A program made the position numbers and the translations under genes. From Candidatus Omnitrophota bacterium (GTDB taxonomy: Bacteria > Omnitrophota > Gorgyraeia > Gygaellales > Profunditerraquicolaceae), in contig JAPLLX010000001.1 of NCBI GenBank assembly GCA_026387335.1, positions 106,620-170,619 of the forward strand: 64,000 nt of DNA, given 5' to 3'. Of this stretch, positions 1 to 64,000 are shown piece after piece; positions within the stretch are counted from its first letter, which is position 1, and each line of letters opens with the position of its first letter. The notes under the pieces were generated by a model. That model did not search any database. It was given only the letters and a program-made list of their open reading frames with translations, and had not been told where the DNA came from.

Positions 1-2
1 CC

Positions 3-395
3 TGGCCCTATAAAATTGCGTTCTTTGACCAAAAGCCGCCGCTTCGCTGCTATAAAGAAGCCAAACAGCATTGCATCCAATCTTATCACCGCATTAATAA
101 TTTACAGGAGATGCTGGTTTGTTTGAGCCAGGGTTATCCTTTTGTTTTTGGTTTTGCTGTTTACGAAAGTTTTGAGAGCCCGGCCGTAAAACGCAGTGGT
201 GTCGCGAATATGCCTAAAAAAGGAGAGCGCGTTTTAGGCGGCCATGCGGTAATGGCAATTGGCTATAATCAGAAAGAAAAAAGATTTTTAGTGCGCAACT
301 CTTGGGGAAAGCAATGGGGCAAGGCAGGTTATTTCACAATGCCTTTTGAATATCTGGAAACCTTAGCCGCGGATTTCTGGACAATACGGAAATGA
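3..395 (+). CDS. Papain-like (C1 family) cysteine peptidase, C-terminal part; the 5' end lies outside the window
   Basis: Frame 3 is open from nt 3 (no stop before the annotated ORF at 111). It shows C1-peptidase hallmarks: catalytic His in 'GGHAVMAIGYN' and the Asn-Ser-Trp region 'NSWGKQWGKAGYF'. Confidence 0.55.
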   Translation, partial: WPYKIAFFDQKPPLRCYKEAKQHCIQSYHRINNLQEMLVCLSQGYPFVFGFAVYESFESPAVKRSGVANMPKKGERVLGGHAVMAIGYNQKEKRFLVRNSWGKQWGKAGYFTMPFEYLETLAADFWTIRK

Positions 396-656
396 CAGTG
401 TTCCATTGAATGTTACGAAGAAAATGCCTAGCAAAAAAAGCATTATTAAAGCTAGAAATCTCTTGGGAGCAGTTTGTACTCAACGGAAATAGTGTCCATA
501 AAAAAAGGTAAAATGAAGGTATCTATTCCTGAAGGGTGCGCTATAAGACGAACGCGAAGTATTGGAGTTGTGTTTTGGGATGGGCAAAGTGGAATTTGAA
601 TTTGCTATAAGAACCGTTCTTGCGGCTAGTTGAAAGGTTCATGTAATATAACTATT
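396..656 (+). promoter_or_regulatory. Gene-free leader upstream of the first gene of the glycan gene train; presumed promoter region
   Basis: 261-bp non-coding gap before a >60-kb unidirectional gene array. Position 630-658 matches TTGAAA-N17-TATTAT, but it overlaps the start codon. No experimental support. Confidence 0.2.
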
Positions 657-1421
657 ATGATGAAAGAGCTTAGAAGAACCATAATAAGTATGGCAACCAA
701 CTCAGGAGAGGGGCATATTCCTAGTGCTCTGTCAATCCTTGATATTTTGTGGGTGCTTTATGATCGCATCCTTAAAATCGATGCAGCTAACCCCAAAAGT
801 CAAACACGTGACAGGTTCATTTTGAGTAAGGGTCATGCGTCCCTTGGGTTATATGCAATCCTTGCGAAAAAGGGATTCTTTCCCTGGGCGGAACTCGAAA
901 ATTTCGGAAAGTATAATAGTTTATTGGGTGGTCACCCAGACCGTAACAAAGTTCCCGGAGTAGAGACATCAACAGGATCCCTTGGTCATGGCTTTCCAAT
1001 GAGCGTAGGGATTGCATTAGGTCTTAGGATAAAAAAAATACATTCTAAGGTATTTGTTCTTATAGGTGATGGAGAAGCTAATGAGGGAACAATCTGGGAA
1101 TCTGCACTTCTTGCAGCGCACCATAACTTATCAAATTTATGCTGCATAGTAGATTATAATCATTCTACAGATCGGGCGCTGAAGGTCGGTGACATGGTCT
1201 CAAAGTTTAAAGCATTCGGTTGGAAAAGTTTTTCAATTAATGGACATGATCATGAAGAAATATATTCCGCGTTATCTTTTCGACATGATTCAAGCCCATT
1301 GGCCGTCGTAGCTGAGACTATCAAGGGGTATGGATGCAAAATAATGGAAAATAATCCGGAATGGCATCACAAGTCTCCGCGAAAGGAAGACCTTCCTGCT
1401 ATTTTGGAGCAGTTATCATGA
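657..1421 (+). CDS. Transketolase, N-terminal (TPP-binding) subunit (split transketolase, copy 1)
   Basis: Motifs 'RFILSKGHASLGLYAIL', 'GSLGHGFPMSVGIALG' and 'GDGEANEGTIWESALLAAHH' are typical of the transketolase N-terminal domain. Start set at the ATG-ATG at 657/660. Confidence 0.85.
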   Translation: MMKELRRTIISMATNSGEGHIPSALSILDILWVLYDRILKIDAANPKSQTRDRFILSKGHASLGLYAILAKKGFFPWAELENFGKYNSLLGGHPDRNKVPGVETSTGSLGHGFPMSVGIALGLRIKKIHSKVFVLIGDGEANEGTIWESALLAAHHNLSNLCCIVDYNHSTDRALKVGDMVSKFKAFGWKSFSINGHDHEEIYSALSFRHDSSPLAVVAETIKGYGCKIMENNPEWHHKSPRKEDLPAILEQLS

Positions 1422-2305
1422 ACATGAGGCAGCAATTGGTAAAAACGGTAGAGTCCATTTTAGCACAAGATGAGCGTCTTGTGTTATTGCTTGGGGACAT
1501 TGGAGTTTTTGGCTTTAGAAAAGCGTTTAAATCATTCTTCGATCGTGTATATAATATTGGTATTCTTGAACAGTCGACAATCAGTCTTGCTGCGGGCTTA
1601 TCAATGGAGAGTCTTATTCCGGTAGTCCATACCATTGCGCCATTTATAGTGGAAAGATGCCTTGAGCAATTAAAAATTGATTTTTGCTATCAGAAGCTTG
1701 GGGGTAATTTTATCAGTGTTGGATCTTCTTATGATTATGCAGCTTTAGGATGCACGCATCATTGTCCGGGTGACGTGGGGATATTGAAAAATCTTCCAGG
1801 TATGGAGATTATTTTACCGGGCACAGCGGGCGAGCTCGATATCCTTTTTCGACAGGTTTACGCAAATAATAATCCTACTTATTTTCGGTTAAGTGAAATG
1901 CAGAATAGCGCTGAACATAAGGTAAACTTTGGCAAGGCAGAAGTTATAAAGCAAGGAGAACAGGCAACGGTAATAGCGGTAGGGCCTATCCTGGATGCGG
2001 TTATTGCTGCCTGCAAAGAGATTGATGCCACAATTTTATATTATACGACAGTTATTCCATTTGATGCTGATACACTGAAAAAAAATGCAGTAACTGCAAA
2101 AATAATACTTTGTGAACCATATTACAGCGGAGTCTTATCTTCTGAAATTTTACATGCGATGAATCCAAGACCGATTACATTAGAATGTATTGGTATTCCA
2201 TATAAAATGTTGACTAATTATGGTCTGGCAGCCGACCATGATGATTGTCTTGGTTTAACATCATCTAAAATTAGAGAAAAGATAGTTGAGTTCATATATG
2301 CATAA
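1418..2305 (+). CDS. Transketolase, C-terminal (pyrimidine-binding/C-terminal domain) subunit (copy 1)
   Basis: ATGA overlap with the upstream subunit. 'VLLLGDIGVFGF...EQSTISLAAGLS' plus the C-terminal domain. About 295 aa, typical of split TktB. Confidence 0.85.
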   Translation: MNMRQQLVKTVESILAQDERLVLLLGDIGVFGFRKAFKSFFDRVYNIGILEQSTISLAAGLSMESLIPVVHTIAPFIVERCLEQLKIDFCYQKLGGNFISVGSSYDYAALGCTHHCPGDVGILKNLPGMEIILPGTAGELDILFRQVYANNNPTYFRLSEMQNSAEHKVNFGKAEVIKQGEQATVIAVGPILDAVIAACKEIDATILYYTTVIPFDADTLKKNAVTAKIILCEPYYSGVLSSEILHAMNPRPITLECIGIPYKMLTNYGLAADHDDCLGLTSSKIREKIVEFIYA

Positions 2306-3329
2306 GCTTGTTGACATTATTATGGGGGATGTAGAAAAGATTTGCAATAAGGTAAGCTTTGATGGAATTATTGGCAAGACCATCTTAATTACAGGCGCCT
2401 CTGGTCTAATTGGCGGATATTTCATAGCATGTCTTAAGTTTCTTTCTCAAATGCGCAATATTAGATTTACTACTATTGCCGTGATGCAGAATGAACCTAT
2501 TCCCTATTTAAAAGAATTACTGGACTTTGATAATGTAAACATCTATCTCGGTGATTTAACCAGTGCTGATTTTATTGGTAAATTACCTGAAGCCAACATT
2601 ATTATACATGCTGCAGGATATGGGCAGCCAGGCAGATTTTTGCAGGATCAGATAAAGACCTTAAAGCTGAATACCTTTTCTACGTTTATGCTTTTCGATA
2701 AATTGGCGGAAAACGGTAAATTTTTATTTTTCAGCACAAGTGAGCTTTATAGTGGTCTAAGTAATCCGCCTTTTAAAGAACATGAGATTGGCACAACAAA
2801 CACGGCTCATTCAAGGTCCTGTTATATTGAGGCTAAAAGATGCGGCGAGGCAATATGTAATGCGTATAGGATAAAAGGAGTAAATGCAAAGTCGGTTCGT
2901 TTAGCCCTTGCTTACGGGCCCGGAACAAGACCAGGAGACATGAGGGTATTAAACTCTTTTATTGAGAAGGCATTAAATGGACAAATTACGCTCCTTGATC
3001 AAGGTCAAGCAAAACGTACATATTGCTATATCTCTGATGCAATAGAGATTATGTGGAATGTGTTATTGTTTGGTAAAGACTCTATTTACAATGTCGGCGG
3101 AAATTCTCGAATTACAATCGGAGAATTGGCGCACAAGATAGGAAGCTATTTAAATGTACCTGTAATTTTTCCGGCAGATATTCAGGATATGGCAGGGGCA
3201 CCAGATGATGTTTATTTAGATATGACAAAAGTACAGCAGGAATTTGGGAAAAATAAATATGTATCGTTGGACGAAGGTCTTGCAAATACAATTGAGTGGC
3301 AAAAAGCCCTTTATGGGATAAGCAGTTAA
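2286..3329 (+). CDS. NAD-dependent sugar epimerase/dehydratase (extended SDR)
   Basis: Gly-rich Rossmann motif 'ILITGASGLIGGYF' and catalytic 'YIEAKRCGE' (YxxxK). Confidence 0.7.
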   Translation: MSSYMHKLVDIIMGDVEKICNKVSFDGIIGKTILITGASGLIGGYFIACLKFLSQMRNIRFTTIAVMQNEPIPYLKELLDFDNVNIYLGDLTSADFIGKLPEANIIIHAAGYGQPGRFLQDQIKTLKLNTFSTFMLFDKLAENGKFLFFSTSELYSGLSNPPFKEHEIGTTNTAHSRSCYIEAKRCGEAICNAYRIKGVNAKSVRLALAYGPGTRPGDMRVLNSFIEKALNGQITLLDQGQAKRTYCYISDAIEIMWNVLLFGKDSIYNVGGNSRITIGELAHKIGSYLNVPVIFPADIQDMAGAPDDVYLDMTKVQQEFGKNKYVSLDEGLANTIEWQKALYGISS

Positions 3330-3361
3330 GAAATCTAAGTTACCTAAGAAGAGTAAATAAA

Positions 3362-4282
3362 ATGGATAAAACATTGGTAACAGGTGCAAATGGGTTAGTC
3401 GGATATGCTATTAGAAAGCTGAATTTGCCGAACTTTGAGTATGTTACTCATGAAAATGTCGATTTAACTGATTTCGAAAAAACAAAATATATATTCGAAA
3501 AAGTAAAACCAACTCGCGTTATCCATCTTGCGGCGGTAGTCGGAGGCATTGGCGGTAACATAATTCATTCCGGCGAATACTTTAGAAACAATGTAATGAT
3601 CAATACGAATGTTTTGGAATGTTCCCGTATTTGTGGAGTAAGAAAACTAATATCATTCATGTCTACTTGCGTATTTCCGGATAAATGCAACTTTCCATTA
3701 AATGAAAAAGATATTCACAATGGACCGCCTCATCCGTCGAACTTTGGATATGCCTACGCAAAGCGTATGTTAGATGTACAAAGTAGCGCGTATAGAAAAG
3801 AATGGTGTTGCGATTACATCGTTGCTATTCCGACTAATATCTATGGGCCAAATGACAATTGGAGTCTTGAAGATGGGCATGTAACGCCCGCACTTATCCA
3901 CAAGTGTTTTATTGCTAAAAGAGATGGGCTAGATTTGACAGTATGGGGGAGTGGTGAACCATTACGTGAGTTTGTATTATCCGTTGATATCGCCAAACTT
4001 TCCGTCTGGGCACTCGAAAACTATAAAGAAGATTCACCCATTATATTTTCTTCTGGAGTTGAGATTAGTATAAAGAAATTAGTTGAGCTTATTACAGCTA
4101 AAATGAAATTTAAAGGTGACGTGATTTTTGATTTATCGAAGCCGGATGGGCAATTTCGTAAACCTTCTGATACAACAAAATTACGTAATTATTATCCAGA
4201 TTTTGAATTTACATCCATTGAAAGAGGTGTCGAAGAGACTGTTGACTGGTTTGAATCAAATTATCCAAATGTGAGAATGTAA
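3362..4282 (+). CDS. GDP-L-fucose synthase-like (GDP-4-keto-6-deoxymannose 3,5-epimerase/4-reductase family)
   Basis: 'LVTGANGLVGYAI', 'HLAAVVGGIGGNIIHSGEYFRNN' and 'YAYAKRM' resemble Fcl/GMER. Start moved to the ATG at 3362 (MDKTLVTG). Confidence 0.65.
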   Translation: MDKTLVTGANGLVGYAIRKLNLPNFEYVTHENVDLTDFEKTKYIFEKVKPTRVIHLAAVVGGIGGNIIHSGEYFRNNVMINTNVLECSRICGVRKLISFMSTCVFPDKCNFPLNEKDIHNGPPHPSNFGYAYAKRMLDVQSSAYRKEWCCDYIVAIPTNIYGPNDNWSLEDGHVTPALIHKCFIAKRDGLDLTVWGSGEPLREFVLSVDIAKLSVWALENYKEDSPIIFSSGVEISIKKLVELITAKMKFKGDVIFDLSKPDGQFRKPSDTTKLRNYYPDFEFTSIERGVEETVDWFESNYPNVRM

Positions 4283-4285
4283 AAG

Positions 4286-5236
4286 ATGGACGGAGTTTAT
4301 ATGAGGAATGAAAACATAAGAACTTTAACTTTTAAAGATTTTGAGGATCTATTCAAAGATACCCTCTCTGATTTTGTAAGAGAGAAAATAGGTGAATATT
4401 CACTCAAATATTATGACATAACAGATGCAGAAAGAGATACATGTATAAAAAAAATCGTCGCTGCGTTAATAGGCAAAAATCTTATTAAGGCAGGAGAACA
4501 TAGATTCGAGCAATGGGAAGTGGGGTGGAAGGAAAACCTAAAAAATGTAATTGAAAGCCAAGATATTGACTCAATTATTCCGAATTATTTTGGCAAGTAT
4601 GATTACGTTAGAATCAACAGGAAGTTTGTGAAGCCAGCCTCCAAAGATTTTGAGTATCGTACGCTCTGTGTTATTGTTGATTGGCTATTTGATAAGTATA
4701 TAAGAGAGGTCGATACTATCTACGAGTTTGGGTGTGGCACGGGCTATCATTTACTTAGAGCAAGAGAGGTGAATTTAACAGCAACTCTATGGGGTCTTGA
4801 TTGGGCACCTGCATCACAAGAAATTATTAACCAACTATCTTCAAAAGGGATTGATTCAAAATTATACGCACACAGATTTGATTATTTTAATCCTGATACG
4901 GATTTTTCGTTAGATAAGAATTCGGTAGTATATACAGTTGCTTCGTTGGAACAAATTGGCTCTAAATTTAAAAAATTTGTCAACTACTTAATAAAAAATA
5001 AACCAAAATTTTGTATTCATGTTGAGCCAATTTCTGAACTCCTGGATGAGAATGACTTAATAGATTATTTGTCTATTGAATATTTTAAGAAGCGAAATTA
5101 TCTTTCAGGCTTTTTGACTTACTTGCGGAACTTGGAAAAGAAAAGTCAAATAAAAATTCTCAAAGCGCAAAGAACTTTCGTGGGAAGTCTCTTTATAGAA
5201 GGATATTCCTTGGTTGTTTGGACGCCATGTATTTGA
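4286..5236 (+). CDS. Class I SAM-dependent methyltransferase
   Basis: Motif I 'IYEFGCGTGYHLL'. The rest of the fold is uncharacterised. Confidence 0.5.
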   Translation: MDGVYMRNENIRTLTFKDFEDLFKDTLSDFVREKIGEYSLKYYDITDAERDTCIKKIVAALIGKNLIKAGEHRFEQWEVGWKENLKNVIESQDIDSIIPNYFGKYDYVRINRKFVKPASKDFEYRTLCVIVDWLFDKYIREVDTIYEFGCGTGYHLLRAREVNLTATLWGLDWAPASQEIINQLSSKGIDSKLYAHRFDYFNPDTDFSLDKNSVVYTVASLEQIGSKFKKFVNYLIKNKPKFCIHVEPISELLDENDLIDYLSIEYFKKRNYLSGFLTYLRNLEKKSQIKILKAQRTFVGSLFIEGYSLVVWTPCI

Positions 5237-5315
5237 TTATTAGAAGATTGCGCTCTATCAAAACAGGCGTTATTATCTTAGCAACATGTCCACTAAATAG
5301 GGACAGGTCAAATAG

Positions 5316-6227
5316 ATGAAATTATCACCTATAGCTTTATTTGTTTATAATCGACTTCGGCATCTTCAGCAGACAATAGAATCTTTAAAAATTAACCATT
5401 TAGCAAAGGAAAGTGAACTTTATGTTTTTTCCGATGGACCCAAGGATAAGGAAGCCGAAGAAGAGGTTAAGGGGGTTAGGGAATACCTAAAAAGTATAAG
5501 CGGATTCAAGGATGTGTCGATACATGAAAATAAGGATAACCTTGGGACGTCTAAGAATATTATAAAAGGGGTTACTAGTATTCTTAATGAACATGGCAAG
5601 GTCATAGTATTGGAAGACGATCTACAGTTTTCTCCATATTTCCTTAAGTTTATGAATGATGCGCTGAAATTATATGAAAATGAATCAAAGGTTATAAGTG
5701 TCTGTGGATACATGTATCCCGTAAAGATAAATAATTGCGAGACGCTTTTCTTGAGAATACCGGATTGCTGGGGGTGGGCAACATGGAAGAGGGGCTGGGA
5801 TCTATTTGCAGATAACGGAAAACAATTGTACGATGGGCTTAAAGCTAAGAAGCTGTTTAGAAGGTTTAATTTAGACGGGAGCTTTAATTATGTCAAAATG
5901 CTTAAAAGCCAGTTTCAGGGAAAGAATGATTCCTGGGCTATCCGTTGGTATGCCGCTGCTCTGCTAAACGATAAACTTTCTCTGTACCCATCGAAAACAT
6001 TGGCTATGAATATGGGCTTTGATTGCTCCGGAAGGCACGGCGGAGCTGTTGATTATTTCAAGTCAGAATTATCAAAAGATGAGCCTTCGGTCAATAAAAT
6101 TCCTATTGTTGAGAATCAAGAAGCGGTTAGAAAATTAGGTTTTTTTTGGTGGAACCAAAAGTTCAATTTTAATAAGAAGATACCGGGTTTTTTTCGCAAA
6201 ATTAAACACACATGGTTAAAGATATAA
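5316..6227 (+). CDS. GT-A fold glycosyltransferase
   Basis: N-terminal Rossmann-like 'IALFVYNR' and DxD-like 'VLEDDLQF'. Confidence 0.5.
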   Translation: MKLSPIALFVYNRLRHLQQTIESLKINHLAKESELYVFSDGPKDKEAEEEVKGVREYLKSISGFKDVSIHENKDNLGTSKNIIKGVTSILNEHGKVIVLEDDLQFSPYFLKFMNDALKLYENESKVISVCGYMYPVKINNCETLFLRIPDCWGWATWKRGWDLFADNGKQLYDGLKAKKLFRRFNLDGSFNYVKMLKSQFQGKNDSWAIRWYAAALLNDKLSLYPSKTLAMNMGFDCSGRHGGAVDYFKSELSKDEPSVNKIPIVENQEAVRKLGFFWWNQKFNFNKKIPGFFRKIKHTWLKI

Positions 6228-6652
6228 TTAGAATAACAAATAAGGGAAGATTACTAGCGATAATAATCAAGGCAAAGTTTAAGCAGGATGGCCTTAAATT
6301 CTTTGTTCCGAATGAATATCCGCAACAACTTGCTTATATGGGAAGGCCCAAAGGTTACGTAATCAATTCTCATATCCATAATCCGGTTTCCAGAAGTATT
6401 AATATTACGCAAGAAACGCTCTTTATTAGAAGCGGTAAGGTAAGAGTGGACTTTTATGACGAAAAGAAACATTATATAGAGAGCAGAATTGTTCAGCAGG
6501 GGGACGTAGTGTTTTTGCCTTTTGGCGGGCATGGTTTTGAATTTATGAAAGATGGGGAAATTATCGAAGTCAAACAGGGGCCATTTCTTAAGAAAATACA
6601 ATCAGTAAAGTTTGAGCCTGTTAAGAAAGAAAAGTTAAAACTAAAAAAATGA
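6212..6652 (+). CDS. WxcM-like cupin; putative NDP-4-keto-6-deoxyhexose 3,4-ketoisomerase (FdtA/QdtA-like)
   Basis: Small cupin (146 aa) with 'NSHIHN...' and 'GGHGFEF'. Sits directly upstream of a DegT aminotransferase, as FdtA sits before FdtB. Confidence 0.55.
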   Translation: MVKDIIRITNKGRLLAIIIKAKFKQDGLKFFVPNEYPQQLAYMGRPKGYVINSHIHNPVSRSINITQETLFIRSGKVRVDFYDEKKHYIESRIVQQGDVVFLPFGGHGFEFMKDGEIIEVKQGPFLKKIQSVKFEPVKKEKLKLKK

Positions 6653-7773
6653 TACCTGTTAATGAGTTTTCTTTAGTCGGAAATGAAGCCAAATATTTGA
6701 AGGAATGCGTGGATAGCGGATGGATTTCCTCCGAAGGGCCGTTTGTCCGCAGATTCGAAGAAGAATTTGCTTCTTTTGTCGGAGTTAAATATGGCATTGC
6801 GGTTTGCAATGGCACAGCAGCGTTAGAAACAGCGCTTTTTGCCTTAGGGATAAAAGCCGGCGATGAAGTTATAATGCCTTCCTTTACTATCATTTCTTGT
6901 GCGATCGCCTGCATTCGTTTAGGCGCGAAACCGGTTTTGGTTGACATAGAGCCGGATAATTGCACAATTGATGTTAATCAGATTGAAGGGCGGATAACGC
7001 CAAAAACAAAAGCAATTATGCCGGTACATATCTATGGCCATCCGGTTGATATGGATAAAGTATTTGAGTTGGCGGAAAAGTATAAACTGAAAATAATAGC
7101 CGATTTTGCGGAAGCACAGGGAGCCCAATACTACAGTAATAAAAAGAGAAAATGGATGCAGTGCGGAGCAATGAGCGATGTTTCCGCCACTAGTTTTTAC
7201 GCTAATAAGATCATAACTACCGGAGAAGGGGGTATGGTTGTTACCGATAACCCGGAGTATGCCGGTAAATCCAGGGCTTATAGAAATTTATGTTTTGGGA
7301 TTGATGAACGGTTCAGCCATGATGAGCTTGGATATAATTTCAGGATGACTAACCTGCAGGCGGCGATCGGAGTCGCCAGGCTTGAGCAGGTGGATAAATT
7401 TATTAAGATCAAAAGAAAATTGGCGGAACATTATAAAACACGTTTAGCTGAAATTAAACAAATCAGATTTTTGACTGAGAAATCTTACGCTAAATCAGTC
7501 TATTGGGTATATGCGATAGAGCTAAAACCCGAATTTGGAGTAGATGCTAAAGAGCTCATGGTTAGGCTTAGAAAATACGGCGTAGAAACACGTCCTTTTT
7601 TTAAAGGGATGCATACTCAACCTGTTTTTGTTAAATCGGGATTATTTCGAGGGGAAAAATATCCCAATACTGATTTTGCTTATAAATATGGGCTTTATTT
7701 GCCAAGCGGTTTGGCCCTGACAGAAAATCAGATCGATAAAGTTGTTGAAGCCCTGAGAGAAGCATTAAAATAA
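6649..7773 (+). CDS. DegT/DnrJ/EryC1/StrS-family PLP-dependent sugar aminotransferase
   Basis: N-terminus 'LVGNEAKYLKECVDSGWISSEGPFVRRFEEEFASFVGVKYGIAVCNGTAALE' and PLP-lysine region 'SFYANKIITTGEGG'. Confidence 0.85.
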   Translation: MIPVNEFSLVGNEAKYLKECVDSGWISSEGPFVRRFEEEFASFVGVKYGIAVCNGTAALETALFALGIKAGDEVIMPSFTIISCAIACIRLGAKPVLVDIEPDNCTIDVNQIEGRITPKTKAIMPVHIYGHPVDMDKVFELAEKYKLKIIADFAEAQGAQYYSNKKRKWMQCGAMSDVSATSFYANKIITTGEGGMVVTDNPEYAGKSRAYRNLCFGIDERFSHDELGYNFRMTNLQAAIGVARLEQVDKFIKIKRKLAEHYKTRLAEIKQIRFLTEKSYAKSVYWVYAIELKPEFGVDAKELMVRLRKYGVETRPFFKGMHTQPVFVKSGLFRGEKYPNTDFAYKYGLYLPSGLALTENQIDKVVEALREALK

Positions 7774-8535
7774 ATGAAGAATTTCGTTAAATACGCCAGA
7801 TATTATAACCTTCTTTATCGAGATAAGGACTATAAAAAAGAAGCGGATTACGTAGATTATTTAATCACGCATTATTCCGGCAGACGAAACAAAAAATTGC
7901 TTGATGTAGGTTGTGGCACTGGTAATCACGACATTTGGTTCGTTAAGAAAGGATATAAGGTAGTTGGAATTGATAGATCAAGCGAAATGATTGCTATAGC
8001 CAAAAAAAGGTTTTCAGAAGAGAATAGTTTAGAATTTAGTATCCACGATGTTTCAAAGTTTTCTTTACGTAAAAAATTTGATATCGCAGTTTCGCTGTTT
8101 CATGTAATGAGTTATTTAACCGCTAATGAAGCATTCGTTAAGAGTTTGACAAATATTAGTAGTCATCTAAAAAAAGGCGGGTTATTCATCTTTGATTTTT
8201 GGTATGGTCCCGCCGTATTGACGCAAAGGCCGATAAAGAAGATAAAAGAGGCTCAGGATAAAAACGTTAAGATTAAGCGTATAGCTATTCCGAAGATTAA
8301 TTCTGATGAGAATACCGTAGATGTAGAATATGAGAGCGTAGTACTAAATAAAAATAAAGGTTTAACTAAAGTGATTAAAGAGCGCCATAAGATGCGGTAT
8401 TTCTTTCTGCCGGAACTGGATTTTATGTTAAGGAATACCGGTTTTAAGATTGTAAAAAGCCTTAAGTGGTTGAGCCTAAAAGAAGGTCTCACTCCTAAAA
8501 GTTGGAGCGGAGTAATAATTGCTAAAAAGGATTAA
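7774..8535 (+). CDS. SAM-dependent methyltransferase (size and context fit a sugar N-methyltransferase)
   Basis: Motif I 'LLDVGCGTGNHDIWF'. 253 aa, immediately downstream of the aminotransferase. Confidence 0.6.
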   Translation: MKNFVKYARYYNLLYRDKDYKKEADYVDYLITHYSGRRNKKLLDVGCGTGNHDIWFVKKGYKVVGIDRSSEMIAIAKKRFSEENSLEFSIHDVSKFSLRKKFDIAVSLFHVMSYLTANEAFVKSLTNISSHLKKGGLFIFDFWYGPAVLTQRPIKKIKEAQDKNVKIKRIAIPKINSDENTVDVEYESVVLNKNKGLTKVIKERHKMRYFFLPELDFMLRNTGFKIVKSLKWLSLKEGLTPKSWSGVIIAKKD

Positions 8536-8541
8536 ATAGAT

Positions 8542-9750
8542 ATGAAAATAGCGGTTATCTCTACGAAGGGTAAAATGGAAGGCGGAGCCTTCCAGTATTC
8601 CTTATCGCTTTCCCGTTTATTAAAAGAGAATAATTCTGAAAAATATAATTTTATCTTTTTTACCACGGTTAAAGAAAATGTAAGGTTATTCGCTAAATAT
8701 GGCCCCACTTTTAATTATCTGCGTTGGTCGAACATAGACAGGTTTAAGAATTTGTTATTTAGCTCGCAGATATTAAGCGGCGTATTGGCAAAATTCAGGA
8801 TAAGTCCCGAATCTAGAATCGACCGTATTTTAAAAAAGCATAATATTGATTTGGTTTATTTTCTTAATCCTTCGGATTTGGCTCTTGCCGTTAGCAGATT
8901 AAATTATATTTTTACAATCTGGGATTTATGCTTTCTTGACTTTATGGAGTTTCCTGAGGTATACGCGAACAGGGAATTTGAGAGAAGGAATAGCTTATAT
9001 CGCTTTGCGCTTCCTAAAGCCGTCAAGGTTATTGCGGACTCAGAGTTTACTAAAAGAAATATTATTAAGAAATATTGTCTTGATGAGGCGAGGGTTGTTT
9101 CTTTGCCTTTGTTGTCTTCAGTAGGAATAAACGTAGTTGAGCAGGAAAATCACGCGGGGTACATTAATATCCGAAAAAAATATAATATTAATGGGAAATA
9201 TATTTTCTATCCTGCCCAATTTTGGCCCCATAAAAATCATATTTATATTTTGGAAGGATTAAAATTATTAAAGGAAAAGTATGAGATGATAATCCATGTA
9301 ATTTTTGCCGGTTCCGACAAGGGTAATTTATCCTTCATATTAAGAAAAGCGGAAGAATTTGGTATAGCTGACCAGATTCATTATGTAGGTTTTGTGGGGG
9401 ATAATGAGCTGCCTTATCTTTATACTCAGGCATTAGCTTTAGTTATGCCGACTTATTTTGGTCCGACAAACCTGCCGCCCTTGGAAGCATTTAAGCTAGG
9501 TTGTCCGGTTTTATATTCGGATTTACCAGGATTAAACGAACAAGTTAAGGATGCGGCATTGTTATTGGATTTGAATAATCCCGAGAGCCTATGTAAAGGA
9601 TTACTTAAGGTCCTAAATGACACGGCAAGTATTGATACCCTTATCAAAAATGGAAAGAAAAAAATCGAAGCGCTGGAAAACGAAAATTATTGGCGGATAT
9701 TAAAAGATGCATTTGATGATTACAGCCAGAAAATGAAGTGCTGGAAGTAG
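8542..9750 (+). CDS. GT4-family (GT-B) glycosyltransferase
   Basis: C-terminal 'Glycos_transf_1'-like region 'FYPAQFWPHKNH...' and E-x7-E region 'LEAFKLGCPVLYSDLPGLNEQV'. Confidence 0.75.
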   Translation: MKIAVISTKGKMEGGAFQYSLSLSRLLKENNSEKYNFIFFTTVKENVRLFAKYGPTFNYLRWSNIDRFKNLLFSSQILSGVLAKFRISPESRIDRILKKHNIDLVYFLNPSDLALAVSRLNYIFTIWDLCFLDFMEFPEVYANREFERRNSLYRFALPKAVKVIADSEFTKRNIIKKYCLDEARVVSLPLLSSVGINVVEQENHAGYINIRKKYNINGKYIFYPAQFWPHKNHIYILEGLKLLKEKYEMIIHVIFAGSDKGNLSFILRKAEEFGIADQIHYVGFVGDNELPYLYTQALALVMPTYFGPTNLPPLEAFKLGCPVLYSDLPGLNEQVKDAALLLDLNNPESLCKGLLKVLNDTASIDTLIKNGKKKIEALENENYWRILKDAFDDYSQKMKCWK

Positions 9751-9824
9751 TTCTTATTGGAAATTAAACATAATCTTGAGCTGTCTAATAAGGATTAAAC
9801 TTTGTCTTAAGACTGGTAAAAAAC

Positions 9825-11000
9825 ATGACTAAATCAATGAAAAATAAGGTTATTGCCATAATTCCTGCCCGTGGAGGGTCAAAAGGCATACCTAGAAAGA
9901 ATATTGTTAATTTCGCAGGAAAACCTCTATTAGCTTGGTCTATTTTGCAGGCAAAATTATCAAAAATGATATCTGCGGTATACGTTACTTCTGATAGCCT
10001 GCAGATTTTAGAAATTGCAACAAAATACGGAGCCCTGCCAATTCTCAGGCCAAAAAAAATTTCTGGTGATTCAGACTCATCAGAATCCGCTTTGTTACAC
10101 GCTTTGAGTCATATTAAAGAGAAGCCCGATTATATTGTTTTTTTACAGGCAACCTCCCCGCTTAGGAAGCCCGGTGATATTGATAATGCGATAAAGAAGA
10201 TTATTAAACAGAAAGCGGATTCTTTAGTATCATTTATCGAATTACGGGAATTTATATGGAGTAAATCAAAAGATAAATTTTTTTCCTTAACTTTTGACTG
10301 TAAAAATAGAAAGCGAAGGCAGGAGCTAGAGCCGTTATTTCGTGAAAATGGATCCATATTTATATTTAAGCCAGAAATATTAAAACGATTAAAAAATCGT
10401 ATTGGCGCTAAGATGTCTGCCTATATTATGGAGCCATGGCAAAAAGCCGATATTGACGATAAAGTGGATTTGCAATATTGTGAGTGGCTCTTCTGGAAAT
10501 ACCTGGCAAAGGTCTATGGAAAATATATTTTTGAAAATATTCAGTTGATTGTTTATGATTTTGATGGAGTGATGACAGATAACAGAGTTTTTATTGATAA
10601 ACGGGGTAGTGAATGGGTTAAGGTTAACCGGGCTGACGGATTAGCTGTTTCGAGAATAAAAGAAGCGGGAATTAAGCAAGTAATACTTTCTTCAGAGGAA
10701 AATCAGGTTATTAAGAAACGAGCAGATAAATTAGGCTTGCCTTGTCTATATGGAATAGCCAACAAAAAAAAGGCGCTGGAAAGATATTTAGAAGCTAATC
10801 GCATCAGTAAAGATAAAGTAATTTTTGTAGGAAATGATATTAATGATATGGAAGCCATGCGATATGTTGGTTATCCTGTAGCTACTAATGATGCAAATGC
10901 AGAAGTAAAAAGAATTGCTAAAATTGTTACCGAGGCAAAAGGCGGGGATGGCGTTATAAGGGAACTGTTGGATATGTTTAAGGCAGTAAGTAGACAGTAA
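9825..11000 (+). CDS. Bifunctional acylneuraminate (nonulosonate) cytidylyltransferase / HAD-family sugar-phosphate phosphatase (NeuA-like N-terminus + KdsC-like C-terminus)
   Basis: N-terminus 'VIAIIPARGGSKGIPRKN' (CMP-NeuAc synthetase family). C-terminus HAD motifs 'VYDFDGVMTDNRV' (DxD) and 'GNDINDME' (KdsC/Kdn-9-P phosphatase-like). Confidence 0.8.
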   Translation: MTKSMKNKVIAIIPARGGSKGIPRKNIVNFAGKPLLAWSILQAKLSKMISAVYVTSDSLQILEIATKYGALPILRPKKISGDSDSSESALLHALSHIKEKPDYIVFLQATSPLRKPGDIDNAIKKIIKQKADSLVSFIELREFIWSKSKDKFFSLTFDCKNRKRRQELEPLFRENGSIFIFKPEILKRLKNRIGAKMSAYIMEPWQKADIDDKVDLQYCEWLFWKYLAKVYGKYIFENIQLIVYDFDGVMTDNRVFIDKRGSEWVKVNRADGLAVSRIKEAGIKQVILSSEENQVIKKRADKLGLPCLYGIANKKKALERYLEANRISKDKVIFVGNDINDMEAMRYVGYPVATNDANAEVKRIAKIVTEAKGGDGVIRELLDMFKAVSRQ

Positions 11001-11074
11001 TGGTGGTTAAAAAGATAGAAGGATAGCTCGCTAGGTATATTATCTCTTGAAGAAATAGGAAGGGAGTGAAAAAT

Positions 11075-11923
11075 ATGATTAGTTTTGAAGATCTTAAGAG
11101 TCCTTATCTAATAGCCGAGATAGGCATTAATCATAACGGCGATTTACAGCTCACCAAGAAGCTTATTGACGCGGCGCATGCATGTAACTGGAATTGCGTA
11201 AAATTCCAAAAAAAGAACCCTGATTTATGCGTTCCCGAGAGCCAAAAAAGTGTTATTAAAGATACCCCTTGGGGTAAGATGAGTTATTTAGAGTACAAGC
11301 ATAAGCTGGAATTTGGCAAAAAAGAATACGACTTCATAGATAGATATTGCAAAGAAAAGCCGATTAGTTGGGCCGCATCCGTTTGGGATATCGATAGTCT
11401 TAATTTTATCAAAGAATATAATGTCGCTTTCATTAAAATACCTTCAGCTAAAGTTGCGGATTTAAAACTTATCAAAGAAACGGCATCTTCTAAATGTACA
11501 GTCATTCTTTCTACGGGTATGTCTACTATAGAAGAGATTGATAGCGCCGTAGAAGTACTCCGTAAATATAGTAAAAATTTCCTCCTTATGCATACTAACG
11601 CTAGCTACCCTGCTGATACAAAAGAATTAAATCTTAATTGTATTAAGACATTGAGAGATAGGTACAACTGTTCCGTAGGATATAGCGGCCATGAATATAG
11701 TATCGAACCGACGGTTTACGCGACGGTTTTAGGGGCTAAAGTTGTAGAACGCCATATTACTTTGGATCACGAAATGTGGGGGACAGATCAATCATCAAGC
11801 ATTGAGCCTATGGGTATGGATATGCTTTATAAAAGAGTCAGGTACATCAATGAAATTTTAGGCGATGGTATAAAAAGAATAACCAAGGGCGAACTTAGCG
11901 TCAAGAAGAAGCTTAGAGGGTAA
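11075..11923 (+). CDS. NeuB-family nonulosonic acid synthase, short form (TIM barrel, SAF/antifreeze-like domain mostly missing)
   Basis: 'YLIAEIGINHNGDL...CVKFQKK' is the NeuB/PseI/LegI signature. The protein ends about 20 aa into the expected SAF domain. SD 'GGAGTG' lies 7 nt before ATG 11075. Confidence 0.75.
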   Translation: MISFEDLKSPYLIAEIGINHNGDLQLTKKLIDAAHACNWNCVKFQKKNPDLCVPESQKSVIKDTPWGKMSYLEYKHKLEFGKKEYDFIDRYCKEKPISWAASVWDIDSLNFIKEYNVAFIKIPSAKVADLKLIKETASSKCTVILSTGMSTIEEIDSAVEVLRKYSKNFLLMHTNASYPADTKELNLNCIKTLRDRYNCSVGYSGHEYSIEPTVYATVLGAKVVERHITLDHEMWGTDQSSSIEPMGMDMLYKRVRYINEILGDGIKRITKGELSVKKKLRG

Positions 11924-11948
11924 GAATTATCCAATTAAGGAGAGTGCT

Positions 11949-13817
11949 ATGTATTTAAAATTTTATAGAAAAGGCCGTAACTTCAATGAGAGGATAGAAT
12001 TAAGGCGTAGTGGGGAGGCTTGCTTCATTCAAGAGCAGGGCGTAGAAACAATCTTGGAAGGGAAATTCTACTATTATAATGATAGTCACGAAAAAATCGT
12101 GCTAATAAATAGGCCGGAAGTTCAGCTGGAAGCATTTATAAAAAAATACGGAATTAGCGATTTCATTGAAAGAGTTGAAGGTGAATATTGCGGTATACGG
12201 ATAGATAGAGGTAAGAGGCGCCTAAAAATATTCAGCGATAAATTAAAGCAGAAGGAACTCTATTTCTTTTATAATGAGGATGTTTTTATTGCTTCAGATG
12301 ATTGTAATAAAATTATTACGGAAATAGGGAGTTTAGAGATAGAGGAAAATAGTCTATTAAGCGCAGTTTTACTCCATATTTCCAAAGGCCATACGCTCTT
12401 CAAGAATATCTATCGTTTGAAATACAATGAGATCATTGAACTCAGCGAAGATAAGGTTATAATCGGTTATCATGATGACCGTGATATAAATATCCTTGAA
12501 AGTTCCGAGCTGGACTCTTCCCGCTATGAAAAAATCTTTAAGAATGCGATTTTATCAAGGGCATCAAATAAGTTTAATTTGGTTTATAGCTCCGGGGGTT
12601 GGGATTCAACGATGATCCTGGCCATCTTAAGGCAGAATTTCGAAAAGAGTAAGATAAGAGGGATCGCGGTTAAATTTATCCTTCAAGACGGAAGCTGCTT
12701 TAATGAATTTGAAATGAATAAGCTTAAAAAACTAAGTAAAACTCTCGACGTAGGAATAGACGAATTGACTATCGATTTCCGAAAAAAAGAACTTTACTAC
12801 CAATTTGAAAGAGTAAGCAGGGATTTATTTATAAATAACCTTTTCTATTTTTGCCCTACAAGATGGGCTAAGACGGTTGATTATATCAGCGGTAAATATG
12901 GAAAAGATGTGGTTATTTTTAATGGAGAAGGTTCTGATTCTTTGCATAACTACGGTTTTTCTCAACATATTTCTCTTCCTCACGATAATTATGATTTCAA
13001 AGAATATGCTGATAAAATGAAAAATTATCTATTCGGTCCAGAATTCTTTAAAAGAATTGAAAATAAAACTTTTCAAGAAGATTCAATCTATAAGATTTTC
13101 TTGCAATTTCACCCGGATTTAGAATTTGTGAAAGCAGGCAATTTAGAGAAAAAAAATAGATTTTTTTATTATCTACTCTCGTTTATATACTCAGATATAA
13201 GAGTTCCATTCCGCAAGGTTGGGGACGGAAAGTATTTTCAAAAAAAAGCAATTCGAAAATTTGAAAGATGGCTAGAGAAATACTACTTTGGCAAAGCTGC
13301 TGTTAACATAAGCGAAAGTAACTTGTACTACTATTTTTCTTACCTTTATACTCTTTTTCATTTGCAAAGTCCGCAGATTCGTATCTATAGAGAAGGATTA
13401 GTTAATACCCGGTTTCCTTTTATTGATATGAACCTATTCAGATTTCTATATAAGATGCCGCAACATTTTGGCAGGGGACTGAATTTTAATCATATAAAAT
13501 ATCCACTCAGAATATTGGCGGAGAAAGTCCTGTCAGAATCGCAACGCGCTATCCTAGAGAATGGACCCCATTCATATTTAAGCGAGGTTAGAAAGATGAA
13601 TATTAATGACGAATGGTGCTTAAGAGGTCCGGAGTATGAATATATGAAAGATAACATAGACATGAGGAAAGTGTTAAAAGTTTTCAAAGCCGATACATAC
13701 TCTACGCATGAAATACAGAATTTAATAAGAAGGTTCCAGCAGGGCAGGTTAAGAAATATAACTAAGCTTGAAGCAAGGCTCCTGCAGCTTTTTGCACTGT
13801 TGAGCGCTAATTATTAA
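11949..13817 (+). CDS. Asparagine synthetase-like PP-loop amidotransferase without the N-terminal Cys (PseA/WbuX-like sugar amidotransferase)
   Basis: PP-loop 'LVYSSGGWDSTMI' (SGGxDS). The N-terminus lacks the Cys2 glutaminase nucleophile. It lies between nonulosonate genes and a methyltransferase, like acetamidino-forming PseA in Campylobacter. Confidence 0.6.
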   Translation: MYLKFYRKGRNFNERIELRRSGEACFIQEQGVETILEGKFYYYNDSHEKIVLINRPEVQLEAFIKKYGISDFIERVEGEYCGIRIDRGKRRLKIFSDKLKQKELYFFYNEDVFIASDDCNKIITEIGSLEIEENSLLSAVLLHISKGHTLFKNIYRLKYNEIIELSEDKVIIGYHDDRDINILESSELDSSRYEKIFKNAILSRASNKFNLVYSSGGWDSTMILAILRQNFEKSKIRGIAVKFILQDGSCFNEFEMNKLKKLSKTLDVGIDELTIDFRKKELYYQFERVSRDLFINNLFYFCPTRWAKTVDYISGKYGKDVVIFNGEGSDSLHNYGFSQHISLPHDNYDFKEYADKMKNYLFGPEFFKRIENKTFQEDSIYKIFLQFHPDLEFVKAGNLEKKNRFFYYLLSFIYSDIRVPFRKVGDGKYFQKKAIRKFERWLEKYYFGKAAVNISESNLYYYFSYLYTLFHLQSPQIRIYREGLVNTRFPFIDMNLFRFLYKMPQHFGRGLNFNHIKYPLRILAEKVLSESQRAILENGPHSYLSEVRKMNINDEWCLRGPEYEYMKDNIDMRKVLKVFKADTYSTHEIQNLIRRFQQGRLRNITKLEARLLQLFALLSANY

Positions 13818-13821
13818 CAAA

Positions 13822-14895
13822 ATGGTAAAGAATTGCCTGATTTCTGAAAGATATCTAGACGATGGGAATAGTATTATTTCTTTGACTGATTTTCAAAATG
13901 AATGTATTAAGAAATTTAACAATGACGCAAGGATAAAATACAAAGAGTTAAGAAAATGTCCTTTATGCGAGTACTTAAATTTTACTTTAATTGCCAAAAA
14001 AGACCACTACGGATTTTCAGTAGATACTGTAGTTTGCGACAGATGCGGATTAATTTTTAGCCTTAAACAAATGACGGATGAAAGCATAGCGATATTTTAT
14101 TCAGAATATTATAGGGGGATTTACGAAGGGACAGTTAAGCCCCAGAGGCAACATTATAGTGAGTACCTCAGGCATAAAAAGATACCTAAGTTTTTAGGAA
14201 AGGATAGCGTTATTGTGGAGATTGGCACTGGCGCAGGAAGAAATTTATTGAAATATAAGAAGAATAATTTAAAACATTATGGTTTTGATTTTGACGAAGA
14301 GTATATAGATTTTGGAAAGAAAACATTTGGGCTAAATTTATATGTCGGCGGAATAGATAGAGCGCAATCTTTAGGCATCAAGGCCGATTATATAATTCTG
14401 ACACATGTATTAGAGCATACGAACGATCCGATTAAGTTCCTTACGGATATTAAGAGGATTATGAATGATAAGGCTATTTTAAATATCTACGTTCCCTGTA
14501 GGAGCCTACTACTTACCGGAGGAGGCGGGACCGGGTTTGATTTATTAGGCACATTGCAAAATGCGCACAATTTTTTATTTGATGAATTTACGTTAAAGTA
14601 CATGGCTCTAGCCGCGGGCTATAGGTATAGTTGTGTTTTAGGCGGGCATATAGTAATGAGTAAGAACAGGTTTGGTATAGGCAATGCGGGAGAAATTGAA
14701 AATATGCTAAAAGATAGAAAGAGAGGTAATAAGGTAATCAATTTCTTAATTTTTTGCGAGAAAATGGTTCCACTTAAAAATAAAATTATACCGTTAAGAT
14801 TACGCTCGCACTTACACTCTCTTTATTATTTATTCAAACCGTTTGAAATGCTCAAAATGTATTTAGTGTTTAGGAGAGGAATGTTTCTCTATTAA
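13822..14895 (+). CDS. Zinc-ribbon + class I SAM-dependent methyltransferase
   Basis: N-terminal 'CPLCEY...CDRCGL' C4 ribbon, then motif I 'VEIGTGAGRNLL'. Confidence 0.55.
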   Translation: MVKNCLISERYLDDGNSIISLTDFQNECIKKFNNDARIKYKELRKCPLCEYLNFTLIAKKDHYGFSVDTVVCDRCGLIFSLKQMTDESIAIFYSEYYRGIYEGTVKPQRQHYSEYLRHKKIPKFLGKDSVIVEIGTGAGRNLLKYKKNNLKHYGFDFDEEYIDFGKKTFGLNLYVGGIDRAQSLGIKADYIILTHVLEHTNDPIKFLTDIKRIMNDKAILNIYVPCRSLLLTGGGGTGFDLLGTLQNAHNFLFDEFTLKYMALAAGYRYSCVLGGHIVMSKNRFGIGNAGEIENMLKDRKRGNKVINFLIFCEKMVPLKNKIIPLRLRSHLHSLYYLFKPFEMLKMYLVFRRGMFLY

Positions 14896-14906
14896 AAATT
14901 ACATAA

Positions 14907-15950
14907 ATGATGAAAAACAAGTTTGAAGCTATTAAATATTTAATGAAGCCATTTTTTTTCTGGGTTCCCTCATATTTAAGAGAGAAAGTTATGTATCCGT
15001 ATGCTACATATTTTACATTGCCCCTGATAATAGATAAACCGAAAAACCTCATTTTGGAACTAACTAATATCTGTAATCTTAAATGCAAGATTTGCAATCG
15101 GCCCTCTCAAGAATCTCCGGTAGGCAGCATGCAGCTCTCTTTGGCTACGGAACTTATAAAGAGAGCCTATGATTGCGGTATAGATCAGGTTGCCTTCCAT
15201 ACCGTGGGGGAGCCGTTGGTATACCCTTATTTAAAAGAGGTGCTTACTTTCGCAAAAAAACTTGGTTATCCGATAATGATAAGCACCAACGCGAATTTAT
15301 TGACCAAAGAAAATTCAGATATGCTTTTAGACGTTGGTATCGATAGATTGCGTATTTCATTAGAAGGCACTGATGAAAAATATAATGAGGTAAGGGAGGG
15401 AGGAGATTTCAATAAGGTAATTAAAAACCTGGAATACTTTCATAAAAAGAGGCATGGGCATCCTAACATACGATTAGATCTGACTTATGTTATTACAAGA
15501 GATACTGTTGAATGCATTAAAAGTTTCCTGGAAAAATACAGTTATCTCTTTGACGAAATTATCTTTACGCCTCTTATTAACCAGGGGAATATGCAAAATG
15601 ATTATGTCAAAAACAGATCAATTATTTTGTTTAAAAATAACAGATACCCGTGCTTTAATTTATGGACAACCATGTATGTCACTTTTAATGGCGATGTCAG
15701 CGTGTGTTGTGTTGACTATAATCATAAATTGATTATTGGCAATGTGCATGACAGCTCGTTGCTGGATTTATGGAATTCAGATGCTTATAAACAGTATCGC
15801 AGGTTAAACAGGGAAGGAAAGGTTAATAAAATAAAGTACTGCAGCAATTGCACTGTGCCTGTTCTTGGAAGCAATTTTTATATGACTAAAATAGCGGATA
15901 AAGTAAGAAAAGACTATGGGTTAAGCATCAATATACTTGGTAGATACTAA
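14907..15950 (+). CDS. Radical SAM enzyme with C-terminal SPASM-type Cys-rich domain
   Basis: CX3CX2C 'CNLKCKIC', 'GEPLVYP', and C-terminal 'CFNLW...VSVCCVDYN...CSNCTV'. Confidence 0.75.
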   Translation: MMKNKFEAIKYLMKPFFFWVPSYLREKVMYPYATYFTLPLIIDKPKNLILELTNICNLKCKICNRPSQESPVGSMQLSLATELIKRAYDCGIDQVAFHTVGEPLVYPYLKEVLTFAKKLGYPIMISTNANLLTKENSDMLLDVGIDRLRISLEGTDEKYNEVREGGDFNKVIKNLEYFHKKRHGHPNIRLDLTYVITRDTVECIKSFLEKYSYLFDEIIFTPLINQGNMQNDYVKNRSIILFKNNRYPCFNLWTTMYVTFNGDVSVCCVDYNHKLIIGNVHDSSLLDLWNSDAYKQYRRLNREGKVNKIKYCSNCTVPVLGSNFYMTKIADKVRKDYGLSINILGRY

Positions 15951-15996
15951 ATGGATGTTAGATGGTAGAAAGAAGGTTAAAAAAGGAGTGAAGAAC

Positions 15997-17514
15997 ATGT
16001 CGGTAGCTAGTACCTCGTCAAGCGCTACCTTCAACCATTATAAGCGCTTTATATCCGATAGTATCTCGGTATTCTTGGGGTATATATTTATTTATGGTCG
16101 AGGTTTTATACTGATGCCCCTCTTGATTAAGAATGTTGGTATTAGCTTATATGGAGGTTATGTGGTGTTATTCACAGGCCTAGGTTTTATATCCGGGGTG
16201 TCAACGCTTGGGGTTGGTTTTAGTTTTAGACGATTTCTGCCGTCAAGCGTTTCTGTTTTAGAAAAAAGAAAACTGCTTTATCCGCAGTTTATTTTTCAAC
16301 TCGTAAGTATTCTTGCTATCTGCTTGATATTGATTATCCTATCCGATTCAATCGAGGGAGCATTCTTTAAGAATCAGATCAATTTCTCCATGTGGTTGGC
16401 TGTTCCGATATTGGTTGTTACCGTGGTGTATAGCGCATCTAATGATTATTTTAGATATACGCAAAGAATAAAACGTCATACGTTAGCCGTAACAAGCGAG
16501 TCATATTTAATGGTTTTGTTTGTAGTCATCGCTATAGTTGTTTTTCACAAGAAAAATATTAATATGCTATTATTGGCAGAACTTTGCGCGTTGATTGTCG
16601 TTTCAATACCACTTGCCTTAAAAATTTACAAAGAAATAGGATGTCAATTTTTAATTCCCAGCAGGGATTTTATCGTTAAAGAGATTAATTTGGGTTTTCC
16701 CTTAACATTGGCATATATTGTAGATTTTATCCTAAGCGGTAGCGACAAATTCATAATTGCCTTTTTATTATCGGTAAAAGAAGTCGGTTATTATAGCCCG
16801 GCATACGCGCTTGCTTCGTATATAATATTATTCCCGAAAGTCTTTGGAGTTGTCCTGCCGCCGCTTCTTTCCAAAGCTACAGACAGCGGAGAACATGATC
16901 TGAGTAATAAATTAATAAGCTATACCCTTAAATCTTTTATTTTGGTTTCTGTTCCTTTTATAATTGGCAGTATTATCTTAGGCTATCCATTATTGCTTCT
17001 ACTCACGAATAAAGAAGTAGCGGATGCCGCTTACATAACCGTACCAATAATCGCTTCCGGGATATTCTTTTACGGACTCAACCTTATCTTATGCAATATA
17101 CTTTTTGTGAGAATGGAAACTAAGGGCATATTTAGCATAACCGCAGTTTCTGCTTTATTGAATTTAATACTTAATATTGTATTTATTTATATTTTTAGAA
17201 GCATACTGGTAGCAGCAGTCACAACGTTTATAGGCTACTTTGTAGGTTTTACTATCCTTTGTTTTAAACTTAAGGATACTTTTGAAATAAAATATTATAT
17301 CCCAATTTTCCTGAAATCTTTTTTTGCGTCTATATTTATGGCTGCCATATTATATTATGGAAAACTTACTTTAGGTAGTAGTCTTTGGGCAGTTTTAACT
17401 TTAATTTTTTCCGGGATTTTACTATATATATTATTTATATCTATTTTAAAGGTGTTTAAAAAGAGTGAAATAAATTTTGTGCGCAATTATTTAATGGGCC
17501 TCAATAAGTCTTGA
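15997..17514 (+). CDS. wzx: Polysaccharide/O-unit flippase (Wzx, MOP superfamily)
   Basis: About 505 aa, very hydrophobic, roughly 12-14 predicted TM segments. Strong SD 'AAGGAGTG' before ATG 15997. Confidence 0.65.
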   Translation: MSVASTSSSATFNHYKRFISDSISVFLGYIFIYGRGFILMPLLIKNVGISLYGGYVVLFTGLGFISGVSTLGVGFSFRRFLPSSVSVLEKRKLLYPQFIFQLVSILAICLILIILSDSIEGAFFKNQINFSMWLAVPILVVTVVYSASNDYFRYTQRIKRHTLAVTSESYLMVLFVVIAIVVFHKKNINMLLLAELCALIVVSIPLALKIYKEIGCQFLIPSRDFIVKEINLGFPLTLAYIVDFILSGSDKFIIAFLLSVKEVGYYSPAYALASYIILFPKVFGVVLPPLLSKATDSGEHDLSNKLISYTLKSFILVSVPFIIGSIILGYPLLLLLTNKEVADAAYITVPIIASGIFFYGLNLILCNILFVRMETKGIFSITAVSALLNLILNIVFIYIFRSILVAAVTTFIGYFVGFTILCFKLKDTFEIKYYIPIFLKSFFASIFMAAILYYGKLTLGSSLWAVLTLIFSGILLYILFISILKVFKKSEINFVRNYLMGLNKS

Positions 17515-17594
17515 TTTAACTGTTCATATTAACCTGAAAGATATGAATTAGCAAAAAAAGTATTGGGCGCGTAAATTGTATTTCTTAATTACCT

Positions 17595-18704
17595 ATGAGT
17601 AAATTAAAATTATCTTTAGTAACAACTAACCGCAATGATAGCTATATGGGTAATTCTAATTATAGATTAGAGGTATCCATTAATTATCTTGCCGAGCAAT
17701 TGGCTTACTTGGATAAATTGGATGATGTTGAATATATTATCGTTGATTGGGGAAGTAAGCAACCTTTGCATTCCGTATTGAATTTAAGCGATAATGCAAA
17801 GAAAATAACAAGGTTTATATTAGTTCCCGTTTCCCTGGCTGAAAAAATAAAAGCTAAGAGCGATTTTCCGGCAGCTATGGCTTTTAATATAGGCATAAGG
17901 CGCTCAAGAGGAGATTTAGTTACCATATCTCCGGCAGACACCATTTTTCCTGCCAAGCTGTTAGATAAAGTTTTAAGCCCTGGGCATAACTCAAAAAACA
18001 AGATCAATAGCGATGAGTCTTTATTTGTATTTGCCAGAAAGAATATTCCGATGGAAATAGTAAATAGAAAGTTCAATGTTAATGAACTAACCGAATTTAT
18101 CGATAAAAATAATGAATTATTAGTTATAAAAAATGTTAACCCTTATCTTTTTTCTGGTACGGGAGTGCTGATAATGAGACGAAGTTTGTGGTTTGAATGC
18201 CATGCTTTTGATGAGAAAATTCTTCATTGGGGCTGGAATGACATTGATTTATGCTTGAGAGTTCGCTTAAGGTATCCCGTAAAAAATATGAGTAAAGAGT
18301 GGGATTCTTATGTTTATCATCTCGATCATTATCCGGTTGGTTTTAACCATGAAAAAATAGCGCAACCCGTACTGAATCAATTTGCCGTTAATACAGAGAG
18401 GTGGGGATTTTTAGACCATGGATTTGAAGAGTTTCCGAGCAAGCCGTCATCTGATTTATTTAGTGATATTTCTAAGCCTCAAACGGCGGATCTGCATTTC
18501 AGAAGAAAACACTGGTTAAATCTATTCAAATTCCTACTTTTTAGCCCGGTACACTTAACAGCTGCTTTATATGCTTTAAAAATGATTTTTATTGCGGATT
18601 CCGGTAATAGTTGGATCTTAAGCAAGTCTTATCATGGCTTTAAAATGTTTAAAAATAAAATAAATACTATCTTAAGAAGGCCGCTTGAGAATGAAACCAA
18701 TTAG
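17595..18704 (+). CDS. Putative GT-A-like glycosyltransferase
   Basis: 'VTTNRND' and 'EYIIVDWGSKQP' resemble GT2-type N-terminal domains. Weak. Confidence 0.35.
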   Translation: MSKLKLSLVTTNRNDSYMGNSNYRLEVSINYLAEQLAYLDKLDDVEYIIVDWGSKQPLHSVLNLSDNAKKITRFILVPVSLAEKIKAKSDFPAAMAFNIGIRRSRGDLVTISPADTIFPAKLLDKVLSPGHNSKNKINSDESLFVFARKNIPMEIVNRKFNVNELTEFIDKNNELLVIKNVNPYLFSGTGVLIMRRSLWFECHAFDEKILHWGWNDIDLCLRVRLRYPVKNMSKEWDSYVYHLDHYPVGFNHEKIAQPVLNQFAVNTERWGFLDHGFEEFPSKPSSDLFSDISKPQTADLHFRRKHWLNLFKFLLFSPVHLTAALYALKMIFIADSGNSWILSKSYHGFKMFKNKINTILRRPLENETN

Positions 18705-18750
18705 GATCATTCTAATAAATAATTTAACAATGGCATTGTTTATTGCCGTA

Positions 18751-18851
18751 AAGCCGATACATACTCTACGGATGAAATACAGAATTTAATAAGAAGATTC
18801 CAGCGGGGTAGGTTAGGTAATATAGCCAAACTCGGAGCAAGGTTCCTGTAA
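18751..18851 (+). pseudogene. Decayed remnant of the 3' end of an AsnB-like amidotransferase gene (paralog of 11949..13817)
   Basis: About 100 nt with roughly 85% identity to 13687..13787. It translates in frame as 'KADTYSTDEIQNLIRRFQRGRLGNIAKLGARFL*', against 'KADTYSTHEIQNLIRRFQQGRLRNITKLEARLL' in the intact gene. Confidence 0.6.
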
Positions 18852-18855
18852 AAAA

Positions 18856-20067
18856 ATGAACGATTCCTTAGTTATAAAACCGGTAAGGATTTTTATTATC
18901 CAGACTTTAACTTCGGCTTTATTTATGGCCGCCTATTATAAGCAAGAAAAAATGCGCGACGAAAAGTATCGTGATATCTGTGTTATTCCTTATTCAAAAA
19001 TATGTAATACTGATAATCAAGAATTTATTGTGGCTTGCAAAAATATTACCAGATTTATTTCTGAAGAAATAATTACCTTCGCGGAACAGGATATTTATTA
19101 TGTTCCAATGAGCTTTAAGAATCTAGGTCAGTATAGGCAAAAAAAGAAAAAATATTTAACTGTCATAAAAGAAATGTGTGAAAAGAACAATATAAGAATA
19201 GGTTTGATAAAGGAAATATATCACAGTAATCGAGCTTTCCATCAATATTTTAAATACTTAAATCCTAAAAGTAAATTAATCGGTTTTGAGCACGGGCTTA
19301 GCGATACCAGATGCTTCTTATTGCAAGATAACGCTATCAATATAATAAAGAATATCGTTAAATGCGTAATGGGGGGGATTTTTTTCATTTTTTATTCCTA
19401 TTTAGAAAATGATGATTTAAATGTTTCGTTATTGGCCCCCGAAATTAGAAAAATTAATAAAAAGATAAATATAAAGTATTTATACCCCAAACAAATTATT
19501 GAGATAGCAAACAAAATTGTCTATGATGATCTTAATGATACAGGTTTTTTTAACGAACATAAATCGATAGGAATAATAATAAACAGCGATGGTTTTAGCT
19601 TAGCTCAAAAAAGAGAGGATCGTTTAAAATTTCATAGGGATTTCGCTGTGTATATTTTAGAAAAAATAAAAGGATTATACCCTGAAGTTAAAACCATTAT
19701 TTTTAAAACCAGGTCTTTCGATCATATATTAGACAAGGATTTCTCTGATGTTAAAGAAGATTTGGTTAAGCTTTTCAATGGCTATAAAGTGTTCTTTTTT
19801 GACGAGATAACCAAAACAAATTATCCCCCTGAGTTTTATATAAATATTATACGTCCTAAATTTATTTTTGGTGATGTTTCTAGCGGACTTTTTTATTCTA
19901 AGGCCCTAATGCCAGAAATTGCAACTTATGATTATAATGAATACGTATCTAATTATGAATTTAAGCATTTTGGAGCTACTCTGCCAGATTATAAGTGGTT
20001 AAATGATATTTTCTTTAAGAGGTTCCGGGTTATCTTTAAAGATATTTTGCCAAAAAGGACCTTTTAG
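18856..20067 (+). CDS. Hypothetical protein (403 aa, N-terminal hydrophobic segment); candidate glycosyl/nonulosonate transferase
   Basis: Long ORF with coherent codon usage and no motif I recognise. Contains a G7+T7 homopolymer pair at 19371-19385. Confidence 0.3.
   Translation: MNDSLVIKPVRIFIIQTLTSALFMAAYYKQEKMRDEKYRDICVIPYSKICNTDNQEFIVACKNITRFISEEIITFAEQDIYYVPMSFKNLGQYRQKKKKYLTVIKEMCEKNNIRIGLIKEIYHSNRAFHQYFKYLNPKSKLIGFEHGLSDTRCFLLQDNAINIIKNIVKCVMGGIFFIFYSYLENDDLNVSLLAPEIRKINKKINIKYLYPKQIIEIANKIVYDDLNDTGFFNEHKSIGIIINSDGFSLAQKREDRLKFHRDFAVYILEKIKGLYPEVKTIIFKTRSFDHILDKDFSDVKEDLVKLFNGYKVFFFDEITKTNYPPEFYINIIRPKFIFGDVSSGLFYSKALMPEIATYDYNEYVSNYEFKHFGATLPDYKWLNDIFFKRFRVIFKDILPKRTF
19371..19385 (+). 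repeat. Homopolymeric G7-A-T7 tract inside the CDS 18856..20067
   Basis: 'gggggggatttttttc' read directly. A G7 run is unusual in this AT-rich sequence. Confidence 0.8.
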
Positions 20068-20135
20068 AAAATTAATTTTGAATGGGCGGAATTTTTAGCA
20101 GAATGATGAGCGCTACGATAAATAGAGATTGAATA

Positions 20136-21737
20136 ATGGCTAGTATGTTATTGGTACATTGCAATAGACTTGTTTCCGGTGTTCAATACCCCGGTATCTC
20201 AAGTATAGCTGCTTTTGTGAAGCGCGCTGGTCATAGAGTAATTTTTTTTGATACAGCTCATTACACAGACAGTAGAAGTATGGAATCATACAGTGCGTAC
20301 AGAGATATAAAGACTCGTATTGATTTGGAGTTTAAGGGTATAAAGAATAAACAGCTGATGCCATCAAAAAAACCAATAGATATATTACTCTGGGATCTTG
20401 AAAACGAATTTGCTAAAAATAGAATAGATATTATAGGGTTTTCTTCTTTTTCTGACGATTGGCCTTTCGCGCTTTTCCTAATAAAAAAGGTTCATGCTAT
20501 TGAACCAAATCTTCCGATTATTGTAGGAGGAATTCATGCTATTGTTAGTCCAGAGCAAGTGATTAAACATGATGAAGTTTCCATGGTTTGCGTAGGAGAA
20601 GGCGAGATGCCGATAGTTGAGTTATTAAACTCCATTGATGCCGGTAGAATTGATCTTAATATTAGAAATCTATGGATAAGGCACGAAGGGAAAATCATCC
20701 AAAACCCTAGGAGACCTTTATTGGCTTTCAGTGAAAATTTGCCGATGCTTGACTGGAGTTTATATAGCGGTATTCACTTTTATTTTCCTTTTGATGGTAA
20801 ATTATATCGGAGAGGAAGCGTTTTTATGGGCCGGGGTTGTCCATATTCATGTAGCTTTTGTATAAATAATTTCATTAAGAAAATCTATCCCAAAGAACAG
20901 GGTAGAACTTACCTTAAGAGCGTGGAATACCTGATAAAGGAGATTGTTTTTCTAAAAAATAATTACAATTTAGAGTTCCTGCGATTTTGGGATCAAACTT
21001 TTCTCGCCATGCCGAAGGGGTATTTATCGGAATTCGCAAAAGCTTATAATAAAGAAGTAAGGTTACCCTTTACGATAGAAACTATGGCTCAGACTGTTAC
21101 TCATGAGAATGCTAAGATGCTTGTTACTATGGGGTGTCAGTCCGTAAGTGTAGGAGTAGAGACTTCAAATGAGAATTTGAGAAAAAATATTCTAAACAAA
21201 CCGATAAAGAATGAGGTATATGATAGATGTTTTAAGATACTTTCAGAATACGGATTACGTAAAGTTGCTAATTTTATGTTTTTTCTTCCGCATCAAACAC
21301 TTGATGATATGTGGGAGGATGTTTCTATGTGTAAGAGATGGGGCATAGATCATCCCTCCGCCAGGATTTTCTATCCGTATCGGGGGACGCAATTACGCGA
21401 GTATTGTCTTAATAACGATTTACTTGATCTTGATCTTCTTGAGAGGATCGAGAATGAAAATGCGATCGGAGAGATAGGGAATTTAAATGAGAACCATGTT
21501 ACTTTTCAAGATACTGTTTTAAAATTTGATAACAAGCTAAAAGAAGAGGGAAGGCGGCTGCTGGATAATTTTATTTTATTTCAGGAGACTGAAGAATCAG
21601 CTTATGTCGATGTAAGAAAGTTACTTATAAAGAACGATATGGATTCGAATGACGCCTTGAGAAGAATGGAGCGCCAGATATATATAAAACGTTTTAAGGA
21701 AGAACCATTAACGGCAAATTACGGGATGAACTGTTGA
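20136..21737 (+). CDS. B12-binding-domain radical SAM enzyme (class B rSAM, copy 1)
   Basis: N-terminal B12-binding-like Rossmann region, then 'GRGCPYSCSFC' (CX3CX2C) and 'SVSVGVETSNE'. Confidence 0.8.
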   Translation: MASMLLVHCNRLVSGVQYPGISSIAAFVKRAGHRVIFFDTAHYTDSRSMESYSAYRDIKTRIDLEFKGIKNKQLMPSKKPIDILLWDLENEFAKNRIDIIGFSSFSDDWPFALFLIKKVHAIEPNLPIIVGGIHAIVSPEQVIKHDEVSMVCVGEGEMPIVELLNSIDAGRIDLNIRNLWIRHEGKIIQNPRRPLLAFSENLPMLDWSLYSGIHFYFPFDGKLYRRGSVFMGRGCPYSCSFCINNFIKKIYPKEQGRTYLKSVEYLIKEIVFLKNNYNLEFLRFWDQTFLAMPKGYLSEFAKAYNKEVRLPFTIETMAQTVTHENAKMLVTMGCQSVSVGVETSNENLRKNILNKPIKNEVYDRCFKILSEYGLRKVANFMFFLPHQTLDDMWEDVSMCKRWGIDHPSARIFYPYRGTQLREYCLNNDLLDLDLLERIENENAIGEIGNLNENHVTFQDTVLKFDNKLKEEGRRLLDNFILFQETEESAYVDVRKLLIKNDMDSNDALRRMERQIYIKRFKEEPLTANYGMNC

Positions 21738-22004
21738 ATCGGGAGAGCTTTTACAACATTGTTTGAAGCAAAAGTGCTTGTAGGACGCCGGAAGACAGAA
21801 TATAATACGGGTCAGGCCGCACAGTTCATTGAATTACAGTCTCCTGCTCCAGGGGCTATTAAGCCGGAATGGCTAGAAAATGCGGTTACTCTCTCTTAAG
21901 AACTGGTACAATTTATAGGAGCAGGTCACTTAATCAACAGTCTGTTTTTAATTATTTAAGAGAAGAAATAACTTGATGGCAAGCACTAATTTTACTATAA
22001 GTAT

Positions 22005-22970
22005 ATGAAAAAAAACCGGTTATTTAATAGGAGGATTTTAAAACTAAAATCATTAACCCAAAGGGAGCATGGGTTAAAGATTTCGATAATTGCGCCGTTA
22101 GAATTAAAGCATAATCTTGATCTAAATGGAGACCTAAAAAAGGTTGCTCAGCGAATAGCAAAGGCTAAGAAGAAGGGCGCATCTATTATATGGATGATAG
22201 GGGGGCATGTTATTAGATCCGGGGTTCAGCGATATATCATAGATTTGATGGAGAGAGGATATATTTCATGCCTGGCTATGAACGGAGCCGGGATTATCCA
22301 TGATTATGAACTTGCTCTTATCGGAGCAACTACCGAGAGCGTGGCTAAATATATCAAAGAAGGGCAATTCGGTTTATGGAAGGAAACAGGAGAAATCAAT
22401 AATATAATCAATAGAAGCTATAAACAGGGTCTTGGCCTGGGTGAGGGAGTCGGTAAGGCTATTTATGAAGGGAATTTTCCTTATAAAGAGTTTAGCCTGC
22501 TGGCGGCTGGTTATCGTTTGAAGGTTTTAGTAACGGTGCATGTCGGCATAGGTTACGATATTATCCATGAGCATCCTAATTGCGACGGCGCGGCAATGGG
22601 CGCAACTTCTTACCGCGATTTCCTAATGTTTGCTAAAGTCATTAGTAACTTGGAAAAAGGAATTATAATGAATTTCGGTAGCGCGGTAATGGCCCCGGAG
22701 GTATTTTTGAAGGCTTTGAGTATGGCCAGGAACGTTGCTCATCAGAGGAGGAAACAAATAAAGCATTTTACTTCTGTTGTTTGCGATCTTTATAATTTAC
22801 CACCTAAATTTAGCAAAGAGCCGGGGAAACACAATCCGGGTTATTATTTTAGGCCGTGGAAGACAATGCTTGTTAGGACAGTAGCTGACGGAGGAAGCGC
22901 TTTTTACATAAAAGGCTGCCATGCGGATGTAATCCCTGCACTATGGAAGGAAATTAATGAAAGTTCTTGA
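22005..22970 (+). CDS. Hypothetical protein with deoxyhypusine-synthase-like sequence pattern
   Basis: 'IIWMIGGHVIRSGVQRYIIDLMERGYISCLAMNGAGIIHDYELAL' parallels the DHS core '[43 protein letters not shown]'. By-eye similarity only. Confidence 0.3.
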   Translation: MKKNRLFNRRILKLKSLTQREHGLKISIIAPLELKHNLDLNGDLKKVAQRIAKAKKKGASIIWMIGGHVIRSGVQRYIIDLMERGYISCLAMNGAGIIHDYELALIGATTESVAKYIKEGQFGLWKETGEINNIINRSYKQGLGLGEGVGKAIYEGNFPYKEFSLLAAGYRLKVLVTVHVGIGYDIIHEHPNCDGAAMGATSYRDFLMFAKVISNLEKGIIMNFGSAVMAPEVFLKALSMARNVAHQRRKQIKHFTSVVCDLYNLPPKFSKEPGKHNPGYYFRPWKTMLVRTVADGGSAFYIKGCHADVIPALWKEINESS

Positions 22971-23433
22971 GTTCGATGCCTTAGCCGAAAAAATCAAGTG
23001 CTTAAAAGGCCCTGGAAAGAAAATTATCCTTTGTCACGGATGTTTTGATCTAATGCATCCCGGGCATATAAAATATTTTCAGGCAGCCAAGAAAATGGGA
23101 GATATCCTTGTGGTAACGGTTACCCCTGATATTTATGTTGATAAAGGGCCGGGTAGGCCGGTATTTAACCAGCAATTGCGCTCTGAATCAATCGCGGCTC
23201 TTGAGTGTGTTGATTATGTAGCAATTAATAAATGGCCTACGGCGGAAGAAACCATTAGATTATTAAAGCCTGATATATATGTAAAAGGGCAGGAGTTTGA
23301 AGGGCTTAAAGATAAAACCGGAAAGCTTCAGAAAGAATTAAAAGTTATTCAAGAGGTCGGAGCCGAAATCAGGTTTACGCATGAAATAGTATTTTCCTCA
23401 ACGGATTTAATTAATAACAACCTTAAGAGATAA
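22957..23433 (+). CDS. Cytidylyltransferase-like nucleotidyltransferase (RfaE/HldE domain II-like, stand-alone)
   Basis: 'ILCHGCFDLMHPGHIKYF' (HxGH) and 'DILVVTV'. 158 aa. Confidence 0.7.
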   Translation: MKVLEFDALAEKIKCLKGPGKKIILCHGCFDLMHPGHIKYFQAAKKMGDILVVTVTPDIYVDKGPGRPVFNQQLRSESIAALECVDYVAINKWPTAEETIRLLKPDIYVKGQEFEGLKDKTGKLQKELKVIQEVGAEIRFTHEIVFSSTDLINNNLKR

Positions 23434-23435
23434 AA

Positions 23436-24968
23436 ATGAAAAACTCACCTAAAAGCAAAATATTGTTACTCGACGATTTAATTAAAAAAGTAAGTAGCCT
23501 GCGGGCTTCCGGGAAAGTTGTAGTTCAGAGCCACGGGATTTTCGACTTGATCCATCCGGGAGTAATCGAGCATCTTAAATCAGCCAAGGAGCGAGGGGAT
23601 ATATTAATAGCTACTGTTATAGCGGATAAAGATGTACGTAAGGGTCCGGGAAGGCCGATCTTTCCTGGAAACTTGAGGGCAGATAATGTGGCGAGCCTCT
23701 CAATGATTGATTATGTTTGCGTGGTCAGCGATGAAAAGCCTTTTGAATGCGTAAAAAGGATAAAACCTGATATTTTTGCCAGGGGTAAATCCATAAAAGA
23801 CCAAGCCAATGAAATCAGCAATAAGATATTTGAAGAGGAAAAGGAGCTTTATTTTGGTAAGGTGAGGATCCATGAGACCGGCGGATTCTCTTTAAGCTCA
23901 TCGGAAATAATCAATAATTTTCTCGATATCTATCCGGAAGAGGTAAAAAGCTTCCTGAAGCGTTTCTCTAAGAAGTATAACTTTAAGGAAATCAGCGAAA
24001 AGATCAATAGCCTAAAGAAGCTAAAGATCCTGCTTATCGGCGATGGGATAATCGATGAGTATCATTATTGCGAGGCAATGGGCAGGTCAGCCAAAGCCCC
24101 ATTAGTGGTGAACAAATACATAACCCATGAAGTATTTGCCGGGGGCGCTTTTGCTATTGCGAACCACTTGGCGGGATTATCAAGCGATATCCACTTAGTT
24201 TCTTTGCTGGGGAATGATCTCGCGAAGGAAGATTTCATCCGCTCCAGCTTAAAGCCGAACGTAACTCCGAAGTTTTTTTACCGCAAAGACGGCTCAACTG
24301 TGGTTAAAAAGAGGTACATTAATCAGTATCAGAACCAGAAGCTTTTTGAAGTCAATTACCTGAGTGATGCCTATATTAACGGAGGGCTTGAATCGGAAAT
24401 AATCAAGTATCTAAAAGGCACGGTAAAGTCTTATGATTTAATTTTGATCTCTGACTTTGGACATGGGTTCATTACGAACAGGATAATCGAAACGATCCAA
24501 AATTCCGGAGTAAAATTCGCGGTGAATACCCAGACAAATGCCGCTAATGCCGGTTACAACATGATTACTAAATATCGTAAGCCGCTTTATGTTTGCCTGG
24601 ATGAACCGGAGTTAAGATGGGCAGCGCAGGAGAGATTCGCCGATATTGAATCTGTGGCTAAGAAAATTCTGGAAAGCATACATGCTTCTAACCTTATTGT
24701 GACCTTGGGTAAAAGAGGTTCATTCGGGATAAATAATAAGGACCAGGTAAATCATACGCCGATTTTTTCTTCAAAAGTTATAGATACTGTTGGCGCAGGA
24801 GACGCCTTTTTTGCTTTTACTGCGCCCTGTATCGCTCAGAAGATGCCTCTGGATTTAGTTTCTTTTATCGGAAACGCCGTGGGCGCCTTAGCCGTCCAGA
24901 TCGTTTGTAATAAGAGACCGGTTGAGAAGTACGAGTTATTTGAGTTTATTCACGCGCTTTTAGAATAA
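23436..24968 (+). CDS. Bifunctional sugar-phosphate nucleotidyltransferase (N-terminus) / pfkB-family sugar kinase (C-terminus); HldE-like with reversed domain order
   Basis: N-terminus 'VVVQSHGIFDLIHPGVIEHL' (HxGH). C-terminus ribokinase-family 'DTVGAGDAFFA' and 'KILLIGDGIIDEYHYCEAMGRSAKAPL' like HldE domain I. Confidence 0.75.
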   Translation: MKNSPKSKILLLDDLIKKVSSLRASGKVVVQSHGIFDLIHPGVIEHLKSAKERGDILIATVIADKDVRKGPGRPIFPGNLRADNVASLSMIDYVCVVSDEKPFECVKRIKPDIFARGKSIKDQANEISNKIFEEEKELYFGKVRIHETGGFSLSSSEIINNFLDIYPEEVKSFLKRFSKKYNFKEISEKINSLKKLKILLIGDGIIDEYHYCEAMGRSAKAPLVVNKYITHEVFAGGAFAIANHLAGLSSDIHLVSLLGNDLAKEDFIRSSLKPNVTPKFFYRKDGSTVVKKRYINQYQNQKLFEVNYLSDAYINGGLESEIIKYLKGTVKSYDLILISDFGHGFITNRIIETIQNSGVKFAVNTQTNAANAGYNMITKYRKPLYVCLDEPELRWAAQERFADIESVAKKILESIHASNLIVTLGKRGSFGINNKDQVNHTPIFSSKVIDTVGAGDAFFAFTAPCIAQKMPLDLVSFIGNAVGALAVQIVCNKRPVEKYELFEFIHALLE

Positions 24969-24973
24969 GAGGG

Positions 24974-25549
24974 TTGACGATGAAGAATAAAATAAAAAAT
25001 TATCATAAAAAATTTATTAACTTAATCAACTCGATTGAGGTTACGGATAGATCTGGGAAAGCCTTGGATTTTTATCAAGGGATTGAATTAGCTTGTTCAG
25101 TCATTAGAAAGCAATCTCGGCTAGGAGGAAAGGTTTTCTTTATCGGAAACGGAGGGAGTGCGGCTATCGCCAGCCACATGGCTATTGATTTCTGGAAAAA
25201 CTTAAAGATAGAGGCACTCTCTTTTAGCGATAGCTCTCTTTTGACCTGCATCAGCAATGATTTTGGCTATGACTATGTCTTTGCCAAGCCAATTGAATTC
25301 TTTGCCGGTAAAAAGGATATCTTGCTTAGTATCAGCAGTTCTGGAAAATCCCAAAATATACTTAAGGCAGTAGCTGCGGCTAAAGCCAAAGGAGCCAGCG
25401 TCATAACCTTATCCGGTTTTAGCAAAAATAATCCCTTAAGGCTCAAGGGTATTTGTAATTTTTATGTTCCAGCAAGCGAATACGGGCTTGTGGAAGTAGG
25501 GCATCAATACGTTTGCCATTATATTGCCGATATCTTATTGCAGAAATAA
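24974..25549 (+). CDS. gmhA: Sedoheptulose-7-phosphate isomerase (SIS domain, GmhA)
   Basis: 'KVFFIGNGGSAAIASHMAIDF' and 'ISSSGKSQNIL' are GmhA SIS signatures. 191 aa. Confidence 0.8.
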   Translation: MTMKNKIKNYHKKFINLINSIEVTDRSGKALDFYQGIELACSVIRKQSRLGGKVFFIGNGGSAAIASHMAIDFWKNLKIEALSFSDSSLLTCISNDFGYDYVFAKPIEFFAGKKDILLSISSSGKSQNILKAVAAAKAKGASVITLSGFSKNNPLRLKGICNFYVPASEYGLVEVGHQYVCHYIADILLQK

Positions 25550-25550
25550 A

Positions 25551-26618
25551 ATGGATGAATTCAAAATAGACAGCCATAAATTAATCTATCATGTTTCAAG
25601 GGTGAATGACTGGATAGAGGGTAAAAATATCTTTCCGATTTACCTTGAAATATCGACTTCAGGTTCCTGTAATCACCGCTGCACTTATTGCGCCTTGGAT
25701 TTTATGGGGTATCAGCCGAGGTTTCTGAAAACGGATATTTTGAAGAAAAGGCTTTCTGAGATGGCGCGTCTGGGCGTGAAAAGTATCATGTACGCAGGAG
25801 AAGGCGAGCCACTTCTGCATAAAGATATAGCAGAAATAATTAATCACACCAAGAGTTCAGGTATTGATGTGGGACTGACCACCAACGGAGTCTTACTAGA
25901 CAAAGAGTTAATTGACCGGACTTTGGCTAATGTTTCTTGGGTTAAAGTAAGTATAAACGGCGCAACTAAAGAAACTTATAGAAAAATTCATCAAAGCAAA
26001 GCGGTTGATTTAGATAAAGTGATTAAGAATATGAGATACGCTGTTAAATCGCGCATTAAGAATGGACACAAATGCGTTCTTGGGATGCAGCTTTTGCTTT
26101 TACCGGAAAACAGCAAGGAGGTTAAAGCATTAGCTGTGTTGGCAAGCGGAATAGGTCTGGATTATTTAGTGGTAAAGCCTTATTCGCAGCATCCATTTAG
26201 CAAAACTACTAGGTATAAGAATATTAAATATGATAAATATCTTAAGCTTGCTGATGAACTAAAAGCTTTTAAGACAGATAAATTTAATGTGATCTTTCGC
26301 GCAAATACTATGAAGAAGTGGGATCATGAGACACGTAACTATAAACATTGTTATGCTTTACCTTTCTGGTCTTATATTGATGCGGGTGGAAATGTATGGG
26401 GATGTAGCGTTTACCTGGGGAAGAACGAATTCCTGTACGGAAATATTTATAAGCAAGATTTTAAGGATATTTTGAACAGTCCTAAGAGATCGAGAATAAT
26501 TAAAATGGCTGCCCGGAAGCTTTGTGTTAAGGATTGCAGGGTAAATTGCAGGATGGATGAAATCAACAGGTATCTTTGGGAACTCAAACATCCATCAGAA
26601 CACGTTAATTTTATTTAA
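25551..26618 (+). CDS. Radical SAM enzyme (unknown subfamily) with Cys-rich C-terminus
   Basis: 'GSCNHRCTYC' (CX3CX2C), 'YAGEGEPLL', and C-terminal Cys cluster 'CSVYLG...CVKDCRVNC'. Confidence 0.7.
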   Translation: MDEFKIDSHKLIYHVSRVNDWIEGKNIFPIYLEISTSGSCNHRCTYCALDFMGYQPRFLKTDILKKRLSEMARLGVKSIMYAGEGEPLLHKDIAEIINHTKSSGIDVGLTTNGVLLDKELIDRTLANVSWVKVSINGATKETYRKIHQSKAVDLDKVIKNMRYAVKSRIKNGHKCVLGMQLLLLPENSKEVKALAVLASGIGLDYLVVKPYSQHPFSKTTRYKNIKYDKYLKLADELKAFKTDKFNVIFRANTMKKWDHETRNYKHCYALPFWSYIDAGGNVWGCSVYLGKNEFLYGNIYKQDFKDILNSPKRSRIIKMAARKLCVKDCRVNCRMDEINRYLWELKHPSEHVNFI

Positions 26619-26655
26619 GGTTTTGAATAAAAACATGGAAGGAAAAAAGCTGAGT

Positions 26656-27522
26656 ATGGCGCGCAGTGGTAATAATAAAGATTCAAAACGAATTCTAATT
26701 ACTGGCGCAGGTGGTTTTGTGGGAGGTGCGCTTTTTTCCAAGTTAAAATATGCTAAACCCATTGGCGTAGATTTTGGAATAACAGAGGGTTGTCAAGAAA
26801 ATAAATTATTCAATGTTGACCTTAGAGATGAAGAGGCAGTTAAAACCTTGTTTAATGAGTATTCGCCGGATATAGTATTTCATTTTGCTGCGTTGACTTC
26901 TCCGCAACGAAACGAAAAGAATATCGAGCTTGCTACTGAAGGTCACATTAAAATAACTAACAATATTTTAAATAATTTAAATAAGGATACTCACCTAATA
27001 TTTTTGTCAACTGATAAAGTCTTCGATGGAGTAGATCCTTGTCCGGATGAAAAGGCAAAAGTAAATCCTTTATGGATATACGGAAAACTTAAATGGGAAT
27101 GCGAGAATATCGTTCAAGAACGCTTAAAGAAATCCCATATATTCAGGCTGGGTATTGTGCATTCGTTGGGAGATTGTTTTGCTTCGTCCAAAGAGTCGGG
27201 CCCAAGTTCTTTTGTAGATAAGGCCATTATTGATATAAAAGCCGGCAGAGAAGTAGTGGTATTTGATAATGTCGAGCGTTGTTTTGTAAGATTACGGTTA
27301 CTGGTAAAATTATTAGAAATGGCAATGGATGATTGTCATTATGGAATCTATCATGTTGGTTCAGCGATGATGAATTATTATGATAGGATCCGAATCCTAT
27401 GCGAAGAAGAACGGATAAAATGGGAAGGTAAGCTTATCCCAAGATCCGGTAAGGTATTACCAATAGCGCAGAATTTGAATACAGGTAAGCTTAAGAGGGT
27501 TTTTGGTCTAACCTTCAATTAA
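26656..27522 (+). CDS. NAD-dependent epimerase/dehydratase (extended SDR)
   Basis: 'ILITGAGGFVGGALF' and 'YGKLKWECE' (YxxxK). Start chosen at the ATG after SD-like 'GGAAGGA'. Confidence 0.6.
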   Translation: MARSGNNKDSKRILITGAGGFVGGALFSKLKYAKPIGVDFGITEGCQENKLFNVDLRDEEAVKTLFNEYSPDIVFHFAALTSPQRNEKNIELATEGHIKITNNILNNLNKDTHLIFLSTDKVFDGVDPCPDEKAKVNPLWIYGKLKWECENIVQERLKKSHIFRLGIVHSLGDCFASSKESGPSSFVDKAIIDIKAGREVVVFDNVERCFVRLRLLVKLLEMAMDDCHYGIYHVGSAMMNYYDRIRILCEEERIKWEGKLIPRSGKVLPIAQNLNTGKLKRVFGLTFN

Positions 27523-27564
27523 ACGGGAACGAATAATAATGATGAGCAGAAAAGGAATTAAATA

Positions 27565-28614
27565 ATGAGTGTTTATCCTTTTGTTTTTAAGGCAGCCATA
27601 CTCGAAAAAAATAATAAACCCCTGGTTATTGATAGCATTGAATTTCCCGGACCATTATTAGCGGGACAGGTTTTGGTTAAACTGAGCTATAGCGGAATCT
27701 GTGGAAAGCAGATTGAGGAAATCGATGGAACAGATGGTTCTGACCCGTGGCTACCGCATCTTCTTGGCCATGAAGGTAGCGGCGAAGTCATTGATGTAGG
27801 GCCGGCAGTTATAAAAGTTAAGAAAACTGATACGGTAGTTTTACACTGGATGAAGGGAAGCGGTATCCATTCATCTACCCCACTTTATTTCCGTAAAGGT
27901 TCCCGAATTAACGCGGGATGGGTTACTACCTTTAATGAATTCGCGGTTGTTTCGGAGAATCGGGTTACCCCTATTCCTAAAGGCAGTGATTTGTTAGTTA
28001 GCGCTTTGTTAGGTTGCGCTGCTACTACTGGGGTGGGCGTGGTGATTAATGAAGCGCAAGTTCAGCCTTATGATACGGTGGTTGTTTATGGTTGCGGCGG
28101 TATTGGATTATGTGCAGTGCAAGCTGCGCGGCTAAGATATCCCCGCAAAATTATTGCCGTAGATATTAATAAAGATTCTCTTGTTTTAGCGCGTCAATTT
28201 GGAGCAACGGATTTGATAAATGCGTCAGAAGAAAACGTACTTGAGTATGTGCGTAAGCTTACATCAGGATGCGGCGCAACAAAAGTGATTATTGCTACAG
28301 GTAATCCAGAGGCTATTGAGTTAGCTGTGGAAACAGCAGGGATTCCAGCTCAGGTCTTTTTTGTAGGGGTTCCACCCAAAGGGAGTAAGGTAAAATTGGA
28401 TGCGCATGCAATTATGCATAAAAGATGTATTAATGGTACTCTCGGAGGCGGTATTTGGCCAGATAGAGATATCCCAACTTATTTATCTATGCATAAAGAA
28501 GGCCAGTTGCATTTAGATAAAGTTGTTTCGCGTATCGTACCGTTCGCTGAGATTAACGAGGTAATAAAACAGAAACGCGCAGCGATTGCCGGACGCTGCG
28601 TAATAAAATTTTGA
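27565..28614 (+). CDS. Zinc-dependent medium-chain dehydrogenase/reductase (ADH family)
   Basis: 'GICGKQIEEIDG' and 'GHEGSGEVIDVG' (Zn-ADH signature), plus 'VYGCGGIGL' NAD-binding. Confidence 0.8.
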   Translation: MSVYPFVFKAAILEKNNKPLVIDSIEFPGPLLAGQVLVKLSYSGICGKQIEEIDGTDGSDPWLPHLLGHEGSGEVIDVGPAVIKVKKTDTVVLHWMKGSGIHSSTPLYFRKGSRINAGWVTTFNEFAVVSENRVTPIPKGSDLLVSALLGCAATTGVGVVINEAQVQPYDTVVVYGCGGIGLCAVQAARLRYPRKIIAVDINKDSLVLARQFGATDLINASEENVLEYVRKLTSGCGATKVIIATGNPEAIELAVETAGIPAQVFFVGVPPKGSKVKLDAHAIMHKRCINGTLGGGIWPDRDIPTYLSMHKEGQLHLDKVVSRIVPFAEINEVIKQKRAAIAGRCVIKF

Positions 28615-28638
28615 AATACAAATTTTAAAGAGGTGGGT

Positions 28639-29415
28639 ATGAATTTTGGAATAAAAGATAAAAAAGTTTTAGTTACTGGAGCCAGTAAAGGCATTGGAGC
28701 GGCTATAGCAAGGGCTTTTGCAGCTGAAGGATGCAGATTGTCGTTAATAGCGCGCAATAAAGATAAGCTAAAACAATTATTTGAAGAGATTGGCGGCACT
28801 GTGAAGGGGCATGAATTTCTCTCTATAGATTTGATGGAGCCGGGTGCGCCAACAAAAGCAGTAAAGTCGCTTTTAAAAGATAGCGATCCTTTTGATATAG
28901 TGGTTCATAATGTTGGCGGCGCATTAGGCCTTAAGGATATTTTTGCTCCACTTGGTGATTGGGCTGATGTCTGGCGGTTCAATGTGGGTATTGCTATTGA
29001 GATGAACCGTATTTTGATTCCTCCTATGCGTCAAAGAAAATGGGGTAGAGTGGTTCATCTTTCGTCGATATCCGGAGATCTTGGGGAACCGTTAGAGCCT
29101 TTTGGCGGAGCAATACCTTACGCAGCTGCCAAGGCATATTTAAATGCTTATGTGAAAGGGCTTGGTAGGGAATTAGCCAGGGATAATGTAATTATTTCTG
29201 GCGTGATGCCGGGAGCAGCGCTTTCTGAAGGAAAATATTGGGATAAGACAGTAAAGAATGATCCTGTGCTTGCCAAGAAATTTCTTGATCATTATTATCC
29301 TATTGGACGCTTTGGAAAGCCAGAAGAAATTGCGCCGTTTGTTGTTTTATTAGCATCCGAGCGTGCGACTTTTGCGGCTGGTACATTGATTCCTGTGAGC
29401 GGTGGACGAGTATAA
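28639..29415 (+). CDS. Short-chain dehydrogenase/reductase (classical SDR)
   Basis: 'VLVTGASKGIGAAIA' and 'YAAAKAYLNAYVK' (YxxxK). SD 'AAAGAGGTGGG'. Confidence 0.8.
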   Translation: MNFGIKDKKVLVTGASKGIGAAIARAFAAEGCRLSLIARNKDKLKQLFEEIGGTVKGHEFLSIDLMEPGAPTKAVKSLLKDSDPFDIVVHNVGGALGLKDIFAPLGDWADVWRFNVGIAIEMNRILIPPMRQRKWGRVVHLSSISGDLGEPLEPFGGAIPYAAAKAYLNAYVKGLGRELARDNVIISGVMPGAALSEGKYWDKTVKNDPVLAKKFLDHYYPIGRFGKPEEIAPFVVLLASERATFAAGTLIPVSGGRV

Positions 29416-29435
29416 AAATTATAAAGGATTAAAAA

Positions 29436-30236
29436 ATGGACGAGAGGTCTCGTTATCTTCGTAGACTTATTTTATCTGGTATAGAAGGGACAAGAAAAGG
29501 GCATATAGGATCTGCCTTGTCGGTAGTTGAGATTATCAGGGTTCTTTATGATGATATTATGAAGTATCGTCCGCAGGAACCTTTATGGCCGGAAAGGGAT
29601 AGATTTATTCTTAGTAAGGGGCATGGTTGTTTGGCGTTGTATGCAGTATTGGCAGATAAAGGTTTTTTGGATGTAGAAGAATTGAAAACTTATGCTTTAG
29701 AAAATTCGAGATTGGGTGGGTGTCCTGAAAGTTTAGTGCCTGGTATAGAAGCGACGACAGGCGCCTTGGGGCATGGTTTGTCTATAGGGGTCGGAATGGC
29801 CCTTGCTAGCCGCATACAAAATAGGAGAAGCCGCGTATATGTTGTTCTTGGAGATGGTGAACTCGACGAGGGTTCTATATGGGAAGCGGCTTTGTGTGCC
29901 GCCAAACATAAATTATCGCATTTGACGGCTATTATTGATTGTAATAAGTTACAGCTTGGGGGATCGACAAAAGAAATATTAAACCTTGAGCCATTAAGAG
30001 AAAAGTGGATTAGTTTTGGCTTTACAGTAGAAGAAGTTGATGGGCATAATGTTGATACTCTTAAGGCAACCTTTAAAAGGCTTCCTTTCTCAAGCGATAA
30101 GCCATCAATGGTGATTTGTCATACGATTAAAGGTAAGGGGTTTTCTTTTGCGGAGAACGATTATAAATGGCATTGGAAAAGCGGAATTGATGATGCGACT
30201 ATCTTAAAAATGAAATCTTCATTGGAGAAAGAATAA
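29436..30236 (+). CDS. Transketolase, N-terminal subunit (split transketolase, copy 2)
   Basis: 'RFILSKGHGCLALYAVL', 'GALGHGLSIGVGMALA' and 'GDGELDEGSIWEAA'. About 45% identical to copy 1 at protein level. Confidence 0.85.
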   Translation: MDERSRYLRRLILSGIEGTRKGHIGSALSVVEIIRVLYDDIMKYRPQEPLWPERDRFILSKGHGCLALYAVLADKGFLDVEELKTYALENSRLGGCPESLVPGIEATTGALGHGLSIGVGMALASRIQNRRSRVYVVLGDGELDEGSIWEAALCAAKHKLSHLTAIIDCNKLQLGGSTKEILNLEPLREKWISFGFTVEEVDGHNVDTLKATFKRLPFSSDKPSMVICHTIKGKGFSFAENDYKWHWKSGIDDATILKMKSSLEKE

Positions 30237-31174
30237 TGTTTTACGCTTTTAGGGATACAATCTATGAATTAGCAAAGATGGATAAAAGGATAATTCTTAT
30301 TAGTGCTGATCAAGATGTGGGGTTAAGCCATATGCAATCCGAAATGCCTAACCAGTTTTTTATGGAAGGAATATCAGAAGCTAATGCGATAGGTATGGCT
30401 TCGGGCCTTGCTGCCGATGGTTTTAGGCCTTTTATATTGAACCATGCAAGTTTTTTGACCAGAAGGTGCTATGAACAGATTGTTTTGGATGCCTGTTTGC
30501 AGGAGCGTCCTATACGGCTGGTTGGTATGGGTTCTGGGTTAGCAACCGCTCACCTAGGGCCTACACATACGATTATTGAAGATATAGCAATAACGCGGGC
30601 TATCCCAGGAATGACTGTTATTGCTCCCTGCGATGCTGTTGAGATGAAGAAACTGATGCCGCACATATTAAAATGGCCGAAACCTGTTTATCTAAGGCTT
30701 GCAAGGTATGGAAAACCGATAGTTACTAGGGATGAAGGCGAGGTTGAAATTGGAAAGGCTGTGGTGCTTTACAAAGGTGAGTCATCCAAAAAAAACGTGT
30801 TGTTGATTTCTACAGGCGCTATGACATTAAGCGCAATAAAAGCAGTTGAAGAGCTTAAAGAGGCTGGTATTGAATGTACGGTATTGCATTTCCATACCAT
30901 AAAACCTCTGGATAAGAATGCGATTATTGAACTGGCACAAAAAGCCAAGTTGATAGTTACTTTGGAAGATCATACTATTATAGGAGGATTAGGCAGTGCT
31001 TGCTTAGAGGTTCTTATGGATAATATACATTCTAAAAATCTGCCGCAGGTTTATCGTATGGGCCTTCCTGATAAATTTATACATCAGTATGGAACACAAG
31101 AGTCATTAATGGAAGAATTTGGATTACAGCCTTTGCAGATTGCCAACAGAATAATGAAGCTTATGAAAAAATAA
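30236..31174 (+). CDS. Transketolase, C-terminal subunit (copy 2)
   Basis: Overlaps the upstream stop. Pyrimidine-binding domain 'EGISEANAIGMASGLA' plus C-terminal domain. Confidence 0.85.
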   Translation: MFYAFRDTIYELAKMDKRIILISADQDVGLSHMQSEMPNQFFMEGISEANAIGMASGLAADGFRPFILNHASFLTRRCYEQIVLDACLQERPIRLVGMGSGLATAHLGPTHTIIEDIAITRAIPGMTVIAPCDAVEMKKLMPHILKWPKPVYLRLARYGKPIVTRDEGEVEIGKAVVLYKGESSKKNVLLISTGAMTLSAIKAVEELKEAGIECTVLHFHTIKPLDKNAIIELAQKAKLIVTLEDHTIIGGLGSACLEVLMDNIHSKNLPQVYRMGLPDKFIHQYGTQESLMEEFGLQPLQIANRIMKLMKK

Positions 31175-31235
31175 AAGTAACTTTTATAATGTCAAATTTT
31201 CGCTGGAGAAAGGCAGTTAACAATAACTAGTTAGC

Positions 31236-32471
31236 GTGAATCAAAGAATCGTGCGTTTTATCCATAATCAAGTTGATAGGATTAATGAAGGCGGGTTATC
31301 CATTTTAGTTCGGAATTTTCTTCTTCTTTTGATAACGCCATTTTTAGTATTAATAGTTTTGTTTGTGCGGCTTTTACGGCCCTTGATATTGATAAGATTC
31401 GGAGAATTAATTAGTTCTAGAATAGGTCATTTTATGAGTAATACTGAAGTATATCTTTGTGAGCGCGATTTGGGTATTCGTGGACAACGAGGTTTAGACA
31501 TATTTTATATCAATAGCTCTGTTTGTAATAAGCAATTAAAAAGAATGTGGAGCCGTGTTTTGTATATTTCTCTTTTTGCAACAGGGTTAGATTTACTCAA
31601 TCGCGCATTGCCCGGAGGGGATAAACATAGAATTCCATACCGGAATTATCAGGACAGGGATATTTATGGAGTCCTTGAATCTACAAAAGTTCATATTTCC
31701 TTTACCAGCGAAGAGGAGCGCATTGGCAGGGCATTATTAAAGAAGATTGGTATAGGAAGCGAATCCACTTTTATTTGTTTTCTTTCCAGAAACTCGGCTT
31801 ATTTGGATGCCAAATTCCCAAAAGGGAACTGGCATTATCATGATTATAGAGACTCTAATATTAAAAACTTTATTCCTGCGGTTGAAGAATTAACGCGTAG
31901 AGGATATTTTGCAGTAAGAATGGGGGCTGTAGTTAATGAAGAGTTAAAAACCGAAAATCCTATGATTATTGATTATGCAGTGAAACACAGGACAGATTTT
32001 CTTGATATTTATATGGGCGCAAAATGTAATTTTTATTTAGGTGATTCCTGTGGTTTTCATGCTATCCCTATGATATTCAGGCGGCCATTAGCGATTGTGA
32101 ATATGATTCCGCTTGAATGGGCTACTACATGGGGCTTACAGAATCTTTTTATTTCCAAAAAGTTATGGTTGTGCAAAGAGCATCGTTTATTAACTTTTCG
32201 TGAAATACTCAGTTCGGAAATAGGAAGGATTGGTGACGGCTGGCAGTATGAACAATTAGGTATAGAAGTAATTGAGAATACTCCTGAGGAAATTACTGCT
32301 TTAGCCATAGAAATGGATCAGCGTTTAAAAGGCCAGTGGCAGGCGGCTGAAGGTGACGAAGAGTTGCAGCAGCGTTTTTGGTCATTATTTAAGTCAAGTG
32401 AATTAAATGGCGTTTTTTTATCGCGTATTGGCGCGGAGTTTTTGCGTCAAAATAAAACACTACTGGAATAG
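31236..32471 (+). CDS. Hypothetical protein with N-terminal TM anchor (411 aa); possible glycosyltransferase-like
   Basis: 'LLLLITPFLVLIVLFVRLL' TM helix followed by a soluble domain with no recognisable motif. Confidence 0.3.
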   Translation: MNQRIVRFIHNQVDRINEGGLSILVRNFLLLLITPFLVLIVLFVRLLRPLILIRFGELISSRIGHFMSNTEVYLCERDLGIRGQRGLDIFYINSSVCNKQLKRMWSRVLYISLFATGLDLLNRALPGGDKHRIPYRNYQDRDIYGVLESTKVHISFTSEEERIGRALLKKIGIGSESTFICFLSRNSAYLDAKFPKGNWHYHDYRDSNIKNFIPAVEELTRRGYFAVRMGAVVNEELKTENPMIIDYAVKHRTDFLDIYMGAKCNFYLGDSCGFHAIPMIFRRPLAIVNMIPLEWATTWGLQNLFISKKLWLCKEHRLLTFREILSSEIGRIGDGWQYEQLGIEVIENTPEEITALAIEMDQRLKGQWQAAEGDEELQQRFWSLFKSSELNGVFLSRIGAEFLRQNKTLLE

Positions 32472-32479
32472 GATAGATT

Positions 32480-34273
32480 ATGAAGGTATTAATATTTATT
32501 CGGGATATCTTTAGGAAATTTCCATTTTTACTTATTTCTAACACGCTGCTATTAGCTATGGTAAGCTTATTTAGCGCACTTTCTCTATTTACTATTAGTC
32601 CTCTTATAGATTTTTTAACTAATCCTGATTTACGCAATATTAGCCCTCTTACACAGAAGGCTGTGAATATCCTAAAAATTTTAGGTTTACCTGTAACATT
32701 AACTAGCTGGCTGGTGGTTTTTTTGATATTTATTACTTTGGTTAGTGTATTCCAGGCTTTTGCCCAGTGGTCTATTATAAAAACTAAATTCGCTGTACTA
32801 CGCGATATAATGCTTGGAACTTTTAAGGATTTTTTTAATGCTCGTTGGTATTTTTTTAGCAGTGGTAAACAGGGAGACCTTCTTAATACTTTTACTCGCG
32901 AGATTACTGTTGTTGGTGATGCCTTTGGGGCTATGGCGCTTTTTTTTGCCGATATTCTGCAGCTGATCTTTTTCCTGGTGGTACCTTTTTGTATTTCCTG
33001 GCAGGTAACCAGTATTAGTTTAGGTGTTGCTTTATTATTTACGCTCCCGTTTCTTTTACTATCAAAGATTGGTTATAGGCTTGGTACTCTTAATACGTCC
33101 ACAGCTAACCATTTGATTTCAGTCATTCAGGAAAATCTTAGTCTTGCAAAAGTTGTATTAGGATTCGGAAATCAGCAAAATAGTGTTAAAAATCTTGATA
33201 AGGCTTTTGATGCGCATCTGCGAGTTACTGTTAAATCGCAGATGCTTAATTTAGGCATACCGATATTCTATCGTCCTTTTGGTATGCTGATGTTGGTTAT
33301 TGCGTTGTTTACCGCGCGCCGGTTCAGTGTCCCTTTATCAGAAACCGCTGTATTATTATTGGCTTTGTTGCAGATTGCTGTCACTATTGGGGAGATAACA
33401 ATGAGGAAGAATTCCCTGGAGAATTTTTTCCCAAGTTACGAACAGATTAAAAAACTACGCGAGCAAGCTATAAAACTAAAGCAAGAATCAGGTACCAGGC
33501 AATTCAAAGGGTTTGACCGGGAATTGATTATTGAAAGGCTTTCTTTTACTTATTCCGGAAAGAAGCCTGTCTTGGTTGATATTAATGTGCGTATTCCTAA
33601 AGGGAGGATGGTAGCTTTTGTAGGCCAGTCAGGGGCAGGAAAATCAACATTTATTGATATGATAATGGGGTTTCATCAGCCTACGGCAGGCAGTATCCTA
33701 TTTGACGGTATTCCTCTGCATGATTTCGACATCCATTCTTACAGGAGCAATGTTGGGTATGTGCCCCAGGATAGTGTCTTATTTAATATGTCTATTCGGG
33801 ATAATATGTTGTGGGCTTATAGCTTGGCTACAGATAAAGATATTAGCGTGGCTTGTCAGCAGGCAAATGCCGATGAATTTATCAGACAGCTACCTGAAGG
33901 TTACAGTACGCTGGTAGGCGACAGGGGTATCCGCTTATCAGGCGGCCAGGTTCAGAGGTTGGCATTGGCAAGGGCTATTTTACGCAAGCCTTCTCTTCTG
34001 ATTCTGGATGAGGCAACCAGCTCTCTTGACACTTATTCTGAACGCCTAATCCAGCAGGCGATTGAAAATATCGCCAAAGAAACTACGGTGATTGTCATAG
34101 CGCATCGGCTTTCTACAATTACGAATGCAGATTATATATATGTGCTTAAAGATGGTAGACTGGTAGAAGAAGGCGGTTATTCAGAGCTTATTCAGATGAA
34201 TGGTTGTTTTAGCTCAATGGTCCGGCAGCAGGCATTAAATGGCGCAGAAGTAGGTTTTTCAGAAGGCAAATAA
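32480..34273 (+). CDS. ABC exporter, fused permease/ATPase (MsbA-like)
   Basis: Six TM helices in the N-terminal half. Walker A 'GQSGAGKST', signature 'LSGGQVQR', Walker B 'ILDEATS'. Confidence 0.85.
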   Translation: MKVLIFIRDIFRKFPFLLISNTLLLAMVSLFSALSLFTISPLIDFLTNPDLRNISPLTQKAVNILKILGLPVTLTSWLVVFLIFITLVSVFQAFAQWSIIKTKFAVLRDIMLGTFKDFFNARWYFFSSGKQGDLLNTFTREITVVGDAFGAMALFFADILQLIFFLVVPFCISWQVTSISLGVALLFTLPFLLLSKIGYRLGTLNTSTANHLISVIQENLSLAKVVLGFGNQQNSVKNLDKAFDAHLRVTVKSQMLNLGIPIFYRPFGMLMLVIALFTARRFSVPLSETAVLLLALLQIAVTIGEITMRKNSLENFFPSYEQIKKLREQAIKLKQESGTRQFKGFDRELIIERLSFTYSGKKPVLVDINVRIPKGRMVAFVGQSGAGKSTFIDMIMGFHQPTAGSILFDGIPLHDFDIHSYRSNVGYVPQDSVLFNMSIRDNMLWAYSLATDKDISVACQQANADEFIRQLPEGYSTLVGDRGIRLSGGQVQRLALARAILRKPSLLILDEATSSLDTYSERLIQQAIENIAKETTVIVIAHRLSTITNADYIYVLKDGRLVEEGGYSELIQMNGCFSSMVRQQALNGAEVGFSEGK

Positions 34274-34343
34274 GATGTGCCGCCTTAATCTTAACCCGTT
34301 TAGTTCATGGCCTATTGATTCAGATATAGCTGTGGTAAGAACT

Positions 34344-35399
34344 ATGAAATCGAAAAATCCGAACAAGGTTGAGATAAACATTGGGGAGCGAAAAATCGGG
34401 ATAGATTATCCTCCTTTAGTGATAGCCGAGATCGGTATTAACCATGAGGGCAGTTTTGCCAAGGCAATAAAAATGATTGATGATGCAGCTCGGGTAGGTT
34501 GTGAGTGTGTAAAATTTCAGGTTCATGTGATCGCAGATGAGATGATTCCCAATGAAGTGATTCCTGCTAATGCTCAAGAATCAATCTGGGAAATCATGAA
34601 TAGATGTAAACTATCAGAAGAAGAGGATAGGGAGCTTAAAAAGTATGTAGAAGCTAAAGGTATGGTATATCTTTCTACTCCTTTTTCCCGAGATGGGGCA
34701 GACCGCTTGAGGCGGATGAAGGTAAGTGCTTTTAAAATTGGTTCAGGAGAATGCAATAATTATCCTTTGGTAGAGCATATTGCCAGCTTTGGGCAACCGG
34801 TTATACTGAGTACCGGTATGAACAATATTAATTCTATCAGAAAGAGTGTTAAAATTTTTGAGAAACATAAAACACCTTATGCCCTTTTGCACTGTACTTC
34901 TATGTATCCTACGCCTCCTGATAAAATAAGATTGGGGGCATTAGCCGATTTAAATAAGCATTTCCCTAAAGCAGTATTGGGTTTGTCTGACCATTCGATG
35001 ACTAACTTTCCCTGTTTAGCGGCCGTAGCTTTAAAAGCTAGTATCCTGGAACGGCATTTTACTTCAGATAAGAATTGGCCAGGGCCAGATATACCTATTT
35101 CTATGGATCCCAAAGAACTGGCAGAATTGATTACCGGTAGCCGCATAATACATCAAGCCTTGGGAGGAAATAAAGAAATTTTAAAAGAAGAACAGCCAAC
35201 TATAGACTTTGCCTATGCCTGTGTAGTATCAATAAAGGAGATTAAAAGAGGTGAACGTCTAACAGAAGAAAATATTTGGGTAAAGCGTCCGGGCACAGGA
35301 GAGATTAAGGCCCTTAATTTCAAAAAATTATTGGGGTTAAAAACCAAAATTGGCATTAAGGCGAATAGCCAGATTAAATGGAGCGATTTAATAAAATGA
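34344..35399 (+). CDS. NeuB-family nonulosonic acid synthase with C-terminal SAF/antifreeze-like domain (LegI/PseI/NeuB-like)
   Basis: 'LVIAEIGINHEGSF...CVKFQ' and an SAF-like C-terminus 'IKRGERLTEENIWVKRPGTGEI'. The alternative start at 34275 would add 23 aa. Confidence 0.8.
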   Translation: MKSKNPNKVEINIGERKIGIDYPPLVIAEIGINHEGSFAKAIKMIDDAARVGCECVKFQVHVIADEMIPNEVIPANAQESIWEIMNRCKLSEEEDRELKKYVEAKGMVYLSTPFSRDGADRLRRMKVSAFKIGSGECNNYPLVEHIASFGQPVILSTGMNNINSIRKSVKIFEKHKTPYALLHCTSMYPTPPDKIRLGALADLNKHFPKAVLGLSDHSMTNFPCLAAVALKASILERHFTSDKNWPGPDIPISMDPKELAELITGSRIIHQALGGNKEILKEEQPTIDFAYACVVSIKEIKRGERLTEENIWVKRPGTGEIKALNFKKLLGLKTKIGIKANSQIKWSDLIK

Positions 35400-35486
35400 A
35401 CCATCAGGTTTAAGTTGGTGAAGTTGGATAAAAATGGAGATTTTGACCGGGATCGGCCAAGCCGATTTGGGTAGATTGCTATATAA

Positions 35487-36461
35487 ATGCTAAATCGATG
35501 CTCAATTATTATGTACCATTTCGTGCGAGAGTTGCCGCACACTAAATATCCAAAGATAAAAGCTCTTTTGGTGAGCCAATTTTTGAATCAGTTAAACTAT
35601 TTAAGTAGGTATTATGAGTTTGTAACAATGGAAGACTGTATTGCCTCAATATATCGTGATACAGCGTTGCCAAAAAAGGCGGTCCTTCTAACTTTTGACG
35701 ATGGTTATATTGACCATTTTTCAACTGTTTTTCCAATCTTAAAAGAGAGAAAGATTCAAGGTTGTTTTTTCCCGTCAGTAAGGGCTATTAAGCATAACGA
35801 AGTTTTAGATGTTAATAAAATACACTTTATATTAGCTGCCGCTGGTAAACTTAGTTCTTTATTAGATGATGTATATTCTTGCTTGGATGAATATAGGTCA
35901 GAATACGATTTAAAGAGCAACGAATATTATTATTCTAAGTTTGCAAAAAAGAGTAGATTTGATTCAAGGGCAGTAATCTTCATAAAACATTTATTACAAA
36001 AGGAGTTAAAGGCGGACTTAAGGAAAGTTATAATAAATAGGTTATTTGCAAAATATGTTAGTAAAGATGAAGCCGACTTTTCTAAAGGATTATATATGAA
36101 TTTAGAGCAACTAAGGCATATAATAGGAAATGGAATGTATGTAGGAGGCCATGGGTATGATCATTGTTGGTTTAATGCCCTGGCTCCAGAGTTACAGGAA
36201 AAGGAAGTTGATTTATCTATCGATTTCTTAAAAGAACTAGGCTCGCCAATTGATAATTGGGTTATGAGTTATCCGTATGGCGCATATAACGATTCCCTGA
36301 TCAGTATACTGAAAAAGAAAGATTGTAAGTTAGGCCTAACCAGTAGGGTGGGGGTTGCTAAATTTACCAAGGAAAACATGTTTAAACTTGAGCGGTTGGA
36401 TACGAATGATTTACCAAAGGAAAGAAATACGAGGTTAAAAAATATAATGAAAGGCAGCTAA
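35487..36461 (+). CDS. Polysaccharide deacetylase (NodB-homology, CE4)
   Basis: 'IIMYHFV', 'LLTFDDGYIDHF' and 'GGHGYDH'. Confidence 0.75.
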   Translation: MLNRCSIIMYHFVRELPHTKYPKIKALLVSQFLNQLNYLSRYYEFVTMEDCIASIYRDTALPKKAVLLTFDDGYIDHFSTVFPILKERKIQGCFFPSVRAIKHNEVLDVNKIHFILAAAGKLSSLLDDVYSCLDEYRSEYDLKSNEYYYSKFAKKSRFDSRAVIFIKHLLQKELKADLRKVIINRLFAKYVSKDEADFSKGLYMNLEQLRHIIGNGMYVGGHGYDHCWFNALAPELQEKEVDLSIDFLKELGSPIDNWVMSYPYGAYNDSLISILKKKDCKLGLTSRVGVAKFTKENMFKLERLDTNDLPKERNTRLKNIMKGS

Positions 36462-37441
36462 TGGATATGAAGAAAATATTGATAACTGGTGCAGGCGGTT
36501 TCATTGGTTCACATTTAGTTGAACACTGCTTACGGCAAGGCTATGAAGTAAGGGCTTTTCTGCATTATAATTCCAAGAATAATTGGGGGTGGCTGGAAGG
36601 GTTAAAATTAAACAAAAAAATAGAAATTGTCTGCGGAGATGTGAGAGATTATGATTTTGTTTTTAATGCTCTGAAAGGGTGCGATAGCGTCTTCCATCTT
36701 GCCGCATTAATAGGGATACCTTATTCCTACCTTTCTCCATTAGCTTACGTTAAGACAAATATTGAAGGCACCTATAACATTTTAGAAGCCTCCAGGCAGC
36801 TTAAGTTGCAAAATGTTCTTGTGACCTCAACGAGTGAAACGTATGGGACAGCTCAGTATATTCCAATTAACGAAACACATCCTATGGTGGGGCAGTCCCC
36901 TTATGCAGCCAGCAAAATAGCCGCCGACCAACTCTCTTTAAGTTATTATCTATCATTTAATCTACCGGTTAAGATCGTGCGGCCGTTTAATACTTACGGC
37001 CCCCGACAATCTGCGCGTGCGATCATACCTACAATAATTATGCAGCTTATTGAGGGTAAAAAATATATAACATTGGGCAATATGAATCCCACAAGAGACT
37101 TTAATTACGTGGAAGATACTGTAAACGGTTTTCTTGAGATAGCAAAATCTCCAAAGCTTCTTGGTGAGATTGTGAATATCGGAAGCGGAAAAGAAATTTC
37201 TGTAAACGCGCTAATAGAAATAATAGCCTCCCTGATGAAAATGAAAGTGAAAATAGCTGCCGATAAGAAAAGATTCAGGCCTGAAAAAAGCGAAGTAATG
37301 AGGCTTTGCTGCGATAACAGTAAAATAAAGAAAAATACGCATTGGAAGAGCTCTTACAGCCTTGAGCAAGGCCTGTTAAAGACAATCGATTGGGTAAAAA
37401 GAAACATAAAATTTTATAAAAGTGATATGTACTATGTCTAG
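36461..37441 (+). CDS. NAD-dependent NDP-sugar 4,6-dehydratase/epimerase (LegB/RmlB-like, extended SDR)
   Basis: 'ILITGAGGFIGSHLVE', 'TSTSETYG' and 'YAASKIAAD' (S...YxxxK). Confidence 0.7.
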   Translation: MDMKKILITGAGGFIGSHLVEHCLRQGYEVRAFLHYNSKNNWGWLEGLKLNKKIEIVCGDVRDYDFVFNALKGCDSVFHLAALIGIPYSYLSPLAYVKTNIEGTYNILEASRQLKLQNVLVTSTSETYGTAQYIPINETHPMVGQSPYAASKIAADQLSLSYYLSFNLPVKIVRPFNTYGPRQSARAIIPTIIMQLIEGKKYITLGNMNPTRDFNYVEDTVNGFLEIAKSPKLLGEIVNIGSGKEISVNALIEIIASLMKMKVKIAADKKRFRPEKSEVMRLCCDNSKIKKNTHWKSSYSLEQGLLKTIDWVKRNIKFYKSDMYYV

Positions 37442-37483
37442 AGGCAAAGACTATATGAAAAATCCACGAGGTGAAAAGGGAAG

Positions 37484-38407
37484 ATGCTGAAGAACCCCTT
37501 AGTGATTGTTACTGGATGTTCAGGATTTCTCGGTAAGAATTTAATAAACGAATTAGCAACAAAAGAGGTAGATGTCCTTGGGATAGATAAGGCGGCTGAG
37601 GATGGTTATGGCCATAAGAATATAAAAATTAATAGATTGGATATTTTAACCCAAAATGGTATGGCTATCCTTAGAAGATATTTAAATAAGGTAAAGAACA
37701 AAGAAATTTATTTGGTTCACCTTATGGGAATACCGGATGTGGATGAATGTGAGAAAAATAAAGCTTTAGCTTACGATGTAAATGTAAAATCCGTGAAGAG
37801 CGTATGGGAGTTAGCTAGAAATTACAATATGAAAAAAATTGTTTTCCCTTCAACTGCTTTGGTTTATGGTACTAAATACGAAGACCAGATTAACGAAGGA
37901 TTCTCTCTTTTTCCTGAGAACACATACGCCCGGGAAAAGCTTGAAGCAGAGAATTATTTGATTAACAATTCTGCAGGTTCAAAGGTAGACTCCGTAATAC
38001 TTAGGTTATCTAATATTTATGGCGTTGGTATGAATGAAAATAACGTAGTGAATACAATACTAAAACAGTTCGCCGCAGGTTATCTGAGGTTAAGGGAATA
38101 CAGAAGTGTTAGAGACTATGTGTATGTGGAAGACGTAATTAGGGCTTTTATTATGTCGATTTTTTCTGAGTGTAAATTTAAAGTCTATAATGTCGGTAGT
38201 TCCATGGGGTATTCTGTGTGGGAATTGGCTAAAACAATAGCGGTGGCAACAGGTAGGGAAAAAATTATCTTGGGAATGAATCTAAGCGAGGAAGAGATTA
38301 GGGGGAGTGCAAGATTAGTGTTATGTTGCGATAGGATAAAGAATGATTTAAAGTGGGTTCCAGACTATAATTTTGAAAGTGGCATAAAAAGGATGATGAA
38401 TGCCTAA
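37484..38407 (+). CDS. NAD-dependent epimerase/dehydratase family protein
   Basis: 'VIVTGCSGFLGKNL' and 'YAREKLEAE'. Confidence 0.6.
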   Translation: MLKNPLVIVTGCSGFLGKNLINELATKEVDVLGIDKAAEDGYGHKNIKINRLDILTQNGMAILRRYLNKVKNKEIYLVHLMGIPDVDECEKNKALAYDVNVKSVKSVWELARNYNMKKIVFPSTALVYGTKYEDQINEGFSLFPENTYAREKLEAENYLINNSAGSKVDSVILRLSNIYGVGMNENNVVNTILKQFAAGYLRLREYRSVRDYVYVEDVIRAFIMSIFSECKFKVYNVGSSMGYSVWELAKTIAVATGREKIILGMNLSEEEIRGSARLVLCCDRIKNDLKWVPDYNFESGIKRMMNA

Positions 38408-39596
38408 GAGAAGAAAGATCGCTATATTTACCGGAAATAGGGCAGAATATGGCTTGCAATATCCAATAATTAAGGCTATCTCTGAATCTCGGATGCTAAA
38501 ATACTTTCTTCTGGTATCCGGAGCGCATTTAGACGAAAAATTTGGCTATACTAAGAAAGAGATTGAGAAAGACGGATTTAAGGTTTATGCCGAAATAAAG
38601 GCAGAAGTAAAAGCTGATAGCCTGTTTTCAACCACGCAGGCCATAGGTAATATTATTATAAACTTAAGTAGGGTTCTTAGGCGGATTAATCCGGATTTCT
38701 TGGTAGTTTATGCCGATAGATTTGAGGGCTTAGCTGCCGTTGTAACAGGTTCTCAGATGGGGATTCCCGTTGCGCATGTCGAGGGAGGAGATGTTACTTC
38801 TGGGGGGGCGCTTGATGATTATGTACGCCATGCGATGACAAAGCTTTCACATATTCATTTTACTACTAATCAAGAGGCTGCGCAAAGAATCGCCAGATTA
38901 GGTGAAGAAAAATGGAGAATATTTAATGTCGGCTTTTCTGTTGTTGACTTGATTAAGTCAGGTAAATTTGCCTCTTACGCTGAGGTATGCGAAAAGATAG
39001 GTTTTAAGTTAGATCTAAGTAAACCGGTAATATTGTTTACTCAGCATTCCATAACTACAGAGTTGAAAAATATATCCTCGCAGATCAATCCTTCGCTTGG
39101 AGCTCTTAAGTATTTTGCCGCTAAAGGCGTCCAGATTATAATTACCTATCCTAATAACGATGCGGGAGGAAGAAGAATAATAGAAATCCTGCAGAGATTA
39201 GGAAGAAAAAAGATTATCAATATAAATATATTCCCTCACTTGGGCCGTTATTATTATCATGGCCTGCTTAACATCTGCGGTAAAGAAACATTAGGTGTCT
39301 GTGTTGGAAATTCTTCAAGCGGGATTAAAGAGACTCCTGCCTTAAGCTGTCCTTTTGTAAATATCGGAACCCGACAAAAGGAAAGACTGCGTTCCATTAA
39401 TGTTATCGATACTCGTTATGATACAAATGAAATAATCCACGCCATTAATAAGTCTCTGTTCAATAAGGACTTCAGAGAAAGTTGTAGAAGATGTAGGAAT
39501 CCATATGGCGAAGGAGGCACAGGCAGGAAGATAGAGAAGGTTCTTGCCAGTTTAGCTATTAATAAGAAGCTTATTCAGAAGAAGATAACTTACTAA
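38400..39596 (+). CDS. Hydrolysing UDP/GDP-N-acetylhexosamine 2-epimerase (NeuC/LegG-like)
   Basis: 'IAIFTGNRAEYGL', 'HVEGGDVTSGGALDDYVRHAMTKLSHIHF'. A G7 tract sits at 38802-38808 inside the HVEGGD/TSGG region. Confidence 0.8.
   Translation: MPKRRKIAIFTGNRAEYGLQYPIIKAISESRMLKYFLLVSGAHLDEKFGYTKKEIEKDGFKVYAEIKAEVKADSLFSTTQAIGNIIINLSRVLRRINPDFLVVYADRFEGLAAVVTGSQMGIPVAHVEGGDVTSGGALDDYVRHAMTKLSHIHFTTNQEAAQRIARLGEEKWRIFNVGFSVVDLIKSGKFASYAEVCEKIGFKLDLSKPVILFTQHSITTELKNISSQINPSLGALKYFAAKGVQIIITYPNNDAGGRRIIEILQRLGRKKIININIFPHLGRYYYHGLLNICGKETLGVCVGNSSSGIKETPALSCPFVNIGTRQKERLRSINVIDTRYDTNEIIHAINKSLFNKDFRESCRRCRNPYGEGGTGRKIEKVLASLAINKKLIQKKITY
38802..38808 (+). repeat. Homopolymeric G7 tract inside the NeuC/LegG-like CDS
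   Basis: 'tctgggggggcg' read directly. It encodes the 'SGGA' segment. Confidence 0.8.
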
Positions 39597-39621
39597 ACTT
39601 TAATGGAAAAAGGAGTAGATA

Positions 39622-40704
39622 ATGAACTTAAATGTTGAAGAAATCAAGAAGTTTACCGTTTCTGCGGAGATATCATTAAAAAATGTTATGAAGTTTTTGA
39701 GTGACGCAAAAAGTAGGGTAGTTTTTGTCGTAGATGAGTCCGGTAAGCTCACGGGTTCTATAACCGATGGGGATGTCAGGCGGGCTATTCTTAAAGGTGT
39801 GGATTTTAAGCAGCCCATATCCGAGATTATGTTCAAAGCCCCGCGTTTTGTCAAGCGTTCCGATAGGAAGCTCGAGGAAAAGGTGAAAAACTATCTGGTT
39901 GAAGAAAAACTTTATGCTATACCTCTTTTGGATGAACAGGATAAAATAGTAGATGTTTTCTTTTGGCATGATTTTTTAAAGTTCCATCCTTTAGAATCCC
40001 CCGAAAAAACTACCTTTACTAATCCAGTTGTGATTATGGCCGGTGGTAAGGGCGAAAGGCTAGATCCATTTACGAAAATATTACCCAAGCCCTTAATTCC
40101 TTTTGGTGATGAGCCTATAATTGATAAAATAATGGGAAATTTTAATAAGCACGGGTTTTCCAACTTTATACTTACCCTGAACTATAAAAAAGAGATGATA
40201 AAAATGTATTTTAAGGAAAATGCGTCTGCCTATAAAGTGCAATGGGTGGAAGAGGACGAGTATTTAGGGACTGCGGGAGGAATCGGGCTGCTTAAAGAAC
40301 TAGTCAGAGAAACATTTTTCGTATGTAACTGTGATACTATAATCGAGAACGACTTTAAAAATATTTTATTATGGCATAAGGCGGAAAAGGCCCTTATTAC
40401 GATTATCGGATGCCACAAAGAAATGGTAATTCCGTATGGTATTCTCGAAATGGAAGAAGGCTGCTTAAAAGCAATTAACGAAAAACCAATGTTTGATTTT
40501 GTCATAAATACTGGAGTGTATATAATTGAGCCGGAAGTCTTATCTCTTATTCCAGCCAAACAAAAACTGGATATGGACTACCTAATAGATAAAGTAATGA
40601 GCCGCGGTAAGGTCGCTGTTTATCCTATATGCGAAGGATGGCTTGATCTCGGTCAATGGAAAGAATATAAAGATAGTCTTTATTTATTGCAATACAGTAA
40701 ATAA
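39622..40704 (+). CDS. CBS-pair + sugar-1-phosphate nucleotidyltransferase (PtmE-like)
   Basis: N-terminal CBS pair, then 'VIMAGGKGERLDPFTKILPKPLIPF' (G-x-G-x-R-L NTP-transferase motif). SD 'AAAGGAG'. Confidence 0.75.
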   Translation: MNLNVEEIKKFTVSAEISLKNVMKFLSDAKSRVVFVVDESGKLTGSITDGDVRRAILKGVDFKQPISEIMFKAPRFVKRSDRKLEEKVKNYLVEEKLYAIPLLDEQDKIVDVFFWHDFLKFHPLESPEKTTFTNPVVIMAGGKGERLDPFTKILPKPLIPFGDEPIIDKIMGNFNKHGFSNFILTLNYKKEMIKMYFKENASAYKVQWVEEDEYLGTAGGIGLLKELVRETFFVCNCDTIIENDFKNILLWHKAEKALITIIGCHKEMVIPYGILEMEEGCLKAINEKPMFDFVINTGVYIIEPEVLSLIPAKQKLDMDYLIDKVMSRGKVAVYPICEGWLDLGQWKEYKDSLYLLQYSK

Positions 40705-40720
40705 ATGAAAGCGTAAAATA

Positions 40721-41446
40721 ATGTATAGAGGAAAGAGTGTACTAGCATTAATTCCGGCAAGGGGAGGGAGCAAGGGTTTGCCAGGAAAGAATATTCGCTT
40801 ACTTTTGGGAAAACCTTTGATCTCCTGGTCCATAGAGCAGGCTTTAGGAAGCCGGTATATTGATAAAGTGGTTGTAAGCACTGATTCAACGAAAATTACC
40901 GGTATTGCCCGTCACTATGGAGCGGAAGTTCCTTTTAGGAGGCCGAAGAAATTAGCATCCGACAATGCGAAAAGTATGGATGTTATTTTACACGCAATAA
41001 ATTTTTATGAATCACGGGGTCATATTTTTGATATTATCGTTTTTCTTGAGCCGACCTCTCCGTTAAGGGAGATAGAAGATATCGATAAGGCGATTGAGAT
41101 CCTTATGACTAATCAAAAGGCTGAAAGCATAGTTGGTGTTGCAAAACTTGAATCTGCTCATCCGGAGTTTCTGGTGAAGCTAAAGAAAGGTTTTTTGGAG
41201 CCTTATTTGAATAAGGCGTACAAAGTTTTTCGAAGGCAGGAGGTGGAGGAGCTATATTTCTTTGAGGGGAGTTTATATATAGCTTACGCGGAATCATTAA
41301 AGAATAAAAAAACATTCTATCACAATAAGACATTGGCCTACATCGTTCCCAAGTGGAAATCTTTTGAAATGGATGATTATACGGATTTTATAATAATCGA
41401 GGCAATTCTTAGGGCGAGAAGAAGAGGAGTAAAAATTTATGACTAA
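40721..41446 (+). CDS. CMP-nonulosonate synthetase (NeuA/LegF/PseF family cytidylyltransferase)
   Basis: 'ALIPARGGSKGLPGKNI' and 'FLEPTSPLR'. Confidence 0.8.
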   Translation: MYRGKSVLALIPARGGSKGLPGKNIRLLLGKPLISWSIEQALGSRYIDKVVVSTDSTKITGIARHYGAEVPFRRPKKLASDNAKSMDVILHAINFYESRGHIFDIIVFLEPTSPLREIEDIDKAIEILMTNQKAESIVGVAKLESAHPEFLVKLKKGFLEPYLNKAYKVFRRQEVEELYFFEGSLYIAYAESLKNKKTFYHNKTLAYIVPKWKSFEMDDYTDFIIIEAILRARRRGVKIYD

Positions 41447-42755
41447 AAAAACAGGTATCAGATTATGGAATGAGGCAAAAACTATTATTCCTGGAGGGAA
41501 TCAGCTTTTGTCAAAAAGGGTAGAGCGTTTTCTCCCGGGTGAATGGCCGGCATATTATACTAAGGCAAAAGGCTGCCAGATTTGGGATCTGGATGGCAAT
41601 AGATATTATGATTTTGCTCAGATGGGAGTCGGTTCTTGTGCCTTGGGTTATGCGGATGAGGATGTGAATAGGGCAGTTATTAGTGCGATTCGTGATGGAT
41701 CAATGGCTACATTAAACTGTTACGAAGAAGTTGAATTAGCTAAAAAGTTAATAAAAATCCATCCCTGGGCTGATTCAGTCAAGTTTGCAAGAACCGGCGG
41801 TGAGGCTTGTGCTATAGCAATTAGAATTGCCCGCGCTGCTGCAGGCCGCAGTAAAATTGCATTTTGCGGCTATCATGGATGGCATGATTGGTATCTTTCG
41901 GCAAATATAGCGAATTCAAATAATCTTGACGAACAGCTTTTGCCCGGCCTTGCTCCGTTAGGAGTGCCCTTTGAGTTAAAAGGAAGCGCGATCCCTTTTA
42001 ATTATAACAAATTAAGCGAGTTAGAAAATATTATTAAGTCTAACCCCAAACAAATTGGCGTTATTATTATGGAACCTATGCGCAGCATTTATCCTGAGCC
42101 CGGATTTCTTGAAGGAGTTAGAAAGATAGCCGACCGCATAGGAGCGATTCTTATCTTTGATGAAGTAACCTCAGGTTTTCGCCTTAATTTAGGCGGAATT
42201 CATCTGGTTTTTGGGGTTAAGCCGGATATTGCGGTATTTGGAAAAGCACTTGGCAATGGTTTCCCTATTACGGCTGTTATCGGCAAGAAAAAAATTATGG
42301 ATTTTGCGCAACGAACTTTCGTCAGTTCTACTTTTTGGACTGAACGCATAGGTTTCGTAGCTGCGTTAGCTACATTAAGAAAGATGGCGGAGAAAAAAGT
42401 GCAGAAGAAGCTTGTTTATTTTGGGGAACGTATTAATGCGGGATGGAAAAAGTTGGCAAGAAAACATAATTTGGGCATTACCATCAGCGGAATACCTCCG
42501 CTTACGCACATTTCGTTTAAAAATAATGTTCCTTTGGAAACTCAAACCCTATATGCGCAGGAAATGCTTGAACAGGGTTTCCTAGTGAGTTCATCCGTAT
42601 ATGCGACTTATGCGTATACGGATGAACTTATTGATAAGTTTATTTTTCATTCAGACAGGGCTTTTGCAAAAATCAGAAAAGCATTAGATTCGACGGAAAT
42701 AAAGCGATTTTTGAAAAACGATGTAATACAAGAGGGTTTTAAACGGCTTGCTTAA
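41439..42755 (+). CDS. Class III PLP-dependent aminotransferase (glutamate-1-semialdehyde aminomutase-like)
   Basis: 'DLDGNRYYDF', 'FDEVTSGFR' and 'FGKALGNGFP' (PLP-Lys region). Confidence 0.8.
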   Translation: MTKKTGIRLWNEAKTIIPGGNQLLSKRVERFLPGEWPAYYTKAKGCQIWDLDGNRYYDFAQMGVGSCALGYADEDVNRAVISAIRDGSMATLNCYEEVELAKKLIKIHPWADSVKFARTGGEACAIAIRIARAAAGRSKIAFCGYHGWHDWYLSANIANSNNLDEQLLPGLAPLGVPFELKGSAIPFNYNKLSELENIIKSNPKQIGVIIMEPMRSIYPEPGFLEGVRKIADRIGAILIFDEVTSGFRLNLGGIHLVFGVKPDIAVFGKALGNGFPITAVIGKKKIMDFAQRTFVSSTFWTERIGFVAALATLRKMAEKKVQKKLVYFGERINAGWKKLARKHNLGITISGIPPLTHISFKNNVPLETQTLYAQEMLEQGFLVSSSVYATYAYTDELIDKFIFHSDRAFAKIRKALDSTEIKRFLKNDVIQEGFKRLA

Positions 42756-42784
42756 GTTTTATTCATATAGAAAGAGGAAGGACT

Positions 42785-43555
42785 ATGCTAAAAGATAAGG
42801 TAATAATTGTTGCTGGCGGAGCAGGTCTATTAGGCAGTGAATTCGTGAAAGCAATTGCGGAAAATAATGGAACTGCGATTATCGGTGATAGTGATGAAAA
42901 AAAAGGCCGTAAGACAAAAACTGATATTTTAAGAAATTTGCGAAATGGCAGGGTAGACTTTATTGTGTTAGATATAACTTCTTTAAAGTCTATTAAAGCA
43001 ATGATTAAGAAGGTTCATTTAAAATATGGAAAAATTGATGCTTTAGTTAATAGCGCATTCCCTAAGAATCGAAATTATGGTAAATATTTTTTTGATGTAC
43101 AGTATAAAGACTTTTGTGAGAACCTAAACACACATTTAGGCGGATATTTCCTAACTTCACAACAGGCCGCTTTATATTTTAAACAACAAGGGTATGGTAA
43201 TATTGTGAATATTGCTTCTATTTATGGGGTAATTCCTCCTAAGTTTGAAATATACCAAGGGACAAAAATGACTATGCCAGTGGAATATGCTATGATAAAA
43301 TCGGCGCTAATTCATTTGACAAAATATATGGCTAAATATCTAAAAGGGATGAATATCCGCGTTAACGCTATCAGTCCAGGGGGCATCTTTGATAATCAGC
43401 CGGATCTTTTCGTGAAAGCATATAATAATTTATGCCTAAACAAAGGGATGCTGGGGAAAAAAGATTTGAATGGGACTTTAGTTTATCTGCTGTCAGAGAT
43501 GTCAAAAGATTTAAACGGGCAGAATATAACCGTGGATGGTGGATTCACATTGTAA
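42785..43555 (+). CDS. Short-chain dehydrogenase/reductase (PtmA/FabG-like)
   Basis: 'VIIVAGGAGLLGSEF' and 'YAMIKSALIHLTK'. SD 'GAGGAAGG'. Confidence 0.75.
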   Translation: MLKDKVIIVAGGAGLLGSEFVKAIAENNGTAIIGDSDEKKGRKTKTDILRNLRNGRVDFIVLDITSLKSIKAMIKKVHLKYGKIDALVNSAFPKNRNYGKYFFDVQYKDFCENLNTHLGGYFLTSQQAALYFKQQGYGNIVNIASIYGVIPPKFEIYQGTKMTMPVEYAMIKSALIHLTKYMAKYLKGMNIRVNAISPGGIFDNQPDLFVKAYNNLCLNKGMLGKKDLNGTLVYLLSEMSKDLNGQNITVDGGFTL

Positions 43556-43574
43556 GTAACCAAGGAGTTTAGTG

Positions 43575-45173
43575 ATGAAATTTCTTATGATCTATGCTAA
43601 CGATACTGCTAATACAAAAGTTCCAATAGGGATACTTTATATACTTACCCGCTTAAAAAAAGAAGGGCATGAAGTGAGTATGTTTGATAGCTCTAAATAC
43701 GCCATAGATATAGATAAAAATGATTACGCGATAAGAGGAAGGTTTCTAAATTTTCAGGCAGTTGATTTAAGGCCTTACGGTGTTACCTTTGAGAGCGTAA
43801 CAATGGAACAACTTGACCAAAAGTTGAAAGAACATATATTAAATTTTTGTCCGGATTTAATAGGAATTTCTATACTTGAAGATACAAGTAAAACCGGGTT
43901 GCATTTTGCTGAGATTTGTAAAAAAGTAGCTCCGAAAGTCCCCCTTATCGTAGGGGGCGTATATTGTTTAACAAGGCCGGAATACGTGATAGAGAATAAA
44001 TTTGTGGATATTGTTTGCGTGGGGGAAGGCGAAGAGAGCATAAGTGAGCTAATGTTTAATTTGTCAAAGGGCAAAAGTTTTGAGGCAATTTCCAATCTTT
44101 GGATTAAATTACCAGACGGGGACATTAAAAAAAATGCCATAGGGTATCCTACTGAATTAGATTCTTTGCCATACATAGATCTTTCTATAATTGAGGATAG
44201 GCATCTTTTCGCCCCTTTCGCGGGACACGCCTATAAGACATCTTTTGTGGAGGGCCAAAGAGGATGTCCAAGGAGGTGTACCTATTGCTGTAATCAGATT
44301 TTTTTAGACGCATACTCAAAATTTGGCGCTAAATATTTAAGGCGCAAAACAGTTAATCGCCTTATTCAAGAAATAGTATATTTAAAAGATAATTTTGGGC
44401 TTAATTTTATTCAATTCATAGATGACGATTTTTTGTTTAGCCCATTAGATAGAATAAAAGAATTTTCTGAAAGTTATAAAAAGCATGTGAATCTTCCCTT
44501 TTGGATACAAGCTGAAGCTTGCAACGTAACCGAAGAAAAAATTAAACTAATCAGAAAAGCCGGTTGTATTTCAATCAGTATCGGTATTGAAACCGGGAGC
44601 AAGTATATATTGGAAAAGATTATGAAACGGAAAACATCCCAAGAGATTACTTTAAAAGCATTTAAGATAATGCATAGGCACGGCATAAGAACATCCGCAA
44701 ATGTTATTTTGGGTATGCCTGAGGAAACCAGGGAAAATATTTTTGAAACAATTGAGTTTGTGAGGAAATGCAAGCCCGTAAGCATTAACTCTAATATTTT
44801 TGTCCCTTACTATGGAACGGCCTTGCGAGAATATTGCGTTGAAAAGGGGTATTTGGATAAAGACTATCACCGTGGTTCGCGCAATTCCTGGAAAGCCGTT
44901 TTAAATATGCCGCAAATTTCACAAGATGAGGTTGAGAATTTATCAAGAGTATTTGTGCTTTACGCAACATTGTCTAAGAAATATTGGGCTCAAATAGGAA
45001 TGGTCGAGAAATTTCCTGAAAAAAGCTTAGAGCTTCAAAGAAAGCTTGAAAATATTTTTTGGAAAATTGTGTGCAAACGCGGGATTAATATCGATGTTAG
45101 AGGGTATGATTATAGTCTGTTTTTTAAAAATAGACAATTGGAGCTGCAATCTCAAGGTAAGAATAAAGTTTAA
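43575..45173 (+). CDS. B12-binding-domain radical SAM enzyme (class B rSAM, copy 2)
   Basis: B12-binding-like N-terminus, 'GQRGCPRRCTYC' (CX3CX2C) and 'SISIGIETGS'. Roughly 35% identical to copy 1 by eye. SD 'AAGGAG'. Confidence 0.8.
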   Translation: MKFLMIYANDTANTKVPIGILYILTRLKKEGHEVSMFDSSKYAIDIDKNDYAIRGRFLNFQAVDLRPYGVTFESVTMEQLDQKLKEHILNFCPDLIGISILEDTSKTGLHFAEICKKVAPKVPLIVGGVYCLTRPEYVIENKFVDIVCVGEGEESISELMFNLSKGKSFEAISNLWIKLPDGDIKKNAIGYPTELDSLPYIDLSIIEDRHLFAPFAGHAYKTSFVEGQRGCPRRCTYCCNQIFLDAYSKFGAKYLRRKTVNRLIQEIVYLKDNFGLNFIQFIDDDFLFSPLDRIKEFSESYKKHVNLPFWIQAEACNVTEEKIKLIRKAGCISISIGIETGSKYILEKIMKRKTSQEITLKAFKIMHRHGIRTSANVILGMPEETRENIFETIEFVRKCKPVSINSNIFVPYYGTALREYCVEKGYLDKDYHRGSRNSWKAVLNMPQISQDEVENLSRVFVLYATLSKKYWAQIGMVEKFPEKSLELQRKLENIFWKIVCKRGINIDVRGYDYSLFFKNRQLELQSQGKNKV

Positions 45174-45196
45174 TTTCATGAGGTTTGGAGAAACAG

Positions 45197-45505
45197 ATGA
45201 CAGATAAAGCAAGAGTGGTTCAAGCAATATTCAGGGCAGTTGATGAGGTTAACGAGCTATTACCAGAAGAGCAGCAATCCGAAAAGTCCCTGGATACAGT
45301 TTTGTTTGGTAAAAATGGAAGATTAGATTCTTTAGGAATTGTAATTTTTTTCGTAGCAGTAGAGAAAAAAATTGAAAAAGAATTCGGAGTAGTAATTATG
45401 TTGACGGATGAGAAGATAATGTCTCAGAAGAATAATCCCCTACAGACTATTGAGACCCTTGTTGATTATGTTTCTATGCATTTAGAGGAGAAATTAAATG
45501 GATAG
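45197..45505 (+). CDS. Acyl carrier protein
   Basis: About 102 aa with 'GRLDSLGIV' (phosphopantetheine attachment Ser in a DSLG-type motif). SD 'GGAG' 6 nt upstream. Confidence 0.65.
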   Translation: MTDKARVVQAIFRAVDEVNELLPEEQQSEKSLDTVLFGKNGRLDSLGIVIFFVAVEKKIEKEFGVVIMLTDEKIMSQKNNPLQTIETLVDYVSMHLEEKLNG

Positions 45506-47186
45506 ACGGAAACTTAGGGCGTTACTTATTTCGGACTTCAATATAGATATTCTTAAGGGATATTTAAATAATGATGAAGAATTACCGTTACTTAATATAA
45601 CAGTTGCGCCTTTCGGGCAGGTTATGCCAATTTTGCTTGAGGAAAAATCCGAATACTGGAAGAGTAAATATAATTCCGTGATAGTATGGACTCAGCCCGA
45701 AAATGTTATCGGGTCTTTCAAGTGCATTCTTAATTATCAACATGTACCTCTTGACAAAGTGCTTGCGGAAGTAGATGAGTTTTCTCGAGCATTAATGAAT
45801 TTACAAGAGAGAGTTAGTCTTGTATTCGTTCCTATATGGGTCCTGCCGACGTATCATAAAGGTTATGGAATGCTTGAGATGAAAGATGGAATCGGTATTG
45901 AGAATATATTAAAGCAAATGAATTTAAGGCTTTCAAAAAATTTAGACTCCGCAACAAATATATATTTATTAAACACTCAGAAGTGGATCGAGGTTGTCGG
46001 TAAGTATGCATTTGATCATAAATTATGGTATATGGCTAAGATCCCTTTTGGAAACGAAGTCTTCAAAGAGGCAACCCAGGATATTAAATCTGCCTTAAGA
46101 GGAATTAATGGTGCTTCAAGAAAGATAATCATTCTTGACTTAGATAATACATTATGGGGAGCAATAGTAGGAGAAGTTGGTTGGGAAAATATTCAACTGG
46201 GAGGGCACGACTATATCGGTGAAGCGTATCTTGATTTTCAAAGAGCGTTAAAATCTTTAACTAATCGCGGTATTTTATTAAGTATAGTCAGTAAAAACGA
46301 AGAGTCATTAGCTTTAGAAGCAATAAACAAGCATCCAGAAATGGCGCTTAGGTTAGAGGATTTTGCTGCCTGGAAAATTAATTGGAAAGACAAAGCTCAG
46401 AATATTATCGATTTAGTTTCTGATTTGAATTTGGGCTTGCAATCCGCAGTTTTTATAGATGATGACCCTGTGGAGCGGGCAAGAGTTAGGGAGGCTTTAC
46501 CTGAGGTTTTTGTTCCTGAATGGCCAGAAGACAAATTGTTATATAAGAAGACGCTACTTAGCCTGCGTTGTTTTGATGCTCCTTCAGTTAGCAAAGAAGA
46601 CTTAGAAAGAACTAAGATGTATGTGACTGAGCGTGAGCGGCAGGATTTAAAAAGTAATGTTGGTTCTTTAGAAGATTGGCTAAAGGTATTAGGGATAAAA
46701 GTAAAAGTGGAGAAGCTTAATGATGCCAATCTTCAAAGAACGGTTCAATTGTTAAATAAAACTAATCAAATGAATCTTAGTACAAGAAGAATGACGGAAT
46801 CTGAGCTGGTAAATTGGACTAAGCAGGATAATCATAAATTTTGGATTTTTCGTGTTATTGATAAGTTTGGCGATGCAGGCTTAACAGGTATAATAAGCCT
46901 CCAGGTAGATAATAAGATAGGTAGGGTCGTTGATTTCGTATTAAGTTGTAGGGTGATTGGACGAAAAATAGAAGAAACTATGCTATATAAAGTTGTTAAT
47001 TATGCACAATCTATAGGATTAGATAAGGTCTACGCAAAATATATTCCGACACCAAAGAATAAACCATGTTTAGAATTATGGAATCGTTCAGGATTTGTTT
47101 ATAATGAAGAAAATAATTGTTTTAGTTGGGAAGTCAAGAAAGATTACTCCTTGCCAGACTGTATACAAATCGAAAAGGAAGAATGA
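45498..47186 (+). CDS. FkbH-like protein (HAD subfamily IIIC phosphatase + C-terminal acyltransferase region); predicted glyceryl-ACP loader
   Basis: HAD motif 'IIILDLDNTLWG', 'LSIVSKNEE' and C-terminal 'SCRVIGRKIEE' (conserved Cys region of the FkbH family). Adjacent ACP. Confidence 0.7.
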   Translation: MDRRKLRALLISDFNIDILKGYLNNDEELPLLNITVAPFGQVMPILLEEKSEYWKSKYNSVIVWTQPENVIGSFKCILNYQHVPLDKVLAEVDEFSRALMNLQERVSLVFVPIWVLPTYHKGYGMLEMKDGIGIENILKQMNLRLSKNLDSATNIYLLNTQKWIEVVGKYAFDHKLWYMAKIPFGNEVFKEATQDIKSALRGINGASRKIIILDLDNTLWGAIVGEVGWENIQLGGHDYIGEAYLDFQRALKSLTNRGILLSIVSKNEESLALEAINKHPEMALRLEDFAAWKINWKDKAQNIIDLVSDLNLGLQSAVFIDDDPVERARVREALPEVFVPEWPEDKLLYKKTLLSLRCFDAPSVSKEDLERTKMYVTERERQDLKSNVGSLEDWLKVLGIKVKVEKLNDANLQRTVQLLNKTNQMNLSTRRMTESELVNWTKQDNHKFWIFRVIDKFGDAGLTGIISLQVDNKIGRVVDFVLSCRVIGRKIEETMLYKVVNYAQSIGLDKVYAKYIPTPKNKPCLELWNRSGFVYNEENNCFSWEVKKDYSLPDCIQIEKEE

Positions 47187-47593
47187 TTATGGTTAAGCTA
47201 AATTTCTTCGGTAAAGACGCAAGATTCCACCATGTCGGTATTGTAGTAAAATCTATAAAAGAAGTATGCCCGTCGAGTAGGATAACTATCGACCCCATTC
47301 AAGGGGTAAGTGTTGCCTTTGTATCATTGAATGGAGTTAAATTAGAACTTATTGAACCCTATAGTGATAATTCTCCTGTAACCGGAAGCCTAAAGAAAGG
47401 GATAAAACTTCTTCATATCTGTTATGCTGTTTCTAATATTGAAAATATAATAAAGGAGTGTAGAAAATTTGGATTCCATTGCATTGCACAACCTGTGCCG
47501 GCGGCTGCCTTTAATAAAAAAATAGCCTGGGTATATAGTAACGAATATGGGTTATTTGAACTTTTAGAAAAGAAAGACTCTAAGAAAAAATGA
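47183..47593 (+). CDS. VOC-family (glyoxalase/methylmalonyl-CoA epimerase-like) protein
   Basis: 'FHHVGIVVKSIKE' and 'ELIEP'. ATGA overlap with the upstream gene. Confidence 0.5.
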   Translation: MIMVKLNFFGKDARFHHVGIVVKSIKEVCPSSRITIDPIQGVSVAFVSLNGVKLELIEPYSDNSPVTGSLKKGIKLLHICYAVSNIENIIKECRKFGFHCIAQPVPAAAFNKKIAWVYSNEYGLFELLEKKDSKKK

Positions 47594-48657
47594 TGTATCC
47601 ATCGGGTTTAGATATCCATATATGTAAAGAAGCGGAAATTGAAAAGCTGATGGGATTTATTAATAAATATTGGTCTAAGAATCATATATTATCATCAAGC
47701 AAAGTCCTTATGGACTGGCAACACTACAATAAGAAGGATCGTTGTTACAATTTTGTAGTTGCTTTAAACAAAAATGATCCGGAACTTATTGGAATATTGG
47801 GGTTTATACCCTCGCGTCACTTTGATCCGGCGCTTTCAGAAAACAATACAGTTTGGTTAGTTACCTGGAAGATAAGGGAAGATTCAAAAATCGCAGGATT
47901 AGGATTATTATTACATGGTTTTTTAGTAACGAATGAAAATCATAAGGCAATGGGAACAATAGGAAATAATAATAAGGTAGCTGGGCTTTATAAAGCGCTT
48001 GGTTACGAGATAGGCCAGTTAAATCAATTTTATATTATCAATGATAAAAAGGAAAATTTTTGTCTGGTAGATAGTTATCCCAAGAATCCTTATCGTCCAC
48101 AGCATTTTAATCATAATTCAAAGAAAAAATTTATAAAGATCGATAAGTTAAACTTTGCGGAGTTGTCCAGAAAGCTAACCTATCAACAATCCGAAGCAGA
48201 ACTGCCTAAAAAGTCTTTTAGATACTTCTATAAGCGTTATTTGGAACATCCAATTTACAATTATGATCTTTATGCCATAGCTGAAGGGGAGCAATATATA
48301 GGATTAGTAGTTATGCGTTGTGTAGAATACAAAGATAATTATGCCTTAAGAATCGTAGATTACTTTGGACCCGATGATGGCATAGCAAGAATGAGAAGTC
48401 AATTTCAAGAGTTACTCCGGGTTTATGATGCTGAATACATTGACATATTTAATTATGGAATAAATGACACTTTTTTTGAAGGATCAGGTTTTATAAAACT
48501 TAATACAGGAAGTAAGGTAATAATCCCAAATTACTACGAACCATTCGAAAAGCGTAATGTAAAAATCAATTTCGCATTTCATGCAGATGAAAAATTCAGT
48601 TATAAACTTTTCAAAGGGGACGCAGACCAAGACCGGCCAAATCTAATGTCCCATTAG
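47590..48657 (+). CDS. Hypothetical protein; N-terminal region GNAT-like (candidate acyltransferase)
   Basis: 'VWLVTWKIREDSKIAGLGLLLHGF...KVAGLYKALGYE' loosely resembles the GNAT motif A region. Weak. Confidence 0.3.
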   Translation: MMYPSGLDIHICKEAEIEKLMGFINKYWSKNHILSSSKVLMDWQHYNKKDRCYNFVVALNKNDPELIGILGFIPSRHFDPALSENNTVWLVTWKIREDSKIAGLGLLLHGFLVTNENHKAMGTIGNNNKVAGLYKALGYEIGQLNQFYIINDKKENFCLVDSYPKNPYRPQHFNHNSKKKFIKIDKLNFAELSRKLTYQQSEAELPKKSFRYFYKRYLEHPIYNYDLYAIAEGEQYIGLVVMRCVEYKDNYALRIVDYFGPDDGIARMRSQFQELLRVYDAEYIDIFNYGINDTFFEGSGFIKLNTGSKVIIPNYYEPFEKRNVKINFAFHADEKFSYKLFKGDADQDRPNLMSH

Positions 48658-48747
48658 TCAAGTGGTTTTCAAGTTAGCGCCGGACTTTTGTTAAGACACG
48701 TTTCAAAAATTTAGAATAACGTAAAGTAATCTAGCGATAGTTGAACC

Positions 48748-50541
48748 ATGGATAAAGCGGATAAAATGAAAAATGATAAGGTTTTTTTGGTAACAACCGC
48801 AATTGAAGATTTTTGGGATACTTCTTATCGTATTATTTTTTTAGGAGAGTGGTGTAAAAGATATAGTAGAAAAATATTTTGGCAAAATATTACATCAGAA
48901 ACCCTGCCGTCTTATTTTGAAGAAAAAAAGGGCCGCGAGATTTATCGCTATTTAGATACTGTTTTTGAACGCCTACTTTTTGTATTGCATAAACAAATGA
49001 ATAGAATTCACGGGACTAATTTTAGTATAAGATACTGGCGGATAATCTTTGGTTTCTGGCTTATAAATTATATACATGTAATGTATGATAGGTATAAAAA
49101 TTTGAAACATTTTACTGGACTTTATCCAAATTTTACCTCGATTTGCTTAGACAAAGAATGTTTTGTTACTCCTAAAGATACAATACATTTTGTTTGTCAT
49201 CTTAAAAATGATGATTATAATCTTCAAATATACAGTAGAATTTTATTTTGGTTGGGTTACAAATTACCTACAAAAAAATCGTCAATTGCTTTGCCTGATG
49301 TAAGTAGGTATTTTACGAAAGGGAGATGGAGTTTTAAGATAATTTTAAAATATGCCTATGAGCTAATCTGTAAAACATTTCAGAATAAAGATCAGATCCT
49401 TCTGAGAAATACTTATTTTTCTTATTTATCTCTATTTAGATTAGTACTTAAAACAAAAGGTGCTGTTTGGCCATGCGTTTATGATTACCAAGATTTACCT
49501 GATTTTCCTATTAATTATGAAGTAAGGGAAATTTTAGGTAGCTTTGAATTCGGAGAGAATGAATTTGAGAAAATGCTTGCTTCGCTTATTTCTTCCGATA
49601 TACCTCAAGTTATGATTGAAGGTTATAATTTTTTAAGAGAAAAGGTAAAAAATGATTTTGTATCTGAACCTAAAGCAATAATGAGCGGGATTTCTTGGTG
49701 GTTTGATACTACCTTCCGGGTTTGGGCTGCTGAATCTGCTGAAAAAGGAACTAAATTGTTAGGTGTGCAGCACGGAGGCGGCTATGGAACCTTGGAAGAT
49801 TCAATACAGATAGATGCTGAATTAAGTATTGTTGATAGATTTTACTCATGGGGTTGGAAATGTTGTGATGTTTATGCAGAAGTTATTCCAATGCCAGCAA
49901 CTAAATTAATAGAGAGAAAAATGAAAAGTCTGAATGGGCGTAATGGAGTACTGTGTGTTTTCACTAGTTACCCTAGATATTTGATTCAGTTTCCTTGGAC
50001 AGCAGATTATTTGAAAAATTATTATTTAATTCAAACTTTATTTATATCTCACCTTTCAGGATCAATAATGAGTCAGCTAAGGATTCGTCCCCACAGAGAA
50101 GATTTAGGATGGGATGTACGAGATAGAATAAGAGATCAGTTTCCCCAAATAAAAATTGAGAATTGGGATATTCCATTTTCTGATAGCCTGAGCAAGTGCT
50201 CTGTATTCATTTGTGATCATCCATTATATTCTACCACCTTTGTAGAAGCCTTAATAAATAATACGCCAACGATTGCATTTTATAACCCGGATTTTGCAGC
50301 TAATGTAATAAGAGACGAAGCTAAGGATATTTTAAGTCAGCTCAAAAATAGTTCGATTATTTTTGAGGATCCAGTATTGGCGGCTGAACAGCTAAATTCG
50401 GTTTACAATTCTATAGAAAGCTGGTGGAATGAGCCAAAGCGCCAAGAGGCTATAAGAAACTTTCTAGATAGATTCGGAAGGATTTCTTCCACTTGGTTGC
50501 AGGATTGGTCAGAAGAAATTTTAAAAGTTAGGAAAACTTAA
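48748..50541 (+). CDS. Hypothetical protein (597 aa), no recognised motif
   Basis: Long ORF with consistent codon usage, preceded by a 90-bp gap. Confidence 0.3.
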   Translation: MDKADKMKNDKVFLVTTAIEDFWDTSYRIIFLGEWCKRYSRKIFWQNITSETLPSYFEEKKGREIYRYLDTVFERLLFVLHKQMNRIHGTNFSIRYWRIIFGFWLINYIHVMYDRYKNLKHFTGLYPNFTSICLDKECFVTPKDTIHFVCHLKNDDYNLQIYSRILFWLGYKLPTKKSSIALPDVSRYFTKGRWSFKIILKYAYELICKTFQNKDQILLRNTYFSYLSLFRLVLKTKGAVWPCVYDYQDLPDFPINYEVREILGSFEFGENEFEKMLASLISSDIPQVMIEGYNFLREKVKNDFVSEPKAIMSGISWWFDTTFRVWAAESAEKGTKLLGVQHGGGYGTLEDSIQIDAELSIVDRFYSWGWKCCDVYAEVIPMPATKLIERKMKSLNGRNGVLCVFTSYPRYLIQFPWTADYLKNYYLIQTLFISHLSGSIMSQLRIRPHREDLGWDVRDRIRDQFPQIKIENWDIPFSDSLSKCSVFICDHPLYSTTFVEALINNTPTIAFYNPDFAANVIRDEAKDILSQLKNSSIIFEDPVLAAEQLNSVYNSIESWWNEPKRQEAIRNFLDRFGRISSTWLQDWSEEILKVRKT

Positions 50542-50584
50542 AATAGGTTAGCTATAATTTAAAAAAGTATGAATTTGGAGAACT

Positions 50585-51253
50585 ATGTTTAATTTAATGG
50601 TTTCTTGGCTAAAAAAAAGAGTAAAAAAGGATACTTTGTTATGGACTGCCTTAAATTACATTAAAGATATTATTATGTTTACGCCAATAGTCATCCCCAT
50701 TTACAGGAGAATTTCAAAAAATAGTATTTTTATCTTTAAAAGTGAATTAGTGGGAGCTTCCACCTTTCCAGTAAAGCTAATCAATAAGACAGTAGAATTA
50801 TTTAGTCCTAAAATGGTTTTAGACTTAGGTTGTGGTACGGGTAAATCACTTGATTATTTTCTTTCAAAACGTATAGAAGTCATTGGAGTTGAAGGTTCAA
50901 AAATAGCGATATCTGCAGCTAATCATCCGGAATTAATCATAAAGTATAACTTGGAAAAAGAATTAAAGCTTAATAAAAGGTTTGATTTAATCTGGTCATT
51001 TGAATTTGTGGAGCATATCCATCCTAAATTTATAGATAATTTATTAAAGACATTTTCAAATCATTCAAATAGAATTGTTTTGTCAGCTGCCAGGCCTGGG
51101 CAAGGGGGGAATGGGCATTTTAATGAGCAACCAGAGGCCTATTGGGTGAAGCAATTTGAAAAGTATGGATATCGATCAAACAGAGATAAAATCGAAGAAC
51201 TCAGAAATATAGATGAACTATATGCGAAGAACATGTTGGTTTTTGAAAGGTAG
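50585..51253 (+). CDS. Class I SAM-dependent methyltransferase
   Basis: 'VLDLGCGTGKSLDYF' motif I and 'FEFVEHI' motif. Confidence 0.65.
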   Translation: MFNLMVSWLKKRVKKDTLLWTALNYIKDIIMFTPIVIPIYRRISKNSIFIFKSELVGASTFPVKLINKTVELFSPKMVLDLGCGTGKSLDYFLSKRIEVIGVEGSKIAISAANHPELIIKYNLEKELKLNKRFDLIWSFEFVEHIHPKFIDNLLKTFSNHSNRIVLSAARPGQGGNGHFNEQPEAYWVKQFEKYGYRSNRDKIEELRNIDELYAKNMLVFER

Positions 51254-51354
51254 GATAAATATTTTTCGGGAAGTGAGATAATGGAACAAATGAGTTTTAT
51301 CCGTGAATGGTACGGGAAATTTGTTATTCCAATTTCAGAATTAAAGGAGGTTTA

Positions 51355-51885
51355 ATGATTTTTGAAGAAATCAAACTGAAAGGGGCTTATAGAATTGAAC
51401 TAGAACAAAAACAAGATGAGCGCGGTTTTTTTGCCCGTTCATTTTGTCAGGATGAATTTCGTAAGCACGGTATCGACTTTGGTATAGTACAATGCAACAT
51501 CTCCTTTAATAAAGAAAAAGGTACGCTTCGGGGTATGCATTATCAAATAGACCCATACGAAGAAGCAAAGCTGATTAGTTGTGTTAGGGGCGCTATCTAT
51601 GATGTAATTATAGATTTGCGCAAAGATTCCGTTACTTATTGCCAATGGTATGCATCCGAATTAACTGAGGAAGATTATAGGATGCTGTATGTTCCAAAAG
51701 GTTTTGCACACGGTTACCAAACCCTAAAGATTAATTCGGTGGTTTCTTACCAGGTGTCTGAATTCTATCATCCTGGCTTAGAAAAAGGATTGCGTTGGAA
51801 CGATCCGTCTATTGGCATACGTTGGCCCTTAAAGCCTAAAATTATTTCAAATAAAGATCTGAAATTACTTGATTTCGTAAAATAA
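51355..51885 (+). CDS. dTDP-4-dehydrorhamnose 3,5-epimerase-like cupin (RmlC family)
   Basis: 'LKGAYRIE...DERGFFARSF', 'GTLRGMHYQ' and 'YVPKGFAHGYQTL'. SD 'AAGGAGG' before ATG 51355. Confidence 0.8.
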   Translation: MIFEEIKLKGAYRIELEQKQDERGFFARSFCQDEFRKHGIDFGIVQCNISFNKEKGTLRGMHYQIDPYEEAKLISCVRGAIYDVIIDLRKDSVTYCQWYASELTEEDYRMLYVPKGFAHGYQTLKINSVVSYQVSEFYHPGLEKGLRWNDPSIGIRWPLKPKIISNKDLKLLDFVK

Positions 51886-51918
51886 TTCGAAGTTAGATAT
51901 TTTTCGAGGTAATACTAT

Positions 51919-52842
51919 ATGCGTGTAGCTTTGACCGGATCAACAGGGCTTATTGGTGGAGGAGTTCTTCAACTTTTGCGTTCTAACCATGAGATTGTGC
52001 GCATAGGTCGTAGGCAGGAATGTGATATGCATGTTGACCTTGCGGATATCCGAACGATAGCGACATTGGACTTGGCCGGATGTGATGCGCTTATTCATTG
52101 TGCTGGTGTCGTTGATGAAGATTTTGTTACATCGCCTCAACGGACTTGGGGTCAAGCTATAGCTGGTGCAGAGGAACTTGCCAAACGAGCACTTATCGGT
52201 GGCGTTGAAAGGATTATCTATCTCTCAACGACTCACGTGTACGGGGCTTTTCAAGGTATTATCTCGGAAGATCGTATCCCCGACCCGTCGACTCATTATG
52301 CCATTGCGCATTATGCGACTGAACAGATATTGAAAAGCTATGCCCGAAAAGGATTGAAAGTTTTTATAGTACGGCCTAATGCCGTGTACGGAATACCTGT
52401 AGATTGGGATGGGTTTGATCGTTGGGCGTTAGTTCCGTTTAATTTGCCTTTGCAGGCCGCGTATAAAGGGACGATTGTTTTAAAGACAAGCGGAGAACAG
52501 ACGAGAAATTTTATTGCGCTGGAGGATGTCGCTCAATATGTTGAGCAGTTGCTGACGGCTTCGGTTAAGGATGAGGTGATTATCCTTAATGCAGTGGGTT
52601 CGGACACATTGCGGATTGTGGACCTTGCTCAAATGTGTGCGGATATTTACTATGATTTGACAGGACGGATTTGCTTGATTGAGAAACCAGTTGCATCCGC
52701 CGGACACTTAAATGACTATCAGTTTGTTACTAGGCATACTGTTTTTAGTCCATCGCGGCATATCGGAGATTTTCTCACGGCCTTTTTAGTGCAAGTTATG
52801 GAAAAGGCAAAGAAAGGTGTAGTTTATGGACAATATGTATAA
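51919..52842 (+). CDS. NAD-dependent epimerase/reductase (extended SDR)
   Basis: 'VALTGSTGLIGGGV' and 'YAIAHYATE'. Locally GC-richer. Confidence 0.6.
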   Translation: MRVALTGSTGLIGGGVLQLLRSNHEIVRIGRRQECDMHVDLADIRTIATLDLAGCDALIHCAGVVDEDFVTSPQRTWGQAIAGAEELAKRALIGGVERIIYLSTTHVYGAFQGIISEDRIPDPSTHYAIAHYATEQILKSYARKGLKVFIVRPNAVYGIPVDWDGFDRWALVPFNLPLQAAYKGTIVLKTSGEQTRNFIALEDVAQYVEQLLTASVKDEVIILNAVGSDTLRIVDLAQMCADIYYDLTGRICLIEKPVASAGHLNDYQFVTRHTVFSPSRHIGDFLTAFLVQVMEKAKKGVVYGQYV

Positions 52843-53587
52843 TGGAATAAAGGCATCTGATCCTGTTGCAGAATTTCAAAAAGAGCGTAAACAAGCGATT
52901 GAAGAGATGGCACAGGATGAAGCGTTGAGAAAAAAATCTCTCGATTGGATGCTGCACGCTGACAAGTATAAATATAGCTATAATTTTACCTGGATGGGAC
53001 GCCCGATCATCAAACTTCCGCAGGATATCATTGCGATTCAGGAACTTATATGGAGCACAAAACCGGATTTGATCATTGAAACGGGTATCGCTCACGGTGG
53101 TTCGATAATCTTCTCCGCCTCGATGCTGGAATTGGTCGGAAAAGGAGAGGTGTTTGCGGTCGATATAGATATAAGGAAACATAATCGGATTCTGATTGAG
53201 GCGCATCCGATGTTCAAGAGAATCACTATGATTGAAGGCAGTTCAGTTGAGAAGGCGATCTTTAATAAGATCTCTATTGCGGCTAAGGGTAAGAAAAAAG
53301 TTATGGTCATTCTTGATTCGCTTCATACGCATGACCATGTCCTGAAAGAGTTGCGGCTCTACTCAAAGTTAGTCACAATAGGGTGCCATCTTATTTTACC
53401 GGATACGTTTATAGAATTTTTCCCTAAAGGGTATTTTTCGAACCGCCCCTGGGATGTGGGGAGTAATACGATGACGGCTCTTAAAGAATTCTTGCGGGAT
53501 AATAAAGAATTTGTTATCGACCATTCAGTCAACGACAAATTGGTAATTAGCGAGGGGATTGATGGGTATCTTAAACGGATAAGGTGA
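52826..53587 (+). CDS. Cephalosporin hydroxylase (CmcI)-family methyltransferase-like protein (putative sugar O-methyltransferase)
   Basis: 'DLIIETGIAHGGSIIF' and 'AVDIDIR'. The CmcI family includes rhamnose O-methyltransferases. Confidence 0.65.
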   Translation: MDNMYNGIKASDPVAEFQKERKQAIEEMAQDEALRKKSLDWMLHADKYKYSYNFTWMGRPIIKLPQDIIAIQELIWSTKPDLIIETGIAHGGSIIFSASMLELVGKGEVFAVDIDIRKHNRILIEAHPMFKRITMIEGSSVEKAIFNKISIAAKGKKKVMVILDSLHTHDHVLKELRLYSKLVTIGCHLILPDTFIEFFPKGYFSNRPWDVGSNTMTALKEFLRDNKEFVIDHSVNDKLVISEGIDGYLKRIR

Positions 53588-53674
53588 CTCATAACCTTAG
53601 TTTTATGCAAAAGAATACGAGTTATTTCCGGGAAGAAAATGTTTTAAGTAAACACTTGTTGTAGTTTTAGGAAA

Positions 53675-54160
53675 ATGCTTAAAATTTCAAGACAGGCTAA
53701 AATATCAAAGTTCGCTGATATAGAAGATTCCCTTAGGGGATCAATATTATTAATTGATCAAGGGGTGCATATAGATTCTTTTGTTAAAATAAAATTTGTT
53801 GGCGGTAGCGGAGATATTAGAATAGGGGAAAACACTTATATTAATTCGGGGACGGTTATTTATTCGGGAAATGGAATTTCGATAGGAAAGAATGTGCTTA
53901 TTGCATCCAACTGTTCTTTAGCCCCAACCAATCATGCGATAAAAAAAGATAAGAACATAATTGCTCAGAGATTTATGCCGAGCAGGGGAGGGATTATTAT
54001 CGAAGATGATGTTTGGATTGGCGCGAACACAGTGATATTAGATGGAGCAATTCTCCGTAAAGGTTGTGTAGTAGGCGCGCATTCATTAGTTAATAAGGAA
54101 TTAGAGGGCTACTCAATTAATGTCGGTAGTCCTACAAAGAAGATCGGCTATAGAGAATGA
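53675..54160 (+). CDS. Hexapeptide-repeat (LbetaH) acetyltransferase
   Basis: Repeats such as 'IGENTYINSGTVIYSGNGISIGKNVLIAS' and 'VWIGANTVILDGAILRKGCVVGAHS'. Confidence 0.75.
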   Translation: MLKISRQAKISKFADIEDSLRGSILLIDQGVHIDSFVKIKFVGGSGDIRIGENTYINSGTVIYSGNGISIGKNVLIASNCSLAPTNHAIKKDKNIIAQRFMPSRGGIIIEDDVWIGANTVILDGAILRKGCVVGAHSLVNKELEGYSINVGSPTKKIGYRE

Positions 54161-54235
54161 AATTTACTGTTTTTAGATCCAAGAAAAGAATGTGAAAAAT
54201 TTATAATTACCCGCTAGTTAAAGGTTAATTACTAA

Positions 54236-55183
54236 ATGCTAAGAGAAAAAACATTACCAAGAGTAAGCGTAGGTTTACCTACTTATAACCGGGCTATTAC
54301 CTTAAAACAGACGATCAATAGTGTGCTTAATCAGGATTATGCCAATATTGAGTTAATTATTTCTGATAATGCTTCTACTGATCAAACACAGGCGATTTGC
54401 GAAGGGTTTGGTTGTAAGGATGGGCGTGTAAAATACATTCGTCAAGAATATAACCGTGGCCCAGTAGCAAATTTTAGAGAGGCATTGAATAATTCAAGCG
54501 GAGAATTTTTTATGTGGTTATCTGATGATGACTGGCTGGACAGTTCCTACATCAGCGAATGCGTGAAAACTTTACTCAAAGAAAAAGACCTGTCCTTAGT
54601 GGCCGGAAAGACAATTTACTACCATTCAGATAATTCTTCCTACGAAGAAACTATAATCAACCACTTGCAAAATAGCGGGGTAATCCGCCTCTTGGATTAT
54701 TATGTCAGATTAAGGAGCAACTCTTTCTTTTACGGGGTGATGAGAAGGAAAGACTTAGAGAATGTAAGGTTTCCCAATACTATCGGGACAGATGGTTTGA
54801 TTATGGCGGTAATCGTTTATCTGGGGAAAACAAGAGTGTTAGACAATATCTCCATCCATCGTAGACTTGGCGGTTCATCGGCCAATTTTAGAAAACTGGC
54901 CTCTATACTGAAATTGCCTAAACTTGAAGTTCTGTTTCCGGTGGTGGGTTTCGCGGTCCACGCCTTTAAGGACATATCCTTTAGAGTGCCTATTTTCTCA
55001 AGGTTAGGTAAGGTAAGAAGGCATATTATAGCTATTTACGTATTTTTCATAATTATTTTTATGAAATCCGTGCCTCTTATGTTTATAGAATCATCTAAAA
55101 ATGTGTTAAAATTATGCTTCGGGGAAAGGCGTACAAAAGAAATAAGATCTTTCTTGAAGAAAATCATAGTGCGTAGTGTTTAG
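54236..55183 (+). CDS. GT2-family glycosyltransferase
   Basis: 'VSVGLPTYNRAITLKQTINSVLNQ' and 'IISDNASTD' (DxD/DNAS). Confidence 0.8.
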   Translation: MLREKTLPRVSVGLPTYNRAITLKQTINSVLNQDYANIELIISDNASTDQTQAICEGFGCKDGRVKYIRQEYNRGPVANFREALNNSSGEFFMWLSDDDWLDSSYISECVKTLLKEKDLSLVAGKTIYYHSDNSSYEETIINHLQNSGVIRLLDYYVRLRSNSFFYGVMRRKDLENVRFPNTIGTDGLIMAVIVYLGKTRVLDNISIHRRLGGSSANFRKLASILKLPKLEVLFPVVGFAVHAFKDISFRVPIFSRLGKVRRHIIAIYVFFIIIFMKSVPLMFIESSKNVLKLCFGERRTKEIRSFLKKIIVRSV

Positions 55184-55200
55184 TTAATTAAGTCATATCT

Positions 55201-56100
55201 ATGCTTACTTATTCAGTAATTATTTGCACGTTGGATCGTGCTGAAGATTTGAAAAGGTGTATTGCATCCTGGTTGAAACAGAAACCATTGCCACACGATA
55301 TTGTGGTTGTGCATGGCAGGCAAGAAGGGATACTCGAAGAAGAATTACGAAAACTTCTAGTTGGCTCAGCTGTTGAGTTGTGTTATCTACGGATGCCTCC
55401 TTCACTGGTGCGTCAGAGAAACTCCGGGATACGGCAGGCAAAAGGTGATGTGGTATTTTTTGCGGACGACGACGCGGTTTATCTGGACGGCTATGCGCAA
55501 GCTATTCTTGATGTATATCAGGCGGATGTTACTGGTTCGATTGGAGGTGTTCAGGGAACGATTGAAAATTTTGATTTAGGGCCGGCTGAAAGATGCGGTT
55601 TCTCAAAGTTTTTCTTACTAACATGTTTCGGCAACGGCTCTCTTCAGTTATCGGCTTGGCCTGCTTTTTGTCGGTCAACCAGTAATCTCGCGCAGGTAGA
55701 AATCTTTTCAGGACCGGCAATGTCGTATCGTAAAAAGGTGCTGCAAGAATTCCAGTTTAATGAAATGTTTGCGCGTTATTGGGTTGGTGATGATTTTGAG
55801 ATGTCTTATCGCGTTTCCCGGAAATATAAATTATTCCAGACATCAGATGCGCGATTATTGCATTATATGTCTCCGGTAAGTCGGGATAGTGAGCGGCGAA
55901 AATGCAAAATGGTAGTGGTTAACCATTATTTTTTGATGCGTAAGTTTTTTGGTTCTACGTGGAAATCTTGGGCTTATTGGTGTTGGTCTGAGCTCGGACT
56001 ATGGATGATCGCAGTTCTTTGTCTGGTTGCTGGGAGAGGACCCGCTCGGTTTTTAGGCATGATTGATGGATACCGGGAACTTTGGGGTATGAGGAGATAA
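55201..56100 (+). CDS. GT2-family glycosyltransferase
   Basis: 'YSVIICTLDRAEDLKRC' and 'VFFADDDAV'. GC-richer patch. Confidence 0.75.
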   Translation: MLTYSVIICTLDRAEDLKRCIASWLKQKPLPHDIVVVHGRQEGILEEELRKLLVGSAVELCYLRMPPSLVRQRNSGIRQAKGDVVFFADDDAVYLDGYAQAILDVYQADVTGSIGGVQGTIENFDLGPAERCGFSKFFLLTCFGNGSLQLSAWPAFCRSTSNLAQVEIFSGPAMSYRKKVLQEFQFNEMFARYWVGDDFEMSYRVSRKYKLFQTSDARLLHYMSPVSRDSERRKCKMVVVNHYFLMRKFFGSTWKSWAYWCWSELGLWMIAVLCLVAGRGPARFLGMIDGYRELWGMRR

Positions 56101-56103
56101 ACA

Positions 56104-57045
56104 ATGAAAATACTTGTTACTGGTGCGGCAGGAATGTTAGGTTATGCTCTTTGTCCAATTTTACTTGAACAGGGACATCAAGTTTTGGCTACGGATATTC
56201 AAATATTGACGCGGGATATCCAAAGATTGGATGTACGTGATTTGAAACAAGTTGTAGATTTCTGTGGGTTTAATGCGCCGGATGCGGTGATGCATCTTGC
56301 TGCCGAGACTAACTTAGAATTGTGTGAAAATGATGTACGGTATGCTTATTTAACGAATACTATAGGTACTCGCAACTTAGCTTGGGTTTGTAGAGACCTG
56401 GATATACCTATGGTATATATCAGTAGCATTGGTGTTTTTGATGGAACAAAATCTGATCCGTATGATGAAAATGATGTGCCTAATCCTATTAATGTATATG
56501 GGCGTACGAAATGGGCAGGTGAAATCATAGTTGAATCAGTTTTGAAAAAATACTTTATTGTACGGGCAGGTTGGATGATTGGCGGAGGTGAACGGGAAAA
56601 GAAATTTGTGGCATTAATCATCCAGCAGATACGCAATGGTTCGCGGCAGATTCAGGTAGTTACCGATAAAATAGGAACTCCGACTTATAACGTAGATTTT
56701 GCGCGAGGCCTTACCTGGTTAGTGTCTTCAAAGCACTATGGAACCTATAATTTGTCTTCCGGAGCAATTGTTTCACGATATCAAGTTGCCCAAAAAATCT
56801 TGCAGGTGCTTGGACGGAGTGATGTCGTTTTGATTGGTGTTACCTCAGATTCGCAATATATCCGGGATAATTTTCCTACGTTACGGCCACTGTCGGAAAC
56901 TATGCGCAGTATTAAGACGGCGACGTTGAATTTGAATTGTATGCGTTCGTGGGATGTTGCTCTGGAAGAGTACCTGAAGGAAAATTACAAAGAGGACATA
57001 GTGGCTTTAGGTTTTGATGCTAAACTGGGTAGTAAGAAAGTTTGA
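56104..57045 (+). CDS. dTDP-4-dehydrorhamnose reductase-like (RmlD family)
   Basis: 'ILVTGAAGMLGYAL', 'YGRTKWAGE' (YxxxK). 313 aa. Confidence 0.7.
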   Translation: MKILVTGAAGMLGYALCPILLEQGHQVLATDIQILTRDIQRLDVRDLKQVVDFCGFNAPDAVMHLAAETNLELCENDVRYAYLTNTIGTRNLAWVCRDLDIPMVYISSIGVFDGTKSDPYDENDVPNPINVYGRTKWAGEIIVESVLKKYFIVRAGWMIGGGEREKKFVALIIQQIRNGSRQIQVVTDKIGTPTYNVDFARGLTWLVSSKHYGTYNLSSGAIVSRYQVAQKILQVLGRSDVVLIGVTSDSQYIRDNFPTLRPLSETMRSIKTATLNLNCMRSWDVALEEYLKENYKEDIVALGFDAKLGSKKV

Positions 57046-57082
57046 GTAGCGGATCAATAAGAGATATTATAAGAAGGAATCT

Positions 57083-58630
57083 ATGATACCTTATAGCGAA
57101 AAGAAAATTAAAGAAAATATAAAAACGGAAACGAATAAATTTATTGATTATACAGGCCTATTTTTTATAGGTATTCTATCAGTTGGTTATTTATTATATT
57201 ATAGAAGTTTCGCTAAATTACATATTGATTTAATTTTTATAAAGGCTCCGTTTTTTGTTAGTGATATAACATTTGCGGTTTGTGGCCTTTTATTTTTCCT
57301 AAAATGGTTAATGAACCGTAAAAATTTTAATATTTTTACTTATTTATTTTTATTTTATTGCGGATTTGTAGTAATAAAAACAATTGTTGGTTATATTAAT
57401 TGGGGGCCGCTATCATTAAGGCATGCTGTTTTGTTCTGCTACCCTATATTTGCGATTTTTAGTTACAGTTTTTATCGAAATGATTTTTTTGAGCCTAAAA
57501 TGACAATATTCCTTATTGTGGTATTTATTTTTATTCTCAAGTTTTGTATATTTCATCTCTATTTTAGTCTGACATTGTTTATAATAACGTTAATTTTAAT
57601 TAATGCTTATCCGGTAAAGTTAATAAAATATACCCTGTATTTTTTGCTGTTATTGGTTTTTCCATATAAATTACTTTTTAATACTTCAAGAACTTTTATG
57701 ACAGCTAATTTGCTTGCTATGATGTATATAAGTTTTAGTTCCTTATTTATTTCTAAAATTAAGAGTAAGTATAAGTTTATTTTTTTACTTCTTTTTTTAC
57801 TTTTTGTTTTTTTGGGTCTGACAAAAGGAAGTAGGCCGAATGAAGTGGAGTCTTTAGTAAGATTTAAAGGGCTTATGAAAAGATATAATGAAACGAAGGA
57901 GCTCATACGCGTTAAGGAACTCGCATTTGTACCGCTAAAATTAGGTATAAAATTATATAATGAAGAAAGCGAGGGAGCTGAAAAAAAAATTAAATATAAC
58001 TCAGTGCCTGGATTAAGTACTAGATATGATGACAAATTAGTGGCGCCTCCAGTACTCGTCAAGAATATGAATTATCAGCCTAAATCTTTTAGCCAGACTA
58101 ATCTAAATAAAGAAAAGAAGGAAGAAATTAGTATTGCTCTGGATGAAAAGTCAAAAGAAGCCGACATTACTATTCCTCCTAGGGAAATTGAAGTTGCCTA
58201 CTCTACTAGTATATTCAGAATTTTAATTTGGAAGGATGTTTTTAAAGAACTAAAGACAGTGCGTCCCTTATTTGGTTTTAATTTTGGTAAGCCCTTTCGT
58301 TCTCAATCGCTTGAAATTACGGGTAATGCCATAGGCGAATGGAGTAGGGATGGATGGATTTGCCTGCATAATTCTTATGTTGACATAGTTTACCGTGCCG
58401 GCATTGTGGGTATATTAATGGTAGCCTTTATTCTAATTATGCTTTTTTCTCTCATAAAGATCTCTTTCCGGAATCGATCCCTAGCTGGGATTCTATTAAC
58501 CGGAATCTTAATAAATTGGTTTATAGCGGCTAACTTTCTGGAGATTTTAGAAATGCCGTATAGCGCAATTCCTCTGTGGAGTTTATTTGGATTAACCTCT
58601 GCTTATCTATTTAAAAATAAGACTGTATGA
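57083..58630 (+). CDS. O-antigen polymerase/ligase-family membrane protein (Wzy_C-like)
   Basis: Ten or more hydrophobic helices, a large loop, and 'CLHNSYVDIVYRAGIVG', which resembles the Wzy_C H-N-x-x-L...G motif. Confidence 0.55.
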   Translation: MIPYSEKKIKENIKTETNKFIDYTGLFFIGILSVGYLLYYRSFAKLHIDLIFIKAPFFVSDITFAVCGLLFFLKWLMNRKNFNIFTYLFLFYCGFVVIKTIVGYINWGPLSLRHAVLFCYPIFAIFSYSFYRNDFFEPKMTIFLIVVFIFILKFCIFHLYFSLTLFIITLILINAYPVKLIKYTLYFLLLLVFPYKLLFNTSRTFMTANLLAMMYISFSSLFISKIKSKYKFIFLLLFLLFVFLGLTKGSRPNEVESLVRFKGLMKRYNETKELIRVKELAFVPLKLGIKLYNEESEGAEKKIKYNSVPGLSTRYDDKLVAPPVLVKNMNYQPKSFSQTNLNKEKKEEISIALDEKSKEADITIPPREIEVAYSTSIFRILIWKDVFKELKTVRPLFGFNFGKPFRSQSLEITGNAIGEWSRDGWICLHNSYVDIVYRAGIVGILMVAFILIMLFSLIKISFRNRSLAGILLTGILINWFIAANFLEILEMPYSAIPLWSLFGLTSAYLFKNKTV

Positions 58631-59802
58631 AAATTTTAATCATTCACAATCACTATTTAGAAAAAGGCGGGGAAGATGGAGTAGTTAGCGCAGAGGCAAA
58701 ATTATTAGAAGGAAAAGGACACAAAGTAGTCCTTTATGAGAAATCAAATGAATATATCAAAAGATTGCCGCTTTTTAAGAAACTTATTTTTATATTACTA
58801 GAACTAAATTTCTCCAAGACTGTTTATAGAGAAGTAAAAGAAATTGTAAAAAGGGAAAAGCCCGATATCGCACATATACATAATGTATTTTTTCGTATTA
58901 CACCTTCGGTGTATTTTGCTTTAAAAGAAGAGAACGTACCGATCGTACAGTCCCTTCATAATTACAGGTTTTTTTGTCTTAGGGGTACGTTTTTTAATAA
59001 TGGAGCGGTTTGCGAAAAATGTAAAAATAAGCAATTTTTTAATGCTGTAATAAGAAAATGTTGGAGAAATTCTTTTTTTCCTCCACTCTTCCTGGCAAAT
59101 CTTCTCTACAAAGGTAAGTCTTTTTTGAAAAATATAGATTCATATATCGTAACAAGTAAGTTTAGCAGAGATAAGTTTATTGAATTAGGATTAGAGGAAG
59201 AAAGGATGTTTTTAAAGGTAAATTTTTTAACAAGCGAACCGGAAGGGAATATTCAGGATTGTAACTACGCTTTATTTCTTGGCAGGCTTGTTGATTATAA
59301 GGGCATAGAAACATTAATGAAAGCTTTTGAAATAGGTCCTTCTTTTAATTTAAAGATTATTGGCGATGGCCCGTTAAAAAGAGAGGTGCAAAGTTTTGCT
59401 TCTTCACGCAATAATGTTGAATGGTTAGGAAGGATCAAAAAGGATTCGGTTCTTGAGGTAATAAAAAACTCATCTTTCGTAATTTTCCCTTCAGAATGTT
59501 ACGAAAATATGCCTTTGGTACTAATGGAAAGCTTTTCTTTTTCTAAGCCAGTTTTAGCGAGTAGATTAGGGGCTATTAAAGAATTTGTCATTGATGGAGT
59601 TAATGGTATTTTGTTCGAACCGGGTAATGTAAGAGATTTAGCCGCAAAGATTTCTTATCTATTCTCCCATAATAAAGAGCGGACAGAAATGGGTAAAAAC
59701 GCCAATAAAATTTATCGAGAGCAGTTTAATAAAGAGAAAAACTATAAAGACTTAATGAGTATTTATACGGGAACAATTAATTCAAAAGTAAAGATGAAAT
59801 GA
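58627..59802 (+). CDS. GT4-family (GT-B) glycosyltransferase
   Basis: 'MKILIIHNHYLEKGGED' and 'ECYENMPLVLMESFSFSKPVLASRLGAIKE' (E-x7-E). Confidence 0.8.
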   Translation: MKILIIHNHYLEKGGEDGVVSAEAKLLEGKGHKVVLYEKSNEYIKRLPLFKKLIFILLELNFSKTVYREVKEIVKREKPDIAHIHNVFFRITPSVYFALKEENVPIVQSLHNYRFFCLRGTFFNNGAVCEKCKNKQFFNAVIRKCWRNSFFPPLFLANLLYKGKSFLKNIDSYIVTSKFSRDKFIELGLEEERMFLKVNFLTSEPEGNIQDCNYALFLGRLVDYKGIETLMKAFEIGPSFNLKIIGDGPLKREVQSFASSRNNVEWLGRIKKDSVLEVIKNSSFVIFPSECYENMPLVLMESFSFSKPVLASRLGAIKEFVIDGVNGILFEPGNVRDLAAKISYLFSHNKERTEMGKNANKIYREQFNKEKNYKDLMSIYTGTINSKVKMK

Positions 59803-60647
59803 GAGTATTGATTACTGGTGCCTTAGGGTTTACCGCCCGTCATCTTATTGAACTTATCGCTTCAGAGTCAGAGTGCGAGCTTTACTTGACCGATTGTATT
59901 TCTGGCGGCTCTGGAAATATTTTGAATTGCGATTTGACTCAAAGAGGACCGGTAGAAGACTTGATCTGTAAGATTCGTCCTGAGCGTATTTATCATCTCG
60001 CCGGTAGCTTCACCAATAACTATGACATTGATTATTTGGTGAATGTCTTGAGCACAAAAAATATTTTGGATGCTTTACTAAAGTATGGGGTTTCAAACAG
60101 GACGTTGTTAATCGGAAGTTCTGCGGAGTACGGCTTTATCAATGCCGGAGACAATCCGGTTAGCGAGAGTCATCCGCTTCAGCCTTCCAAGATTCATGGG
60201 CTTACCAAGGTCTACCAGACGTATTTGATGAATTTTTACTGTAGAGCTTACTCAATGGACATTGTGATGGCGCGGACATTTAATTTATCCGGAGATGATA
60301 AACGGATTTCAAAACTATTATTTGTCGGAAAGGTCTGTGAGCAGATAGAGAAAATAAAAAAGGGGGAGCTTTCTAAGATTGTAGTGGGAAATTTGGAGGC
60401 AAAAAGGGATTATATCGATGTGCGGGAGGCCGTTAAATATTATCAAAAAATTATGGAACGGGGAAGATCAGGCGAGGTATATAACGTCGGCAGCGGTAGT
60501 TGTGTCAAAATGAGAGATCTCTTGACTTTACTCTTAAAAGAAGCTGGATTGGATATGAAGGTGGTGGAGGAGGAGGTTCCTCTTGTCCCAGATAAAACTG
60601 ATATTCCAGAGATATACGCGGATTTACGAAAAATAAAAACATTATAG
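59799..60647 (+). CDS. NAD-dependent epimerase/dehydratase
   Basis: 'VLITGALGFTARHL' and 'HGLTKVYQTY' (YxxxK-like). Confidence 0.6.
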   Translation: MRVLITGALGFTARHLIELIASESECELYLTDCISGGSGNILNCDLTQRGPVEDLICKIRPERIYHLAGSFTNNYDIDYLVNVLSTKNILDALLKYGVSNRTLLIGSSAEYGFINAGDNPVSESHPLQPSKIHGLTKVYQTYLMNFYCRAYSMDIVMARTFNLSGDDKRISKLLFVGKVCEQIEKIKKGELSKIVVGNLEAKRDYIDVREAVKYYQKIMERGRSGEVYNVGSGSCVKMRDLLTLLLKEAGLDMKVVEEEVPLVPDKTDIPEIYADLRKIKTL

Positions 60648-60657
60648 TTTAAAAACC

Positions 60658-62055
60658 ATGAGAAAGTTTAAAAATCCAATCATCTTAGCCTTCCTGATCA
60701 GTATTCTTTACTGGATTTATCTTGTTTTAACTAGCCGGATGAGCATTATATTTGATTCGATTGGCTATGAAAACTTAGGAAAAATGCTTGCGCAACAAGG
60801 TTGGGTAGAATTCTTTAAGACTGGCCCGAATCGCGAACCGTTTTATCCGGCGCTGATTGCTTTTTCCATGAAGCTGGGAAAAATCTTTGGGCTCTCTTAT
60901 CAACTTATTCAAGTTTTGATTCAATTATTGATTCTTCTTTTTACTCAAATCCTGACTTTGCGCATCTTACGAATCCTAAAAATTAATGACTGCTTAAGCG
61001 CTTTGACGATTCTTTATCTGGGAATTTCACCAGCTATTGTGAATTCCGCCCTGAGCTTGTTTTCGGAAATTGTGACATATCCGCTCATTTTAGGAGTCAT
61101 GCTCTTAATTTATAGATCCTGGCTTTCTTTTACCGGGCCGAGATTTAGGATTATCCTATTGGCAATAGCGACAAGCTTACTCTTTGTACTCATGACTTTA
61201 AGCAAGGGGATTTTTGAATTGGTGACACCGGTTTTCTTTTTTCTGTTTCTAATTTCAGCGCTTTTTACGCGTAATCGAAAGTTTATTGTTAATACTCTTG
61301 TATATTTGATATTTTTTCTTGTAATTTTTTATTCATTGATTAACAGTTATAAATCGGCAAATAGGATTTTCAACGGTTCTTTTACTATTACTAATCGCGG
61401 CGTCTTGGCATTATATGGTCCCACGGCTCGACGGATGGAGCCATTGACTAGAGAACGGTTTTTGACTGCTTTGGCCTATGTGCCTGGGGAAGGCGTGTGT
61501 CGTTCTTTATTCGGTGAAGAGAAATGCCATTTTTGGCACTTTTGGAAAGCCGAAGAATTCGCCTTACAGAAAGCTAATGAACTAAGTAAAACCAATATGC
61601 CGCCCGATATACTAAACAATAAACTTATTTCACTCTCCAAACAAAAAGTCCGCCAAAACCCGGTGCAATATGGTTTGCTTATTGCAGTAGAAGGTTTAAA
61701 AATGTTTTTCTGGGAATCAACTCAAGTTGGTTGTGTCGGGTATTCTGTCGGACTAACAAAACTTTTTACCTGGATGCCATTTAAAAATGGGTTGCGGCTG
61801 GGGATGTCGCTTGTAACGTTTCTAGCTTTTGTTTATTTGGGGGCGTTGTTTTGGCGGGAAAGAAAGGATGTTTTAAAAACAGAAAGCTCGCTTTTATTTC
61901 TCTATTTATGCGTATTATTTATATTTTCTTTTATAAGCTCCTACTCGATATTTAGCATTCTTGTCCGTTATCTCTTCCCGATCGTGCCACTATATCTAAT
62001 TATCATAGCCTATGTACTTCAAAAAGTATGCTTTCGTGTTTATGACTCGTTTTAG
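60658..62055 (+). CDS. GT-C fold membrane glycosyltransferase (ArnT/PMT-like)
   Basis: About 12 TM helices. The first-loop 'FDSIGYENLG' is a DE-type motif and 'GPNREPFYPALIAF' follows. Confidence 0.45.
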   Translation: MRKFKNPIILAFLISILYWIYLVLTSRMSIIFDSIGYENLGKMLAQQGWVEFFKTGPNREPFYPALIAFSMKLGKIFGLSYQLIQVLIQLLILLFTQILTLRILRILKINDCLSALTILYLGISPAIVNSALSLFSEIVTYPLILGVMLLIYRSWLSFTGPRFRIILLAIATSLLFVLMTLSKGIFELVTPVFFFLFLISALFTRNRKFIVNTLVYLIFFLVIFYSLINSYKSANRIFNGSFTITNRGVLALYGPTARRMEPLTRERFLTALAYVPGEGVCRSLFGEEKCHFWHFWKAEEFALQKANELSKTNMPPDILNNKLISLSKQKVRQNPVQYGLLIAVEGLKMFFWESTQVGCVGYSVGLTKLFTWMPFKNGLRLGMSLVTFLAFVYLGALFWRERKDVLKTESSLLFLYLCVLFIFSFISSYSIFSILVRYLFPIVPLYLIIIAYVLQKVCFRVYDSF

Positions 62056-62126
62056 AGTCTCACTTTTTCATAGTTATTGTAAGGGTTTTATGTAATTATC
62101 AAAAGGAAGGGTTGGTTTAAAAAAAT

Positions 62127-63905
62127 ATGTGTGGCATAGCTGGTAAAATAAACTGGAATGCAACTCCTTCGGCCGATTCAGTAATAAAAATGTGCAATAA
62201 GATGCGGTATCGCGGACCCGATGATTATGGCATCGTAAGTTTGAATAATGTTGTCCTTGGTCATCGAAGGTTATCCATAATCGATCTGTCCGAGAACGCC
62301 AAACAACCCATGGTTTCTTCTGACAAACGCTATTTTATCGTGTATAACGGTGAGGTATATAATTTTAAGGAACTAAAAAAGGAGCTCGAGAAATTCGGTG
62401 TTATTTTTAAGACATCATCAGATACAGAGGTGGTCCTGTATTCGTATATACAGTGGGGGGCACGATGTCTTGATAGATTTAACGGAATGTTTGCGCTCGC
62501 GATTTGGGATAATAATCTTAAGGAGTTATTTTTAGCAAGAGACAGATTTGGAAAGAAGCCGCTTTATTACTACAAAGATGCCGGGAAGATGGCATTTGCT
62601 TCAGAGTTAAGCGCTCTTATCTGTGACAGTGAAATCCCCCAAGAAATTTCGTATGAAGCACTTAATTCTTATCTTGCTTTGGGGTATATCTTGGCTCCTC
62701 TGACATTGTATAAAAATATATTTAAACTGGAAAGCGCAACATTTATGGTTGTGTCTGATTTCGGCAAGACTGTCAAAAAGACCAGATATTGGGATTATGC
62801 GGAGAAATTCAGAAAAAAGGTGAATTCAAATCAAGCAGAAATTTCGGAGAATGTTTTAAGCCTGCTTGATGAAGCGGTTAAGAAACGAATGGTAAGCGAT
62901 GTGCCGATAGGCGCTTTTTTAAGCGGCGGCATAGATTCAAGTTCAGTAGTAAGTTTAATGAAAAAATATCACCGCGGTGATTTGCACACCTTTAGTATAG
63001 GATTTGATCAGGAAAGTTACAGCGAAATCAAAGATGCTGACAGAGCCGCACAGTGGATAGATACAATACATCATAATAAAATCTGTAATAGTAGAGACAG
63101 CCAGGAGTTGATTAAGGAAGCACTTGAATCTTACGATGAGCCATTTGCCGATAATTCCTGTATTCCGACTTTTGCCTTGGCAAAGCTGACTTCTTTATAT
63201 GTGAAAGTCGCTTTATCAGGAGATGGAGCTGATGAGATTTTTGCCGGATATATAACATATAAGGCGGATAGGTGTTATTACTATGCGAAAATTCTGCCTT
63301 TCTTTATACGTAAGCTATTAGTAAAATTCGGGGAGAACAGGCATTCGCGCAAACAAACAAAGTTAAGTTTCACGTATAAACAAAAGCAGTTCTTTTACGG
63401 TTCTTTACATTCTCCTGAAGAAGCCCATTATCTTTGGCGTATCATTTTTCATCCTGAGGAGAGGGTTGCTATATTGGGTGAAGACAAAAGGGAGCTTATC
63501 TATGATACCGACCCATTTCTTATCTTCAAAAAATACTATGAAAGAGCCGCTGGGCTTCATTGGCTTGATAAGAATCTCTATGTTGATGCGATGACCTGGC
63601 TTACTGATGATATCCTCGTGAAAGTTGACAGGGCGTCGATGAGGAATAGCATAGAAGTGCGCAATCCTTATCTTGATGTAGATCTGGCAAGTTATAGCGC
63701 GTCAATACCTGCTAATCTAAAGATGAGAGGATTAAAAACAAAATATATCCTCAGAGCATCTTTAAAAAATGTTTTGCCCGGTTTTATCCTTAATAAGAAA
63801 AAGAGCGGATTTAACGCGCCCGTAGGCGCATGGCTTGGGTTAGACGATATAGATGAGTTTAAACTTTTTAATAAATATGTATTAGATAAAAAGGTGAAAA
63901 TGTGA
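62127..63905 (+). CDS. Asparagine synthetase B-type glutamine amidotransferase (intact N-terminal Cys; WbpS-like in glycan loci)
   Basis: 'MCGIAGK' (Cys2 nucleophile), 'LSGGIDSSSVVSLM' PP-loop. 592 aa. Confidence 0.85.
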   Translation: MCGIAGKINWNATPSADSVIKMCNKMRYRGPDDYGIVSLNNVVLGHRRLSIIDLSENAKQPMVSSDKRYFIVYNGEVYNFKELKKELEKFGVIFKTSSDTEVVLYSYIQWGARCLDRFNGMFALAIWDNNLKELFLARDRFGKKPLYYYKDAGKMAFASELSALICDSEIPQEISYEALNSYLALGYILAPLTLYKNIFKLESATFMVVSDFGKTVKKTRYWDYAEKFRKKVNSNQAEISENVLSLLDEAVKKRMVSDVPIGAFLSGGIDSSSVVSLMKKYHRGDLHTFSIGFDQESYSEIKDADRAAQWIDTIHHNKICNSRDSQELIKEALESYDEPFADNSCIPTFALAKLTSLYVKVALSGDGADEIFAGYITYKADRCYYYAKILPFFIRKLLVKFGENRHSRKQTKLSFTYKQKQFFYGSLHSPEEAHYLWRIIFHPEERVAILGEDKRELIYDTDPFLIFKKYYERAAGLHWLDKNLYVDAMTWLTDDILVKVDRASMRNSIEVRNPYLDVDLASYSASIPANLKMRGLKTKYILRASLKNVLPGFILNKKKSGFNAPVGAWLGLDDIDEFKLFNKYVLDKKVKM

Positions 63906-64000
63906 TTCAAGTTAAGCAGGATGAGTGGCGTTGGCAATGGGAAATGTTTAAAGACGATGAACTCTTTCTTTTTAAGGATTGGATATTTCCGAACACCATG
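63903..64000 (+). CDS. Start of a further + strand gene (3' end outside the window)
   Basis: GTG at 63903 overlaps the upstream stop (ATGTGA). It opens an ORF 'VIQVKQDEWRWQWEMFKDDELFLFKDWIFPNT...' that runs to the window end. Confidence 0.25.

Follow-up and report, generated by a model that had tools for sequence, protein, structure and literature searches.

A putative carrier-protein-dependent N-acyl exchange module within a legionaminic-type nonulosonate locus of Candidatus Omnitrophica

Gene content and layout of the locus

The stretch of DNA analysed here, a 64 kb window from a Candidatus Omnitrophica MAG, holds a very large locus of glycan genes, all on the plus strand, in which many further sugar pathways are encoded. 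Within it, a cassette of four translationally coupled genes (45197-48657), encoding an acyl carrier protein (ACP), an FkbH-domain enzyme, a VOC-fold protein and a tandem-GNAT protein, adjoins legionaminic-type nonulosonate genes (Table 1). The ACP and FkbH genes share 8 nt, the FkbH/VOC and VOC/GNAT overlaps are 4 nt each, and ATGA overlaps flank the VOC gene on both sides, its start being better set at 47183, where it overlaps the FkbH stop; the ATG of the ACP gene has a GGAG 7 nt upstream. The six ORFs listed in an earlier note on this DNA were all found, with coordinates exact or nearly so.

Table 1. Features of the nonulosonate genes, the acyl cassette and its neighbours (window coordinates)
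Feature	Position	Strand	Basis
NeuB/LegI-type nonulosonate synthase	34275..35399	+	TIGR03569 355.9 bits, below the 399.65 cut-off
Polysaccharide-deacetylase-family protein, 324 aa	35487..36461	+	PF01522 homology; outside the span of the earlier note
LegB-type NDP-GlcNAc 4,6-dehydratase	36461..37441	+	TIGR04180 483.5 bits, cut-off 475
NeuC/LegG-type hydrolysing 2-epimerase	38400..39596	+	TIGR03568 375.5 bits, cut-off 235.9
CBS + nucleotidyltransferase, PtmE-like	39622..40704	+	Translation and homology to L094 and L009 genes
CMP-nonulosonate synthetase	40721..41446	+	CTP_transf_3 2e-28; PseF model 158 bits, below cut-off
Class III aminotransferase + PtmA-like SDR	41439..43555	+	Aminotran_3 4e-47; PRK09186 348.8 bits, cut-off 255
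B12-binding radical-SAM enzyme	43572..45173	+	Radical_SAM 5e-24, B12-binding 7e-11 (Pfam); directly upstream of ACP
Dedicated acyl carrier protein, 102 aa	45197..45505	+	Carrier-only PDB profile matches; phosphopantetheine site Ser45 in LDSLG
FkbH-domain enzyme, 562 aa	45498..47186	+	FkbH_N, HAD-IIIC phosphatase domain, C-terminal Cys-bearing acyl-transfer domain
Small VOC-fold protein, glyoxalase I / methylmalonyl-CoA epimerase-like	47183..47593	+	Glyoxalase_4 1e-12 (Pfam)
Tandem-GNAT acyltransferase, 355 aa	47590..48657	+	AlphaFold2 fold; no curated family
LIC12162-family GT-B transferase, 597 aa	48748..50541	+	TIGR04331 461 bits, cut-off 225
Class I SAM methyltransferase	50585..51253	+	Methyltransf_23 3e-12 (Pfam)

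That nonulosonate and NDP-sugar genes flank the cassette, as the earlier note had stated, was confirmed by NCBIfam matches. The PtmE-like protein shares 34 and 28 % identity with the products of CBS + NTP_transferase genes in the PtmE position of L094 and L009, respectively. No LegC or LegH gene is adjacent to the Leg genes of the window, and the nonulosonate pathway is therefore atypical. Comparisons were made with 90 loci carrying a related FkbH, plus seven sampled GNAT-family loci. Homologues of the class III aminotransferase are absent from the 90 FkbH loci, and those of the PtmA-like SDR are generic only; both are accessory genes of nonulosonate islands, unlinked to FkbH elsewhere, and class III aminotransferases have been reported in Aeromonas Pse islands (PMC7874193). 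Consistent with the earlier reading that PKS, KS and AT genes are absent, no KS, AT, PKS or FAS gene was found among the 59 ORFs of the window or in the next 8.6 kb on its 3' side; the 5' edge of the window is ~45 kb away from the ACP/FkbH pair. Nor was a phosphopantetheinyl transferase found in the window.

The cassette proteins and their neighbours

A DSLG-type phosphopantetheine site had been noted in the ACP, with a PP-binding search as the check. Pfam PP-binding gave no match at E<0.01, and NCBIfam yielded a single weak ACP match (AmcB, E=1e-3); the carrier assignment itself stands on a profile of 26 orthologues (A3), which matched carrier proteins exclusively in the PDB (51 matches at E<1, the best being 2lki at 1.9e-4 and the ACP 2l4b at 3.5e-4). 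D44 and S45, the sole invariant residues of the orthologue profile, align with the phosphopantetheine serine of LDSL. Pairing of ACP with FkbH is near-universal across the 90 related loci, 80 of which contain an ACP homologue, located no more than 200 nt upstream of FkbH in about 70.

The description of the second protein as FkbH-like, with a HAD-IIIC motif and a Cys region, held up: in NCBIfam, it scores 282.4 bits against TIGR01686 (cut-off 146.65) and 58 bits against the HAD-IIIC model (cut-off 35.75), and 19 orthologues all retain D214, D216, T218, S265, K299, D321 and C484-R485. Aligned with the FkbH encoded in a canonical tetronate operon of Streptomyces (KSIII-FkbH-ACP-E2-hydrolase), it is 33 % identical (E=8e-74), with LDLDxTxWG, VSKN and LSCRV all matched; members of the glycan-type FkbH clade are 52-76 % identical across phyla vs ~33 % to the Streptomyces enzyme. 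Its sole relative in the PDB is BF1531 of B. fragilis (3slr). By homology, the protein is a predicted glyceryl-S-ACP synthase with 1,3-bisphosphoglycerate as donor.

The third protein, correctly recognized before as having a VOC fold, matches 2qh0/3hdp (1e-19) and human methylmalonyl-CoA epimerase (7e-10) in the PDB, and scores 47.9 bits against TIGR03081, below the 115-bit cut-off. From its fold, it is predicted to act at C2 of a 2-hydroxyacyl thioester, by epimerisation or elimination. In 10 loci a VOC homologue occupies position +1 or +2 relative to FkbH, and a MaoC-dehydratase+SDR fusion is the commonest neighbour of glycan-type FkbH elsewhere (21 loci); across the 90 loci the two never co-occur next to FkbH, and this mutual exclusivity suggests alternative tailoring of one common intermediate. 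In two loci (L020, L022), the gene order is LbH-like gene - ACP - FkbH - VOC - DegT aminotransferase, which connects this VOC-bearing arrangement with an amino sugar; the LbH-like gene of L022 has 26-27 % identity to the LbH of the window. The VOC gene is missing from close relatives such as L094.

The 355-aa protein has no match in Pfam or NCBIfam; however, the earlier suspicion that it is GNAT-like, to be checked by looking for an acyltransferase fold, was borne out by an AlphaFold2 model (pLDDT 92.7), for which Foldseek retrieved the tandem GNATs N-myristoyltransferase, VipF and 3ddd (E~1e-10, probability 1.0). It has about 1000 homologues, and hhalign gives a 93 % probability of kinship with a 368-aa GNAT found in 19 FkbH loci, directly upstream of ACP-FkbH or a few genes away. 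In most of the sampled tandem-GNAT loci an ACP and a loader adjoin, and in all of them a deacetylase is nearby. The model and these contexts lead us to predict an acyl-ACP:amino-sugar N-acyltransferase.

The corresponding deacetylase of the window lies 9 kb from the cassette; its NCBIfam matches, to polysaccharide N-deacetylases of the PgaB/IcaB type, are partial and score far below cut-off. In L091 and L094-L097, the gene that immediately follows the tandem-GNAT homologue encodes a PF01522 protein with 48-62 % identity to it, and the counterparts in L009, L044 and L087 share 39-48 %; on this homology the window protein is a predicted de-N-acetylase, which would free an amine for re-acylation. 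The GNAT-deacetylase pair occurs with FkbH in six loci (L009, L044, L087, L092, L093 and L094), with an AMP-ligase + SDR in Paenibacillus harenae (L091), and with KSIII + KR in L095, such that the 355-aa GNAT family (GNAT355) adjoins three different ACP-loading systems. In L096 and L097 the two genes form an isolated pair with no ACP nearby, and the GNAT may therefore use acyl-CoA.

Unlike the deacetylase, which travels with the cassette elsewhere, the remaining neighbours do not. The 597-aa protein, previously an unknown, proved to be a member of the LIC12162 family, with an AlphaFold2 model (pLDDT 90) and Foldseek matches to PglH, WaaG, OGT and TagF/TarL (GT-B fold). A member of the family (P0347) is fused to a polysialyltransferase domain, and in Herbaspirillum the family adjoins neuABC (PMC6679464). 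Homologues are found in none of the 90 FkbH loci, and one is present in L093; the protein is probably the glycosyltransferase for the (modified) nonulosonate, outside the conserved acyl cassette. The small SAM methyltransferase was rightly named, being of class I, and might O-methylate either the acyl group or the sugar; no homologue occurs in the 90 FkbH loci, and none was seen in the seven GNAT-family loci, although non-orthologous methyltransferases are frequent neighbours of ACP-FkbH in other loci. The radical-SAM enzyme has a paralogue at 20136-21737 (32 % identity) and a homologue near FkbH in just one of the 90 loci. Roles for these two enzymes in the pathway are guesses. The cassette thus differs from the one first drawn, which counted the GT-B protein and the methyltransferase in and missed the deacetylase.

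Related loci and known systems

The co-occurrence of ACP+FkbH with neuB/neuA homologues, suggested earlier as a check, was found: the neighbourhoods inspected are glycan loci without a PKS partner, in which tandem GNAT, LbH and AAC(3)-like acyltransferases and PF01522 deacetylases recur, and homologues of NeuB, NeuC, CMP-synthetase or PtmE-type (CBS + nucleotidyltransferase) proteins are present in only seven of the 90. The nonulosonate-linked subtype is the one with GNAT355 and the deacetylase. L094, a close relative of the window (identities: ACP 41 %, FkbH 64 %, GNAT 51 %, deacetylase 62 %, LegB 54 %), is an island for flagellin glycosylation in which the legionaminic-type gene set is complete.

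FkbH enzymes are expected to convert 1,3-bisphosphoglycerate into glyceryl-S-ACP (PMC7489565). With the FkbH/ACP pairs of polyketide and tetronate pathways (fkbGHIJK for methoxymalonyl-ACP; the 'glycerate-utilisation operon' for tetronates), the window shares the FkbH domain, the HAD motifs, the LSCRV cysteine and a dedicated adjacent ACP; however, it lacks KSIII, the FkbI/FkbK dehydrogenases, PKS and AT, the partners here being a VOC protein, a tandem GNAT and a polysaccharide deacetylase in a glycan locus. Nonulosonates bearing N-glyceroyl or di-O-methylglyceroyl groups are known, with no gene assigned (PMC5378307, PMC6120980, PMC3068675), and the earlier statement that no genetic route through an FkbH/ACP pair is established agrees with the open-access literature searched, where no route to N-glyceroyl nonulosonates is assigned (PMC5378307, PMC6120980). 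In Campylobacter jejuni, the FkbH-domain gene cj1302 lies inside a nonulosonate/flagellin glycosylation locus (PMC7099621), and the flagellin of the same strain bears di-O-methylglyceric-acid derivatives of Pse (PMC3068675). The likeness of cj1302 to the window is one of gene context, L094 likewise being a flagellin island; the experimental link to the di-O-methylglyceric-acid modification is limited to Cj1295, and the literature searched draws no link between cj1302 and a glyceroyl group. The genome annotation places acpP and fabH genes beside cj1302.

Flagellin islands of Aeromonas and enterobacteria also contain carrier-protein genes within nonulosonate loci, termed 'fatty acid synthesis' genes and of unknown role (PMC7874193, PMC4875605). 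Their cassettes consist of ACP, reductase and AMP-dependent synthetase, and L091 of P. harenae has ACP-SDR-AMP-ligase followed by tandem GNAT and deacetylase, its ACP being 44 % identical to that of the window. The loader of this type is an adenylating enzyme, not FkbH, and so the acyl group differs. A likeness in concept is offered by Vibrio cholerae O1, where perosamine is N-acylated with 3-deoxy-L-glycero-tetronate and rfbK-O include an ACP-like protein; there too, a carrier-built hydroxy-acid is attached as N-acyl to an amino sugar, that of the O-antigen, although the loading chemistry and enzymes differ, and we know of no FkbH, tandem GNAT or deacetylase in that system. In the D-lactate starter modules of trans-AT PKSs, such as bryostatin BryA, DH-KR-FkbH-ACP turns glyceryl into lactyl, a logic mirrored by the MaoC-dehydratase+SDR beside glycan-type FkbH in 21 loci; in the window, the VOC protein replaces the dehydratase-reductase.

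A possible acyl exchange pathway and its alternatives

On balance, we lean towards an N-acyl exchange module that depends on the carrier protein and forms part of a legionaminic-type nonulosonate pathway, in which a group derived from glyceryl-ACP replaces an N-acetyl. From the gene identities, folds, motifs, operon coupling and conserved neighbourhoods observed above, we infer each chemical step, the nitrogen that accepts the acyl group (N5 or N7) and the form that this group finally takes. The ACP would be phosphopantetheinylated by a transferase encoded elsewhere. Because of the homology to FkbH enzymes of polyketide pathways, Cys484 of FkbH would receive the glyceryl unit of 1,3-bisphosphoglycerate, the HAD domain would strip the 3-phosphate, and D-glyceryl would be handed to the ACP thiol. 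The VOC enzyme, on the basis of its fold, may then abstract the C2 proton of the 2-hydroxyacyl thioester and invert C2 or initiate loss of the 3-hydroxyl. The deacetylase would take the N-acetyl off a pathway intermediate, either a diamino sugar linked to a nucleotide or the nonulosonate, and the tandem GNAT would move the ACP-bound acyl onto the freed amine, giving an N-glyceroyl-type legionaminic-like acid that would be CMP-activated and added to a glycan, probably by the LIC12162 transferase. The adjacent methyltransferase or radical-SAM enzyme might conceivably add a methyl group. Since nonulosonate genes are present in only seven of the 90 FkbH loci, the acceptor could be another amino sugar of the locus. 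The earlier proposal that the ACP/FkbH pair feeds a glyceroyl-type acyl to a sugar thus gains from the family tests, the absence of a PKS partner and the glycan co-occurrence; the VOC enzyme may alter the acyl group, however, and 'glyceroyl' is not assured.

The same cassette could tentatively be given another product: glyceryl-ACP would be turned into a different C3/C4 acyl (L-glyceroyl, pyruvoyl or lactyl-type, O- or C-methylated) by the VOC enzyme, perhaps helped by the methyltransferase or radical-SAM enzyme, and the substituent would not be plain D-glyceroyl. This would suit the kinship of the VOC protein to glyoxalase I and methylmalonyl-CoA epimerase, acting at the thioester alpha carbon, as well as its exchange with the MaoC-dehydratase/SDR fusion, the methyltransferases often found by ACP-FkbH and the known di-O-methylglyceroyl-Pse (PMC3068675). 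However, the VOC protein falls in no specific family, the methyltransferase and radical-SAM enzyme of the window are not conserved with the cassette, and L094-like relatives do without a VOC gene. It is rather unlikely that the tandem GNAT transfers an acyl (acetyl) group from CoA in place of the missing LegH while the ACP-bound unit is delivered by other means, either by FkbH through its C-terminal domain or by the LbH transferase (53675-54160), and maybe in O-ester linkage or to another of the sugars made by the locus. The ACP-free pairs of L096 and L097, the lack of a LegH-type gene adjoining the Leg genes, the LbH or AAC(3)-like transferases that serve other FkbH loci and the many other sugar pathways of the window fit such a division of labour, whereas the 4-nt overlaps of VOC/GNAT and FkbH/VOC, the three ACP-loading systems beside GNAT355, and the 19 loci with the 368-aa GNAT at or near ACP-FkbH argue against it.

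Two further readings deny the pair its role in the glycan locus. A HAD phosphatase step occurs in some sialic acid pathways, and the FkbH-like protein, publicly annotated as a 'HAD-IIIC family phosphatase', might be a mere phosphatase, e.g. for a nonulosonate-9-phosphate, with the small upstream ORF, which Pfam PP-binding does not match, no functional carrier; this is very improbable given the full, above-cut-off FkbH domain including the C-terminal Cys region, the near-universal ACP linkage with its invariant Asp-Ser and the acyltransferases as conserved neighbours. That the pair belongs to a pathway for a polyketide, tetronate or lipid encoded elsewhere and sits among glycan genes by chance would accord with the origin of all characterised FkbH enzymes in polyketide or tetronate pathways (PMC7489565, PMC3679948), but scarcely merits belief, as the 64 kb and the next 8.6 kb hold no KS, AT or PKS and the pair recurs in glycan loci across the 90 related loci. 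If the exchange module that we favour is real, it would provide a testable genetic route to glyceric-acid-type N-acyl groups on bacterial surface sugars.

The ACP–FkbH gene unit and its products

Between 43.5 and 51.3 kb the window holds seven ORFs, all on the plus strand. The ACP and FkbH genes share 8 nt (ATGGATAG), the start of the VOC gene at 47183 overlaps the FkbH stop (ATGA), and the start of the gene for the 355-aa protein at 47590 overlaps the VOC stop (ATGA); because these consecutive genes overlap, the four genes for ACP, FkbH, VOC and the 355-aa protein are translationally coupled as one unit. The ACP ORF opens with an ATG that has GGAG 7 nt upstream. Beyond the unit, a 90-nt gap separates the 355-aa gene from the gene for an LIC12162-family transferase, and 43 nt lie between the latter and a methyltransferase gene. 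Scans for promoters and terminators across 34-52 kb returned sites at or below the shuffled-sequence expectation and gave no operon boundaries.

Positions of the genes discussed, in window coordinates
Feature	Position	Strand
Split transketolase-like pair	630-2305	
DegT aminotransferase	6649-7773	
Cytidylyltransferase/HAD fusion and NeuB-family synthase	9825-11923	
Radical-SAM enzyme	14907-15950	
Radical-SAM enzyme	20136-21737	
Radical-SAM enzyme	25524-26618	
Split transketolase-like pair	29436-31174	
ABC exporter (597 aa)	32480-34273	
PF01522-type deacetylase	35487-36461	+
CBS-nucleotidyltransferase	39622-40704	
Class III aminotransferase	41439-42755	
B12 radical-SAM enzyme	43572-45173	+
ACP	45197-45505	+
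FkbH-like enzyme	45498-47186	+
VOC protein	47183-47593	+
Tandem GNAT (355 aa)	47590-48657	+
LIC12162-family transferase (597 aa)	48748-50541	+
Methyltransferase	50585-51253	+
WbbJ-like LbH protein	53675-54160	

As the earlier note had proposed, the second gene of the unit encodes an FkbH-like enzyme, which scores above cut-off against both TIGR01686 (282.4 bits versus 146.65) and HAD-IIIC (58 bits versus 35.75), with a weak match to Pfam FkbH_N (18.7 bits versus 27). The HAD motif and C-terminal cysteine region singled out in that note were likewise borne out: D214, D216, T218, S265, K299 and D321, as well as C484-R485 of 'LSCRV', are invariant among 19 orthologues, and LDLDxTxWG (LDLDDTVWG in Streptomyces), VSKN and LSCRV stand in register with the FkbH of a canonical tetronate operon (KSIII-FkbH-ACP-E2-like-hydrolase) on a Streptomyces plasmid, to which the window protein is 33 % identical (E=8e-74). 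In polyketide systems, FkbH forms D-glyceryl-S-ACP from 1,3-bisphosphoglycerate (PMC7489565, PMC3679948), and by homology the window enzyme should do the same. Of its relatives, only B. fragilis BF1531 has a solved structure, that of an N-terminal fragment, and an identical protein from a Candidatus Omnitrophica MAG is publicly annotated as 'HAD-IIIC family phosphatase'.

Loading by FkbH and ACP is well established for polyketide and tetronate pathways, but the downstream partners there are entirely different from those in the window. Methoxymalonyl-ACP and tetronate pathways employ FkbI/FkbK-type dehydrogenases with an FkbG O-methyltransferase, or KSIII with an E2-like acyltransferase and a hydrolase, plus PKS; such partner genes are absent from the window and 8.6 kb downstream, whereas the Streptomyces comparator has them. 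In agreement with the earlier reading that no PKS genes are present, KS, AT, PKS and FAS genes were found neither in the window nor in the 8.6 kb that follow on its 3' side.

For the proposed ACP, the single sequence gave no Pfam PP-binding match at E<0.01 and, among NCBIfam models, only that of the AmcB ACP (E=1e-3), but a profile of 26 orthologues matched carrier proteins only in the PDB (best match 1.9e-4), and D44-S45, the sole invariant columns of the orthologue alignment, fall on LDSL in both ACP 2l4b and 2lki, a motif whose serine is expected at the start of helix II in carrier proteins. Searches of the window ORFs returned no phosphopantetheinyl transferase.

The VOC fold of the third product held (Glyoxalase_4, 48.5 bits versus 27; PDB 2qh0 at 1e-19). 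Nearest to it, below equivalog level, are Clostridium glyoxalase I structures and methylmalonyl-CoA epimerase (TIGR03081, 47.9 bits versus a cut-off of 114.95). Its relatives include enzymes that take a proton from a thioester's alpha carbon, and its probable role is C2 epimerisation or the start of 3-hydroxyl elimination.

The fourth product has no Pfam or NCBIfam match (Acetyltransf_* included), and a few of its homologues show a faint match to PF00583. Its AlphaFold2 model (pLDDT 92.7, pTM 0.90) contains two GNAT folds in one chain, giving substance to what had been a possible GNAT-like protein, and Foldseek aligned it to tandem-GNAT enzymes including N-myristoyltransferase and VipF (E=4e-11 to 6e-10, probability 1.0, TM ~0.45-0.49). 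N-myristoyltransferase, VipF and MshD are type examples of tandem GNATs. The family has ~1000 members, almost all unannotated, and it is from gene neighbourhood that we infer an acyl-ACP as the donor.

Distribution and gene neighbours of the cassette

FkbH orthologues that are 52-76 % identical occur across many phyla, with >4000 matches. Ninety FkbH loci were fetched and searched with every window protein; the working set of 80 loci came from an alignment-based metagenome scan, while a single-protein contig scan, whose peptide patterns were too specific, gave 7. An ACP homologue is present in 80/90 loci, at most 200 nt upstream of FkbH in ~70 of those 80, and in most loci lacking a match the sequence ends at that point. 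Homologues of the window VOC occur in 11/90 and of the 355-aa GNAT in 3/90; in addition, hhalign distantly relates a 368-aa GNAT present in FkbH loci to the 355-aa family (probability 93 %, E=3e-7).

Neighbour clustering returned four recurring architectures, namely histidine phosphatase - deacetylase - 368-aa GNAT - ACP - FkbH - MaoC/SDR fusion; ACP - FkbH - (methyltransferase) - VOC - GNAT or AAC(3)-like transferase - deacetylase; ACP - FkbH - LbH transferase - unannotated 593-aa protein; and LbH - ACP - FkbH - MaoC/SDR. VOC and MaoC/SDR never occur together among the FkbH loci, and two loci (L020, L022) have the order LbH-like gene - ACP - FkbH - VOC - DegT aminotransferase. From this comparison of neighbourhoods, the conserved core is ACP plus FkbH, with an acyltransferase and a deacetylase as near-constant companions and a tailoring enzyme that varies. 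As to the co-occurrence that the earlier note had asked about, FkbH neighbourhoods inspected gene by gene are glycan loci (glycosyltransferases, Wzy, flippases) in which no PKS partner was seen, and nonulosonate genes are present in only 7/90 FkbH loci.

Two features of these loci merit separate mention. A histidine phosphatase of the phosphoglycerate-mutase family edges deacetylase-GNAT-ACP-FkbH-MaoC/SDR in L031, L033, L034, L041-L043, L045 and L057, and may be linked to the supply or editing of the phosphoglycerate donor. Additionally, the ~593-aa protein, which has no Pfam match, recurs beside LbH-type acyltransferases and ACP-FkbH in L006-L008, L059, L070, L072, L085, L086 and L089.

The subtype with the 355-aa GNAT and a deacetylase lies, by contrast, mostly in nonulosonate loci. 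One counterpart is L094, a flagellin glycosylation island (Maf-like transferase, FlaG, FliD, FliS) with genes for CMP-synthetase, NeuC, NeuB, methyltransferases, ACP, FkbH, GNAT, deacetylase, PtmE, LegB and DegT, and with identities to the window of 64 % for FkbH, 51 % for GNAT, 62 % for deacetylase and 54 % for LegB. Among seven sampled loci of 355-aa GNAT homologues (L091-L097), a PF01522 deacetylase 48-62 % identical to that of the window lies directly downstream of the GNAT in five (L091, L094, L095, L096, L097). In L092 and L093 a deacetylase is close to the GNAT, and in three FkbH loci (L009, L044, L087) one is again directly downstream. The loader adjoining the GNAT is FkbH in L009, L044, L087, L092, L093 and L094, an AMP-binding enzyme plus SDR in L091 from cultured Paenibacillus harenae, whose ACP is 44 % identical to that of the window, and KSIII plus ketoreductase in L095, plausibly a route to 3-hydroxybutyryl-ACP. 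L096 and L097 have none: their tandem-GNAT and deacetylase pairs (10001-12023 and 10001-12054, respectively) stand alone among housekeeping genes, and the surrounding 10 kb contain neither an ACP nor a loader or glycan gene. Because such pairs exist, the case for ACP dependence of the tandem GNAT is weakened.

In L095, a single nonulosonate locus (8007-19679) has a pair of adjacent carrier cassettes, ACP(76 aa)-ketoreductase-KSIII-tandem GNAT-deacetylase and deacetylase-MaoC/SDR-FkbH-like-ACP(78 aa), a gene content that would imply two different N-acyl groups on one sugar. An isolate-named assembly of the gut bacterium Subdoligranulum variabile, a possible experimental system, has genes resembling FkbH (32 % identical) and the tandem GNAT (25 %), which lie 1.7 kb apart on a 267-kb, almost unannotated record (OY725877.1, 151748-155704).

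Nonulosonate genes and the wider sugar locus

Directly upstream of the cassette, the genes run in the order NeuB-type synthase, polysaccharide deacetylase, LegB, SDR, NeuC-type epimerase, CBS-nucleotidyltransferase, CMP-nonulosonate synthetase, class III aminotransferase, PtmA-like SDR and B12 radical-SAM enzyme. The earlier description of flanking nonulosonate genes holds for LegB (TIGR04180, 483.5 bits versus an equivalog cut-off of 475), a LegG-type epimerase (TIGR03568, 375.5 bits versus 235.9) and the CBS-nucleotidyltransferase, a putative PtmE-type protein whose homologues occupy the PtmE position in L094 and L009. The synthase and the CMP-synthetase, however, are placed at family level only (NeuB model, 355.9 bits, below 399.65; PseF model, 158.5 bits, below 205.7), and LegC and LegH are missing from the cluster. 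The C. jejuni legionaminic pathway comprises PtmE, LegB, LegC, LegH, LegG, LegI and LegF (PMC3438082). The only protein in the window from the DegT aminotransferases, the family of LegC, lies 30 kb away and is 40 % identical to the DegT adjoining LegB in L094; no LegH-type gene was found beside the Leg genes, the only LbH protein being WbbJ-like.

The class III aminotransferase, which resembles glutamate-1-semialdehyde aminomutase, sits in a legionaminic-type cluster with no adjacent DegT/LegC; Pse islands of Aeromonas are reported to contain genes of this kind (PMC7874193). That this enzyme and the PtmA-like SDR make an isoseryl group from glyceryl-ACP was considered and rejected, as they co-occur with FkbH in 0/90 loci and are ordinary accessories of nonulosonate islands (PMC7874193).

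The 597-aa protein after the cassette had been listed as an unknown, to be examined for an acyltransferase fold. That it is the acyltransferase was rejected: modelled with high confidence, it adopts a GT-B fold of the kind seen in PglH, WaaG and TagF, it matches TIGR04331 over full length (461.4 bits versus 225, positions 1-584 of 585), and this known family is never linked to FkbH. Homologues carry PF27859. In P0347, a 962-aa protein of the family, this domain is joined to one for alpha-2,8-polysialyltransferase (PF07388), a fusion hinting that LIC12162 proteins handle sialic-acid-like sugars; in Herbaspirillum, members of the family are reported next to neuABC (PMC6679464). A second ORF of 597 aa, considered as a paralogue, was rejected since it is an ABC exporter. 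The neighbouring methyltransferase is a generic class I enzyme. Homologues of it and of the LIC12162 transferase occur in 0/90 FkbH loci, and their earlier inclusion in the cassette was dropped; the window B12 radical-SAM enzyme has a homologue in 1/90, and conservation lends no support to putative pathway roles for it or the methyltransferase. Non-orthologous methyltransferases often accompany ACP-FkbH elsewhere.

Elsewhere the window encodes enzymes for rhamnose, heptose and other sugars, together with glycosyltransferases, a flippase, an ABC exporter and several radical-SAM enzymes. A CTP_transf_3 cytidylyltransferase fused to a HAD hydrolase is followed by a short (285-aa) NeuB-family synthase with no SAF-domain match; these form a second ulosonate set, and the locus probably makes two different ulosonic acids. 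Two split transketolase-like pairs, each an N-terminal ThDP half plus a pyrimidine/C-terminal half, suggest a possible two-carbon transfer onto a sugar. The window is unusually rich in radical-SAM enzymes, with two B12-binding paralogues (32 % identical) and two of SPASM type, and just past its 3' end (L098, 12545-13948 and 16773-18233) lie two further B12-radical-SAM genes, of which one directly follows a methyltransferase gene and the other overlaps such a gene at its end.

A proposed route to N-acylated surface sugars

Nonulosonic acids of flagella, S-layers, capsules and LPS bear N-acyl groups, including glyceroyl, di-O-methylglyceroyl and 3-hydroxybutyryl, that shape immune recognition, phage binding and motility. 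In the proposed pathway, each chemical step of which we infer from the genes of an uncultured host, FkbH would load D-glyceryl onto the ACP from 1,3-bisphosphoglycerate, the VOC enzyme would probably epimerise C2 or begin elimination of the 3-hydroxyl, the deacetylase would strip N-acetyl from an intermediate of the nonulosonate pathway, and the tandem GNAT would put the ACP-bound acyl group on the freed amine; CMP activation would follow and then transfer to the glycan, probably by the LIC12162 GT-B enzyme. The acylated nitrogen may be N5 or N7. Because there is no LegH gene, N7 is a possible site of acylation, while the tight pairing of deacetylase and GNAT favours a swap at an already acetylated nitrogen.

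A search of full-text literature, subscription journals lying outside its scope, yielded one passing remark linking FkbH to glycans, which notes an fkbH domain in cj1302, a gene of the C. jejuni flagellin glycosylation locus (PMC7099621). Di-O-methylglyceroyl-Pse in the strain with cj1302 is tied experimentally to Cj1295 only (PMC3068675), and Cj1298 was rejected as a glyceroyl transferase since it is LegH (PMC3438082). In Tannerella forsythia the gene for N-glyceroyl-Pse 'remains elusive' (PMC6120980), the same being said of the glyceroyl gene in Vibrio vulnificus (PMC5378307). Flagellin islands of Aeromonas and enterobacteria contain ACP, reductase and AMP-synthetase genes, which have been interpreted as fatty-acid genes (PMC7874193, PMC4875605). 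Genome annotation thus partly anticipates an ACP-FkbH glycan system, but the literature searched does not describe it as a pathway.

More broadly, and with somewhat less than even confidence, the window may exemplify a modular 'N-acyl swap' system that is widespread and acts on amino sugars, nonulosonic acids among them. Its invariant core would be a PF01522-type de-N-acetylase and a member of the uncharacterised tandem-GNAT family, in many cases joined by an ACP of its own, and exchangeable units for ACP loading would feed this core. An FkbH unit would provide glyceryl, tailored by VOC, MaoC-SDR or methyltransferases, a KSIII plus KR unit 3-hydroxybutyryl, and AMP-ligase units other acids.

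If the glyceroyl reading is correct, the window and its roughly hundred relatives offer a concrete gene set (ACP, FkbH, tandem GNAT, deacetylase) for glyceroyl chemistry, FkbH glyceryl loading works outside polyketide synthesis, and two large unannotated families, the 355-aa tandem GNATs and the 'HAD-IIIC phosphatases' of glycan loci, gain a function. The modular swap, if true, would supply the genetic basis that has been missing for nonulosonates with N-glyceroyl, di-O-methylglyceroyl, lactyl-type and 3-hydroxybutyryl groups in many phyla, and the loader gene would predict the N-acyl group of the surface sugar.
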